From an uncultured delta proteobacterium (lineage in GTDB: Bacteria; Desulfobacterota; Binatia; UBA9968), in NCBI GenBank assembly GCA_963804165.1, contig CAWDPO010000013.1, forward strand, positions 46,976 to 110,975: a stretch of DNA of 64,000 nucleotides, given 5' to 3'. How positions within the stretch are numbered: position 1 is the first letter of the stretch; every line of letters starts with the position of its first letter. The translations under genes and the position numbers were made by a program. Shown piece by piece: positions 1 to 64,000 of this stretch. The notes beneath the pieces are model-generated. The model worked only from the letters and a program-made list of their open reading frames with translations, ran no database searches and had not been told where the DNA came from.

Positions 1-536
1 TCTTGCCAACGGCTCGGGTTACGGCTTAAGTCCCGGGCTAAAAAAATTGTGAGTCTCTTCATCACCAAGGGTACGCACTTCAGACTTTTGGATAGCACCA
101 GGCTATGGAAATTGTCAATTCAATCCGCCTGCGTTTACCCGCACGGATGAAACTGAATCGGATCAGTTCTTGAATAATGTTTGGCAGTTGAACGGTCAGG
201 TGCGGTGAGGATCGATCTTACTACTCGTCTTGTGTCGGCGCGGTCATATTCATAGCGAAATTGGTAGTGGCGGCCGTCTGGCAATTTGATCAAATCGAAT
301 GCGGCACCGATTACCGCATGGCAATTCTTTATTTCCGACCTTATGATGCTTTAGAACTTGTTTATTCATAGATTGTTTGTTCTGCGAACAAGCAGGGTGT
401 GACTCAATTGATGTCGAGAAGGGTACAGAAGAAATGGCGATTCATCCGCTTGCGGGAAAGGCTGCAACCCGGCATATATTGCAAGCAGTGTTTACATTTG
501 TCGGAGCGTAAGACCAACGATGAGTGATCGGCCAAG

Positions 537-1709
537 ATGCAATCAAAAGGAGCCACCGTGCTAAACGCAGCTAGGAAATGGCTAACCTTGATAAGCTCAC
601 TTGTGTGCTGGATCTCAGTGTCATCCGTGCAAATTTCCAACGCCGCCGACTCGCGGCCGGCGTGGCAATTTGAATGGGACAAGACGGTCAAAGCGGCGGA
701 GGAGGAAGGCGCGTTGGTCATTTACATGACCCAAGCCTTCGAACCGGTATTTCGCGACGCCTTTCAGAAAAAATTTCCCAAAATCAAGGTGACCATGGCG
801 ACGGGAAGAGGGCCTGAGTTGAGCCAGCGGGTCATGAGCGAGCGACGGGCGGATAAGTTTGCCGTGGATCTATATATCTCCGGCAATATATCGCCCCTGA
901 CGGTTTTTCACCGGGCAAAGATTTTGGAACCAGTCAAACCTTTGTTGCTGTTGCCGGAAGTTCTGGACACGTCCGCCTGGTACGAAGGCAAACATCATTA
1001 CGACGACCCGGAGAATCGCTATATCTTTGTTTTCGAGGGCACGCCGCGGAGCGGCGAGATCACTTACAACACCAAGGCGGTAAATCAGGCGGAGATCAAA
1101 TCCTATTGGGATTTGCTCAGTACGAAATGGAAGGGAAAGATCGTTTCGGTCGACCCGCTCGTTTCGGGTCCGATCAGCGCGGCGCATATCTTTTTCTACA
1201 AGCAGCCTGATCTCGGCGCGGAATTTTTGCGCCGGCTGCACGCCGAGACGGATATTGCCATCGTGCGCTCAAACGAGCAGATGCTCGATTGGCTGAGCGC
1301 GGGAAAATTCGCGTTCGGTATCGGCGCGCGGGACGTCGACACCGCGATGATGCAGGGGCTGCCACTCATGCAATTCTCGCCGGGGTCGCTTAAGGAAGGA
1401 TCTTCGGTCACGGCGTACAACGGCACGTTAAGCTTTTTCAATCGCGCGCCCCATCCCAACGCAGCGAAAGTTGCCGCCAACTGGCTTTTGTCTCGCGAGG
1501 GACAAACAGCATGGCTAGATTCCAACCAACGAACCGGCGGCCTCTACGATTCATTGCGAGAGGATATTTCGAAAGAGAAAGTGAGCGAACGCGCGCGGCG
1601 CGTCAAAGGAGCCAAATTTCTCTGGTTAAATCCCGCCTGGATCGACGAGCTGGATGCGATCCGCGATGTCATCAAGAAGGCTTTGGCGAGCGCCGGCAAG
1701 GGAAAATGA
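537..1709 (+). CDS. ABC transporter extracellular solute-binding protein (AfuA/Fe3+-thiamine-like family)
   Basis: 390 aa ORF with signal peptide, 'AAEEEGALVIY', 'YNTK', 'SYWDLL..KWKGKI' and 'APHPNAAKVAANWLLSREGQ', typical of this SBP family. Confidence 0.85.
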   Translation: MQSKGATVLNAARKWLTLISSLVCWISVSSVQISNAADSRPAWQFEWDKTVKAAEEEGALVIYMTQAFEPVFRDAFQKKFPKIKVTMATGRGPELSQRVMSERRADKFAVDLYISGNISPLTVFHRAKILEPVKPLLLLPEVLDTSAWYEGKHHYDDPENRYIFVFEGTPRSGEITYNTKAVNQAEIKSYWDLLSTKWKGKIVSVDPLVSGPISAAHIFFYKQPDLGAEFLRRLHAETDIAIVRSNEQMLDWLSAGKFAFGIGARDVDTAMMQGLPLMQFSPGSLKEGSSVTAYNGTLSFFNRAPHPNAAKVAANWLLSREGQTAWLDSNQRTGGLYDSLREDISKEKVSERARRVKGAKFLWLNPAWIDELDAIRDVIKKALASAGKGK

Positions 1710-1854
1710 CGAAGAAAAGAATTGGAGTATTCGGGTACAGTAGTAATGGGCATAAAAGGCGGCGCCGCGCGATCGTCGAACCTGTCGATGCGCTCCGATC
1801 GCCGCGCCGCCTTTCTATGGCGTCAGGGTTGCTGGAAAATCCGCGTGCTCAATT

Positions 1855-2733
1855 TTATTCGGAAACGTCGATCAGGTTTCCTTCCGGGTCCGGCAGTTGA
1901 TGTTTGCCGTAGCGGCAGGTCTGCAGCAGGCCAAGCACGACATTGTATTCGGATTCGAGATTGGGCGATTTCGGTGCGAGCCATTCCGGGTCGGCCTTGG
2001 TCAAAAGCTCCACGTCGTTTTTGAACGTTTCTAAATTCTCCACTTTGAATCCGATATGATCCATCCCCGGCCCTTTGTGTTCGGTGCCGTAGTAGTCTTT
2101 GATCTTCCACGGCGCCAGAACCAATGTCACTACACCGTCGGTTAAATAAAAATTGGGATCTTCGAGCGCCTTCTCTTCTTCCTTGAACTGATAAACATCG
2201 ATATAAAACTGCGCCAAGGCTTCCGGATTCATGGCGCGGACGGTGATGTGCTTGATGGAGCGCGCATGCCTTTGACCGGGGTCGAGCCAGACGCCTCGCA
2301 CTTCTTTCTTGCCCGGCTGCATGAGATCGAAGATGTTTCCTTCGGGATCATGCGTGCTGTAGTCAGCGAAGGGCCGATTCGACGGCCGCTTCACGACGTC
2401 GACGACGGGATATTTTTCTTTGATGCGGGCGAACGTACCATCGAGCTCGTCGACTTCGATGCCGAAGTGATCGAGGCCGCCGTTGTAACCAGGGCGGCGC
2501 CGATTGAATGCCACACCGATATTGCCGTCGCTGGCGATGATCGTGCGATCGAACGGCGTGGCGACACGCTTTGAGCCGAGCATCGGATAGCCGAACGCGC
2601 GCGCTTGTTCGGCTTCGGCAGCCGGCGAAGACTCCGACGCCGCCCGGCGAAAATCGAACAGACACTCATAGAATTTAAATAGCCGCGGCGCGTTCTGGCT
2701 CATGATGCCGACGTGTTTAATCTTCGATGCCAT
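1855..2733 (-). CDS. two-domain VOC/glyoxalase family protein
   Basis: Internal duplication with KHVGI/KHITV, DHFGI/DHIGF and DPEGN motifs; GGAGG RBS upstream. Confidence 0.85.
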   Translation of the reverse strand: MASKIKHVGIMSQNAPRLFKFYECLFDFRRAASESSPAAEAEQARAFGYPMLGSKRVATPFDRTIIASDGNIGVAFNRRRPGYNGGLDHFGIEVDELDGTFARIKEKYPVVDVVKRPSNRPFADYSTHDPEGNIFDLMQPGKKEVRGVWLDPGQRHARSIKHITVRAMNPEALAQFYIDVYQFKEEEKALEDPNFYLTDGVVTLVLAPWKIKDYYGTEHKGPGMDHIGFKVENLETFKNDVELLTKADPEWLAPKSPNLESEYNVVLGLLQTCRYGKHQLPDPEGNLIDVSE

Positions 2734-2758
2734 TGCAAACCTCCATTATTTGACGGAA

Positions 2759-3778
2759 TTACTTCCGCAGTTTTTCTGCCGCTAATTTTTTGAAAAATCC
2801 TTCCTGGTCAAGCTCGTCCATGGCGCTCTCGTCGAGAAAACGATTGAGCGCGAGATCTGCTTTAGGGTGAGCTGATTCCTTTTGCACGATTTCCAACACG
2901 TTCTGCAAGCCTCTCCGGCCGGTGCGCGGCGGATAGGAGAACACACTATGATATGCGTCGTAACTCTCCTCGGCGACTTTGCGGTCGACTCTCATGCGCT
3001 TCATCAGGATGGCAACCACTTTTTCGCGCAGCTCCGACTCCGCTCGGAGCCGCTGGGTCGCCTCGCTGATCGCGCGCAGAAAGCGCTTGGCGTTGTCCCG
3101 CTCCTTTTGTAGATACAATCGCTCCATGATGATCGTGCGATCGGGAAACTCTTTGACGAGCTCGGCAATGTTGGCAAATACGGTCATTCCCCTCTTGGTC
3201 GCCATACCGACGCTACTATTCGGAATGACCGTTGCATCGATGCGGCCGCCTTCCATTGCCACCAGCCGCGACAGATTATTTCCCGAGGGCACCAGTTGGA
3301 CCGAATCCGGCGACATGTCCCACGCTTTCAATGCCGTGAGCACACTGAACTGATTAGCGCCGCCGAAATTGGCGATGCCAATTTTTTTGCCTTTCAACTC
3401 GGCCGGAGTGCGAATTTCTTTGCGAGCGATGAAGCTGTAGAGATTCTTGTTAAGAAATGTTGCCGTAATCGCCAGATCGGCGCCCGACGCGATCGCGCGT
3501 ACCGGTGCCATGGCGGCAACGTTGGCGGAATGGATGCTTCGCCCAACGAGCGCCTGGAGCAAAGTCGAGCCGCCGGTGATGACCAGCAGCTGGACGTCCA
3601 AACCGTATTTTTCAAAGAGGCCGAAATCCTTGGCCACGAAGATCGGCAACTGCTGCGCGCTGGTGGCGCCGGCGCTGGCGTGAATGTGACGTTCGAGGGC
3701 GAGAGCCGGCGCCCGAGCTACGATGAGGATCAAAAGAACAAATAAAAAAATTCTCCGCATAGTTTCGCGTATCGCCAT
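2759..3778 (-). CDS. SsuA/THI5(NMT1)-like ABC substrate-binding protein
   Basis: Signal peptide, 'GLFEKYGLDVQL' and 'ELKGKKIGI' motifs. Confidence 0.85.
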   Translation of the reverse strand: MAIRETMRRIFLFVLLILIVARAPALALERHIHASAGATSAQQLPIFVAKDFGLFEKYGLDVQLLVITGGSTLLQALVGRSIHSANVAAMAPVRAIASGADLAITATFLNKNLYSFIARKEIRTPAELKGKKIGIANFGGANQFSVLTALKAWDMSPDSVQLVPSGNNLSRLVAMEGGRIDATVIPNSSVGMATKRGMTVFANIAELVKEFPDRTIIMERLYLQKERDNAKRFLRAISEATQRLRAESELREKVVAILMKRMRVDRKVAEESYDAYHSVFSYPPRTGRRGLQNVLEIVQKESAHPKADLALNRFLDESAMDELDQEGFFKKLAAEKLRK

Positions 3779-4014
3779 GACCTTTTTTTGTCAAGCATTG
3801 CTTTACGTCACGGCGGTTTGCCGGACTTGCAGAGGGAACCCTCTCGGCTGTAAATTCACGCCACGATGCTTCCCAGGAGACGGTTTGGCAAAAAATGGTA
3901 GCGCGGTATGGTGCCGGAGGAGCGTGGTCGCCGACAGACGGTGCCGATCAATACCGTCGTGCCCGAGGTAAAGACTCATAATGCCTCTCTATGGCAATTC
4001 CGACGAGGTCTACC

Positions 4015-5010
4015 ATGGCGTATAGATTCCAAGCCAAATTGCTGGTGGTTTTTGCTCTGGCCGTTGCCGTCATAGGGGGATACTCCGCAGAAGCACAGAG
4101 AGTTCCCGCGGGATATAGCATCTACTCGGTGTTGACCGCGCCACTTTGGGTCACGAAGGAAGCGGGCCACTTTGATAAGAACGGACTGGGTGTGGACCTG
4201 ATCTACCTTAGCGGCGGCACGATGGCCGCCCAGGCTTTGAGCTCGGGGGATATTCCTTTCACCTTGACGGGAGGAAGCTCGATTATTTCTTCCAATCTCG
4301 CCGGTTCGGGAAGCATGATCCTGCTGGGAATTGAAAATGCCATTCTTTTTAAGCTCGTCACTGTAAAAGATATCAAGTCGCCCGAGCAGCTGCGGGGAAA
4401 AAGATTAGCGGTTGCCTCCCTGAGCGGATCCACTTATCAAGCCACGGTGCTGGCTCTTGCCCATTTCGGGATCAAGCCCAACGAAGTCACTTTCATGTCC
4501 ATCGCCAGCGCGCCGACGAGGCTTGCGGCGTTAAACTCCGGCACCGTTCACGGCACCGTGGTGTTGCCGCCCGACACCATCGTGGCGCGCAGGATGGGTA
4601 TGAATTTTCTGCTTGATCTCGGATCCCTCGGCATTGAATTCCAGAACGCAAGCATCTCCGCGGGAAGACAGGTTCTTGAAAACAAGCCGGAGATCGCCCG
4701 GCGGTTCGTCAAGTCGATGGTGGAAGGCGTCCATACTTACAAGACCGACAAAGCTTTTTCCTTCAAGGTGTTGAGAAAGTACTTAAAGACCGATGATCCT
4801 GAGCTGGTTGAGGAAGCCTACAGCTTTTACGCCGATAAGTTGCCGAAGAAGCCTTATCCCACGCTGAAGGGCATTCAGGCGATTCTCGATCAGTTGGCCA
4901 AGACCAACCCCAAGGCCGCAGGCAGCAACCCGGGGCAATTCATCAACGTCCATTCGTTGCGAGAGCTCGACACGAGCGGCTACATCGATCGTCTCTATGC
5001 CAATCCATGA
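4015..5010 (+). CDS. SsuA/THI5(NMT1)-like ABC substrate-binding protein
   Basis: 'GHFDKNGLGVDL', 'QLRGKRLAV', 'PYPTLKGIQ'; ATG at 4015 follows GAGG (alternative start 3991). Confidence 0.85.
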   Translation: MAYRFQAKLLVVFALAVAVIGGYSAEAQRVPAGYSIYSVLTAPLWVTKEAGHFDKNGLGVDLIYLSGGTMAAQALSSGDIPFTLTGGSSIISSNLAGSGSMILLGIENAILFKLVTVKDIKSPEQLRGKRLAVASLSGSTYQATVLALAHFGIKPNEVTFMSIASAPTRLAALNSGTVHGTVVLPPDTIVARRMGMNFLLDLGSLGIEFQNASISAGRQVLENKPEIARRFVKSMVEGVHTYKTDKAFSFKVLRKYLKTDDPELVEEAYSFYADKLPKKPYPTLKGIQAILDQLAKTNPKAAGSNPGQFINVHSLRELDTSGYIDRLYANP

Positions 5011-5206
5011 ACGCGATATTTGGCGCCGTGTGTCCGGCATGGATGGGTAAATAAATAAATGAGACGATGATTGGGTATTCTTTGCGATCGGTCGAGCCCG
5101 CGTTTGCAGTGACGGGCCCGCCCACGTGAAGCCCAATCTCCAGCCGCGTCGGATGAATCGGACGCACCGCACGCAGCATTCATGGAAACGACGCGAGCCG
5201 TTTCGC

Positions 5207-7399
5207 TTAAAGATTTTCCTGCGCTTGTTTGACTTCTCGGCGACGGGAGTGGAGCACCGGTTCGGTGTAGCCGTTGGCTAGGTCACGGCCGTTTAAGACA
5301 AGCTCCAACGCCGCCTGAAAAGCGATGCTTCTGTCATAGTCCGGCGCCATGTTGCGGTAGTTCGGATCGCCGCGGTTTTGCCGGTCGACCACCTGCGCCA
5401 TCCGCCGAAACGTCTCGATGACTTGATCCTTCGCGACGATGCCATACTTGAGCCAGTTGGCGATATGCTGGCTGGAGATTCTGAGCGTCGCCCGATCCTC
5501 CATCAACGCGACATCGTTGATATTCGGAACTTTCGAACAGCCGATTCCCTGATCGACCCAGCGAACGACGTAGCCCAGGATGCCCTGCGCGTTGTTATCG
5601 AGCTCGCGTTGAATCTCCTCTGACGTCACATTACGCTCCAACAATAGCGGCGGCGTAAGAATATGCTCGAGGTCCGCGCGGCCTCGTTTCGCCAGCTCGC
5701 GCTGCCGTTTGGCGACGTCGACGGTGTGATAGTGCAGGGCATGAAGCGTCGCCGCGGTCGGCGACGGCACCCAGGCGGTGTTCGCGCCGGCTTGCGGGTG
5801 CGCGATCTTGATCCTGACCATCTCGCGCATTTCTTCCGGCATGGTCCACATGCCCTTGCCGATCTGTGCTTTGCCGCGAAATCCCGTCTCGATGCCGATG
5901 TCGACGTTCCAATCTTCGTACGCTTTGATCCATGGCTGGGTTTTTATCTCTTCCTTCGGCAACATCGCTCCCAACTCCATGCTGGTATGGATCTCGTCGC
6001 CGGTGCGATCCAAAAAGCCGGTGTTGATGAACACCACGCGATCTTTCGCGGCGCGGATGCATTCCTTGAGATTGACCGTGGTGCGCCGCTCTTCGTCCAT
6101 GATGCCGATCTTGAGAGTTTTCCGCTTGAGTCCGAGTGCGTCCTCGATCCTTGCGAACAGCTCGACGGTGGCCGCAACTTCCTCCGGCCCATGCTGTTTC
6201 GGTTTGACGATATAAATGCTCCCCGTCTTACTGTTACGATATTCTCCCTTGCTCTTCAGATCGTGAATCGCGGCAAGCACCGTGAGCATGCCGTCCAGAA
6301 AACCCTCGGGAATCTCCTCGCCGCTCGTCGTCACTGCGGCGTCGGTGTACATGTGAATGCCGACATTGCGCACCAGTAGCAGGCTTCTGCCGGGCAAGGT
6401 AAGCTTTCTTCCGGTCGGCGTGGTAAAGACTTTGTCCGGATTCAACCTTCGGGTTAGCGGCCGGCCGTTTTTTTCGAATGTGGTTTCTAGGGTTCCTTTC
6501 ATCAGGCCGCACCAATGTCGATAGACCGTCGCCTTGTCGGCGGCGTCCACCGCCGCGACCGCGTCCTCGCAATCTTCGATGGTGGTGATCGCCGCCTCGA
6601 GGACCACATCTTGCACGCCTGCCGGGTGGGCCTTGCCGATGGGATGGTTGCGGTCGAATTGAATCTCGATGCGCGCGCCATTGTTTCCAAGCACGATGTT
6701 CGTCAACTCCCCGGCGTTTTCCCGATAGCCGAGAAACTTTCGTCCGTCGGCTAGACCTGTTGTCTTGCCGTCCTTGAGCATCACAGCGAGTTGTTTCTTA
6801 CGGCCGAAGCGCTTGAGAAAAAATCGGCCGACCTCTGAGTAACTGCCGCGTTTAAGGGCGATGACTTTGTCTAAAAACTCCTCGGTGTAGGCGATGACCT
6901 TGGCGCCGCGTCTGGGATTGTAGTGCTCACCCTTTTCCGCGCCTGCCTCTTCCGGGATCACGTTAGTACCGTAGAGCGCGTCGTAGAGACTTCCCCAGCG
7001 GGCATTGGCGGCGTTCAAGGCGTAGCGGGCGTTGTCGAGCGGCACTACCAGCTGTGCCCCGGCGATGGACGCGATTTCGGCGTCGACGTTGGCCGTGGCG
7101 ATTTTGAATTTTTTCTCTTCGGGGACGAGGTAACCGATCTCGCGCAGAAAGGCAGTGTAATCCGCGCGATTGAACGGCTGGCCGGAGCGGGCCAGGTGCC
7201 ATTCATCGATCTGCTTTTGCAGCCGGTCGCGCTTGGCCAAGAGCGCGCGATTCTTCGGCCCGAGATCCCTCACGATCGTGCCGAGGGATTTCCAAAAACC
7301 GTCGGCCTTTACCCCGGTTCCGGGCGCGATCTCGTCGCGCACCAGACGATAGAGCCGTTCATCGATCCTGAGACCGCCGACCTCCACTCTGTTGGCCAT
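5207..7399 (-). CDS. glcB: malate synthase G
   Basis: '[23 protein letters not shown]', 'GIMDEERRT', '[16 protein letters not shown]', 'GCSKVP', '[13 protein letters not shown]'. Confidence 0.97.
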
Positions 7400-7636
7400 G
7401 GTCATCTCCGTTTCGTGTGCATCCGAGGCGGGCACAGAAGCTCACGGCGAGACGCAAAACCCTTTAGCGCGCTTCGGATAGTTTTACTCTTGAGCTCTAT
7501 CCCCTTTTTACCAACTCCGTCGGTCGTTAAAAACACCCATACCGCGCCCAACTGCTGCACGGCTCACCAATGCCATACGGCATGGAGTCTCATATCGCGG
7601 CCGCGTTTACCATAGGAAGCCGTCCACCGGCACGAT

Positions 7637-8821
7637 TCAAACCAACTCGACCGTGAGCGGATTGTAGGAGTAGAGCCATCCGTTTCGGTCCGCTCCTTCG
7701 TCCCGGTTGGCAAACGACGCGCGAATTTCATCGACGGTGCGCAGATGAAACAGCGTCCGATTGGCGGTCGATTGATTGACGATCCGCACGGTCCGGTCGA
7801 CGCGGTTACGCTGGTAAAGCTGCAACGCGTCGGCAATCGAATCCGCCTGATCCAGCGCTCGCGTCAGCACTGCGCCGTCCTCGATCGCCATGCAAGCACC
7901 CTGAGCGAGATAAGGCAGCGTGGGATGCACTGCGTCCCCCAAGAGCGCAGCTCGGCGGGTGATCCAGTTCCTGATCGTGGGTCTGTAGTGTAGCGACCAG
8001 CGATAGCATCCCTCCCGATCGGCCGCGTCGATGATCGTCTGAACATCGGCATGCCAACCCGCGAAATCCGCCTTGAACCTTTTCCAGGGAAACTTAGCCG
8101 TCCACGATTCCTCGGAAATTTCATCGGTCTCCACGAGCCCGACGAAGTTGAGCATGGCGCCGGCGCGCAGGTAGTAGGCCACGACATGCCGCCCGGGCCC
8201 CATCCAAACCATCATGACCTGTTCCATGAAATTCCGCGGCAAGCGCTCGATCGGGACCGTGATGCGCCAGGCGGCATCGCCTGTGTAGGTCGCGGGAATA
8301 TTTCCGTTGAGCTGTTGGCAGATGATGGACTTGAGACCGTCCGCGCCAAGCAAAAGGTCGCCCTGGACAATCGTGCCGTCGGCAAGACGGAGCGTAACGC
8401 CGTCGCCGCTCTCTTCGAATCCGATGACTCGGCAGTTCAGTCGAATGGCGTTACGCTTGAGCGCAAGCACCCTCGCGGCGAGCAGAGTGTGAACATCGGC
8501 GCGGTGAACCTGGTAATACGGCGCGCCGTGCATTTTTTCATGCTCATCGGACAGCGCAAATCGGTGAATCTCTTCACCGCTGTCATGGAGCCGGAAGACG
8601 TAGGCCCCTGGTCGAACGCCCACCTCGGCTAACGCCGGTCCAAGCCCAAGATGGTGCAGCACATGGGTCGCGTTGGCGCTTAGCTGGAGGCCGGCTCCGA
8701 TCTCGCTCAGCTCGGATGCCTGCTCGAAGATCGTGACATCATGCCCTGCCTGCAAAAGGCTTGCTCCAGCAGTCAATCCGCCGATCCCGGCTCCGGCAAT
8801 GACGATCCTGTGCCGCGTCAC
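7637..8821 (-). CDS. FAD-dependent monooxygenase (salicylate hydroxylase / 3-hydroxybenzoate 6-hydroxylase-like)
   Basis: GAGIGG Rossmann motif, 'EIGAGLQL', 'GADG', 'LLGDAVHPTLPYLAQGACMAIEDG'. Confidence 0.9.
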   Translation of the reverse strand: MTRHRIVIAGAGIGGLTAGASLLQAGHDVTIFEQASELSEIGAGLQLSANATHVLHHLGLGPALAEVGVRPGAYVFRLHDSGEEIHRFALSDEHEKMHGAPYYQVHRADVHTLLAARVLALKRNAIRLNCRVIGFEESGDGVTLRLADGTIVQGDLLLGADGLKSIICQQLNGNIPATYTGDAAWRITVPIERLPRNFMEQVMMVWMGPGRHVVAYYLRAGAMLNFVGLVETDEISEESWTAKFPWKRFKADFAGWHADVQTIIDAADREGCYRWSLHYRPTIRNWITRRAALLGDAVHPTLPYLAQGACMAIEDGAVLTRALDQADSIADALQLYQRNRVDRTVRIVNQSTANRTLFHLRTVDEIRASFANRDEGADRNGWLYSYNPLTVELV

Positions 8822-8979
8822 TCGGTGCTCCTAGCGATAGTTATTCTTTCCGCCGATGAATTCATTCGCATCGGGTATACAATAACACGCGAGCCCGCCA
8901 CGACTTAAACGCAATCGTTCGGATCGAAGCTCGGTGGTTCGCTGAATGTCTCATATCGGCCGGCACCCGGTGAGCGGCT

Positions 8980-9343
8980 GGCATAACAATCTTTACCGAA
9001 TTCAACGGCGGGCGCCAGCGGTGCAAAGTGTGTTTGGATAGACAGGCGCGACCCAATTACCGGCCCCGGACGAGTGGTGGGTTGGGCGATGAGCCAACGA
9101 ATCGATCAGCGGTTGGTCTTTGGATGCCTCGGCGTGAAATCTCAAATCTCGTTAAATCAAGTGGTTGATTCTAGCCTGCTCCAGAGCGGCGTCGTCAAAG
9201 AGTTAAGCTTGACCAGGTGAAGCGACGCGGATGACACAGAGGATAGCAGATAGCAGAGATGGTAGGCATAACAATTTTACCGAATTTTGCGCCAGGCCCA
9301 GGGTGCAAGGATTGTTTGGATATCCAGCACGACCCCAGCTACG
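8980..9343. repeat. imperfect ~80 bp intergenic direct repeat (copies ~8980-9060 and ~9265-9343)
   Basis: Both copies share GGCATAACAAT..TTACCGAATT ... CCAG.GGTGCAA ... TGTTTGGATA ... CGACCC. Confidence 0.75.
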
Positions 9344-9377
9344 ACCTGCACTTAAATACTGGACGCACCGCATCGCC

Positions 9378-9968
9378 TCATTCATGGAAACGACGCGTGG
9401 CGGCGGCGGCCGCTTCTTTCACTCCGGGCAGAGGGCAGAAATTGTTGGCCTCTATGCCGAAGACCGGATTGAACTTGCTGCGAAAGTTCTCGAGCGCAAT
9501 CACCGCCGCCAACTCTACCAACTCCTCGTCGGTAAAATGTTTCTTGAGACGTTTGAAAAATTTATCCGTGACCCGTTTACCGGTGTAGGTCATGCGCTCG
9601 GCCAGCTCCAGCGCCAGCCGCTCCCGCACGGAAAACAACGGGTTTTTCTTGTAATCTCCCAGCACCGCTTCGACTTTCTCTGCCGTAGCTCCGTTTTGCA
9701 TCGCCCCGGATGCATTGCTGTCGATTCAATACGGGCAACCGTTGATATGAGCAGTCCTGACGCACACCAGGTTGCGTAGCTCCTGCGCTATCAGTCCCGA
9801 TTGCTGAATTCCTTGAGCGAGCGCCTGGACTCCTTTCTGGATGGTCGGCCTGACGGCTGAGACCTGCGCGGCGTTTGACACAAAGCCATGACGTTTTTTC
9901 TGCTCGTCAAAAATTTGCCGCACCTCATCATTGGCGTCACTTTCCGTTACACCTTTGATCCTGGCCAT
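9378..9968 (-). CDS. AhpD/carboxymuconolactone decarboxylase-like selenoprotein (CPYU), 196 aa with Sec readthrough
   Basis: ORFs 9726-9968 and 9378-9701 are in frame and joined by a single TGA at 9728-9726 in 'INGCPY*ID'; hairpin 11 nt downstream. Confidence 0.85.
9697..9714 (-). promoter_or_regulatory. putative bacterial SECIS hairpin
   Basis: TGCATC-CGGGGC-GATGCA begins 11 nt after the in-frame TGA; G-rich loop. Confidence 0.7.
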
Positions 9969-10041
9969 GAATCCTCCTTCTGATTTACTTCACGATGCTG
10001 GAGCCGGCGTTTTCCGTGATGGTCCCTCGCTTTCGCTTAGC

Positions 10042-10749
10042 TTAGGCCGCTCTCTCCATCGCTTGCGCCATGCCGCCGAAATAGACGCGGTGGATGTCCA
10101 TCGAATCCGTCGCCGTCGTCACGACATCCTGCTCCCGTCCCGGCGCGACATATTTTTCCAGAACATCGATGAACATGTCCGAGTGTTTCACGTCGGCCTT
10201 GCTATGCGCGGTGAAGTTCGGCACCTGAGCGGCGGTGAAATTTAGGTCCCGCGACCAAATCTTGTAGAGCCGGCTGCAATTGCCTCCGCCGATGTCGCCC
10301 AACAGCCGATCGTCATTGGTCCACTCGGCGATGGTCGACGCGGCGATGGCTTCCTGCCATGGACGGGTGCGCGCGATCCAGAACCACGCGTACATGGCCG
10401 CCTTGGTGGTGGGCAACGGCGCCGCGTTCATCACATCATCGGCGCTCAAACCGACTTCTTTTCCTTGACGAACGATGAGATCCATATGGCCGACCTTTGA
10501 GTGCTCGTCTTCGACCAGCTCCTCATACTCGTGCGCCAAGATTCGTTGTTTAACTTCGAACTCCGGACAATTGGCCGCCACCTGCGGCCAATTGTTGCGT
10601 CGCTGGCGCGCATAAAGGCCCAGCTGCAAGAGATAAATTCGCGCCCGCTCCGGCGTCATTTTGATCGAGTAGAAATGTTCCATCTCGGGCGTGCGAAAGA
10701 AGTCCCTGACACACTCACCGAGCGCCTGCCGCCATTGTTGTGCTTTCAT
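10042..10749 (-). CDS. TenA/PqqC/CADD-like heme-oxygenase-fold diiron redox protein
   Basis: ATG at 10749 after GGAGG; 'HEYEE...H', 'IAEW', 'FTAHSKADVKHS' give a carboxylate/His ligand pattern; the longer ORF-track N-terminus runs through a palindrome and the upstream gene. Confidence 0.75.
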   Translation of the reverse strand: MKAQQWRQALGECVRDFFRTPEMEHFYSIKMTPERARIYLLQLGLYARQRRNNWPQVAANCPEFEVKQRILAHEYEELVEDEHSKVGHMDLIVRQGKEVGLSADDVMNAAPLPTTKAAMYAWFWIARTRPWQEAIAASTIAEWTNDDRLLGDIGGGNCSRLYKIWSRDLNFTAAQVPNFTAHSKADVKHSDMFIDVLEKYVAPGREQDVVTTATDSMDIHRVYFGGMAQAMERAA

Positions 10750-10810
10750 CGAAATACCTCCTGAGTGTCTTGAATCTAAGTTCTTTAAATAATGTTTTGA
10801 GCTCTTTAGA

Positions 10811-10903
10811 GTCACAGCGGTGAAAGCCGGTATCCAGATCTCTCCGAAATTCCCGGATTCCAGGTCGCCCCAGGCCTTTTGCCGGGGTTGCCCGGAATGA
10901 CGT
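10811..10903. repeat. degenerate REP-like palindromic element
   Basis: GTCACAGCGGTGAAAGCCGGTATCCAG ... GGATTCC ... CCCGGAATGAC, resembling GTCATTCCGGCGAAAGCCGGAATCC-type intergenic repeats. Confidence 0.5.
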
Positions 10904-10933
10904 TTGAATAATGCTGCGAACTTCGTTCCATGA

Positions 10934-27745: not shown

Positions 27746-28381
27746 CTAATGCTCGCTTAACAGCGCACGAACATCGGCCAGCACGGCCCTGGGGTCGGGC
27801 GATGGCCCAATGTACGCAAAGCGGATCAACTTTTTTTGATCGACAACCGCAGTGAGCGGCGTGTGGTCGATGAGACCTCGGCCCTTACGCTCTACGCCTA
27901 CGCCAAAGTTTTGCCAAATTTGTTTCAGCGCGATTGGATTACCTGTGAGAAACGACCAGTTATCGAATTCGGCGCCGTAACGTTTGGCGTAGGCGGTTAA
28001 AACTTTGGGCGAATCGATCTCCGGATCCGTCGTCACCGTCACCAGTTGCACATATTTGCGTTCTTCTTTGGTAAGCCCGCTTTGAACCTGACGCAGGGAC
28101 GCGGTGATCAACGGGCATACGTCAGGGCAAGTGGTATAAGCAAAGGCAACGACGACGACCTTACCTGTCATGTTTTTGAATTCGAACGGAGTTGAATTCT
28201 GATCCGTAAGCGCAAAATCGTTGATTTGAACTCGCGTGACCCGCCGTTGCGCGCTCATTTGTCGCAGCTCGGCGGTTGTTCCGAAAGCCACAGCGCTTAC
28301 AACAGCGAGCAGAATGATGATGGAGCATAAACCGCTGCGGCGCATCGGCTTATGGTTTTTTTTCTTCGGCCGGTTCGTCAT
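27746..28381 (-). CDS. SCO1/SenC family protein
   Basis: 'FAYTTCPDVCP', 'TTDPE.D', distal His in 'IDHT'. Confidence 0.9.
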   Translation of the reverse strand: MTNRPKKKNHKPMRRSGLCSIIILLAVVSAVAFGTTAELRQMSAQRRVTRVQINDFALTDQNSTPFEFKNMTGKVVVVAFAYTTCPDVCPLITASLRQVQSGLTKEERKYVQLVTVTTDPEIDSPKVLTAYAKRYGAEFDNWSFLTGNPIALKQIWQNFGVGVERKGRGLIDHTPLTAVVDQKKLIRFAYIGPSPDPRAVLADVRALLSEH

Positions 28382-28784
28382 AGCCGAGGACCGTGTCCCA
28401 GGGAATGTTGCAGTGCGCTACGACCAAAGTGTCAAAGCGCTCCCACCAAGCCAGATCCCGCCCTTCGCGGCTCAGAAAACGAACCATCTGCAGCATGTCA
28501 GTGACTTCAGCGGGACGCAGAGCAGGATCAAATGCCGGCATTACGCCCCGTCCTTCGGCGATGATTCGCCTGATCTGCGAATTGCTTTTTTGCTGTACGG
28601 TGTCACGAAAGTCGGGAGTTCGGACCGGTAAACTTACCGCTAGCGGGCCATCACCTCGGCCGCTACTTCCATGGCAACTGATGCAACGCTCGAGATAGAC
28701 AGTATCCATCCGTTCGTTGCGGCCACAGCCCGCTACTAGAACAATAAGAAAAAAAAGCGATTGTACGAATCTGCGCTGTTTCAC
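28350..28784 (-). CDS. monoheme c-type cytochrome lipoprotein
   Basis: Lipobox LVAGC, CISCH, axial Met in 'GRGVMPAF', extra C-terminal 'AHCNIPW'; GTG start inferred. Confidence 0.85.
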   Translation of the reverse strand: MKQRRFVQSLFFLIVLVAGCGRNERMDTVYLERCISCHGSSGRGDGPLAVSLPVRTPDFRDTVQQKSNSQIRRIIAEGRGVMPAFDPALRPAEVTDMLQMVRFLSREGRDLAWWERFDTLVVAHCNIPWDTVLGYDEPAEEKKP

Positions 28785-28844
28785 CGAATATAAACACGTA
28801 ACACACGTATTGTACGCTTCCAACTCGGTATGAGGTATCGCAAA

Positions 28845-28873
28845 GTTGACACGAAATCACAATTCGTGTTACC
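28845..28873. promoter_or_regulatory. putative NikR operator 1 (between the cytochrome c gene and nikR)
   Basis: Imperfect palindrome TTGACAC-GAAATCACAATTC-GTGTTAC (7-13-7). Confidence 0.7.
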
Positions 28874-28891
28874 TAATTCTGGGTTGAGCTT

Positions 28892-29308
28892 ATGCATCAC
28901 TTGTCTCGCTTCGGCGTCTCGCTGGAAAATGATCTGCTTGAGGCCTTCGACAAAAGCATCGAAGGTCTCGGCTACGAAAATCGCTCGGAAGCGATTCGCG
29001 ATCTGATTCGCGACCACTTGATTCAAAAAAAGGTCGGCAAAGGCGGCGAAGCAGTCGTCGGCGTCATAAGTCTTTTATACGATCATCGAACTCACCATTT
29101 AAGCGATGTCCTGGCCGATATGCAGCATCGGGCCAGCGTCGTGGTCAATGCTAGCTTGCATATTCACCTCGACGCGCACAATTGCTTGGAAGTCATCGTG
29201 GTTCGTGGCGGCGCGGATAAGGTCCATGAAGTCGCTGGCAAGCTCATCGCCACCAAAGGTGTGCAGAACGGTAAGCTCGTGACCACGACACCGGAAATGA
29301 AGCATTAA
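28892..29308 (+). CDS. nikR: nickel-responsive transcriptional regulator NikR
   Basis: RHH 'RFGVSL...FD......GYENRSEAIRDLIR'; metal site 'YDH', 'QH', 'HIHLDAHNCLE'. Confidence 0.95.
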   Translation: MHHLSRFGVSLENDLLEAFDKSIEGLGYENRSEAIRDLIRDHLIQKKVGKGGEAVVGVISLLYDHRTHHLSDVLADMQHRASVVVNASLHIHLDAHNCLEVIVVRGGADKVHEVAGKLIATKGVQNGKLVTTTPEMKH

Positions 29309-29324
29309 ATTTTTTTTGTTCAAT

Positions 29325-29353
29325 GGTAACACGAATTGCAGTTTCATACTATT
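29325..29353. promoter_or_regulatory. putative NikR operator 2 (upstream of the TonB-dependent receptor)
   Basis: GGTAACACGAATTGCAGTTTCATAC; first 14 bp identical to the reverse complement of operator 1. Confidence 0.7.
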
Positions 29354-29371
29354 CCAAGGACCCTGAGAACC

Positions 29372-31447
29372 ATGCAACTAAGACCTGCAAGCACCCTCAT
29401 TTTGGCTCTATGCTGTTTGCTGCAGAGCAGCAACGCTTTGGCACAGCAGAATCAAGCGAGCGACGCGGAACCGGTCGAGGTTTACGTCTGGGGTCAACAA
29501 CCGACGTCTGCCGCCACCGAGCAAACCCGCTGGCAAAAAGACTTGGAGCTTCGCCCGTCGAATACCCCGAGCGACGTCATGCGGTTAACTCCCGGCCTGA
29601 TCATCGGCCAGCATCATGGCGGCGGCAAGGCCGATCAGATTCTTTTTCGCGGATTCGACTCGGATCACGGAACCGACTTCGCCGTCTTTATCGACGGCAT
29701 TCCGGTCAACATGGTGAGCCATGCCCACGGTCAAGGTTATGCGGATGTGCACTGGCTCATCCCCGAAACCATTGAGAGGGTTGAAATCTACAAGGGTCCT
29801 TACTTTGTGAATCTCGGCGACTTCGCCACCTCGGGCGCGATGAACATTATCACCAAGAAAAAAGACAAAGACAGCACACTTACTCTAAGCGGCGGAAGCT
29901 ACAATACGCAGCGCTACGTCGGGATATTCGCGCCGCCCGAAGGGACTATTCTCAGTCCGTATATTGCGGGCGAAATCTATATTAACGACGGCCCTTTCAA
30001 GAATCCCAATGATTACATTCGCTATAACATACTCACCAAGTTCGGCCTGTTATCGACGGCAAATTTCAATCTGAGTTTTCTCGGAACGTTCTTCAAGACC
30101 GGCTGGAACGCTTCAGGCGAGATTCCGGCACGAGCGGTTCGAGGCGGTGAGATCGGCCGGTTCGGCTCGTTCGACCCGAGTGAAGGCGGAAAATCGGAAC
30201 GGCAAAATTTGAGCCTGATTTACAACTATGCGGACGCCAATCAAGCGTTCAACGCGCAGACCTGGCTCTCCTGGTACAGACTCCAACTGTGGTCAAATTT
30301 CAGCTTGTTTTTGAACGACCCTGTCAACGGCGATGGCATCGAACAGAATGACAAGCGCTTTCTGATCGGCAACAACGTCAACTACCGGCGCAACTACAAT
30401 CTTATCGGCTTGCCGATGGAAACCTTCGTCGGCTTCCAGACCCGCTTTGACCACGTCCGCGTCGGTCTGTTCAGCCAGACCGACCGCCGCCGAACGACAA
30501 AATTGGGGAATATATCTCCCACCCTCAGCAACAACGACATCCAACAAACCAATCTCGCGTTGTTCGCCCAACAAGAAATCAAGCCGACCGATTGGTTACG
30601 AACCCAAATCGGCGCTCGCATGGATAGTTTTATCTTCGACGTCAAGCAGAAAGGCGATCCAACAACGATCGTTAGTCCGATCTCCGGCGACGGCACGGCC
30701 ACCATCGTAAACCCCAAGCTCAATTTCATCTTCACGCCGTTTAAGGACAACAACGTTGCCAAAGCCACTGATCTTTTTTGGAACTTCGGCGGCGGCTTTC
30801 ATAGCAACGACGCCCGTGTGTTCGTTCAAGACCAAGACAAGAAAATCCCCCGCTACTGGGGCGGCGAGCTCGGCGCGAAGTCGCGGTTCTTCGACCGTTT
30901 GGATGTCACCCTTTCCTACTGGCGTTCCTATCTGGAAAGCGAGCTCGTGTTCGTCGGCGACGAAGGCACCTTCGAGCCCGGCGGTGCCAGTCGGCGACAC
31001 GGCGTAGAGAGCGAGCTTCGTTATGACATCCTGCCATGGCTATCCTACGATCTTGATCTTTCGTACACATGGGCCAGATTTATTAACGGCGATCGAGTCC
31101 CATTGGCGCCCCGGTTTCTCGCGTTTACCGGGATAACCGCCCGCCACGACTCGGGTATTCAGGCGCGTTTGCAGATGCGCCACATCGGCCGACGTTACGG
31201 CATCGAAGACGGCAGTTTCTTGACGCCGACGTCGACGATTTTCGATCTGTTCCTAAAATACGTTTGGAGGCGCTACGAATTCTTCGTCCAGTTTCAAAAT
31301 CTCGCGAACAAAAAATGGCGCTCCGCTGAACATGTCTTCGAGTCGCGGTTGCAAAACGAGCCATTAGGAGTTGGGACCCTCGATGCGCACTTCACGCCGG
31401 GCGATCCGTTTACGGTCAAAGCAGGAGTCACAGTGCACCTATGGTAG
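29372..31447 (+). CDS. TonB-dependent outer membrane receptor, likely for a Ni/Co/Zn-type metal
   Basis: Signal peptide; His-rich plug 'QHHGGGKADQ..RGFDSDHGTD', 'SHAHGQGYAD'; 'IERVEIYKGP'; C-terminal aromatic residue. Confidence 0.9.
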   Translation: MQLRPASTLILALCCLLQSSNALAQQNQASDAEPVEVYVWGQQPTSAATEQTRWQKDLELRPSNTPSDVMRLTPGLIIGQHHGGGKADQILFRGFDSDHGTDFAVFIDGIPVNMVSHAHGQGYADVHWLIPETIERVEIYKGPYFVNLGDFATSGAMNIITKKKDKDSTLTLSGGSYNTQRYVGIFAPPEGTILSPYIAGEIYINDGPFKNPNDYIRYNILTKFGLLSTANFNLSFLGTFFKTGWNASGEIPARAVRGGEIGRFGSFDPSEGGKSERQNLSLIYNYADANQAFNAQTWLSWYRLQLWSNFSLFLNDPVNGDGIEQNDKRFLIGNNVNYRRNYNLIGLPMETFVGFQTRFDHVRVGLFSQTDRRRTTKLGNISPTLSNNDIQQTNLALFAQQEIKPTDWLRTQIGARMDSFIFDVKQKGDPTTIVSPISGDGTATIVNPKLNFIFTPFKDNNVAKATDLFWNFGGGFHSNDARVFVQDQDKKIPRYWGGELGAKSRFFDRLDVTLSYWRSYLESELVFVGDEGTFEPGGASRRHGVESELRYDILPWLSYDLDLSYTWARFINGDRVPLAPRFLAFTGITARHDSGIQARLQMRHIGRRYGIEDGSFLTPTSTIFDLFLKYVWRRYEFFVQFQNLANKKWRSAEHVFESRLQNEPLGVGTLDAHFTPGDPFTVKAGVTVHLW

Positions 31448-32664
31448 AGCCAACAATCAGCGAAGCGTCCGCCAAACGCACAGCAATTTTTTCAATCGTC
31501 TGCAGCGCTCATTTTATCAATCACTTTCAATCGGCCATGCTCGGCGTTATCTATCCGCTCATGATGACAGAATTAGGCATGAGCTACATCGCCATCGCTT
31601 CGCTCGCTGCAGTCTACAACACACTCGGCAGCGTTTTTCAGGCCGCATACGGATTCGTCGTTCCATACGTACGGCGCGGCGTGATCCTCGGCGTCGGCAA
31701 CTGCTTGCTTGGACTTTCCGTCGCCGCCACCGGCTTCGCCTCGAATTATAATCATTTTTTCACCGCGCGCTTGATCGGCGGCATCGGCTCCAGCCCGCAA
31801 CATCCGGTTGGATCGAGCATACTCGCAAGTCGTTTCGGCGCCGCGCGCGGACGCACGTTGGCTTTTCATTCCACGGCGGGACAGATCGGCAGTTTATTGG
31901 CGCCGTTGCTGGCGGCGGTGATGGTCACCTACATCGGCTGGCGCGGTGTATTTTGGGTGGTCGGAGCGTTCGCGACGCTCATCGGGATGGTCTGCTTCGT
32001 CTTTCGCGACACGTTGCGCTCGGCGCCGGTAGACCAACAAAAATCCCGCCTCGTCCCAATGGGCTGGAACGCCTATAGGGCCTGTTTCAAAGACAGGAAC
32101 ATTTTACTTGTGTCACTGGTCTTCATGGCCGGCGCCGCCGGACGCGGTCAAGACATCAATGAAGTCTACATCATTCCCCACTTTGTCCGTGATTTTGATG
32201 TCAGCATCACCTACGCCGCCTTTCTTTTCACTTTTATCCAGATCGGAAGTCTCATCGGGCCGTTTGTCTGGGGCTGGATCTCGGATCGTTTCAACCGCAA
32301 GTTGGTAATCCAAGCGTCACTGTTGATGTCCGCGCTGTGCACCCTCTGGCTTGCCTGGCAACCGAACGTTTCCGCCGGGCTTTTCTTTAACTTAGTGATC
32401 TACGGCGCCGCGGTGACGTCGCGCCAGACGCTGACGCAGGCTTTATTAGCGGACCTCGTCGGTGAGGATCTCTTCGACGCGGCATTTAGCCTTTACTATT
32501 TTATCGGCTTCGTTTCGATTCCATTTTGGACGGTGATCACCGGCGGCGTCATGACCCACTACGGTTTTGGCCCCGCGTTCACCGTAATCTCGACTTCCTA
32601 CCTTCTTGCCATGAGCCTTCTGGTGTTGCTGCGCACGCCGGTAAAACAGCCAAGCCCAAGATAA
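31441..32664 (+). CDS. MFS transporter
   Basis: About 12 TM segments, 'GWISDRFNRK', 'HFINH', 'QHP'. Confidence 0.88.
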   Translation: MVEPTISEASAKRTAIFSIVCSAHFINHFQSAMLGVIYPLMMTELGMSYIAIASLAAVYNTLGSVFQAAYGFVVPYVRRGVILGVGNCLLGLSVAATGFASNYNHFFTARLIGGIGSSPQHPVGSSILASRFGAARGRTLAFHSTAGQIGSLLAPLLAAVMVTYIGWRGVFWVVGAFATLIGMVCFVFRDTLRSAPVDQQKSRLVPMGWNAYRACFKDRNILLVSLVFMAGAAGRGQDINEVYIIPHFVRDFDVSITYAAFLFTFIQIGSLIGPFVWGWISDRFNRKLVIQASLLMSALCTLWLAWQPNVSAGLFFNLVIYGAAVTSRQTLTQALLADLVGEDLFDAAFSLYYFIGFVSIPFWTVITGGVMTHYGFGPAFTVISTSYLLAMSLLVLLRTPVKQPSPR

Positions 32665-32668
32665 CAAA

Positions 32669-33454
32669 ATGTCGAAACAATTTTCCCTCGCTCCCTCTCT
32701 CGTGGCGTCGACTCTAATCCATCTCACGGTGCTCGTGGTGGCGTCGACGGTGGTCGGTCAACGGAACCATTTCCCGGAGCCAGATCCAATTTCGATCGCG
32801 CTCTTGGATCCAATTGAGGACAACAAATCGATTCGTCCGTCTATGGAGAAGGCGACAAGGACGGCGCCTCCGAAACCACCGCCCGCAAAACGTATGCGTG
32901 AATCGGTCTTCACCGAGCCAGCTCCGCACCCGGCGGTTAAGAACGAAATTACCAAAACGGATGAAACCAAAACGTCGCCGTCAAAGACCCTGAATTCGAC
33001 TCCGGAGAGTACAACTCTCGAAGGTGGCGGTAGCGCATCCGGAGTGGACGATCGCGCCGGTGGCGATATCGGCATCGCGACCGGCTCCGGGAACGCTGGA
33101 AACGGCACTGGCACAGCAATCGCCGGCATCGGACCCGGCTCCGGCGCGCCCGGGTCGCCAGCTCGAATCCCCCCGGTTCGCACCAACCGCGAGGCTAGAC
33201 CGATTCAAACCGCCCGCGCCTTGTACCCGCCGATGGCTCTGCGCATGGGATTGGAAGGCGATGTGATGCTCAGCATCGAAGTCGACCCCGAAGGCAAAGT
33301 CACCAGGGCGGAAATTATCAAGAGCGGCGGCGCGGGATTCGACGAAGAAGCGCTCAAAGCAGTGAAGCAGTCGCGCTTTGAGCCGGCGCAGCGCAACGGT
33401 CAGCACGTCCCCGCGGAGTTTAGTTACGTTTATCGTTTCAGGTTGCAAAGATGA
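32669..33454 (+). CDS. tonB: TonB family energy transducer
   Basis: TM with 'SxxxH', Pro/Gly-rich linker, 'YPPMALRMGLEGDV', 'FDEEALKAVKQSRFEPA'. Confidence 0.9.
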   Translation: MSKQFSLAPSLVASTLIHLTVLVVASTVVGQRNHFPEPDPISIALLDPIEDNKSIRPSMEKATRTAPPKPPPAKRMRESVFTEPAPHPAVKNEITKTDETKTSPSKTLNSTPESTTLEGGGSASGVDDRAGGDIGIATGSGNAGNGTGTAIAGIGPGSGAPGSPARIPPVRTNREARPIQTARALYPPMALRMGLEGDVMLSIEVDPEGKVTRAEIIKSGGAGFDEEALKAVKQSRFEPAQRNGQHVPAEFSYVYRFRLQR

Positions 33455-33490
33455 GTAACCATAAATCGCAGTGAAGTAAGGAGATTAATC

Positions 33491-34102
33491 ATGGCAAACA
33501 CATCGGATTCTATTTCCGGCCATCGCCACGATCACCACGATTGGGACTCGGATGAATATGTCTCGAACTGGGCGAAAGGTCAGGATCCCAAAGAAAAAGA
33601 TCGCCACGCGGCATTTACCTTGATCGCCGACACCATTCTTTTTAGTAAAAACCTGCCGCTTCGAATTCTGGATCTCGGCGCCGGATACGGCGCCCTGACG
33701 CAATTTCTCCTGAACCGGTTTCCCAAAGCAACCGTTGTTTGTCAGGACGGCTCCAAGGAGATGGCGAAGCTCGGCGCCGAGCGCATGAAAAATCTTGCCG
33801 GGCGATTCGAATACATTCTTTGCGATTTCGCCAAGGACGGCTGGAGCCAAAAACTTGATGGGCCGTTCGAGGCGGTGGTTTCGTCGATCGCGATTCACAA
33901 CGTTCGCGAACCGAAAATCATTCGGCGTATTTACGAAGATGTGTTTCCATTGGTAAAAGCCGGCGGCTGTTTTTTGAATTTCGACCGCCCGCGACCGCCA
34001 TGGGAAGAGCAAATGGAATGGCTGCGCGAAGCCGGATTCAAAGCCGTGAAAATCTTCTGGCAGGGTGGCGACCGCGCCGTATTCGGCGGATTTAAGAGCT
34101 AA
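33491..34102 (+). CDS. class I SAM-dependent methyltransferase with His-rich N-terminus
   Basis: 'ILDLGAGYG', 'VVSSIAIHN', 'GGCFLNFD'; N-terminal GHRHDHHDW. Confidence 0.85.
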   Translation: MANTSDSISGHRHDHHDWDSDEYVSNWAKGQDPKEKDRHAAFTLIADTILFSKNLPLRILDLGAGYGALTQFLLNRFPKATVVCQDGSKEMAKLGAERMKNLAGRFEYILCDFAKDGWSQKLDGPFEAVVSSIAIHNVREPKIIRRIYEDVFPLVKAGGCFLNFDRPRPPWEEQMEWLREAGFKAVKIFWQGGDRAVFGGFKS

Positions 34103-34108
34103 TTATCC

Positions 34109-35119
34109 ATGCGTTCCAAATGGAAATTCTTCCTGGTGTTGGTATGGCTTTGTCTAAGCTTAGGCTGCCAGAATAAGGAGCAGAACCGGGTTCCCGCCAG
34201 CGAGCAAAAATTCAAAATCGTCTCGACGGTCGCGCCGATCACGAGCATCGTGGAAAATGTCGCCGGGGACAAAGCGGATCTTTCTGGAATCATTCCCGAG
34301 GGAATCAACTCGCATACTTTTGAGCCCGCGCCGTCGGACAGCCGATTGCTGAGCGGCGCGCAACTGATCATCCTGAACGGGCTCGATCTGGAAACCCCCA
34401 CACTAAAGCTCGCGCAAGCGAATTCGCCGCAGGGCGCATCGATCTATTCTCTTGGCGACAAAACGGTAACTGAAGCAGAGTACATCTACGATTTCAGTTT
34501 TCCCAAGGAGCAGGGCCATCCCAATCCGCACCTGTGGTTAAATCCGGCATACGCCACGCGTTACGCGACTCTGGTGCGCGACGAGCTGATTCGCCTCGAT
34601 CCGAAAAACAAATCCGCGTACGAACAAAACACCGCACAATTTGTAAAGAGGCTCCAAGCGCTTGATCAAGCAATTAAAAATTCGATCCAAACCATTCCCG
34701 CGAACAACCGGCGCTTGCTCACCTACCACGACTCCTGGCCCTATTTTGCGCGCCGCTACGGCTTTCAAGTGATCGGCGCGGTGCAACCGTCGGACTTTGC
34801 CGATCCCGGCCCCAAGGAAGTGATTCGACTGATCGAGCAGATTCGCAGAGAAAAAGTTCCGGCGGTTTTTGGCTCGGAGGTTTTTCCAAGCCCCGTCCTC
34901 GCCCAGATCGCGCGTGAAGGGAAAAGCAGATATATAGACAAGCTCCGCGATGATGAGTTGCCCGGCAAGCCCGGCGATCCGCGGCATTCGTATACCGGCA
35001 TGATGATAGAAAATATGACGATCATGTTCGAAGCTCTCGGCGGCTCGGCAGAAGCGCTGAAGAAGATCGATCCGACGCCGGTCGCCGGCTCGCACGCCGA
35101 CTATCGGAGAAAAAACTAA
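34109..35119 (+). CDS. metal ABC transporter substrate-binding lipoprotein (ZnuA/TroA cluster A-I)
   Basis: Lipobox LSLGC, 'NSHTFEP', 'NGLDLE', 'NPHLWL', 'YHDSWPYFA'. Confidence 0.92.
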   Translation: MRSKWKFFLVLVWLCLSLGCQNKEQNRVPASEQKFKIVSTVAPITSIVENVAGDKADLSGIIPEGINSHTFEPAPSDSRLLSGAQLIILNGLDLETPTLKLAQANSPQGASIYSLGDKTVTEAEYIYDFSFPKEQGHPNPHLWLNPAYATRYATLVRDELIRLDPKNKSAYEQNTAQFVKRLQALDQAIKNSIQTIPANNRRLLTYHDSWPYFARRYGFQVIGAVQPSDFADPGPKEVIRLIEQIRREKVPAVFGSEVFPSPVLAQIAREGKSRYIDKLRDDELPGKPGDPRHSYTGMMIENMTIMFEALGGSAEALKKIDPTPVAGSHADYRRKN

Positions 35120-35122
35120 CCC

Positions 35123-35986
35123 GTGGCAAATCCGCACGACCATCGCCCCGGCGATCCACACAGCCTCCATCCGCCCGGCCTCGAAGAGCGCCCCGTTGCT
35201 CGCGTCACTGCCGTTCCGCTCGTCGAGCTCGCCGACGTGAGCAACGGTTATGGAGCCACGCCGGCGTTGACCCGCGTGTCGTTAAAAATATGGCCGGGAC
35301 AATTCATGGCCATCGTCGGACCCAATGGCGGTGGCAAGACCACGTTGCTGCGTACCGTGCTCGGCATGGTTCCGGCGACGTCTGGAAAAGTGTTGCTGCG
35401 CGGACAAGAGTTAAAACGTTCGTCGTTGGAACGCATTGGCTACGTGCCGCAATTGGAAACCATCGATTGGAATTTTCCCATCACCGTCGAAGAAGTGATC
35501 GGCATGGGTTTCTTCGTCAAGAGCCGTTGGTTCGGCGGCATTGGCGATAAGGAGAAACGCAAGCTACGAGAAATTATGGAACGCTTGAATCTTGCCGGCT
35601 TGGGTCATCGCCACATTCGGGAACTCTCCGGCGGCCAACAGCAAGCGGCGTTCATCGGACGGGCTCTGTTGGGCGATCCCGAGTTGATCTTGCTCGACGA
35701 GCCCGCCTCGGGACTCGATATCCGCTCGCGCGACGACGTGATTCACTTCTTGCACGAAATTAATCATCAAGGAGTTGCCATCGTCCTGACGGCGCATGAT
35801 TTGAACTGGGTGGCCGCCCATCTGCCCTGGGCTGTGTGCTTGAATCGCCGCCTGATTGCCGAAGGCCCGCCGAACGAAGTGTTCACTGCCAAGGTTTTAC
35901 AAGATGTCTACACCGGCGAGATGGTGGTCCTGCACCAAGATGGCATGGTCATGATCGGCGAACGTCCCCACGCGCCCCATAATTAA
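35123..35986 (+). CDS. metal ABC transporter ATP-binding protein (ZnuC-like)
   Basis: GPNGGGKT, 'GYVPQ', LSGGQ, LLDEP, 'AHDL'. Confidence 0.92.
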   Translation: MANPHDHRPGDPHSLHPPGLEERPVARVTAVPLVELADVSNGYGATPALTRVSLKIWPGQFMAIVGPNGGGKTTLLRTVLGMVPATSGKVLLRGQELKRSSLERIGYVPQLETIDWNFPITVEEVIGMGFFVKSRWFGGIGDKEKRKLREIMERLNLAGLGHRHIRELSGGQQQAAFIGRALLGDPELILLDEPASGLDIRSRDDVIHFLHEINHQGVAIVLTAHDLNWVAAHLPWAVCLNRRLIAEGPPNEVFTAKVLQDVYTGEMVVLHQDGMVMIGERPHAPHN

Positions 35987-36007
35987 ACTAAATTCATGGT
36001 TCCAAAA

Positions 36008-36087
36008 GTTCCAGTCGTTCCAATCGTTCATTGCGTTTCGGTCCGTCCTCACCCTCGGAACATTTGAAACTTTGGAACGACTGGAAC
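36008..36087. repeat. intergenic inverted repeat (REP-like hairpin)
   Basis: Perfect 16 bp arms GTTCCAGTCGTTCCAA (36008-36023) and TTGGAACGACTGGAAC (36072-36087). Confidence 0.8.
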
Positions 36088-36100
36088 GTCTTCTAAATCC

Positions 36101-36937
36101 ATGACTTTTTTAAGTCCCTTTGAATACGAATTTTTTCGCAACGGGTTGATCGCCGCCGTCGTCATCGGCGCGCTCTGTGGTTTTATCGGCGTCTACGTCG
36201 TGCTGCGCCGCATGAGCTACATCGGCCACGGCTTGTCCCATGCCATTTTCGGCGGCGCGGTGCTCAGCTACGTATTGAATATCAATTTTTTTATCGGCGG
36301 CGGTCTGTGGGCGCTTTTCGCGGGCGTCTTGATTCATTGGATCAGCCACCGCCGCTGGGTCGGGGCTGACGCCGCAATCGGCGTCGTGACCACCTCGAGT
36401 TTTGCTTTAGGCGTTGCGATCATCTCTACCCACCGCACTTTCACTCGCAACATCGAATCCGCGCTGTTCGGCAATATCCTCGGCATCACTCAAACTGACG
36501 TCTGGATCGTTGTCTTTATCTCTCTGCTGGTGTCCGGCGCGCTTTTTTTGATCCGTCGGCCGCTGCTATTCTCAACGTTCGATCCCGAAGTCGCATCGGC
36601 TTACGGCGTGGCGACCGGCAAGATCGATCTCCTCTTTATTATGCTCCTAGCCGTTACGGTTCTCGCCTCGACGCAAATCCTCGGCGTGACGTTGGTCGCC
36701 GCGGCCATGGTGATTCCGCCGGTCATCGCGCGTTACTTGACGCAGCGATTCCAAACTCTGCTGATTGTCTCACCGCTGCTCGGCGCGTTTTGCGGCGCTG
36801 CCGGCATGTTTTTGAGTTTTCATTTCGATATCTCCTCCGCCGCCACCATCGTGCTCACCTCTGCCGCACTTTTCATCTTCGTCGAGCTCGCCCTGTTCGC
36901 GCGCGGCAAAGAGCCGGCGCCGATTCACGAGCATTGA
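36101..36937 (+). CDS. metal ABC transporter permease (ZnuB-like)
   Basis: 'GVYVVLRRMSYIGHGLSHA', 'LFGNILG', 'FDPEVA'. Confidence 0.92.
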   Translation: MTFLSPFEYEFFRNGLIAAVVIGALCGFIGVYVVLRRMSYIGHGLSHAIFGGAVLSYVLNINFFIGGGLWALFAGVLIHWISHRRWVGADAAIGVVTTSSFALGVAIISTHRTFTRNIESALFGNILGITQTDVWIVVFISLLVSGALFLIRRPLLFSTFDPEVASAYGVATGKIDLLFIMLLAVTVLASTQILGVTLVAAAMVIPPVIARYLTQRFQTLLIVSPLLGAFCGAAGMFLSFHFDISSAATIVLTSAALFIFVELALFARGKEPAPIHEH

Positions 36938-37069
36938 GAGCGGCTCGTTCCTCATTCCGTTCGGTGCGGCAACGTGGGTATATTCATAAGGCCAACGATC
37001 GCTGGAAATCCTCGATCTTAAGTTCGCGTCGAAATTATGCTGAAATGATCTGCCGAGAAGGGAATTGAG

Positions 37070-37474
37070 ATGACACTACGCAACCTGATTGCGATAGCCG
37101 CCTCGATGATTGCATTGCCGCTCTTCGCCTGGGCGCAACACGATCATTCGACACCGGCGAAACCCGCCACTGCAAAGACCGCGAAACCGGCGCCCAAACC
37201 GGCGGAGGGCGCGAGCATCAAGATTATTTCACCGACCACTGGCCAGGTCCTCAAAGGTGACAAAGTGCCTATCGAGTATAAGCTCACCAAAGGTAAGCGC
37301 GGCCACCACGCCCACGCCTATGTGGACGGCGAGCTAATGGGTATGTTCGAAAGCGAAAAGGGCACGCTCAACGGCATCAAACCCGGCAAACATTTATTGG
37401 AGCTGCGCGTCGTCGCCACCGATCACGAAACCGAGTTGAACGCCAGCGACAAGGTCCAGTTCACAGTCAAATAG
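37070..37474 (+). CDS. His-rich periplasmic putative metal-binding protein (Ig-like)
   Basis: Signal peptide then QHDH; 'GHHAHAYVDG', 'PGKHLLEL...TDH'. Confidence 0.75.
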   Translation: MTLRNLIAIAASMIALPLFAWAQHDHSTPAKPATAKTAKPAPKPAEGASIKIISPTTGQVLKGDKVPIEYKLTKGKRGHHAHAYVDGELMGMFESEKGTLNGIKPGKHLLELRVVATDHETELNASDKVQFTVK

Positions 37475-37503
37475 TGTGCACTGCCTGCACAAAGCCCGGC
37501 TGC

Positions 37504-37532
37504 TTGCGCTGTCAAAGCGGTCCGACTAGGAT
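37504..37532 (+). promoter_or_regulatory. putative sigma70 promoter upstream of the RAPP leader ORF
   Basis: TTGCGC-17 bp-TAGGAT, 15 nt before the ATG at 37548. Confidence 0.4.
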
Positions 37533-37547
37533 GGCCCGTAATTGCCG

Positions 37548-37946
37548 ATGAACCCCGGAAGACCAGTCTCTAAACACCAGCGCGGCCTATACCTGAGCGT
37601 CGCCGCCGCGTTCTGGTTTTTTCTCGCCGCGTCCGCGCCGCACCGGGTGCATCATTTTTTCGTCGGGCAAGTTCTTGCGCCGCGGGCGCAAATCGCCGTC
37701 CACGCCCAGGAGCGCGGTGAGCATCACAGCCACGATGATCATGACCGTCAACACGACCAACGACCGCTGCAGCAAAACGATTGCAGCGTCTTGTCCGTCG
37801 CTCAAAACGCGCACGCTTCAATCGTTCAGCCGTTTTCCTTTACCGTTCTCGAATGCGCGGTTACGCGCCGGCACGAACGGCCCGTAATAAGCGCGCCATC
37901 GTTCAATCCGGCACCTTTTTCTCAGCGCGCGCCGCCCCTGCTCTAG
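37548..37946 (+). CDS. DUF2946/CruR/CutF-like exported leader protein with His-rich region and C-terminal RAPP motif
   Basis: Hydrophobic N-terminus, HRVHH, EHHSHDDHDRQHD, Cys, Pro-rich tail ending QRAPPLL*. Confidence 0.75.
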   Translation: MNPGRPVSKHQRGLYLSVAAAFWFFLAASAPHRVHHFFVGQVLAPRAQIAVHAQERGEHHSHDDHDRQHDQRPLQQNDCSVLSVAQNAHASIVQPFSFTVLECAVTRRHERPVISAPSFNPAPFSQRAPPLL

Positions 37947-38175
37947 CCTTTTCCTGTTTTTCCCAAACTACTTTCGCCGTTATCGTTGAGCTCGCACTTC
38001 GATAGGTTATTTGTCGAACGAGAGGTTTAAATGTTGCTTCGCCGCCAATCCGTCGGCGGGTCTGCTGCTTTGATGGCACCGAATCGTCGAATCGCGGCGA
38101 GATCTGTGTGCGCATCGCGGTAAAAGCGATTTGGCCTAATGATCGAATCATTAAGCGACCAGGCAGGTGATAGGT

Positions 38176-39501
38176 ATGAGAGCGTATTTCACCAGATCGG
38201 CATCAATTCTATGCTGCTTGCTTTTTTTCGGATGTAGTTCCAATACGGCCGTGCCGGCCGCGGCAAGCCGGACGAACCGGGTGACGTTCGGACCGGAGAT
38301 CAGCATCGGCAACGCGGAAGCGAATCCCGCGACGCCGTTTCTGCGTTACGCTCCAGACGGCCGGCTCTTTGCTGTATGGACCGAGGACCACGATACACCG
38401 TGGCCGCAAGGAAAAGATTCCACCGGACACCATCGTATGTCGGGCGATCGAGCGCCGTCGCCGATGCGCAACGTATTTCTCGCCTGGTCGACGGACAGAG
38501 GAAAAACTTGGTCAGCGCGCAAGCGGGTGAATAGCGAAGTCGAAGCCGTCCAAGGAGAAGAAAACGGACCCAAAGTCGCGTTCGACGCCAACAACCGGGC
38601 CTACGTTGTCTGGTCGATCCCGGGAAGGAAAGGAGACAAGACCCGCGCCAATATTCGCTTCGCTAGGGACGACGGCAAAGGTGGCTTTACGCCTGCGCGA
38701 ACCTTGAACGAAATTGAGGACGCCGCTCGCTTTCCGATCATCGAAGCGACGCCCGCAGGCGATTTCCTGATCGCCTGGATCGACCGGCGCATCGACAATC
38801 CGAAACCGCGCCAACTCTATTTAATTAGGCTCGGTGGCGACGGGAAAGCGCTGACGAAGAATTATCCGGTCGGGGAAGGCCTTTGTGAGTGTTGCAAACT
38901 GGGCGTCGCATTCGCCGGCGGCAGCAAAACGGTCTATATGGTGGACCGTGAAGTAGACGGCAATAAAATTCGCAACCACGTGCTACGCAAGTCGACGGAT
39001 GGTGCCGCGACCTTCAGCGCGCCGGTCGAAATCAGTGACGACGGCTGGCAAGTGCCCTCCTGTCCACACTCGGGCCCGAGCATCGGTCGCGACCGCCGCG
39101 GTTGGCTCCACGTGACCTGGTTCACCCTAGGCCGCTCGGAAAAAGAAGCGGGCATTTATTACAGCGTGTCGAAAGACGATGGCAAAAGCTTTGAACCTCG
39201 CCAGCTGGTGCACGCCAACACGGCGCCGGAAACTCTCTATGCCAACTTAGCGGTGGGCGATGACGATAACATTTACCTGGCATGGAGTAATCTCGACAAT
39301 CGCAGCCGGGCGCAAATATTCATGCGCACGATTGCAAGCGATGGTAAAACCTGGAGCCCGATACAGCAGATCAGCGACGCTAAAGCCAACGCCAGCCGGC
39401 CGGTTCTGGCGTTGCGCGAGAATCACGTGCACATTGCTTGGACGGAAACGGACAGTGAGGACTCACGCGTGGTCCTCAGAAGCGCGGCGGTGGACCGGTG
39501 A
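38176..39501 (+). CDS. BNR/Asp-box (sialidase-like) lipoprotein with CECC and CPH motifs
   Basis: Lipobox LFFGC; Asp boxes STDRGKTW, STDGAATF, SKDDGKSF, SDGKTW; 'LCECCK', 'WQVPSCPHSGP'. Confidence 0.8.
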   Translation: MRAYFTRSASILCCLLFFGCSSNTAVPAAASRTNRVTFGPEISIGNAEANPATPFLRYAPDGRLFAVWTEDHDTPWPQGKDSTGHHRMSGDRAPSPMRNVFLAWSTDRGKTWSARKRVNSEVEAVQGEENGPKVAFDANNRAYVVWSIPGRKGDKTRANIRFARDDGKGGFTPARTLNEIEDAARFPIIEATPAGDFLIAWIDRRIDNPKPRQLYLIRLGGDGKALTKNYPVGEGLCECCKLGVAFAGGSKTVYMVDREVDGNKIRNHVLRKSTDGAATFSAPVEISDDGWQVPSCPHSGPSIGRDRRGWLHVTWFTLGRSEKEAGIYYSVSKDDGKSFEPRQLVHANTAPETLYANLAVGDDDNIYLAWSNLDNRSRAQIFMRTIASDGKTWSPIQQISDAKANASRPVLALRENHVHIAWTETDSEDSRVVLRSAAVDR

Positions 39502-40079
39502 AGTCAAATTCAATTGTGGCGATACTCCTCATCCATTGGCGGAATGTGAGGTTGTTGGCATCAGCGCTCTGTTGCGCCGCCGCGATTGCGCTAGCGCCGG
39601 CGACCGGCTGGACGCAGCACGAGCACAACACCGGCCAAAGCGCCGTGCCATCGGTCGGTGGTCCGGCGATACCGTTCGATCTCAAATCGCTCGAAGGCAA
39701 GTCGGTCGGATTGGCAAGCTTCCGCGGTCAGCCGTTAGTGCTGAACTTTTTCGCTAGTTGGTGCGATCCCTGCCGCGAGGAAATGCCGCTGATCAATGAT
39801 CTCGCGTCAAGGAGTGCCACGGAGGGTTACAGCGTGCTGGGCGTCGCCGTCGAAGACAGCCGTGCCGCGGTGACGGAGTACGCCAAAGAAACCAAGCTGG
39901 TCTTTCCGATCGCGCTCGACTTGAACAGCACGGTGAAGCGCGCCTATCGCATCTTCGGCCCGCCGGCGACGTTTTTCATCGATGCTCAGGGCGTCGTTCG
40001 CGACATCGTTCTTGGTCCATTGACACGCGAGCGGGCACTTGAAGCACTTAAGAAAACCAGAGCGGTCGTGAAGAACTAA
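39498..40079 (+). CDS. TlpA/ResA-like thiol-disulfide reductase
   Basis: 'LNFFASWCDPCREEMP', 'GPPATFFID'; QHEH after the signal peptide. Confidence 0.9.
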   Translation: MKSNSIVAILLIHWRNVRLLASALCCAAAIALAPATGWTQHEHNTGQSAVPSVGGPAIPFDLKSLEGKSVGLASFRGQPLVLNFFASWCDPCREEMPLINDLASRSATEGYSVLGVAVEDSRAAVTEYAKETKLVFPIALDLNSTVKRAYRIFGPPATFFIDAQGVVRDIVLGPLTRERALEALKKTRAVVKN

Positions 40080-40100
40080 AAACGATTGTTTTTCAAATCG

Positions 40101-41018
40101 ATGTTTTCTGACAGAACGCCCATTTACGTGGGTGCGATCACTTTCCTGTTAATCGTGGCGACTCCTTATGCGGCGGCAGGCGTGCCAATTCGTTCGCAAG
40201 ACGGCCCACTTCGGGTAGTCGAATCCTACCTCCGGGCAACTCAAGCGCGCGACTTTGGAACGGCCTACAGCTACATTTCCAACACCGACCAACGGATCAG
40301 GGACAAAGCCGGCTATCTGCGATCTCAGGAATACCTCAGCGGTTTCGCCCTCGAGCTTGCCAACCGACTCGTCGCTAAAATGAAAGTGTGGGTGATCAAT
40401 CAAAAAGTCGGACCGGCGAAGGCCCGTTTCGAAGTCGGCTATCGACGACCCGCCGGTGATGAAATTTCGTCACGACTTTTCGATTGGAATGCCAGCAAGC
40501 TCAACGCTCTACCGCAGAGCGAACAGCGGCGCCTGGCCGAAGCTTTGGAAAATTTCCAAAGATCAGGAAAGATGGTATCCCTCGAAGGGCACGAGACTTT
40601 GGATCTCGTACGTGAGAAAGACGGATGGAAAATTTTTCTCGATTGGGCAGCGCGCTCGCGCGTTATTTTCGCCTCGACGACGCCGTCCTCCGGTGCACTG
40701 GAGGTTCAGTTTCCACGCAATGATTTTCTGGTTGCAACCAACGAGCCGTTTCAAATCGACTTCACGGTCAGAAACCGAAGCCCGCGCGCGACGGTCGCCA
40801 GACTCACCCACCTTATCGAGCCGCGCGGTTTGGCCAAGAACGTGGAGATGATCGCGTGCGGTTCACTGTCGCCGCTGCGGCTCAAGCCGGGTCAAGCTCG
40901 GGAAGTGTCCAGCTCGTATATCTTAGGAGGTGATCTTTCTCCCCGATCGCGTCTCTTGATCATCTACCAATTTACTTTAGAGTCCAAACTCGCGGCGACG
41001 AACCCGTCTCGCGAGTGA
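40101..41018 (+). CDS. exported protein with an NTF2-like N-domain and Cox11/CtaG-like C-domain, paralog 1
   Basis: Shares 'YL.A..ARDF..AY.Y/F', 'LFDW', 'LV.E.DGW.IFL.WAA' and 'H.IEP...C...P..L.PG' with two neighbours. Confidence 0.7.
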   Translation: MFSDRTPIYVGAITFLLIVATPYAAAGVPIRSQDGPLRVVESYLRATQARDFGTAYSYISNTDQRIRDKAGYLRSQEYLSGFALELANRLVAKMKVWVINQKVGPAKARFEVGYRRPAGDEISSRLFDWNASKLNALPQSEQRRLAEALENFQRSGKMVSLEGHETLDLVREKDGWKIFLDWAARSRVIFASTTPSSGALEVQFPRNDFLVATNEPFQIDFTVRNRSPRATVARLTHLIEPRGLAKNVEMIACGSLSPLRLKPGQAREVSSSYILGGDLSPRSRLLIIYQFTLESKLAATNPSRE

Positions 41019-41042
41019 GCGACGCAGAATCCGGTTATTTTG

Positions 41043-41957
41043 ATGGCAAGTAACGACCGCTGTCCGCGAGGGAGATTCAATCCGCCGCGATCCTTGCGGA
41101 TCGCTCTCTTCCTAGTGCTCGTGGCTCAGGAAACTCTTCACTGTGCCGAACAGTCGTTCAATCAGCACGCATCCGCCTCCGTGATTCACGCTTATCTGCG
41201 GGCGACTTATGCCCGCGACTTCGCCACGGCGTATCGCTTTGTCTCCGCCGAAGATCGTAAAGTGCGCGACCTAAATCGCTACCTCCGGCAACGTGGACCG
41301 TATGACGGCTTCATTCTGGAAGCAGCGAAGAAGCTGAGCGAATTCGTCGAAATTCAAGCGCTGAAGACGCGCGAATCGCCGAACCGCGTTCACGTGTCGA
41401 TCAAATACCGCGTTCCCGACCCGCAAAAACTCGCACTGCTACTATTCAACTGGGATCCGTACCGCTTGAATGCTTTGCTGCCGACCGAGCAAAAACAACT
41501 TATCGATTTGCTGGACAAACGGGGTACCGAAGGCTCACTCGCGATGAGCCAAGGCGAAGAAGCCTTCGAGTTGGTCAAAGAATCTGACGGCTGGCGCATT
41601 TTTTTGAACTGGGCCGCGGGCGTGAAGATCCCGCTCCGGCTCGACTTATCTAAGTCAACGGACCTGGACGTTGCGCTTTCGAAGAATGAATTTGTCCTAC
41701 AGCCCGGCGAGCTATTCGAGATTGTTTTGCGAATCAAGAACCACGCCAAGCAGCCGGTTACTGTGCGCATCGGACATCTAGTCGAGCCCAGCTCGATCGC
41801 CGATTTTCTCGATTTTGTTCAATGCGGTTTTCTCCTACCGGTCACAGTTCAGCCCGAAAAGGAACAAGAATTTTCAGGCACCTACATGTTACGAGGCAGC
41901 CTCCCCGAAGGCATTCGTCAATTGACTTTGACCTACGACTTCCGCCAGCTTAAGTAA
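41043..41957 (+). CDS. exported protein with an NTF2-like N-domain and Cox11/CtaG-like C-domain, paralog 2
   Basis: 'YLRATYARDFATAYRF', 'QPGELF..V..KN', 'HLVEP', 'VQCGFLLP', 'LPEGIRQLTLTYDF'. Confidence 0.72.
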   Translation: MASNDRCPRGRFNPPRSLRIALFLVLVAQETLHCAEQSFNQHASASVIHAYLRATYARDFATAYRFVSAEDRKVRDLNRYLRQRGPYDGFILEAAKKLSEFVEIQALKTRESPNRVHVSIKYRVPDPQKLALLLFNWDPYRLNALLPTEQKQLIDLLDKRGTEGSLAMSQGEEAFELVKESDGWRIFLNWAAGVKIPLRLDLSKSTDLDVALSKNEFVLQPGELFEIVLRIKNHAKQPVTVRIGHLVEPSSIADFLDFVQCGFLLPVTVQPEKEQEFSGTYMLRGSLPEGIRQLTLTYDFRQLK

Positions 41958-42059
41958 TCCTTTGACGCGAGAGGGCTCCCGTATCTGGCGCGCCCATCTT
42001 TTTTGTGATTAATTAAAAATGGAATTTGTTCGTCTAATCCATCGTGAGGCGAGAAACTG

Positions 42060-42653
42060 ATGAAAAACTTTAGCCGCATTTTTGTTCTGCTGTTTTGGAC
42101 CGTCGTCGGTCCACGTCAATTGGGCGAGGTCATTCTCGTTCGACCCCTTTCGATCGGCGCTGCCAACGCTCAAGATTCCGCCTTTGAATCGAAAAAGATC
42201 GTTCCGTTCGTGCCCTCGCCACAAGTGGTGGTGGATAAGATGGTCGAGCTCGCGGGTGTGAAAAAAGGCGACGTCGTGTTCGACCTGGGTTCGGGCGACG
42301 GCCGGATCGTCATCGCGGCGGCAAAAAGAGGCGCCACGGCGATCGGCTTTGAAATCGACGGCGATCTGGTGAAGGAGTCGCGCGAGAATATTCGCAAGGC
42401 CGGCGTTCAGGATTTAGCCGAGATTCGCCAGCAGGATATTCTCACCGTCGACTTTTCGCCTGCGTCAGTGGTGACCATGTATTTGCTGCCCGACGTCAAC
42501 TTGAAGTTGAAACCCAATCTTTTGAGTCAGCTCAAACCCGGCTCGCGTCTCGTCTCTCATGCCTTCGACATGGGCGACTGGAAACCGGAGAAAGTCGAGC
42601 GGGTCGAGGGGCGTACGGTCTATTTTTGGACCATTCCGGCAAAGGGACGCTAA
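42060..42653 (+). CDS. SAM-dependent methyltransferase (FAM173/DOT1-like bacterial type)
   Basis: 'VPFVPSP..VV..M..LA', 'DLGSGDGRIVIAAAK', 'VVTMYLL', 'LKPGSRLVSHAF'. Confidence 0.85.
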   Translation: MKNFSRIFVLLFWTVVGPRQLGEVILVRPLSIGAANAQDSAFESKKIVPFVPSPQVVVDKMVELAGVKKGDVVFDLGSGDGRIVIAAAKRGATAIGFEIDGDLVKESRENIRKAGVQDLAEIRQQDILTVDFSPASVVTMYLLPDVNLKLKPNLLSQLKPGSRLVSHAFDMGDWKPEKVERVEGRTVYFWTIPAKGR

Positions 42654-42698
42654 TCCGAGCGGGGGATCCTCGACCAAGATTCTGCCTTGACCACCCGA

Positions 42699-43592
42699 AT
42701 GCCCCGCCTTGTTAAAAATTTTCTTCTGTTCGTTTTTACGGCTGCCACGCTGGCGCTGCCCGGGATCTATTGGATCAACACGGTCGGCGACAGACGCCCT
42801 GAGGACCCGACCCAGGTTTTGTCGAAATATCTTAAATTCCTTTATGCGCGCGATTTTCGTCACGCGTATCGATTCATCGCCAGCGAAGATCAGCAGTTGA
42901 AACCGCAAAAAGATTACATCCGCGAGCACGACCCGTTCAGTGGTTTCGCGTTGCAAGCCGCGCGCAAGCTGGCCGGCCTGATCGAGCTCAGGCCGGTATC
43001 GGAGCAACCGGATGGGAAAGCCAGCCGCGTCCGGGTCGCTATGAAGCTTCCTGACGCCAAAGGGATCTCGGAGTTATTGCTCGACTGGGATGAAAAACGG
43101 TTGAACGCCCTGTCGGTGCCGGCGCAAAATAAGATTATTTCGACCATCGACAACCTGATTCGGCAACGGAAATTGCCGATGATCGAGGGCGAGGAAGAGT
43201 TTGTCTTGGTGAAAGAAGACGCGCTTTGGAAAGTTAAACTCAATTGGGCTGCCGGCGTTAAGGTTAAGTTTGCCACCGTTCTGCCGCACAACGGCGACCT
43301 GGTGGCGGAACCGATCACCAAGGAAACGGTTGCACGCTCGGACGACTTATTTACAATCGGATTCAAAGTAAAAAACCGCGCCTCCCGCGAAGTCGTCACT
43401 CGGATCGCGCACCGGGTCGAGCCCAAGGAGTTTGCACAATATCTGGATCTCGTCGAATGCGCTCTTTTACTTCCTGTGCGGCTTCGCCCGGGCGAAGAGC
43501 AAACTTATAACAGCACCTATGTCGTTCGCGGCGATTTGCCGGACGGCATCAAAGGCCTGGACGTTACCTATGAGTTCAAAGTCGAAAATTAA
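42699..43592 (+). CDS. membrane-anchored protein with an NTF2-like N-domain and Cox11/CtaG-like C-domain, paralog 3
   Basis: 'YLKFLYARDFRHAYRF', 'HRVEP', 'YLDLVECALLLP.RLRPGEEQ', 'LPDGIKGLDVTYEF'. Confidence 0.72.
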   Translation: MPRLVKNFLLFVFTAATLALPGIYWINTVGDRRPEDPTQVLSKYLKFLYARDFRHAYRFIASEDQQLKPQKDYIREHDPFSGFALQAARKLAGLIELRPVSEQPDGKASRVRVAMKLPDAKGISELLLDWDEKRLNALSVPAQNKIISTIDNLIRQRKLPMIEGEEEFVLVKEDALWKVKLNWAAGVKVKFATVLPHNGDLVAEPITKETVARSDDLFTIGFKVKNRASREVVTRIAHRVEPKEFAQYLDLVECALLLPVRLRPGEEQTYNSTYVVRGDLPDGIKGLDVTYEFKVEN

Positions 43593-44199
43593 CCGGGCAC
43601 TTTTTTTCGCCCTGACCACGACGACTCTTTTCTCGCCAGTCGCCTGGTCTCATATCCCTATTCCGCCCAAAGCACCGAGCGAAATAGGCCGCCGAGTCGT
43701 GAAAACCGCCGTGCCGGACTTCAATCTCACCGATCAAGACGGCAAACCGTTTCACTTCGCCGCGGCAAGAGGAAAATTGATTCTGATCAATTTCATATTC
43801 ACGACCTGTCCTGACGTCTGCCCGCTGTTAACGGCCAATTTCGCAGCGATCCATCGGACGTTGGACGAAAACAAGGTCAAAGACTATCTGTTGCTCAGCA
43901 TTACCACCGATCCCGAACGGGACACGGCGCCGATTTTGAAGGACTACGCCGGCCGCTTCAAAGCCGACTTGAAGCATTGGTCGTTTCTGACCGGCACCCG
44001 CCCGGAGTTGGCCAAAGTATGGAAAGGCTTCGGCATCAACGTCGTCAAAAACGAGTCCGGACAAGTGCAGCACACGACGTTCACGACTTTGGTGGATCGC
44101 CAAGGTAACCGTCGGGTCGACTACTACGGCGACAAATGGCAGGACAAGGAAGTTCTCAATGATCTTGGGAGGCTGCGCGCGCGAAAACCTTTAAGTTAA
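43570..44199 (+). CDS. SCO1/SenC family protein
   Basis: 'FIFTTCPDVCP', 'ITTDPERD', 'VQHT'. Confidence 0.9.
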   Translation: MSSKSKINRALFFALTTTTLFSPVAWSHIPIPPKAPSEIGRRVVKTAVPDFNLTDQDGKPFHFAAARGKLILINFIFTTCPDVCPLLTANFAAIHRTLDENKVKDYLLLSITTDPERDTAPILKDYAGRFKADLKHWSFLTGTRPELAKVWKGFGINVVKNESGQVQHTTFTTLVDRQGNRRVDYYGDKWQDKEVLNDLGRLRARKPLS

Positions 44200-44234
44200 T
44201 ACTCGCGCGTCGAAGACTCAGAATTTTTCAGTGC

Positions 44235-44813
44235 ATGCCGAACCCGTCGAAGCAGTTCTTTCCGTTTTTTAGTGCTCTGCCCCTGATCGCTGCCTGCCTA
44301 TTCACAAACGCGGCAAGAGCTGCCCAGAACGATCGGGGAATTTTCGAGATTCAAATCAAGGATCATCGTGAAGCGATCGGTGATTTTGCCAAGTTCGATA
44401 TCGCGCTCGATAAACTTCTGATCAGTCCCAGGGCGGGACTGATGTTCTGGCAAACGGGTTGGAAAGAGCTACAGCCGTCGGTCGCCGTGGTGGATCTGAC
44501 CCAATACGTCGGCAAAAAAACTGCGCGAGTGTATCGCGGTGAAATTAACCCGGGATCATTCGACGCATTTCATGTAAAAATTAAGAGCATCGACGCCCTG
44601 CTGAAAAAGACCCGCCGCTCGACATCGGTCAAAGATATCGTTGGCGCGGTGAAACTGTCTTTTCAGGTGCCCGCTAAAGGAGAGACCGTTCTCGTGCTCG
44701 ATCTCGTCGTCACCGACTTTTCCGACCACCCCCCGCGCGGCTATGAACTCGGTATCAAAGGCTACGAGCTCTACGTTAACGGCAGACTCATGGAGAGAAT
44801 ACCGCCCGGATGA
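44235..44813 (+). CDS. exported DUF4382-like protein
   Basis: Signal peptide, 'IKDH', 'VVDLTQY', 'PGSFDAF', 'VLDLVV.D.SDH'. Confidence 0.55.
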   Translation: MPNPSKQFFPFFSALPLIAACLFTNAARAAQNDRGIFEIQIKDHREAIGDFAKFDIALDKLLISPRAGLMFWQTGWKELQPSVAVVDLTQYVGKKTARVYRGEINPGSFDAFHVKIKSIDALLKKTRRSTSVKDIVGAVKLSFQVPAKGETVLVLDLVVTDFSDHPPRGYELGIKGYELYVNGRLMERIPPG

Positions 44814-45189
44814 TTATGCCTCTAGGTTCGTCGATTCGAGCTGGCGCCCTTCGAGTTACTAGCCGTCGAAGTTTTCGTGCCCGCGAAAGTTTCTCGATAC
44901 TTCACAATTTCGTGACTTGAAACTTTACTCACGCCACGCGCATCCAGATCGACGACGAAGGAACACGAAAAACGCAACCTGATTAAATATTTTCTCGGCG
45001 GTCTTAGCCGCCGGCACAACAGGTCGCCGGCCCGCCCGCGCTCCCTCAGCTGATCCCGCCTCGGGACACTACGTTTCTCAATCCATCTCGTAGTCCGTCT
45101 GAAGAATCCGCGTTTTGTCCTCGGTTCCCTCATCTCTACACAAACGCTAAATTTCCCGTTAGAATCTTTCCGCTCGGTTAGCTCCGATC

Positions 45190-45837
45190 ATGGACGCATC
45201 TAAAACTCGGTTTATCCTGCTCGGCCTCGCTGTCGTTGGTTTGGGCATCGTTCTCGGCACGGCGCTCTGGCTTAGACTCGGTCCGCGCGCGCAATTCGGG
45301 CGCGGCGCGCCTGACTCTGCCCATGGCTTAAATCAGTACGGAATCGTGCCGGATTTTTCGTTCACGGAAAGAAACGGCAGCGCCATGGGCTTGGCCCAGT
45401 TACGCGGCAAAATATGGATCGCCGACTTTATTTACACGACCTGCACCGACACTTGCCCGCTGCAAACCGCCACGATGGCCAAGTTGCAAGCGGAGTTTGC
45501 CGCCAAGCCGGATATTCAGCTGGTGTCGTTTACCGTCGATCCCGAACGCGACACACCTCAAGCCCTGACTCTTTATGCGAACAAGTATCAGGCCGATGCC
45601 AAGCGCTGGTATTTTTTGACCGGCGAGCGCGACCGAATTTTTCGTCTGATCCTGGAAGGCTTTCATTTAGCCGTGGCGTCGATGCCCAACAATGGCGACC
45701 CCAGCGGCATGATCCCACACAGCCCACGTTTTGTGTTGGTGGACAAGGAAGCGCGCATACGCGGGTACTACGACAGCCGTGAATCGGCGGCGCTGGTCCG
45801 GCTGAAAAACGACATCGACAGCTTAACGAAGGGATAG
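45190..45837 (+). CDS. SCO1/SenC family protein (membrane anchored)
   Basis: 'FIYTTCTDTCP', 'VDPERDT', 'PHSPRFVLVD..ARIRGYYD'. Confidence 0.92.
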   Translation: MDASKTRFILLGLAVVGLGIVLGTALWLRLGPRAQFGRGAPDSAHGLNQYGIVPDFSFTERNGSAMGLAQLRGKIWIADFIYTTCTDTCPLQTATMAKLQAEFAAKPDIQLVSFTVDPERDTPQALTLYANKYQADAKRWYFLTGERDRIFRLILEGFHLAVASMPNNGDPSGMIPHSPRFVLVDKEARIRGYYDSRESAALVRLKNDIDSLTKG

Positions 45838-45842
45838 CAGCG

Positions 45843-46718
45843 ATGGCCAACGAGAGAAGTAGAAAAGGCAAACAAGCGACGGCGAGTGTGGTGATGCGCG
45901 AGGGGCCCAATTGGCCGCTATTCGGTCTCGCGCTGCTCGGCATGGCGCTATCCGGCTATCTCACTTTTACGGCGTGGCAAGGGAACCTCGTGGCTTTTTG
46001 CACCGAAGGGACGGGCTGTGACGTTGTGCTCAATAGCCGCTGGTCCACGCTCCTCGGCATGCCGACTTCGTTCTGGGGTTTTCTCACCTACGCGCTGCTC
46101 GCAGCGGTGGCCTGGAACAAAAATGCCGCGGATCAATGGCGTTGGGCGTGGGTGATTGCGTTTTTCGGTTTGCTTTACAGCCTGTATTTGACCTCGATCT
46201 CGTTTTTCGAATTGCAGGCCGCCTGCCCATACTGCCTGACTTCGCTCGGTTTGATGGCGGCCATCGTCATCGTTACGACGTTTCAAAAACCGGCCAATTT
46301 GCCGAAATTTTCCTGGGGTCCGTGGTTGGCAAAAACTGTCGGCGTCGCCGTAGTCATGATTGTCGCGCTGCATTCCTATTACGCCGGCTACTGGGGCAAT
46401 GCCCCGGGACCGGAAGACCCGTGGGTCCGCGGTCTTGCCGAGCATCTCTCGAAGACCGACGCCAAATTTTACGGCGCCTCTTGGTGTCCCCACTGTTCCG
46501 AGCAAAAACACTTGTTCGGCAGCTCGGTCAAACGCATCCCCTATGTGGAATGCAGCCCGGGCGGCCAAAACGCCCCCTCCGCGCCGGTCTGTAAAGAAAA
46601 AAATATTACAAACTATCCGACGTGGATCATTAACGGACAGCGCTACACCGGCATCCAACCTTTAGATGCGCTCGCGCAATTGAGTCAATATAATAAGGGG
46701 CAAGGGGGCAAGCCATGA
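45843..46718 (+). CDS. VKOR-thioredoxin fusion (DsbB/DsbA-like disulfide formation)
   Basis: 'CTEGTGCDVVLNSRWS', TM 'CPYC', thioredoxin 'FYGASWCPHC..QK..FG', 'YPTW.ING'. Confidence 0.92.
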   Translation: MANERSRKGKQATASVVMREGPNWPLFGLALLGMALSGYLTFTAWQGNLVAFCTEGTGCDVVLNSRWSTLLGMPTSFWGFLTYALLAAVAWNKNAADQWRWAWVIAFFGLLYSLYLTSISFFELQAACPYCLTSLGLMAAIVIVTTFQKPANLPKFSWGPWLAKTVGVAVVMIVALHSYYAGYWGNAPGPEDPWVRGLAEHLSKTDAKFYGASWCPHCSEQKHLFGSSVKRIPYVECSPGGQNAPSAPVCKEKNITNYPTWIINGQRYTGIQPLDALAQLSQYNKGQGGKP

Positions 46719-47191
46719 AATCGGGCGAATCGGTCTTTAAGCTAACGATGCTTTTGGCGATCCTCGCGGCGACGGTTCCATTTGCGCCTCGATCAGCGCA
46801 AGCCGATCCTTCGAAGTATCCCGAGTTCGCCCTGCAAACACTGCCTGATAATATCACGCCTGCGTTTATCAATATCGAGGAGCTGGTCGCAGCGTTAAAG
46901 GCGGGCGCCAAGCCGGTGATCATCGACGTGCGCAGCGATGAAGAGTTCCGCGAAGTACATATCTTGGGCGCCGTCTCCGCGCCGCTGGGGGAATTCAAGG
47001 AGTATCTGAAAAGCATTCCACGGGACCGGCCGGTCGTCCTCTATTGAGCGTGCCCCCATCACCTGGCCAGTTTGGCCTATGGCATTCTCTATGAAAACGG
47101 CTACCGCAACATGAAAGTACTCGATGAAGGTCTCACCGGCTGGTACCAGAAACGCTATCCCATGGAAGGCACCAAGGCTCCTGGATCGTGA
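46715..47191 (+). CDS. exported rhodanese-like selenoprotein (LYUAC), 158 aa with Sec readthrough
   Basis: TGA at 47045-47047 sits at the catalytic Cys position; the frame continues ACPHHLASLAYGILYENGYRNMKVLDEGLTGW...YP and stops at 47191, 3 nt before queC. Confidence 0.85.
47051..47084 (+). promoter_or_regulatory. putative bacterial SECIS hairpin
   Basis: Apical GGCCA-GTT-TGGCC (loop starts with G, 22 nt after TGA) on a lower CCAT/ATGG or TGCC/GGCA stem. Confidence 0.6.
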
Positions 47192-47194
47192 ATC

Positions 47195-47890
47195 ATGGCC
47201 GGCGAAAATGCGGTAATCCTGCTTAGTGGCGGCATCGATTCGGCCACTGCCGCCGCCATCGCGAAGCAGCAGGGCTTCGAGTTACACGCGCTCAGCTTTC
47301 GCTATGGCCAGCGCCACGAACGCGAGCTCGAATCCGCCCGCAAAGTCGCTTCGTTCTTGCAGGTTCAATCTCACAGAGTCATTGAGTTCGATCTTCGGGC
47401 TATCGGCGGGTCGGCGCTCACCGATGGGATCGAAGTTCCCAAAGGGCGCAGCGAAACGGAAATCGGATACGGCATTCCGGTAACCTATGTGCCGGCGCGC
47501 AACACGATATTTCTCTCCTTCGGTTTGGCGCTGGCCGAGCGGATCGGCTCGCAGGATATTTTCTTCGGCGCCAATCAACTCGATTACAGCGGCTACCCCG
47601 ACTGCCGTGAGGAATATATCCGCGCTTTCGAACAGATGGCGAATCTCGCCACCAAGGCGGGAGTCGAAGGCAAAAGCCGATTGACGATTCAGACGCCTCT
47701 GCTCAAAATGACCAAGGCCGCGATTATTAAAATGGGCCTGAAGCTCGGATTCGACTACGCTCTCACCTGGAGTTGTTACGATCCGTCACCCGACGATCGA
47801 GCCTGCGGCCGTTGCGATAGTTGCCAGCTCAGGCTGAGTGGGTTCGAAGCAGCCGGCGCCATCGATCCGATATGCTATGCCGGACGATAA
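47195..47890 (+). CDS. queC: 7-cyano-7-deazaguanine synthase
   Basis: 'LLSGGIDS', 'YGQRH', 'TYVPARN', 'YPDCR', 'TWSCY', 'CGRCDSC'. Confidence 0.96.
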
Positions 47891-48032
47891 ATGGCTCATG
47901 AAATTTGGTCGCGTTCTCTACTATAATGATCTTTCGGACCATGGGACCAGAACTGAAGTCGTCAGGCATGGGCCATCGGTCTTAACCTGAAGGTTGGCAC
48001 CTGAACACCGCATCCTAGGAAAATCGCCCGGT

Positions 48033-48926
48033 ATGTTGCCCAAACCGTTCACTCCGGATTTTTTAACCCAGCTGGAAACCCTCCGGGTACGTACGAGAAA
48101 GGAGATCCTCGGCAATCACCCGGGCAGTTATTCTTCGCCGCGGCGCGGCACCAGTTTGGAATTTTCCGACTATCGGCGCTATGCGCCTGGCGACGATCTG
48201 CGCTATCTCGACTGGGGCATCTATGCGCGCACCGATCGGCTTTACATCAAAGTGTTCCGCGAGGAAGTCGACTTGTTTGCTTACGTCTTCATCGACGCCA
48301 GCGCCTCGATGGCGTTTCCCTCGCGCGCAGAAAAATATTTGCCCGCCACGCATGTGGCGCTGGCGCTCTCCTACGTCGTCTTGGCAAATCACGATCACGT
48401 TAAGCTGCATCTGATGCAGGATCAGAGCCGTCCGACGTCCTCGCCGTTTTATCGCGGCCGGCGCCGCATGACCGACTGCATCGATTTCGCGACGTCGGCA
48501 AACCCCGCGGGACCGCTGGAGCTGGCGGCCTCTCTCGGGGAGCATCTCAAACGCTTACGCCGGCCGGGAAAAGCCATTCTGATTTCCGATTTCCTCATGC
48601 CCGCCGCGGCCTATCAACAGGGATTGAATTTGCTGCGTGCTTTCAACCTCGACATCGTGGCGATTCAGATTTTGTCGCGCGCCGAAGTCGAGCCGCCGTT
48701 TCCCAATGGCAGTATCGCCTTGGTCGACAGCGAAACCCAAGGCGAGGTCCGCTATCAATGGAGCAACAACTCGCGGCGCGACTATCAATCGAAACTGGCG
48801 CGTCATAATTTGGAAATCCGTAGTTTCTGTCACCAAAGCGGCATTCATTACTCGCTCTATGTCACCGATCGCGACCTCGGCGACTTTATCTTCGCCACGT
48901 TGCCGAAGATCGGACTTTTTAAGTAA
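48033..48926 (+). CDS. DUF58 family protein
   Basis: 'GTSLEFSDYRRYAPGDDLRYLDW...ART', 'DASASM', 'ISDF'. Confidence 0.9.
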   Translation: MLPKPFTPDFLTQLETLRVRTRKEILGNHPGSYSSPRRGTSLEFSDYRRYAPGDDLRYLDWGIYARTDRLYIKVFREEVDLFAYVFIDASASMAFPSRAEKYLPATHVALALSYVVLANHDHVKLHLMQDQSRPTSSPFYRGRRRMTDCIDFATSANPAGPLELAASLGEHLKRLRRPGKAILISDFLMPAAAYQQGLNLLRAFNLDIVAIQILSRAEVEPPFPNGSIALVDSETQGEVRYQWSNNSRRDYQSKLARHNLEIRSFCHQSGIHYSLYVTDRDLGDFIFATLPKIGLFK

Positions 48927-48932
48927 TTCCAT

Positions 48933-50744
48933 ATGGAGTTTCTCAATCCCACCGCTCTGTACGGACTCTTTGCCTTGCCGTTGCTACTGATTCCTTACTT
49001 AGTGCGAAAAAAGCCACGCCGTCTGGTATTTTCGAGTCTTTTGTTGTTTCAGGAAGGCGGACTGCAAGCCAGTGGCCGGCCGATGGGGCGAATCCATATT
49101 CCGCCGATCTTCTTTCTCCAATTGTTGCTGCTCGCTTTGCTCATATTCGCCTTGAGCGAACCGGTGTTCTCGGTCCGCCCGACCAGTATCGCCATCGTCT
49201 TGGACAACTCGGCAAGTATGCAAACCCTGGAAGATGGCAAAACCAGAATGACCCTCGCCAAGGAAAAGGCCAACGCCGTAGTCGATGAGATCGGCGTTGC
49301 GGGGCAAGTCGAGCTCTACACCACGACCCCCAGACTTGAGCGACTCAGCGCCGCGCCGCTGAGTCCAATCGAAGCAAAGGCAATCATCGGCAATATCGCG
49401 TCCTACGATCTCGGTGATCCGCCGATCGATTACGACGAGGCGCTAAACCGCTTGGCGCGTGAACGAAAATATCAACGTGTCTATCTCGTTACCGACCATC
49501 CCGCAGGCGGCCAGGCCGCGCTCCTGCGCATCATTTCTGTGGGACAGCCCAAAACGAATCTCGCGGTCACTGCTTTCGAGGTTCACCGCTCTTCACTTGT
49601 CAACGCGCGTATCGACGCAATCGGGACGGTAACGAATTTCTCGTCCCGTGACGAGAAGATCAGAATTCTGCTCAAAGCAAACGGCACCACGCTGGCGAGC
49701 CGCGAACTTGCGGTGGCCCCGGCCAAGGCCGCGACGGCGACATTCGAAGGGGTTCCCGAGTATCCCAGTTACGAAGTTGAGATTGACGCGCGCGACGCCC
49801 TGCCGATCGACAATCGACGTTTTGCCAGCGCGCCGGCATCGCGCAACTTGCGCATCCTGGCGGTGACGCCCCGACCTCAAGCCGGAACAAGCCTTCGATC
49901 GATCCCGGGCGTTAATGTCGATATCATCGCGCCGGCCGAGTACGAAAAATCCCAGCGCACCGGCTATGGGTTGGAAATATTCCATTTTGCCGCTCCCGGC
50001 GCGTTGCCGGAAAATCCAGCGCTCTTCATCCTTCCGCCCGAGAGCAGCCCTCTCGTTGATCTTGGTGCGCCGATCAGCAACGTACAGATTTCCAGCTGGC
50101 GGGAACCACATGTGTTGACTCGATACATCAATTTTAGTTTGTTTCGCCCGACCTATGCCCGTCCTTTGAAGCCGCAAACTGCCGGTGACGTGATCATCGA
50201 CGGTCCGGGCGGCACTCTAGCTTTCGCGGTAGAACGACAAGGTGTGCGTTACCTCGCTCTCGGCTTCGATCCTCTGCCCTATCTGGGACGGGAGAATCTA
50301 CCGATGTCGATTTTCACATTGAATTTACTCGATTGGTTTTTTGAAAGCGGCGTCTCGAGAGCTCAGGCGACCGGAGAGCCCATACCCCTGGGCGCGCTGC
50401 AACCTGGTGATTCACTTGTTGTGCCGGCGGGCAACAAAGTCGCGCTGAAACCGGGCAGTGAAAATTTCTTGGCGACCTTTCAGCAGGGAATTTATCAGCG
50501 CCAGCGCGGCCGCGAGATTAGCGTCTATGCGCGCAATTTGGCCGATACGAATGAGTCCGATCTCAGAACGCCGGCGCCAATCGAGCTCCGTGACACAAGC
50601 AAGATCTCGGGCAGCACCTCAACGTTGTTTACTTTCTGGCCCTATCTCCTGCTCGCCTCGCTCTTGCTGTTTTTTATCGAGTGGTTCATCAACCCGCGCA
50701 TGATTTCGAGCCATCTCCACCGCGCCTCCCGGCAACCGGTGTAA
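48933..50744 (+). CDS. BatA N-terminal / VWA domain protein
   Basis: 'MEFLNP..L.GL..LPLLL', 'FSSLL', MIDAS 'DNSASM', C-terminal 'ESDL' and TM. Confidence 0.85.
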   Translation: MEFLNPTALYGLFALPLLLIPYLVRKKPRRLVFSSLLLFQEGGLQASGRPMGRIHIPPIFFLQLLLLALLIFALSEPVFSVRPTSIAIVLDNSASMQTLEDGKTRMTLAKEKANAVVDEIGVAGQVELYTTTPRLERLSAAPLSPIEAKAIIGNIASYDLGDPPIDYDEALNRLARERKYQRVYLVTDHPAGGQAALLRIISVGQPKTNLAVTAFEVHRSSLVNARIDAIGTVTNFSSRDEKIRILLKANGTTLASRELAVAPAKAATATFEGVPEYPSYEVEIDARDALPIDNRRFASAPASRNLRILAVTPRPQAGTSLRSIPGVNVDIIAPAEYEKSQRTGYGLEIFHFAAPGALPENPALFILPPESSPLVDLGAPISNVQISSWREPHVLTRYINFSLFRPTYARPLKPQTAGDVIIDGPGGTLAFAVERQGVRYLALGFDPLPYLGRENLPMSIFTLNLLDWFFESGVSRAQATGEPIPLGALQPGDSLVVPAGNKVALKPGSENFLATFQQGIYQRQRGREISVYARNLADTNESDLRTPAPIELRDTSKISGSTSTLFTFWPYLLLASLLLFFIEWFINPRMISSHLHRASRQPV

Positions 50745-50749
50745 ATTCG

Positions 50750-53305
50750 ATGAAACCCTTGCTCGCCCATATTATCTTTGCCAAACCGTATTTTTTCTGG
50801 CTCTTGCTCGCTTTGCCGCTCCTTTGGTTTCGCTTCCGCGACCGTCGCTTGCCGGTGCTGATCGCCCGGACGATCATTCTGGCACTGGTCATCGTCACCC
50901 TCGCCGATCCGCAGTCGGCGAGCGAGGAAGCGCGCGACCAAGAACGGCTTTTCGCTTACGACGTGTCAGACAGCATCCCGACTGCGATGCGCGAATGGAT
51001 GAAAAAATCGACCGACATCGTACCGTCGCCCGGGCGCAACGATCGCGTCTTCGTATTTGGCGCGTCCGCGCTTGAAGCTGCCAACTGGCGTGAGTTGTTG
51101 GATGAAGATAAGGCCAAAGCCGCCGCCGCGGAGCCGGCAAAGACTAATTTAGAGAATCTTTTCAACCAGCTTTTGACGCTCCCTGCCGCGCCACGTAGGC
51201 TTTATTTGTACACCGACGGCTGGGAAAACCAAGGAAATGTCGAGCGGCTTTTGCCGGCCCTCGCCGCCGCCGGCATCAAGGTTTACCCGATCCTGCCAAC
51301 GCAGCGTCCGGCGATCGCCAACGTGGCGGTCGCAAAACTGATGGCGCCGACTGAGGGGAATAGCGGCGAAAGCGTTAATCTGAAAGCCGTGCTCGACAAT
51401 CAGAATAATCGCCCGGTCGAAGGCACTTTGACGCTCACGCGAAACGGGCAAGTGATAAAGACGGAAGCGGTGAAATTGAATCCGGGAAGTCAAACTTTCA
51501 CGTACCAAACGACGCCGGCGGACAGTACGCTGACCTCTTTTCAAGCGACTTTTTCAGCTCGCGACGCGCAAATTGACCGATATCCGGCTGACAACCACGC
51601 GGTTGCCTGGGTGACCACGCGAGCTAAAAGCAGGGTTTTGCTCGTCAACGGCCAGAGCGGCGCTGGCCGGCATTTGGAGGAAATAATTAAACGGCACGGT
51701 GTTGAGGTTACCGTACGGCGGCCGGAAACCGCCCCGGCGCCCACCGGCTACAAAATCGTAATCTTTAACAATGCCGAACGTGACCGTTTCGCGCCGGGAT
51801 ATCTCGCCTCGATCGAACGGCATACCGCGGATGGTAATGGGTTTATCATGCTCGGCGCCGAAGCCAGCTTTGCCCCGGCCAGTTATCGCCAAACGCCGAT
51901 CGAAAATATCCTGCCGGTGGAGCCCAAGGAACCGCCAAAGCGCGAAGAGAAAAACCGCGCGGTAGTTTTGGTTGTCGATAAGTCGGGGAGCATGCGCGAT
52001 GATAACCGCATCCTCTATGCCAAGGAGGCTGCCAAGGCCGTAGCGCGGCAACTGCGTGATATCGATCTGCTGGGAGTGGTCGGTTTCGACGACAGTCCCT
52101 TCGTGGTCGTTTACTTGGAAACCATGGGGCGACTGCGCGGCGTCGTCGACGCGCAAATCGATCGTCTCAAGCCGGGCGGACAAACTTACTTCTTGCCCGC
52201 ACTGTTGGAAGCCAAGCGCCAACTTGAACGGACCAACGCTTCGCGTAAGCACCTCATTTTATTGAGCGACGGGGTAACACGCGGCAGCCAGGGCGAACTG
52301 GTCGACCTGGTCGGCATGATGAAAAACGAACTCAAGATCACGGTCTCCGCCGTGGCCATAAGTTCGGAAGCGGATGTGCGCGTCATGAAACGAATCAGTC
52401 AATATGGTGGTGGTCTATTTCATCATGTCACCGATCCGTCGACTCTGCCTCAGATCGTATTGGAGCAACTCCAGGATAAAACAAAGGACGAACCGGAAAA
52501 GGAAGGGCCATGGACACCGGTCCAAGAGCGGGGTTCGGAGTTGCTCGCCGGGTTCGGTGCACGAACCTATCCATCCGTGCTTGGTTTCATGGAAGCCGAA
52601 CTTAAAAAAAATGCTCACCAGGATCTAACGATTTCCCGATCCGAGCGGCGCTGGCCGCTTCTCGCCTCCTGGCGTTATGGAAGAGGGAAATCCATTGCCC
52701 TGACAACCGATCTGGAGGGTCGTTGGAGTCGGAACTGGATTCAATGGGGCAGTTTACAAGGCTTTTGGGGTCGCCTATTGGATTGGCTCAATCCACCGGA
52801 AGAAAACTTAGTCCCTGCGCACGAAGTCAGGGTCAGTTACTCAGAAAACCGCACGGTCCTGGATCTATCGATCTATGACGACGCCAGCGCCAACAGCCAG
52901 TACCGATTCGTCGTTAATGGGAAAACTATGAAAGCGCAGGGAAATTTGGCGAAGTTGGCACCGGGACATTATCAAGCCGACTTACCGATGTCGCAGCAGG
53001 GCGACTATCGAATTGACCTGACCGAGGAGCGAGGCGGGCGCCGAATTCCATTTCCGGCCGTGGGCTACACGCTCGCCTACGATTTGAATAGTGAAGTGCC
53101 ACGATCGGAGTTTAACAATCGGCTATTGGCGCGCATCGCCGAGGCCACCGGCGGTGAGATCAATCCTCAGGGAGTGCAGGCGCAAAGCCAAACCACGGTC
53201 ACAAAGACTTACGTACCGATCAAACAGCCTTTCATCATTCTGGCGTTCTGCCTGTTTCTATTCGAGGTCGCGTTGCGAAAGTTTGCCTTTTCCGAGCCCG
53301 ATTGA
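50750..53305 (+). CDS. VWA and glutamine-amidotransferase-like domain membrane protein
   Basis: 'DVSDS', 'TDG.EN.G', 'DKSGSM', 'LLSDG', 'PLLASWRYGRG', 'IAEATGG'. Confidence 0.85.
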   Translation: MKPLLAHIIFAKPYFFWLLLALPLLWFRFRDRRLPVLIARTIILALVIVTLADPQSASEEARDQERLFAYDVSDSIPTAMREWMKKSTDIVPSPGRNDRVFVFGASALEAANWRELLDEDKAKAAAAEPAKTNLENLFNQLLTLPAAPRRLYLYTDGWENQGNVERLLPALAAAGIKVYPILPTQRPAIANVAVAKLMAPTEGNSGESVNLKAVLDNQNNRPVEGTLTLTRNGQVIKTEAVKLNPGSQTFTYQTTPADSTLTSFQATFSARDAQIDRYPADNHAVAWVTTRAKSRVLLVNGQSGAGRHLEEIIKRHGVEVTVRRPETAPAPTGYKIVIFNNAERDRFAPGYLASIERHTADGNGFIMLGAEASFAPASYRQTPIENILPVEPKEPPKREEKNRAVVLVVDKSGSMRDDNRILYAKEAAKAVARQLRDIDLLGVVGFDDSPFVVVYLETMGRLRGVVDAQIDRLKPGGQTYFLPALLEAKRQLERTNASRKHLILLSDGVTRGSQGELVDLVGMMKNELKITVSAVAISSEADVRVMKRISQYGGGLFHHVTDPSTLPQIVLEQLQDKTKDEPEKEGPWTPVQERGSELLAGFGARTYPSVLGFMEAELKKNAHQDLTISRSERRWPLLASWRYGRGKSIALTTDLEGRWSRNWIQWGSLQGFWGRLLDWLNPPEENLVPAHEVRVSYSENRTVLDLSIYDDASANSQYRFVVNGKTMKAQGNLAKLAPGHYQADLPMSQQGDYRIDLTEERGGRRIPFPAVGYTLAYDLNSEVPRSEFNNRLLARIAEATGGEINPQGVQAQSQTTVTKTYVPIKQPFIILAFCLFLFEVALRKFAFSEPD

Positions 53306-53409
53306 GGACTTTCCAGGGTTCCAAAGAAACTCCTTGGATTGCCAATTCCTCGGTTTTTCGTTTGACAGGCCCGGCGAAACGATTTATTAAATGTAATCTT
53401 TATTGACTT

Positions 53410-54822
53410 ATGCGGCCAGCTACACCAACCCGTCGGAGTATCATCCAAGCGCAGCAAAAGGCTGCGTCGAGATCGCTTGTTATCGCCGGTCATATCAGGA
53501 AGTTAACTTGGCTGGCGACTTTTATCGCAGTCCTGGTAATGAACTTGGTTCAGGCCCATGCCGCCAAACAGAAAACAGCCCGCAAGGACGCTCCAAAAGG
53601 CAAATCTAATCCTGTAACAGTTCCTATTCACAAAGCTGAAAACTCCCCTACGTCCAAAGTCTTGCTCCCTTCTCCGTTTTCCCAGCCGTTCGAGTCCCTG
53701 GATAAGTGGGAGCTCATAACGCACCGCGTTCGTGCCGGCGAGACGATCTCAGATATGCTGGGTCGATACGGATTGCCAACCGGGGAAAGGCAACAGTGGG
53801 CTCTGTCCATGACGCGAGGTCTTGGCCGGCAGGTGCTGCCGACAGGAAGGGAAGTTCATCTCTATTTCTCCAAGCCGATATTCTTACGTCGAAACCGAGT
53901 TGCGCCAGGGCCACTCAAGGCCATGGAAATGGATCAAGACGACGCGTCGACTTTGACATGGGAGAAAGGGATGCGGGGTATTCTCTTCCAGAAACGCGAA
54001 AAGCCGTATGACGTCGAAATAAAAACCGTCAGCGGATCGGTTGACGCATCGCTGTTTGAAGATGCACGCAGAGCCGGGATCCAACCCGCTCTGCTTTCCC
54101 AACTCGCCGACATCTTTACTTGGGACATTGATATCGAGAAGGAAATTCATAAAGGCGACACATATAAGATTCTTTATGAACAACGCAGCCGCAAGGGCCA
54201 AGAAACCAAATCGGCGCTGCGCATCTTGGCTGCTGAGCTCATCAATGCCGGGCAAAAACTGACAGCGGTCTATTTCGAAAAGCAAAAGGGACAGGGAAAC
54301 TACTATAACCTCGAAGGGCGCAGCCTGGCACGTTCTTTCTTGCGCTTTCCATTGGAATTTACGAGCATTACCTCGCATTTCACGGATTCGCGATTCCACC
54401 CAATTCTAAAGACGAATTTGCCGCATACCGGCGTCGATTTCGCGGCCCAGCGAGGCACTCCGGTTCGTGCGGTCGGCGACGGCGTGATTAACGACGCGGG
54501 TTGGAACGGGTCGTATGGGAAAGCTATCGAAATCAAGCACGACACAACCTATATGAGCCGGTATGCCCATCTCGACAGCTTCGCGGTGGGTATCCGTTCC
54601 GGCGCCACCGTGATTAAGGGGCAGATCATCGGTTATGTCGGTTCGACCGGCAGAAGCACAGGCCCGCATCTTCACTTTGAGTTATATAAAGACCAGCAGT
54701 TCATCAATCCGCTCAGCGTCGATTTTCCCGCCGAGGATAGTATTGAACCGGCGTTGCAAAAGGTCTTTGAAAACCAGACGCAAACGTACCTCGTTGAGCT
54801 TTCGACGGCGCCGCAATCTTAG
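53410..54822 (+). CDS. M23 family peptidoglycan DD-endopeptidase (MepM-like)
   Basis: 'RFHPIL....HTGVDFAA..GTPV', 'YAHL', 'STGPHLHFE'; TTGACA-17-TATTAA at 53362-53390; start uncertain. Confidence 0.9.
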   Translation: MRPATPTRRSIIQAQQKAASRSLVIAGHIRKLTWLATFIAVLVMNLVQAHAAKQKTARKDAPKGKSNPVTVPIHKAENSPTSKVLLPSPFSQPFESLDKWELITHRVRAGETISDMLGRYGLPTGERQQWALSMTRGLGRQVLPTGREVHLYFSKPIFLRRNRVAPGPLKAMEMDQDDASTLTWEKGMRGILFQKREKPYDVEIKTVSGSVDASLFEDARRAGIQPALLSQLADIFTWDIDIEKEIHKGDTYKILYEQRSRKGQETKSALRILAAELINAGQKLTAVYFEKQKGQGNYYNLEGRSLARSFLRFPLEFTSITSHFTDSRFHPILKTNLPHTGVDFAAQRGTPVRAVGDGVINDAGWNGSYGKAIEIKHDTTYMSRYAHLDSFAVGIRSGATVIKGQIIGYVGSTGRSTGPHLHFELYKDQQFINPLSVDFPAEDSIEPALQKVFENQTQTYLVELSTAPQS

Positions 54823-55046
54823 CAGCTAAGTTCAAGTTAGCCCTCGCCCGGGGCCCACAAATAGCACACATCCCGGCGCAGCGCGGACAACATCGGCGCG
54901 TCAGCATTATCAGCGCCCCTACAGTAATGACAATAGCATTCATTGGGTGTTTGGTCTGAACTCATTCGGGGGTTCTTCCAGAGACCACGTCGTCTGTCTG
55001 AACCGGTTTTTAAGGGGCGACCCGCCTGATTACATCAGCTAAAACC

Positions 55047-55511
55047 ATGACCTTGGGAAGAATGATTCTGCTCTTCGCAAGCGCCGGCGGCATTGGGTTT
55101 TCACCATTTTTTCCCGGGACTTTAGGAACGCTGGCGGCTATTCCCGTGGCGCTCTCCATAAACCGGCTTGCGGTGGGGTATCCCCTCGCTGCCTTAACAA
55201 GTCTGCTCGGGTTGATATTATTTGCGGTCTGGTCGTCTGATCGAGCGGCAAAACTACTGGAGGTGAAAGACCCGCAAATTATCGTCATAGACGAGATCGC
55301 TGGTTTTGCCGTAGCCGCCTTTCTCACCAGTACGCTGCCCGGTTTAATCGCCGCATTTCTCTTATTCAGATTTTTTGATATTGCAAAAGTATATCCGGCG
55401 TCGAGGCTCGAATCGCTCCCCGGTGGCGCCGGAATTGTCTTGGACGATATCATGGCTGGGATTTACACTTTCCTCATCCTGCGACTGCTCTCTTACACGA
55501 GCTTGGTATGA
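55047..55511 (+). CDS. pgpA: phosphatidylglycerophosphatase A
   Basis: 'PGTLGT', 'DPQIIVIDE', 'FRFFDIAK', 'DDIMAG'. Confidence 0.93.
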   Translation: MTLGRMILLFASAGGIGFSPFFPGTLGTLAAIPVALSINRLAVGYPLAALTSLLGLILFAVWSSDRAAKLLEVKDPQIIVIDEIAGFAVAAFLTSTLPGLIAAFLLFRFFDIAKVYPASRLESLPGGAGIVLDDIMAGIYTFLILRLLSYTSLV

Positions 55512-56750
55512 TCGAAACCGCGGTCATTCTCAGTACCGGCGATGAACTCACCACGGGCAAAGTCGTCGATACCAATTCGGCCGTTATCGCCGACCGCCTT
55601 TTCTCCCTCGGCATCAACGTCACCGCGGTCTTAAAGGTCGGCGATGATCAGGAAAGATTGCATTGGGCATTAGGTCAAGCGCGCGATCTCGGCGATATAG
55701 TTATCGGAACCGGCGGCTTGGGTCCGACAGCCGACGATCTAACCACCGAAACCGTGTCCCAGTTCCTGGGCTGCCCGTTGATCCGGGACGATCAAGTCGC
55801 GATCTCGCTCAAAAATCGCTTTGACGCTCGCGGCATTCCGTGGACGGAAAACAATCTCAAACAGGCGCTTTTTCCTGAAGGCGCGACGATCATTCCCAAT
55901 CCGCTCGGCACCGCTCCCGGATTTCGCGTCGATCATGGGGCAAGACAAAAATCTGATCTGGCTTTCCGGCGTGCCCCAGGAAATGATGGCGATGTTCGAA
56001 CGGGACCGTAATGCCGTGGGTCGTGACCGAGCATGGGAAAGACAGTGAGATTCACTCGTGCACGTTTAAAATCCACGGCCTCACCGAATCAAAACTGGAC
56101 GACCTGGTCAAACCGCTTGATCTGGGTGCACACGCAAGGCTTTCTTTTCGCGCCCATTATCCCGATTTGACTCTGCGTCTGACCGTTAGCGGTGGCAAGA
56201 ACAGGAACAAGACTTTCGTTGATCTCTGCGAGCAAATTCGCCGCATCCTCGGCTCGCATATTTACGCCGAAGGCGATCTGACGCTGGAAGAAAGTCGTCG
56301 GCCGACTGCTCCTGGAGAAAAACCAGACACTGGCTTTGGCAGAGTCGTGCACCGGCGGTTTGATCAGCCATCGCATTACCCGGATCGCCGGCAGCTCGGC
56401 CTATTATTACGGCGGCGCGGTAACCTATTCCAATGAAGCGAAAGATGAAATTCCTCGGCGTTAAGCCGACGACTTTGGAAAAATACGGCGCGGTCAGCGA
56501 GCAAACAGCCCTGGAAATGTCGCATGGCATCCGGGAACGAACCGGCGCGAGCATCGGTCTCAGCGTCACGGGCATCGCCGGACCGAGCGGCGGCAGTCCG
56601 GAAAAACCCGTCGGCACGGTCTGGATCAGCATCGCGCAACAGAATAGCCATGAAGCGCGCCATTTCCAATTTCACGGCGAGCGCGAGCGCATTATTCTCG
56701 GCACCTCCCAGGCCGCGCTCAATTGGCTGCGGCTTGCCCTTTTAGATTAG
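55508..56750 (+). CDS. cinA: competence/damage-inducible protein CinA (several frameshifts, probable read errors)
   Basis: 'GDEL..G.VVDTN', '[11 protein letters not shown]'; AESCTGG in a shifted frame; 'GAVS', '[17 protein letters not shown]'. Confidence 0.88.
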
Positions 56751-56754
56751 ATTT

Positions 56755-57383
56755 GTGATCCGCGCCTTTATCGCCATCGAGATCGATCCGCAGGTCATCG
56801 ACACAATCGGTCCACACGCGATCGACCGAGCTCAAGCCGCGAATTTCCTGCTATTCGCTGGGTCGCGCCAACGAATTTGCATCTCACGCTAAAATTTCTC
56901 GGCAACGTCGAAGAGGCGCAAATCAACCCATCGGCGCGGCGCTCGCGGCCGCAGCTTCACCCCTTTCCGCGCTTCACCATAAATGCTAAAGGTTTAGGGG
57001 TATTTCCCGACTTGAGACGGCCGAGAATATTGTGGGTCGGATTGGCGGGCAATCGAGTTAGCGTCGTTGGCGTCGACGGTAGAGTCGGCGTTGCTGCCGC
57101 TGGGTTTTGCGCCGGAGAAAAGAAGTTTCACGCCGCATTTAACCATCGGCCGGTGGCGCCAAACTGAGCGGCCGCCCAAACACTTGAAAAAGCACTGGAG
57201 AGCTGGCAGCATTACGAGTTCGGCGTTACAGCCGTTGATGAGATGATCTTATTTCAGAGCGTGCTCAAACCCGAAGGAGCGATTTACACCCGGCTTAAAA
57301 CAGTGACGCTCAAGAGAATTAACGTGACTGACCGGCGTGTGAAGGAGGCAGGAGATGGATGCGAATCGAGAGAAAGCGATTGA
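56755..57383 (+). CDS. thpR: RNA 2',3'-cyclic phosphodiesterase (frameshifted; 3' end uncertain)
   Basis: 'IRAFIAI', HLTLKFLG, 'RPRILWVG', PHLT in a second frame; lies between cinA and recA. Confidence 0.8.
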
Positions 57384-58422
57384 CCTTAGCCGTAAGCCAA
57401 ATCGAACGGCAGTTTGGCAAAGGCGCGATCATGAAACTTGGCGAGGGCGGCGTGGTCAAGGACGCACCGGTCGTCTCACCGGGCTCTCTCGGACTCGATA
57501 TCGCTCTCGGCATCGGCGGCGTGCCGCGCGGCCGAGTCATGGAAATCTACGGCCCTGAGTCCTCCGGCAAGACGACCTTGGCGCTCCAGATCGTCGCCGA
57601 AGCGCAGAAACTCGGCGGCATGGGCGCTTACATCGACGCCGAGCATGCGCTCGATTTGGGTTACGCAAAGAAACTCGGCGTCAAGACCGACGATCTTCTC
57701 GATCTCGCAGCCGGACCACGGCGAACAAGCACTGGAAATTGCCGAGACGCTGGTCCGCAGCGGCGCCATCGATGTTTTGGTCATCGACTCCGTCGCGGCG
57801 CTTGGTGCCAAAGGCGGAAATCGAAGGCGAGATGGGCGACGCCCACATGGGCTTGCAGGCCCGACTCATGTCGCAAGCGCTGCGAAAACTGACCGCGACG
57901 ATTGCCCGTTCCCAGACCGTGGTGATCTTCATCAACCAGATCCGCATGAAGATCGGCGTCATGTTCGGCAACCCGGAAACCACGACCGGCGGCAACGCGC
58001 TCAAGTTCTACGCTTCGGTGCGCATGGATATCCGCCGCATCGGCGCGCTCAAAGACGGCGACAATATCGTCGGCGGGCGCACCCGGGTCAAAGTCGTCAA
58101 GAATAAAATGGCGCCGCCGTTCAAAGAAGCCGAATTCGATATCCTTTACGGCACCGGCATTTCGCGCGACGGCGAAATCGTCGACCTTGGCAGCGAGATA
58201 GGCATCGTCGAAAAAAGCGGCGCTTGGTATTCCTACGGCGGCGAGCGCATCGGCCAAGGGCGCGAAGCAGCGAAACAGTTTCTTCAAAGATCACCCGGAA
58301 ACCGCCAGCGAGATCATGACCAAAGTCATGGAGAAGACCGGCGTGAAACGGTCCGAGCCGGAAACTCTCCGCGCCAGCTGCCGCGGTCGCAGGAGAAAAA
58401 AGAAAAAGGCAAAGGCAGGTAG
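57355..58422 (+). CDS. recA: recombinase RecA (frameshifted)
   Basis: 'QIERQFGKG', 'GPESSGKTT', 'DAEHALD', '[11 protein letters not shown]', '[26 protein letters not shown]'. Confidence 0.95.
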
Positions 58423-58429
58423 TGCGAAC

Positions 58430-61594
<3,165 letters not shown>

Positions 61595-61680
61595 GGCGAG
61601 ATTCTTGGATTCGAATTTTCGCGTTTCCCAAGCTGGCGGCGTTCATTGCCTCAGCCGTTTAAGAGCAGCGTAATCATAGC

Positions 61681-62107
61681 GTGATCACGATTCGCACCAA
61701 AAAAATCATCGAATAGACTGCCGGTTTCTGCGACATCATCGACATCACTGCCAAGCTAACGAACAAATCAGCAAGCAAAAATTCGCCAAGGACTGGCAAG
61801 CGTCTTTGTGTCTGGCTCTACCGCGGCGCTCACAACCATCGAGCATGAACCGGGTTTGATTCAGGACTTGAAAGAATTCGTCGAGAAACTGATCCCGTCC
61901 GATCGCCGCTATCATCACGACGATCGCTGGGGCGATGACAATGGTTTCTCGCACTTGCGCGCCTCGCTCTTCGGGCCATCAGTTGGCATTCCGATAGAAA
62001 ACGGCCATCCCTGCTTGGGCACCTGGCAGCAGGTGATTCTGTTCGATTTCGACAATCGTCCGCGCACACGCGAAATCATCGTCCAGCTCATAGGAGAAAA
62101 CGAGTGA
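61681..62107 (+). CDS. yjbQ: YjbQ/UPF0047 family protein (frameshifted 5' part)
   Basis: 'GSTAALTTIE', 'DNGFSHLRASL', 'LGTWQ...FDFD'. Confidence 0.85.
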
Positions 62108-63198
62108 AAGACGAAAAGACAACGAATCGCTGATGCCGTGACCGAGGTCGGCGTCAATCTGCTCGAGTTTCATGATCCTCGACTGTTCCGCGATCTGCTG
62201 GGCCAGCATGACCAGCACTTGAAAATTCTTCAAAGTACGCTGCAAGTGAAAATTCGCGTGCGCGGCTCGACGCATGGAGATCGAAGGGGACCCGTTGCAA
62301 GTCGAGCTTACTAGCCAATTCTCCGCCAACTCTACGGTCTTTTGGAAAAAGGCTACCCGGTTTATGCCAGCGACGTCGATTACGCGATTCGCATCTTGAG
62401 TGGCGATAGCCGCGCCAAGCTCCAGGACATCTTTCTCGACACGATCTACATCTCCGCGCACAAGCGCACCATCACGCCGAAAAGCATCGCGCAAAAAGCC
62501 TACATCGACGCGATCCGCCGATACGACATCGTCTTTGGCATCGGTCCCGCAGGAACGGGCAAGACGTATCTCGCCATGGCGATGGCAGTGGCTGAGTTGA
62601 TGAAAAACAATTACGTGCGAATTATTCTGACTCGCCCAGCGGTCGAAGCAGGTGAAAAACTAGGCTTCTTACCCGGCGATCTGGCCGAGAAAGTAAACCC
62701 CTATTTGCGTCCTCTCTATGACGCCTGCACGACATGGTCGATTTTGACCGTGCGCGAAAGTTGGTCGAACGCGGGACGATCGAAGTCGCGCCGTTGGCGT
62801 TCATGCGCGGCCGAACCTTGAACGATTCCTTCGTGATTCTCGACGAAGCGCAAAACACCACTCCCGAGCAGATGAAGATGTTTCTCACCCGTCTGGGCTA
62901 TGGATCGAAAGCGGTGATCACCGGAGACGCAACACAAATCGATTTGCCTGCAGGAAAACCTTCCGGACTGAAAGAAGCATCGCGGATTTTAAAAGGAGTC
63001 CACGGCATCCGCTTCATCACGTTCACCGAAAAGGACGTGGCGCGACATCACCTGGTACAAGAAATCATCACAGCCTACGAGCGCGATGAGAATCAGGTCA
63101 GCGCGCGGGATCTGCCGGCAAAAGCTAAGGCAGTATTCCGCGGACAATACGAGGCCGCCGGAGCGCGACCTAGGCTTACTGAACTCCTTCTAAATTGA
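62104..63198 (+). CDS. phoH: PhoH family ATPase (frameshifted)
   Basis: '[11 protein letters not shown]', '[16 protein letters not shown]', 'PLAFMRGRT', 'LDEAQN', 'TGD.TQIDLP'. Confidence 0.92.
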
Positions 63199-63966
63199 CT
63201 TTGGCTTGAACACTTTTGCCGTCGCGCAGCAGCGTAAGATTGACCGCATCTCCGACTTTGTATTTTTCCAACGTCAAGAACAGGTCGTTCGGCGTTTCAA
63301 CTTTTTTGCCGTCTAATGCAGTGATAATGTCGCCGAATCCAGCCGGCCGTCGGCGTCTCTCCGAGTCGGTTGTATTCCGGCCTTTGCCGCTGCGCCACCC
63401 CGGACGACATCCACCACTAACACTCCTTTCACACCCAGTCTCTGCGAGATTTGCTCGTTGATTTGCTCGTCAAGCTGAACGCCCAATCCCGGGCGGGTAA
63501 TTTTCCCGCTACGGATAAACTCCGGCACGAGTCGATTGACGGTATCCACCGGGATAGCGAAGCCTATCCCCGCCGACACACCTGAAGGGCTGAAAATCGC
63601 GGTATTGACGCCGATCAAGCGCCCCGCGCTATCGAGCAAGGGCCCGCCGGAATTTCCCGGATTGATCGCCGCGTCGGACTGAATCACTCCTTGAATCGGC
63701 CGGCGCGTTACCGATTCGATCTCGCGATTGAGCGCGCTGATCACACCGGTGGTCAAAGTTTGATCCAAACCGAACGGATTGCCGATCGCAAACACGCTCT
63801 GGCCCACCTGTAAATCTTTCGAAGTGCCGATCGGAATGGGGTGAAGTCGCTTAGCCGGCGCATCAATGCGCAGGACCGCGAGATCTTTGTCCGGCGCAAC
63901 GCCAACCAGTTGCGCTTTCCAACTGGACTGATCCGCCAACGTCACTTGAGCAGCACTAGCATTTGG
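63176..63966 (-). CDS. HtrA/DegP-like serine protease with PDZ domain (5' truncated, frameshift near 63340)
   Basis: 'DLAVL', 'AIGNPFGL', '[17 protein letters not shown]', PDZ 'GVLV..V..G..A.KAG'. Confidence 0.9.
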
Positions 63967-64000
63967 AACAATACGCAACGGAACCAAGGGTTAACATAGC
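63967..64000 (-). other. probable untrimmed Oxford Nanopore adapter remnant
   Basis: 63967-63988 AACAATACGCAACGGAACCAAG matches AGCAATACGTAACTGAACGAAG (reverse complement of the ligation adapter) at 18/22 positions; HtrA similarity stops here. Confidence 0.7.

Follow-up and report, generated by a model that had tools for sequence, protein, structure and literature searches.

A single-cysteine leader peptide ending in RAPP heads metal gene clusters of Binatia and is a candidate metal-sensing arrest switch

At positions 37548-37946 of the window (the whole 64,000-nucleotide stretch of DNA analysed here), a small open reading frame precedes a row of genes that resemble those of metal trafficking. 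The encoded peptide ends in RAPP, a motif of ribosome arrest peptides. The question raised by this locus is whether the peptide senses a metal while still on the ribosome and thereby controls the genes behind it, as an earlier note on this DNA had proposed. We consider it probable, on balance, that a RAPP arrest leader senses metal here and controls the downstream operon; this judgement concerns the core of the proposal and not each of its sub-steps. The leader gene, its promoter-like element, the spacer and the downstream genes are all on the forward strand.

The open reading frame is a real gene. It encodes 132 residues and belongs to an unannotated, CruR/DUF2946-like family found by homologue searches. 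An in-frame TTG is present at 37542, and the ATG at 37548 agrees as the start with the N-termini of the homologues; the TAG stop is at 37944-37946. The N-terminal hydrophobic segment spans residues 13-30 (37584-37637) and is preceded by R5, K9 and R12. AlphaFold2 predicts one membrane helix (residues 9-28, pLDDT 88-95), the rest of the chain being coil (pTM 0.29). The hydrophobic segment ends in ASA followed by an invariant proline, and ASA precedes the next motif, PHRVHH, in 98 proteins. Proline at the +1 position blocks signal peptidase. The segment is thus probably an uncleaved signal anchor with the N-terminus inside and the C-terminus outside.

The PHRVHH motif (P31, H32, R33, V34, H35 and H36; 37638-37655), in which HRVHH comprises residues 32-36, is a candidate metal ligand set close to the membrane. 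It is followed by a variable His/Asp-rich linker between H52 and D70 (37701-37757), predicted as coil with a pLDDT of 55-60, and by the motif DCSVLSVAQNAHAS (37779-37820), which contains the invariant C79 (37782-37784) and H89 and is situated at the position of the DUF2946 CxxC. The peptide has two cysteines, C79 and C103, and no CxxC. The putative arrest module FNPAPFSQRAPP (37902-37937) contains the invariant R127, A128, P129 and P130. QRAPP corresponds to residues 126-130 (37923-37937), and only a Leu-Leu tail and the stop codon come after it (37938-37946). The description in the earlier note of a 132-residue frame with a hydrophobic segment, His clusters, two cysteines and no CxxC, ending in QRAPP two codons ahead of the stop, is thus correct in all its sequence statements and coordinates.

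Homologue searches gave 131 matches at E ≤ 0.01, with 88 clusters matched among 1.84 billion representatives, and the profile search gave 565 matches at E ≤ 1. The 223 family proteins that were fetched have a common plan: a membrane helix with PHRVHH directly after it, a variable His-rich linker, one invariant cysteine and a C-terminal (F)NPxPFSQRAPP. All of their named sources are Candidatus Binatia metagenome-assembled genomes. All 63 aligned sequences have P31, H32, V34, H35, H36, C79, R127, A128, P129 and P130. PHRVHH is found in 220 and RAPP in 209 of the 223 proteins, and RAPP also in 118 of the 120 listed homologues. The distance from the cysteine to the arginine of RAPP is 48 residues in 199 of 206 proteins, 49 in six and 39 in one; the tail after RAPP is exactly two residues long in 186 of 206, and a histidine is situated ten residues after the cysteine in 171 of 206. 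The distance between HxxHH and RAPP varies from 50 to 160 residues. All four RAPP codons differ synonymously among 26 copies, showing that selection acts on the peptide. As judged from these alignments, the motifs and their spacings are under selection.

In the window's own genome RAPP is not in excess near the ends of frames. Of 62,534 open frames with 60 or more residues, 26 have RAPP among their last nine, and the control words PPAR, AAPP and RAPA are found there in 34, 31 and 27. A single occurrence of RAPP is therefore no proof by itself, and the support comes from the relatives. A comparison of homologues, which the earlier note had suggested, shows joint conservation of the membrane signal, the His motif, RAPP and a place at the front of a BNR or other metal gene cluster. 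The distribution of the family is patchy: profile matches were found in 4 of 8 genomes of the same family, and in 6 of 151 genomes sampled at class level, the window's own included. The sequencing runs listed as containing this DNA include no RNA run and are DNA runs with small shares.

The family resembles CruR (Bp2923) of Bordetella pertussis, the prototype of DUF2946 (PF11162). As described for that system (PMC9426467), CruR has an export signal, a fixed distance between its cysteines (C90 and C93) and R139 of RAPP that is kept within 1-2 residues, and a long intergenic region, and is first in a metal operon. Its RAPP is three residues away from the C-terminus. Expression of the downstream genes requires RAPP, and a rut site is located in a C>G bubble within cruR; in Bradyrhizobium a cruR homologue heads an oxidase-biogenesis operon of copper starvation (PMC9426467). 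Arrest of CruR at RAPP has been reported in vitro (PMC12992588). So far as these accounts go, the likeness extends to a small exported or anchored peptide that is first in a metal operon, is predicted to be poorly structured, and has RAPP 2-3 residues from its C-terminus, a long spacer and a gene with C>G towards its 3' end; TonB receptors, CopC/CopD and AhpC/TSA-type redoxins are among the neighbours. The CruR-type architecture recognised in the earlier note is thus recovered.

In contrast to CruR, the Binatia family lacks CxxC in 119 of 120 homologues (one has it), the second cysteine being replaced by Leu, Gln or another residue. It also has the invariant PHRVHH after the helix and the histidine at Cys+10, comes from MAGs labelled Binatia and not from Proteobacteria, and usually precedes a BNR propeller lipoprotein gene followed by TlpA, Cox11-like and SCO genes in an island headed by NikR. 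The earlier suggestion that a His array had replaced CxxC does not hold. The array EHHSHDDHDRQHD (residues 58-70) is within the variable part of the peptide, the linker of which ranges from 18 to 104 residues and from 0 to 11 histidines across 112 homologues; the invariant candidate ligands are H32, H35 and H36 beside the membrane and C79, one of the two cysteines that the earlier note described as isolated. Because C79 is 48 residues before the arginine of RAPP, and the first cysteine of the CruR CxxC 49, the CxxC has been halved and not exchanged for histidines.

Membership in DUF2946 is less clear. The window protein scores 8.2 bits against PF11162 (E 5.4, profile positions 8-117 of 117), below the cut-off of 23.7, so that the HMM check proposed in the earlier note fails to place it in the family, and a first Pfam scan at E ≤ 1 gave no match for it. 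Nevertheless, 39 of 63 members have DUF2946 as their best Pfam match below the threshold at E ≤ 10 (best E 2.3e-4), and a DUF2946 cluster is second in a language-model search with a score of 0.97. A six-frame search of the window's own genome found nothing above the DUF2946 cut-off. Among 201 genomes of a phylum sample there are 14 matches at E ≤ 0.01, two of them over the cut-off, most of which look like noise; three (L034, L037 and L039) are small open reading frames with CxxC and RAPP, and a homologue search with the L034 protein found two proteins with no Pfam labels. When the family was compared, profile against profile, with one weak DUF2946-like protein and with a four-sequence alignment of such proteins, neither being bona fide DUF2946, only short local matches resulted: 28 columns at the C-terminus (E 0.013) and 17 columns over the helix and His motif (probability 79%). 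With a score below the cut-off and CxxC absent, kinship with CruR is unproven and the ligand chemistry differs. The best reading of the sequences is that the peptide represents a distant single-cysteine branch of the DUF2946 kind, of CruR type. The CruR-type principle is already known; the Binatia branch is unannotated.

Fujiwara et al. 2025 (PMC12992588) have also surveyed leader peptides with RAPP or RGPP that precede metal and thioredoxin genes, for example SLIV_16130 and SLIV_18480 of Streptomyces lividans. As presented there, they share with the Binatia family the C-terminal RAPP, a localisation signal, conserved Cys/His residues as proposed metal ligands and metal-homeostasis or thioredoxin-fold genes downstream, but belong to other sequence families and other phyla. 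The main text of that paper mentions no BNR, sialidase, Binatia or DUF2946; its supplementary lists, like those of PMC9426467, may include the family.

The leader gene heads metal gene clusters and has its own promoter-like element. This element (37504-37532) consists of TTGCGC (37504-37509), a 17-nt spacer and TAGGAT (37527-37532), and ends 15 nt 5' of the start codon, implying a very short leader without a Shine-Dalgarno sequence. It fits 7 of 12 consensus positions, and a single-sequence promoter scan of 36900-38500 called no sigma-70-type site. The pattern TTGnnn-16..18-TAnnnT ending 8-25 nt before the start is present at 16 of 25 copies; other gene starts have it in 4 of 257 cases and random positions in 39 of 5200. 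Related loci are not independent, and p-values are correspondingly too strong. Since the scan of the single sequence was silent, the promoter proposed in the earlier note is taken from the comparison across copies only.

A pyrimidine-rich tract with C>G (37886-37990) covers the stall and stop codons and reaches ~45 nt into the spacer. C exceeds G in 26 of 26 copies in 40-nt intervals centred at -50 to 0, and in 22-24 of 26 in those centred at +10 to +20. Much of this composition is forced by the Pro, Ser and Ala codons of the arrest module, so that the extension into the spacer is the only independent part, and it is modest: across loci the pyrimidine share of the 45 nt that follow the stop is 0.61, compared with 0.51 in 94 control gaps, with a mean C-G of +0.08. 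In the window they are 73% pyrimidine, in agreement with the stretch described in the earlier note, and the gap given there as about 230 nt measures 229 nt (37947-38175). The tract is a candidate Rho loading (rut) region, and the genome encodes rho. The spacer is 97-229 nt long across 13 BNR-type loci and in the window ends with AGGTG (38165-38169), which is the Shine-Dalgarno sequence for BNR. It contains a hairpin, TTCGATAGG / TTTGTCGAA (37998-38018), the position of which is kept among the closest loci; RNAalifold on five sequences gave 17 pairs, seven of them with compensatory changes. No RNA family was found with Rfam at E ≤ 1 in 36900-38500.

The genes presumed to be controlled (38176-44199) were assigned with Pfam, in agreement with the order BNR-TlpA-Cox11-like-SCO named earlier, and their order recurs in homologous loci. 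The Cys/His-rich BNR propeller lipoprotein (BNR_2; 38176-39501, with its ATG at 38176) is followed by a TlpA-like protein (AhpC-TSA/Redoxin; 39498-40079), three Cox11-like proteins (CtaG_Cox11; 40086-41018, 41040-41957 and 42687-43592), a methyltransferase (42060-42653) and SCO (SCO1/SenC; 43432-44199). The synteny sample comprises 25 intact copies, which come from 23 of 26 genome loci; sequence behind the leader gene is available for 23 of the copies. In all 23 of these the leader gene heads a same-strand cluster of metal type. The next gene encodes BNR in 12 copies, DUF4198 in three, a TonB receptor in two and a CopD-type protein in one; in four it encodes a protein of ~314 residues, followed by DUF4198/CopD, and in one a protein of 136 residues, followed by CopD.

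Taken as a mechanism, these features suggest the following sequence of events, for which the stall geometry is borrowed from published accounts of ApdA/ApdP structures (PMC10951233) and of a CruR toeprint (PMC12992588). Transcription of the leader gene would start at its own promoter, and the transcript would have hardly any 5' leader. The N-terminal helix would bring the growing chain to the membrane, its N-terminus on the inner side, and place HxxHH at the outer face. At arrest, the invariant Cys79 would be 50 residues back from the P site and just out of the conduit formed by the ribosome and the translocon. The stalled ribosome would be positioned mid-way in the ~100-nt C>G tract spanning the stop codon and would keep Rho off the transcript. 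Transcription would then run on into the BNR-TlpA-Cox11-like-SCO operon, and translation of the operon would start from a Shine-Dalgarno sequence of its own. When metal is plentiful, it would be bound by Cys79/His89 together with His32, His35 and His36, and folding or a pulling force would release the arrest. Translation would then terminate two codons further on, the tract would be bared and Rho would terminate transcription in the spacer. We infer both the stalling and the Rho step; the RAPP stall would keep the operon on, probably by masking a Rho loading site. That the operon is on when metal is scarce is slightly favoured.

The opposite polarity has a precedent in CutF of Rhodobacter capsulatus (cutFOG). 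CutF likewise senses metal as an exported nascent chain of DUF2946 type, has its stall site in a Pro-rich C-terminus and controls the next gene post-transcriptionally; according to the report on that system, however, stalling is brought about by Cu, takes place at a PPP repeat, which interacts with EF-P, and melts a stem-loop over the cutO ribosome-binding site (10.1101/2025.02.05.636593). By this logic, also akin to that of SecM, metal would induce or prolong the stall, the ribosome would melt an mRNA structure hiding the BNR Shine-Dalgarno sequence, and the operon would be turned on by metal excess. The conserved hairpin in the spacer is consistent with this, as are the predicted pairing partners of the Shine-Dalgarno sequence and start, which at 12 of 13 BNR-type loci fall for the most part within the final 66 nt of the leader gene. 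However, the mean pairing is 0.49, while two further coding segments give 0.32 each and shuffles 0.38, and at least 17 of 20 shuffles are beaten at only 5 of 13 loci. Forcing open the footprint of the stalled ribosome changes Shine-Dalgarno accessibility inconsistently over the 13 loci and in the window lowers it from 0.47 to 0.31. Shine-Dalgarno masking was rejected as evidence, the pairing being judged not above that of coding segments or shuffles and the effect of opening being inconsistent. Furthermore, the downstream genes are not detoxification enzymes as in the CutF case; TonB receptors, CopD, SCO and TlpA are of uptake and cofactor-insertion types, usually induced by scarcity. A switch of the CutF kind is considered improbable here.

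The conserved features might alternatively serve the finished protein, as a membrane-anchored, His-rich periplasmic binder that hands metal over to the BNR, SCO or Cox11-like proteins, with RAPP acting as a C-terminal tag for interaction or degradation or as a mere brake on translation. The invariant SAPHRVHHFFE and the membrane anchor, which the proline after ASA suggests is retained, could be explained equally well by a function of the mature protein, and the His-rich linker is like metal-storage tails. On the other hand, AlphaFold2 shows no fold, and a fixed two-residue tail and a 48-residue Cys-RAPP spacing beside a free linker have the character of a nascent-chain ruler and not of a folded domain. 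The gene always takes first place after a promoter of its own and has no Shine-Dalgarno sequence, which suggests a low output, and bacterial proteomes are reported to avoid RAPP strongly except where it is used for arrest (PMC12992588). This makes a role of the completed protein distinctly improbable. A monitor of secretion or insertion like SecM, MifM or ApdA/ApdP, with Sec/YidC pulling force releasing the arrest to report translocon capacity, is hardly credible, for although an N-terminal membrane signal combined with RAPP is the architecture described for ApdA/ApdP (PMC10951233, PMC7897499), those peptides and SecM are described as monitoring the Sec/YidC pathway and preceding sec genes, whereas here no sec or yidC gene is downstream in the window or in the 23 informative loci (0 of 23 clusters have a Sec or YidC component), the genes are metal-related, the helix is ~100 residues before the stall site and thus too distant for insertion timed with arrest, and the conserved Cys/His pattern would have no role.

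For the preferred reading, a metal-released RAPP arrest, the identity of the metal is a separate matter. The earlier note had placed the leader in a NikR island and named Ni, Co, Zn or Cu(II) as possible signals. The island is real and conserved, and NikR (28892-29308), at its head, has intact Ni-site residues, so that copper should not be taken for granted. To judge from their sequence types, the neighbours SCO, TlpA, CopD and TonB receptors point to copper at least as much as to Ni, Co or Zn. Copper is favoured, with about an even chance; nickel is conceivable, if doubtful.

It is also conceivable, though rather unlikely, that the leader represents the first nascent-chain arrest switch for a metal other than Cu(I), either Ni(II) or Cu(II), using a His3-Cys clamp at the outer face of the membrane. 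The clamp would be formed by the anchored HxxHH and by Cys79/His89, the latter emerging from the translocon as the ribosome reaches RAPP. Several side observations fit such a clamp. Two Cu(I) bis-cysteine motifs of the locus lack their second cysteine, namely CxxC in the leader and CFCF in the Cox11-like proteins, all three of which read C-A-L-L where 1so9 has CFCF; the island is headed by a NikR that retains its Ni ligands; and relatives of the leader precede DUF4198 genes. If Ni(II) or Cu(II) were indeed the ligand, the BNR-TlpA-Cox11-like-SCO set would be a trafficking line re-tooled for that metal.

To our knowledge, CruR and CutF, which sense copper, are the sole systems studied so far in which a protein still on the ribosome reads a metal. 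The Binatia family is a natural variant with a rigid geometry, in which the sensor is reduced to one cysteine and a membrane-proximal HxxHH. The constancy of the Cys-RAPP distance and of the tail means that a few point and spacing mutants suffice for testing, and makes it possible to address whether the combined length of the ribosome tunnel and translocon serves as a ruler, whether sensing takes place in the cytoplasm or at the outer face, and whether the ligands can be re-tuned to another metal. The family also draws attention to a co-regulated periplasmic system, so far uncharacterised, in a soil lineage that is widespread and uncultured, consisting of a Cys/His-rich BNR propeller lipoprotein, single-cysteine Cox11-like proteins, SCO and TlpA.

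The leader, as read from the sequence, runs on the forward strand from an ATG at 37548 to a TAG at 37946 and is 132 residues long. Its residues 13-30 are hydrophobic and are preceded by basic residues. The HRVHH motif occupies residues 32-36 and a His/Asp-rich stretch residues 52-70, while the two cysteines, C79 and C103, lie apart and form no CxxC. Residues 119-130, FNPAPFSQRAPP, are followed by Leu-Leu-stop. The gap of 229 nt to the BNR gene starts with a pyrimidine-rich tract and ends at ATG 38176, which has AGGTG before it. This re-reading of the window agrees with the description of the ORF in the earlier note. RAPP is found within the last nine residues of 26 of the 62,534 open frames of at least 60 aa in the organism's own genome, showing no excess over control words (20-34). 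A RAPP-ended ORF in one genome alone is thus no more than would be expected by chance, and the support comes from the relatives.

A word-indexed search found 131 leader homologues at E<=0.01, and, among the 120 listed, those with a source name are Candidatus Binatia MAGs. Among 1.84 billion representatives, an exhaustive HMMER search gave 88 leader-family clusters, and a search with the family profile gave 565 proteins at E<=1. PH[RQ][VL]HH is present in 220 of the 223 family proteins fetched, RAPP in 209 and both in 206; those that do not carry both motifs look like fragments or frameshifted calls. Upon alignment of 63 diverse members, P31, H32, V34, H35, H36, C79, R127, A128, P129 and P130 were found to be invariant, so that the conservation of RAPP, on which the earlier note had made its proposal depend, is borne out. 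All four RAPP codons vary synonymously across the 26 genomic copies (CGC/CGA/CGG/AGA, GCN, CCN), so it is the peptide and not the RNA that is under selection.

The spacing near the C-terminus is rigid. The invariant Cys is separated from the RAPP Arg by 48 residues in 199 of 206 proteins and by 49 in six, the tail beyond RAPP is exactly two residues long in 186, and a His is situated at Cys+10 in 171. HxxHH and RAPP lie between about 50 and 160 residues apart, owing to a His-rich linker of 18-104 aa that contains 0-11 His. Because its length and His content vary freely, the His-rich stretch is the variable part of the protein, and the suggestion that a "His array" replaces the CxxC as sensor is not upheld. 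The conserved positions make the membrane-proximal His triad, Cys79 and the His at Cys+10 the candidate fixed ligands.

The structure predicted by AlphaFold2 from the alignment (mean pLDDT 70, pTM 0.29) is coil apart from a confident helix at residues 9-28 and a short one at 80-86, indicating a leader without a folded domain. The hydrophobic segment ends in ASA, with an invariant Pro next. Because a Pro immediately after ASA blocks signal peptidase, the segment is probably an uncleaved N-in/C-out anchor.

A scan using one genome per species gave 26 related loci, 23 of which carry a total of 25 intact leader copies; two others (L011 and L026) have truncated or frameshifted copies, and L016 is without an intact one. 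Two of the intact copies lie at a contig end. The other 23 all have metal-type genes behind them on the same strand, confirming the position that the earlier note had wished to see checked. The next gene encodes the BNR propeller in 12 copies and in the window, usually followed by TlpA, Cox11-like, SCO and methyltransferase genes. In four copies it is the gene of an unknown protein of ~314 aa, with DUF4198 and a CopD fusion next; the remaining copies have DUF4198 (three), a TonB-dependent receptor (two), a CopD-type protein (one) or an unknown protein of 136 aa with CopD behind it (one) in that place. Locus L014 has three leader paralogues, spaced about 3 kb from one another (5016-5381, 7968-8363 and 10933-11517) and each first in its own cluster; they head DUF4198-CopD, BNR and TonB receptor genes, respectively. 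A second leader copy of another genome (L008:5043-5441) has its C-terminus out of frame and has lost RAPP.

In the window, Pfam assigns the genes downstream of the leader to a BNR-type propeller, a TlpA-like redoxin, three Cox11-like proteins, a methyltransferase and SCO, and those upstream to NikR, a TonB-dependent receptor, MFS, TonB, a methyltransferase and a ZnuABC-type importer. The NikR homologue (28892-29308, forward strand; RHH and NikR_C domains) heads the block of TonB receptor, MFS, TonB, methyltransferase and ZnuABC genes and keeps the HxHx3HxC nickel-site pattern of Pyrococcus horikoshii NikR (2bj1, E 2.8e-37). A NikR 73-83% identical to it occurs in the 8-kb upstream flank of eight of the 26 loci; by comparison the leader peptide, at about 30-60% identity, is much less conserved. 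The small periplasmic protein encoded just upstream of the leader (37070-37474, forward strand) contains "GHHAHAYVDGE" and matches no Pfam family above cut-off; its relatives in the loci are free ~140-aa proteins and parts of ~417-aa CopD fusions.

The BNR/Asp-box propeller (38176-39501, forward strand) is a lipoprotein, and residue 20 is its lipobox Cys. Eight residues are invariant in 15 of 15 homologues: M97, C237, C239 and C240 (the CxCC of "GLCECCK"), H268, C296 and H298 (in "SCPH"), and H312. The set is suggestive of a metal or redox centre, as yet undescribed, within a propeller fold. The three paralogous ~300-aa proteins (40086-41018, 41040-41957 and 42687-43592, all forward) have a Cox11/CtaG-like C-terminal domain (Pfam 19.9, 27.6 and 31.4 bits). 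In the third (E 0.02), the copper motif C-F-C-F of CtaG 1so9 reads C-A-L-L, with the first Cys alone kept. The Cys motifs of SCO (CPDVC) and TlpA (WCDPC) are intact.

A TTGnnn-16..18-TAnnnT element ending 8-25 nt before the start codon is present in 16 of the 25 leader copies. At the other gene starts of these loci the pattern was seen in 4 cases of 257, and at random positions in 39 of 5200. A consensus promoter scan called no site at the window locus, and there is no Shine-Dalgarno sequence before the leader start. Because of the positioned element and the absence of a Shine-Dalgarno sequence, the leader gene seems to be driven by a promoter of its own and to have a very short 5' leader, an arrangement that fits a low-output regulatory ORF. 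Past the stop of the upstream gene and ahead of the -35-like hexamer of the leader there is a short inverted repeat, GTGCA-N5-TGCAC (37476-37490).

In Bordetella pertussis, the DUF2946 protein CruR carries an export signal, a CXXC at residues 90-93 and RAPP at residues 139-142, three residues from its end; across more than 2000 homologues the CXXC-RAPP spacing is reported to vary by no more than 1-2 residues (PMC9426467). The cruR gene is followed by a 162-bp spacer and contains a C>G bubble to which a rut site maps. According to the same report, downstream expression requires RAPP and copper triggers Rho-dependent termination. Operons headed by cruR homologues contain TonB receptor, CopC/CopD and AhpC/TSA genes, and one is a Bradyrhizobium copper-starvation operon for oxidase biogenesis (PMC9426467). 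Fujiwara et al. 2025 describe arrest of CruR at RAPP in vitro and survey leaders with RAPP or RGPP that precede metal and thioredoxin genes; BNR, sialidase, Binatia and DUF2946 do not occur in their main text (PMC12992588). No paper on the leader family was found in the literature on Binatia/Binatota with copper or RAPP.

The leader family resembles CruR in its export signal, its C-terminal RAPP, its first place in metal operons and its fixed Cys-RAPP spacing (48, against 49 for the first CruR Cys), but CXXC occurs in only one of the 120 listed homologues. The window protein scores 8.2 bits against DUF2946, with a cut-off of 23.7. Sub-threshold matches, aligned end to end, were found for 39 of 63 family members (best E 2.3e-4), and a DUF2946 cluster ranked second (score 0.97) in a language-model search, which is a lead and not a membership test. 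Small CxxC...RAPP ORFs in other genomes of the phylum sample (L034:1423-1704, L037:1489-1770 on the reverse strand, and L039:1438-1710) score 17.9-22.2 bits, just below cut-off, and are possible intermediates between DUF2946 and the leader family; profile comparisons with such ORFs gave short local matches only. Because of the score and the missing CXXC, the leader is not taken as a demonstrated DUF2946 member, although it is taken to work like CruR and is probably a distant relative of it. The earlier interpretation is therefore supported in part: the conserved architecture and position stand, whereas the DUF2946 cut-off is not reached and the sensor role of the His array is not upheld.

All 26 copies have a C>G tract, centred about 30 nt before the leader stop, in windows centred -50 to 0, and in 22-24 of them it reaches into the spacer (windows centred +10 to +20). 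Pro/Ser/Ala codons largely dictate its coding part but do not account for the part in the spacer, where the first 45 nt are 61% pyrimidine with a C-G of +0.08, compared with 51% and 0.00 in 94 control gaps; because the loci are related and not independent, p-values exaggerate this difference. The tract is ~100 nt long, and a RAPP stall would put the ribosome at its middle; rho was found in the genome. Rfam matched no family at the leader locus. The five closest loci share a spacer hairpin of 13 pairs, with compensatory changes in seven pairs, and a conserved word, (C/T)TA(C/A/T)TTTCGCC, about 20-30 nt past the stop (37968-37978 in the window and aligned positions in L004-L007).

In CutF, a copper-induced stall is described as melting a stem-loop over the next ribosome-binding site (10.1101/2025.02.05.636593). 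A stall that unmasks the BNR ribosome-binding site is unsupported here: predictions for 12 of 13 loci pair the site with the pyrimidine-rich leader 3' end, but forcing the ribosome footprint open did not consistently free it across the 13. The pairing (mean 0.49) is not clearly greater than the values of 0.32 and 0.32 for two further coding segments or of 0.38 for composition-matched shuffles, and only five of the 13 loci exceed 17 or more of 20 shuffles.

We propose instead that the leader is a nascent-chain metal sensor acting through Rho. The anchor would place HxxHH on the outer membrane face. During a stall at RAPP, Cys79 would be 50 residues from the P site and, because the ribosome tunnel and translocon together span roughly that length, would have freshly emerged. 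Without metal, the stall would last, the ribosome would cover the C>G tract and the operon would be read through. With metal, a bridge from Cys79/His89 to the His triad would pull on the chain and free the arrest, leading to termination two codons on and to a stop of transcription by Rho in the spacer. We lean slightly towards an operon that is on when metal is scarce, because the controlled genes are of uptake and cofactor-insertion types. The chances that the sensed metal is copper are about even, given its typical companions SCO (CPDVC), TlpA (WCDPC), CopD and TonB receptors. Nickel is a more tentative candidate, kept because of the HxHx3HxC pattern in the NikR at the island head, the DUF4198 neighbours, the leader's bis-Cys motif without its second Cys and the C-A-L-L that replaces C-F-C-F in the Cox11-like protein. 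The principle of the leader family is already known; what sets the family apart is its rigid ruler, its halved Cys motif and its NikR/Cox11-like context.

What the first reader, a model, noticed from the sequence alone, without database searches (positions are those of the whole stretch)
40101..43592. Three paralogous two-domain proteins with a Cox11/CtaG-like domain carrying His plus one Cys instead of CFC
Seen in sequence: three exported ~300 aa ORFs (40101-41018, 41043-41957, 42699-43592). They share an N-domain (YL.A.YARDF..AY.F; LL.W; LV.E..GW.I.L.WAA) and a C-domain with N, H-x-[VI]-E-P, one invariant Cys (IAC/VQC/VEC), P..L.PG and a terminal Y.F. Established knowledge: the Cox11/CtaG pattern runs PGE...N...V.P....YF.KIECFCF..Q.L.PGE......LP..I..LSYTF and binds Cu(I) through CFC. 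Inference by eye: these C-domains follow that pattern but keep only the first Cys and gain a conserved His, fused to an NTF2/Tim44-like domain. No heme-copper oxidase subunit lies in the window, and the three divergent copies sit among SCO and TlpA genes. This suggests a hetero-oligomeric periplasmic metallochaperone for an unknown client.
Basis: partly seen in the sequence, partly recalled or inferred. Interest (0 to 1): 0.8.

Follow-up and report, generated by a model that had tools for sequence, protein, structure and literature searches.

The report
Diverged two-domain Cox11 copper chaperones
Three neighbouring genes encode unusual relatives of the copper chaperone Cox11 that carry an extra NTF2-like domain and have lost one of the two cysteines considered essential for copper handling, which points to a variant way of feeding copper to respiratory enzymes in a little-known bacterial group.

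Summary
Three + strand ORFs (40101-41018, 41043-41957, 42699-43592) are paralogs (BLASTP E 7e-58 to 3e-69). Each has an N-terminal anchor, an NTF2-like domain and a Cox11/CtaG-fold domain with one invariant Cys and one conserved His.

The interpretation needs correcting in three ways.

1. They belong to a wider two-domain "NTF2-Cox11" family found in Binatia, Methylomirabilota, Chloroflexota and an Entotheonellia MAG. Its other branch keeps the full CFC motif and also has the His. In two Anaerolineales contigs that branch lies beside cox genes, in one inside a cox operon. So the His is not compensation for the lost Cys. It more likely replaces the classical Cys next to the membrane.

2. The second Cys was lost once (one tree split). 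The gene was then triplicated within the window's family. Single-Cys genes also occur as a lone copy in near-complete genomes, so an obligate hetero-oligomer is unlikely.

3. The recurring unit is a Cox11-like gene followed directly by a SCO gene, usually with DUF4382, VKOR and a Znu-type ABC transporter nearby.

Best reading: membrane-anchored periplasmic copper chaperones that work with SCO in building cytochrome oxidase copper centres. Whether they load CuB directly or feed SCO is open. PCuAC was not found in any of 6 genomes, and Caa3_CtaG was found in 5 of 5 relatives.

This is a new variant of a known kind. No metal binding was tested.

The parts
40101..41018 (+). Paralog P1 (ORF from TTG 40086). 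N-terminal anchor; NTF2-like domain about 40197-40646; Cox11-like domain about 40653-40979; His242 at 40809-40811; its only Cys (258) at 40857-40859, in the motif MIACGSLSP.
   Evidence: PF04442 19.9 bits, below the cut-off; hhalign 96.0%, E 4.6e-9 for its ortholog group.
41043..41957 (+). Paralog P2 (ORF from TTG 41040). NTF2-like domain about 41163-41612; Cox11-like domain about 41619-41948; His246 at 41775-41777; Cys262 at 41823-41825, in the motif VQCGFLLP.
   Evidence: (PF04442 27.6 bits).
42699..43592 (+). Paralog P3 (ORF from TTG 42687), the core copy that always lies directly upstream of SCO. Predicted TM helix 42705-42785; NTF2-like domain 42795-43247; Cox11-like domain 43254-43583; His242 at 43410-43412; its only Cys (258) at 43458-43460, in the motif VECALLLP.
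   Evidence: PF04442 31.4 bits; AlphaFold2 pLDDT 94.5; hhalign 97.7%.
42060..42653 (+). Class-I SAM methyltransferase with a hydrophobic N-terminus, lying between P2 and P3. It is the most conserved gene of the cluster in the genus and belongs to a family expanded in that genus.
   Evidence: (NF041081 128.6 bits, below the cut-off of 200).
39498..40079 (+). TlpA/ResA-like periplasmic thiol-disulfide oxidoreductase. It overlaps the upstream gene by 4 nt and ends 21 nt before P1.
43432..44199 (+). SCO1/SenC protein 'SCOa'. The likely start is the ATG near 43570, which overlaps the end of P3 by 23 nt.
   Evidence: (PF02630 100 bits).
44235..44813 (+). DUF4382-like exported beta-sandwich protein with invariant D43-H44-R45 and H165. 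It is fused to the C-terminus of the Cox11-like protein in the sister family.
   Evidence: (PF14321 22.7 bits, below the cut-off).
45190..45837 (+). SCO1/SenC protein 'SCOb'.
   Evidence: (99.8 bits).
45843..46718 (+). VKOR family protein with a weak C-terminal glutaredoxin/thioredoxin-like match (a periplasmic thiol oxidase of the DsbB-analog type). It is a conserved end of the module.
46715..47047 (+). Rhodanese-domain protein that overlaps VKOR by 4 nt.
38167..39501 (+). BNR/sialidase-like beta-propeller lipoprotein with invariant CECC and C-P-H motifs. Seen in clusters of the window's genus and in one g9 genome (G145). Role unknown.
37070..37474 (+). Small exported His-rich protein ('small134'), a recurrent neighbour of the family in Binatia.
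37542..37946 (+). His-rich ORF with a hydrophobic N-terminus, weakly conserved in the genus. Whether it is a real gene is uncertain.
   Evidence: (no family found).
34109..36937 (+). ZnuA / ZnuC / ZnuB-type ABC metal importer. It lies next to the Cox11-like module across the order.
29336..33454 (+). TonB-dependent receptor, MFS transporter and TonB. This is an upstream part of the metal island in the genus.
27746..28823 (-). A third SCO1/SenC gene (27746-28381) and a c-type cytochrome (28350-28823).

Best explanation
P1, P2 and P3 are strongly diverged members of a two-domain branch of the Cox11/CtaG copper-chaperone family. Each has an N-terminal membrane anchor, an NTF2-like domain, and a Cox11 Ig-like domain.

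**How the family evolved.** In the ancestral form the Cox11 domain keeps the CFC copper motif. A conserved His (His242) takes the place of the classical third cysteine next to the membrane, which the inserted NTF2-like domain moved away. In the lineage that leads to the window's organism, the second CFC cysteine was lost once. That left a Cys258/His242 pair on a remodelled loop (C-G/A-x-x-x-P). The gene was then triplicated.

**Proposed mechanism (inferred, not shown).** Each protein sits on the periplasmic face of the membrane. It binds Cu(I) through Cys258 and His242, probably completed across a homo-oligomer or by a partner. It works with the SCO protein encoded directly downstream, and with TlpA, VKOR and DUF4382, to build the copper centres of the aa3-type cytochrome c oxidase encoded on another contig.

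**Split inside this reading.** Direct CuB loading as in classical Cox11 has about 0.3 probability. Acting as the Cu(I) donor to SCO, a PCuAC-like role, has about 0.25.
For: **Homology and fold**
- Pfam PF04442 matches.
- PDB profile hit to 1SO9 at E 1e-6.
- Foldseek top hit 1SO9, TM 0.69 normalised to the target.
- VIA top hit 1SP0 at Z 11.8.
- hhalign against canonical Cox11: 97.7% (P3 group) and 96.0% (P1 group).
- The CFC two-domain branch scores 100%, E 2e-39.

**Site conservation**
- Cys is present in 51 of 51 and His in 47 of 51 family sequences.
- All 49 single-Cys rows in the tree set keep both residues.
- 3 of the 4 CFC members without the His have a Cys at positions 33-36, just after the anchor. 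0 of the 25 with the His do.

**Evolution**
- The CFC versus single-Cys split is one branch with SH-aLRT 99. There are three old paralog clades, and in the four fully sampled relatives of the genus each clade holds one copy per genome.

**Context**
- The window operon is tightly packed: TlpA, P1, P2, MT2, P3, SCO, DUF4382.
- The same module occurs across the order.
- CFC relatives lie inside a cox operon (COX2, COX1, COX3, CtaG x2, Cox11, CtaB; L049), beside a cbb3-type oxidase (L048), or with TlpA, SCO, a CopA-like ATPase, CopC or CusF.
- Single-Cys genes are flanked by SCO genes in other genera.

**Genome content**
- The own genome has an aa3 operon without Cox11 or SCO.
- No other PF04442 gene, no Caa3_CtaG and no PCuAC was found in it.
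Against: - Both CFC cysteines, the Cys next to the membrane and the Lys three residues upstream are described as essential in studied Cox11 proteins (passages of PMC9172173, PMC9232578 and PMC9145763). The window's proteins lack three of these four residues. A one-Cys protomer cannot form the described Cu2S4 dimer cluster.
- PF04442 scores are weak (18-44 bits in the genus, against 85-99 bits for CFC forms). That fits a changed function.
- The Cox11-like module can be lost. Three g3 genomes carry in-frame deletions of it yet keep COX1.
- Caa3_CtaG, an alternative CuB factor, is present in 5 of 5 relatives tested. Its absence from the window's genome rests on an 81% complete assembly.
- G035 (97% complete) has the gene but no COX1 hit.
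- No cox gene lies in the window.
- Cys-His proximity could not be measured because model coordinates are not exposed.
- No metal-binding data exist.
Confidence: 0.55

Rival explanations
1. The three paralogs assemble into an obligate hetero-oligomer whose Cys and His residues converge into a shared metal site, and it serves a client other than a heme-copper oxidase.
For: - All three paralog clades are old, and each is kept once per genome in the four fully sampled relatives of the genus (G003, G004, G014, G018, G021 carry three copies each).
- One Cys per chain favours a site between subunits.
- NTF2-like folds often oligomerise (recalled). CaMKII hub domains are among the fold matches.
- In the window's genus the cluster also holds proteins of unknown role: the BNR lipoprotein, the methyltransferase and small His-rich proteins.
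Against: - Near-complete genomes carry only one single-Cys copy. G015 (98% complete) has P3 only. G294 (95%), G073 (97%) and G286 (98%) have one P3-type copy. G239 (98%) has one P2-type copy.
- Copy number (1-3) does not follow oxidase number.
- CFC relatives are linked to oxidase genes.
Confidence: 0.15
2. The single-Cys proteins no longer carry metal. After losing the second Cys they became scaffolds or thiol-redox partners of SCO, TlpA and VKOR. For example, they might form a mixed disulfide through the lone Cys, or the NTF2-like pocket might bind a lipid, quinone or peptide.
For: - They have lost three of the four residues described as essential for Cox11.
- The Cox11 domain is strongly diverged (15-19% identity to canonical Cox11).
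- Three thiol-redox genes lie in the operon (TlpA, VKOR with a weak thioredoxin-like match, rhodanese).
- The NTF2-like domain has its own conserved or invariant residues (A51, Y61, D68, P122, L174, W181).
Against: - The His is invariant along with the Cys in all 49 single-Cys sequences. A purely thiol role does not explain that.
- The His/Cys anti-correlation in the CFC branch points to a ligand role for the His.
- Copper genes flank single-Cys forms in other lineages. These are SCO on both sides and a protein read by eye as CopC-like.
Confidence: 0.15
3. The module handles a metal other than copper, such as zinc or manganese. This is suggested by the adjacent Znu-type ABC importer and, in Methylomirabilota-type loci, by DtxR/MntR-type regulators and a ZIP transporter.
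For: - ZnuA/C/B lies directly next to the Cox11-like gene in f2 and f3 genomes, and in the window's cluster.
- A DtxR-family regulator lies next to the gene in L041, L042 and L045, and a ZIP transporter in L045.
- The DUF4382 partner has invariant His and Asp, which are hard ligands, and no invariant Cys or Met.
Against: - SCO proteins, CopC, CusF, an HMA-domain P-type ATPase and oxidase operons are all tied to copper.
- The domain is homologous to a Cu(I) chaperone, and its first copper-binding Cys is the one invariant residue of that motif.
Confidence: 0.08

Closest known systems
Cox11 / CtaG (Pfam PF04442; solved structure 1SO9/1SP0 from Sinorhizobium meliloti), the CuB chaperone of aa3-type cytochrome c oxidase
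   Same: - Homologous Ig-like beta domain.
- N-terminal membrane anchor with the domain outside the membrane (the topology is inferred).
- The first Cys of the copper motif is invariant.
- The flanking N...P...C...L-PGE...Y-F pattern is kept.
- CFC-bearing members of the same two-domain family lie beside cox genes.
   Different: - A domain of about 150 residues with an NTF2-like fold is inserted between the anchor and the Cox11 domain.
- There is no Cys after the anchor and no Lys at position -3 (compared with canonical alignment A9).
- The second Cys of the CFC motif is missing in the window's proteins.
- A conserved His sits where canonical proteins have Phe (consensus ATFNVxP).
- There are three copies.
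- They are encoded away from the cox operon and paired with SCO.
[quoted passage not shown]
PCuAC (PF04314), the periplasmic Cu(I) donor to SCO and to Cox11
   Same: - A possible functional analogy. This is a periplasmic protein encoded next to SCO, in genomes where PCuAC was not found (0 of 6).
- PCuAC is described as delivering copper to Sco and to Cox11_CtaG in Rhodobacter sphaeroides (PMC9145763, passage read).
   Different: - It is not homologous. Pfam at E up to 0.1 gives PF04442 for all three proteins, plus one sub-threshold ZT_dimer match for P2.
- PCuAC has a cupredoxin-like fold with a His/Met motif, as that review describes, whereas these proteins offer one Cys and one His.
NTF2-like domains attached to periplasmic or membrane-anchored proteins (for example the N-terminal domain of PBP2a, Csd6, and the putative NTF2-like transpeptidase 3K7C)
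   Same: The alpha+beta cone fold of residues 37-187: 3K7C Z 9.1, 9VXG Z 9.2, 4XZZ (Csd6) Z 8.3, 1MWR (PBP2a) Z 7.9.
   Different: - Z values of 7.5-9.2 lie in the range the tool calls common, so only the fold is shown, not homology.
- No Pfam family matches this domain.
- The function of this domain here is unknown.
Caa3_CtaG (PF09678), the polytopic membrane protein tentatively linked to CuB assembly in Bacillota and Actinomycetota
   Same: - It is a candidate for the same job.
- It coexists with the two-domain Cox11 in an Anaerolineales cox operon and in relatives of the window's organism.
   Different: It is an unrelated multi-pass membrane protein, and it was not found in the window's own genome (the assembly is 81% complete).

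Membership tests
Cox11 / CtaG (PF04442) | Sequence homology to the family profile | tested here: met
   - PF04442 scores P2 27.6 and P3 31.4 bits, both above the cut-off of 25, and P1 19.9 bits, below it.
- hhalign of the ortholog groups against 16 canonical Cox11 proteins gives P3 97.7% (E 2.4e-12) and P1 96.0% (E 4.6e-9).
- The NCBIfam equivalog PRK05089 scores only 14.6-31.6 bits against a cut-off of 162. So these are homologs, not equivalogs.
Cox11 / CtaG (PF04442) | Immunoglobulin-like beta-barrel fold of the soluble domain | tested here: met
   - The P3 model has pLDDT 94.5.
- 1SP0 scores Z 11.8, rmsd 3.3 A over 117 residues, rank 1 of 48,161 chains.
- Foldseek gives 1SO9 at E 2.3e-5 with TM 0.69 normalised to the target.
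- Only P3 was folded.
Cox11 / CtaG (PF04442) | A single N-terminal transmembrane anchor with the domain on the outer face | tested here: met
   - Hydrophobic N-terminal segments, and a predicted helix at residues 7-33 in P3.
- Topology is inferred, not tested.
- Unlike canonical Cox11, the anchor is followed by an NTF2-like domain rather than by the Cox11 domain.
Cox11 / CtaG (PF04442) | A conserved cysteine directly after the transmembrane segment (the third copper ligand) | tested here: not met
- P1 and P3 have one Cys in total. The extra Cys residues of P2 (8 and 35) are not conserved in its orthologs.
Cox11 / CtaG (PF04442) | A CFCF motif with two copper-binding cysteines on a surface loop | tested here: not met
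   - Only the first Cys is present: IACGSL, VQCGFL and VECALL.
- The motif is met in the sister branch of the same two-domain family: 21 of the 51 aligned sequences, and 8 of 8 copies from families f2 and f3.
Cox11 / CtaG (PF04442) | A conserved Lys three residues before the first Cys | tested here: not met
   - Position -3 is M (P1), F (P2) or L (P3), and I, V, L or similar across the two-domain family.
- K132 is invariant in canonical alignment A9.
Cox11 / CtaG (PF04442) | A copper-binding homodimer (Cu2S4 cluster) that metallates CuB of subunit I | not testable with these tools
   - This needs protein biochemistry.
- One Cys per chain cannot supply four thiolates in a dimer. That is an inference from the description in PMC9145763.
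Cox11 / CtaG (PF04442) | Genetic linkage to cytochrome oxidase genes | tested here: not met
   - There is no oxidase subunit among the 47 window ORFs scanned.
- The own aa3 operon on contig C16 has no Cox11-like gene.
- Linkage is present for CFC two-domain relatives in Anaerolineales (L049, L046) and in one MAG next to a cbb3-type oxidase (L048).
NTF2-like fold superfamily | An alpha+beta cone fold | tested here: met
   - Residues 37-187 of the P3 model align to many NTF2-like structures at Z 7.5-9.2.
- This shows the fold only. Homology to any named NTF2-like family is inconclusive, because there is no Pfam match.
PCuAC (PF04314) | A match to the family profile | tested here: not met
   The Pfam scan at E up to 0.1 lists no PF04314 match for P1-P3. 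Any likeness would be functional only.

The most novel reading that the evidence does not exclude
The single-Cys/His NTF2-Cox11 proteins are a new class of periplasmic copper relay. Loss of the second cysteine switched the site from the bridging Cu2S4 cluster of Cox11 to a mononuclear Cys/His site (plus Met in P1-type copies). In bacteria that lack PCuAC, these proteins took over the role of copper donor to SCO, with each paralog paired to its own SCO gene. In this reading the Cox11 fold has been re-purposed from CuB insertion to feeding the CuA/SCO branch, and the DUF4382 His/Asp protein is a further link in the relay.
Probability: 0.25. Interest if true: 0.75.

Novelty: new variant of a known kind. 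Interest (0 to 1): 0.55.

Why it matters
How CuB is inserted into heme-copper oxidases is still poorly understood. The 2022 review read here calls the subunit-I assembly proteins "poorly understood" and diverse, and limits Cox11_CtaG to Proteobacteria and eukaryotes (PMC9145763).

This finding does three things:

- It extends the Cox11 fold to Binatia, Methylomirabilota and Chloroflexota, in a two-domain form with a different third ligand.
- It shows Cox11 and Caa3_CtaG side by side in one cox operon.
- It provides a natural series: CFC plus His, then Cys plus His, then in-frame deletion of the domain.

That series could be used to work out which ligands Cox11 chemistry really needs, and whether Cox11-fold proteins can feed SCO. 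The proteins are small, soluble once the anchor is removed, and confidently modelled, so the question can be tested directly.

Tried and rejected
- **Complex prediction.** The soluble parts of P1, P2 and P3 were sent, each with its own alignment. The result was no verdict (score 0.00 in two runs, controls not run). It counts neither for nor against binding.
- **Sequencing runs.** No RNA holder was listed, and the 6 listed runs held small shares of the sampled words (0.05-0.09). This says nothing about expression or habitat, and read laying was not run.
- **Locus searches.** The search for related loci with the whole-family alignment A2 and with the basal single-Cys alignment A8 failed for lack of a conserved stretch. 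I then used the CFC-branch alignment A3 and the single protein P0152. The second returned only 3 short contigs.
- **DUF4382 fold search.** The best match was Z 8.6 to a Bacteroides fimbrial protein, followed by transthyretin-like sandwiches. This is a generic fold and gives no lead on function.
- **BNR protein.** The PDB sequence search gave only weak sialidase matches (E 0.019).
- **small134.** The nearest protein atlas clusters are unnamed Binatota proteins.
- **Promoter and terminator scan of 36900-47400.** Counts were no higher than in shuffled sequence, so operon boundaries rest on gene spacing alone.
- **Ammonia/methane monooxygenase as a client.** PF02461 was not found in the own genome, but the control genomes were silent too, so this is uninformative.
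- **One paralog per oxidase.** I rejected this idea. Copy number (1-3) does not follow the number of COX1 hits (1-8) across the genus.
- **Earlier scan notes.** Nothing was found.
- **Cys-His distance.** Model coordinates are not exposed, so it could not be measured.
- **Tree method.** The tree is from the quick IQ-TREE mode because the careful search did not finish.

Full report
**1.

The three + strand ORFs are present: 40086-41018 (ATG at 40101), 41040-41957 (ATG at 41043) and 42687-43592 (ATG at 42699). I call them P1, P2 and P3, and residue numbers count from the TTG starts.

They are clear paralogs. BLASTP E-values run from 7e-58 to 3e-69 at 31-40% identity, and both halves are conserved (28-41% identity per domain). 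Each protein has a hydrophobic N-terminus, and AlphaFold2 predicts a helix at residues 7-33 of P3.

**2. Both domain assignments are right**

*Sequence evidence for the C-terminal third*
- Pfam PF04442 (CtaG_Cox11) scores 19.9, 27.6 and 31.4 bits against a cut-off of 25.
- A profile of the three proteins finds Sinorhizobium Cox11 (1SO9) in the PDB at E 1e-6, and puts the lone Cys on the first Cys of QCFCF.

*Structural evidence, from a model of P3 built on 51 family sequences (pLDDT 94.5, pTM 0.82)*
- Foldseek's top PDB hit is apoCox11 (TM 0.69 normalised to the target, rmsd 2.7 A, 25% identity).
- The Foldseek-independent search of 48,161 chains ranks apoCox11 (1SP0) first (Z 11.8, 117 residues, model residues 184-301).
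- Residues 37-187 match many NTF2-like structures at Z 7.5-9.2. That range shows the fold but not homology. Tim44 was not among the 50 rows shown.

- P3 group: 97.7% probability, E 2.4e-12, 19% identity.
- P1 group: 96.0% probability, E 4.6e-9, 15% identity.

**3. The three genes belong to a larger two-domain family**

The word-index search found 600 proteins at E <= 0.001 among 1,876 candidates. All 120 listed carry PF04442, and NCBI names some of them [quoted passage not shown]. The exhaustive profile search found 566 representative clusters at E <= 0.001, of which 110 are at E <= 1e-30.

In an alignment of the three paralogs with 48 full-length representatives:
- Cys258 is present in 51 of 51 sequences.
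- His242 is present in 47 of 51.
- 21 of 51 have a full C-F-C motif, and 17 of those 21 also have the His.
- The other 30 have one Cys (C-[GPAS]-x-x-x-P), and all 30 have the His.

So the His is a trait of the two-domain family, not a replacement for the lost Cys.

The CFC branch is an unmistakable Cox11 domain (hhalign 100%, E 2.2e-39, 32% identity to canonical Cox11).

**4. What the His probably replaces**

Passages read in PMC9172173, PMC9232578 and PMC9145763 describe the three Cys and the Lys as essential. They also describe a dimer whose CXC cysteines hold a Cu2S4 cluster.

Neither the post-anchor Cys nor the Lys is conserved anywhere in the two-domain family. Among 29 CFC-type members:
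- Three of the four that lack His242 (P0227, P0228, P0229) have a Cys at positions 33-36, right after the anchor.
- None of the 25 with His242 has one.

These three sequences represent perhaps two independent events, so the signal is suggestive only. It does fit His242 acting as the third ligand once the NTF2-like insert had separated the anchor from the Cox11 domain.

**5. Evolution: one loss, then triplication**

A quick-mode IQ-TREE of 78 family sequences needs one change to separate the 29 CFC rows from the 49 single-Cys rows (SH-aLRT 99). Inside the single-Cys side there are three supported clades containing P3 (97), P2 (89) and P1 (98). In the four fully sampled relatives of the genus, each clade holds one copy per genome.

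*Order-level sample of 41 genomes*
- 35 have the family.
- In the window's genus, all 19 copies read from 7 relatives, plus the window's 3, are single-Cys.
- All 8 copies read from the two sister families are CFC plus His.

*PF04442 scores in that sample*
- CFC forms score 85-99 bits.
- Single-Cys forms score 18-44 bits.
- There is no hit anywhere else in these genomes, so no canonical Cox11 was found.

*Class-wide sample of 301 genomes at least 85% complete*
- 45 have a PF04442 hit, all in the window's order (f1 25 of 36, f2 3 of 4, f3 16 of 23, plus G000).
- There are 0 hits in the 237 genomes of 17 other families.
- Every match starts at model position 26 or later.

*Series within the window's own family*
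- G227 and G303 have one CFC copy.
- G294, G073 and G286 have one P3-type single-Cys copy.
- G239 has one P2-type copy. G145 has one full-length P2-type copy plus a truncated C-domain ORF elsewhere.
- G178 has the full triplet.

G015, of the window's genus and 98% complete, has only P3.

The genus tallies include the unpublished genome G005. The class tally includes the unpublished genome G313. No alignment, tree or motif statement uses their sequence.

**6. Reach beyond Binatia**

A scan of named species genomes with the CFC-branch alignment returned 45 loci.
- In 16 loci both domains matched: 6 Binatia, 3 Methylomirabilota, 5 Chloroflexota (Anaerolineales, Promineifilaceae), 1 "uncultured bacterium" and 1 MAG labelled Hyphomicrobiales.
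- In 29 loci only the Cox11 domain matched. These are canonical proteins of Alphaproteobacteria, Crenothrix and Methylobacter.

One outlying single-Cys cluster has an NCBI member labelled Candidatus Entotheonellia.

My literature searches found no description of this architecture:
- Cox11 + NTF2: 4 papers, none about such a fusion by title and abstract opening.
- DUF4382: 1 paper, on archaeal glycoproteomics.
- Cox11 + Binatota: 0 papers.
- The listing.

Subscription-only papers were not searched.

**7. Gene context**

*In the window.* The genes are tightly packed on one strand:
- BNR-like lipoprotein, then TlpA (4-nt overlap).
- P1 (gap 21 nt), then P2 (gap 24), then the methyltransferase (gap 102), then P3 (gap 45).
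- SCO (overlaps P3 by 23 nt), then DUF4382 (gap 35), then a second SCO (gap 376).
- VKOR (gap 5), then rhodanese (4-nt overlap).

Upstream lie ZnuABC, a TonB-dependent receptor, an MFS transporter and TonB, plus a third SCO beside a c-type cytochrome on the other strand.

*Across the order.* The core module is ZnuA/C/B, the Cox11-like gene, DUF4382, SCO and VKOR. In family f3 the Cox11-like protein is fused to DUF4382 in one ORF of about 480-570 aa.

*CFC forms in other phyla*

| Locus | Lineage | Gene order |
|---|---|---|
| L049 | Anaerolineales, closed chromosome | COX2, COX1, COX3, Caa3_CtaG, Caa3_CtaG, two-domain Cox11, UbiA-family heme O synthase |
| L046 | Anaerolineales | Caa3_CtaG, Cox11, FGE-sulfatase-like gene, DUF2383 gene (opposite strand), COX2 |
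| L048 | MAG labelled Hyphomicrobiales | cytochrome c, Cox11, a COX1-family subunit and FixO (cbb3-type) |
| L045 | Methylomirabilis | TlpA, Cox11, SCO, DtxR-type regulator, ZIP transporter, multicopper oxidase |
| L041 (and L042, whose contig starts at the Cox11 gene) | Methylomirabilota-type | TlpA, Cox11, DtxR-type regulator, HMA-domain P-type ATPase, DUF4382 |
| L039 | Binatia | CopC, CusF-like, Cox11, DUF4382, SCO, DsbH-like thioredoxin, VKOR, rhodanese, QueC |

*Single-Cys forms elsewhere*
- They sit between two SCO genes in G073 and G286.
- They sit behind a c-type cytochrome and a protein that I read by eye as CopC-like, not checked with Pfam, in L087 and L089.

The most constant feature is the pair of a Cox11-like gene followed directly by a SCO gene.

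**8. The likely client, and the caveats**

*The window's genome (7.5 Mb, 81% complete)*
- It has an aa3-type operon on contig C16: COX2, COX1, CtaA, CtaB, COX3, a small ORF and a second COX3. The operon has no Cox11 and no SCO.
- It has a COX1 on C33 that is split into two ORFs.
- It has a qNOR-type enzyme on C43.
- No other PF04442 gene, no Caa3_CtaG and no PCuAC was found.
- One multicopper oxidase is present.

The aa3 oxidase is therefore the default client.

*Three results argue for caution*
- Caa3_CtaG is present in 5 of 5 relatives tested. In G004, of the same genus, it lies about 2 kb downstream of a second COX1. Its absence from an 81% complete genome is therefore weak evidence.
- Three f3 genomes (G026, G028, G030, all 98-99% complete) carry in-frame deletions that remove the NTF2-like domain and all or most of the Cox11 domain. 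G028 keeps only the CFC loop and the last strands. All three keep the anchor, DUF4382, ZnuCB, SCO and COX1, and VKOR was found downstream in G028 and G030.
- G035 (97% complete) has the gene but no COX1 hit.

So the module is dispensable for having an oxidase, at least where Caa3_CtaG exists.

PCuAC, the usual periplasmic copper donor to SCO, was not found in any of 6 genomes, while 4 of the 14 control genomes responded. Together with the Cox11-like/SCO gene pairing, this makes a donor-to-SCO role a serious alternative to direct CuB loading.

**9. The hetero-oligomer idea**

- *For:* three old paralog clades have all been retained, and one Cys per chain favours a site between subunits.
- *Against:* the lone-copy genomes listed in section 5.

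My estimate is about 0.15 for an obligate hetero-oligomer. Homo-oligomers remain quite possible, given the dimeric nature of Cox11 and the tendency of NTF2-like folds to oligomerise (the latter is recalled, not tested).

**10. Other members of the cluster**

- **DUF4382 partner.** It has invariant D43-H44-R45, D50, D156, D161 and H165, and no invariant Cys or Met. Its fold is a generic beta-sandwich (model pLDDT 84).
- **Methyltransferase between P2 and P3.** It is the most conserved gene of the cluster (70-89% identity in the genus). It belongs to a family with 3-15 hits per genome in the genus at E <= 1e-20 (24 of 24 genomes), against 0 of 11 in f3 and 3 of 5 in f2. It also lies directly before single-copy P3-type genes in G294 and G130. 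Its role is unexplained.

**11. Verdict**

Its reading is improved in three ways:
- The proteins are a derived branch of an undescribed two-domain Cox11 family.
- The His is an ancestral feature of that family.
- The triplet is not obligatory.

The best explanation is copper chaperones that act with SCO in assembling oxidase copper centres (confidence 0.55). Copper binding, the geometry of the site and the direction of transfer are all still inferred.

Noticed in passing
window 16769-22217 (- strand): A complete rRNA operon: 5S at 16769-16884, 23S at 16953-19957, two tRNAs at 20132-20204 and 20393-20466, and 16S at 20660-22217. This explains the 7-kb stretch without long ORFs.
   Followed up: yes
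L081 (G026), L082 (G030), L083 (G028): In three genomes of the sister family, the Cox11-like::DUF4382 fusion gene carries different in-frame internal deletions. They remove the NTF2-like domain and most or all of the Cox11 domain but keep the anchor and DUF4382. G028 retains just the CFC loop and the last strands.
   Followed up: yes
window 42060-42653; own genome C2:17857-18360, C43:283665-284132, C17:309544-310017, C45:48841-49257, C10:167728-168165: The cluster's methyltransferase belongs to a family much expanded in this genus, with 10 hits in the own genome at E <= 1e-20. In G003, G004 and G019 another paralog lies about 3 kb upstream of a COX1 gene.
   Followed up: partly
L049 (Anaerolineales closed chromosome), 420-7833: One cox operon holds two Caa3_CtaG genes and a two-domain CFC Cox11 side by side, between COX3 and the heme O synthase. 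The passages of the 2022 review that I read describe these two proposed CuB factors as alternatives that depend on the bacterium.
   Followed up: partly
window 38167-39501: A BNR/sialidase-like beta-propeller lipoprotein (lipobox FFGCSS) with invariant C-E-C-C (240-243) and C299-P-H301 in 4 orthologs. Its gene overlaps the TlpA gene by 4 nt, which suggests translational coupling. No informative relative was found.
   Followed up: partly
L085 (own genome C33), 7813-9030 and adjacent: A second COX1 gene is split into two ORFs (profile positions 2-196 and 185-436) and has no oxidase genes around it. This is either a frameshifted pseudogene or an assembly error.
   Followed up: no
G019:C45:159118-162512: In one genome of the genus the family genes appear as 8 fragments, and its COX1 genes are fragmented too. 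This points to either decay of the cluster or a poor assembly.
   Followed up: no
window 34109-36937; L028-L035; L041, L042, L045: A Znu/Tro-type ABC importer lies directly next to the Cox11-like gene throughout the order. In Methylomirabilota-type loci a DtxR/MntR-type regulator takes that place, with a ZIP transporter as well in L045. A link to a second metal is unexplained.
   Followed up: partly
window 37070-37474 and 37542-37946: Two small His-rich ORFs with hydrophobic N-termini precede the cluster. The first recurs next to the Cox11-like gene in several Binatia genera, sometimes as part of a protein of about 417-433 aa.
   Followed up: partly
A4 (P1 ortholog group), position -3 from the Cys: Most P1-type proteins have a Met three residues before the Cys (MIAC), at the position of the essential Lys of canonical Cox11. 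P2- and P3-type proteins have Leu or Phe there. This Met is a possible extra soft ligand.
   Followed up: no
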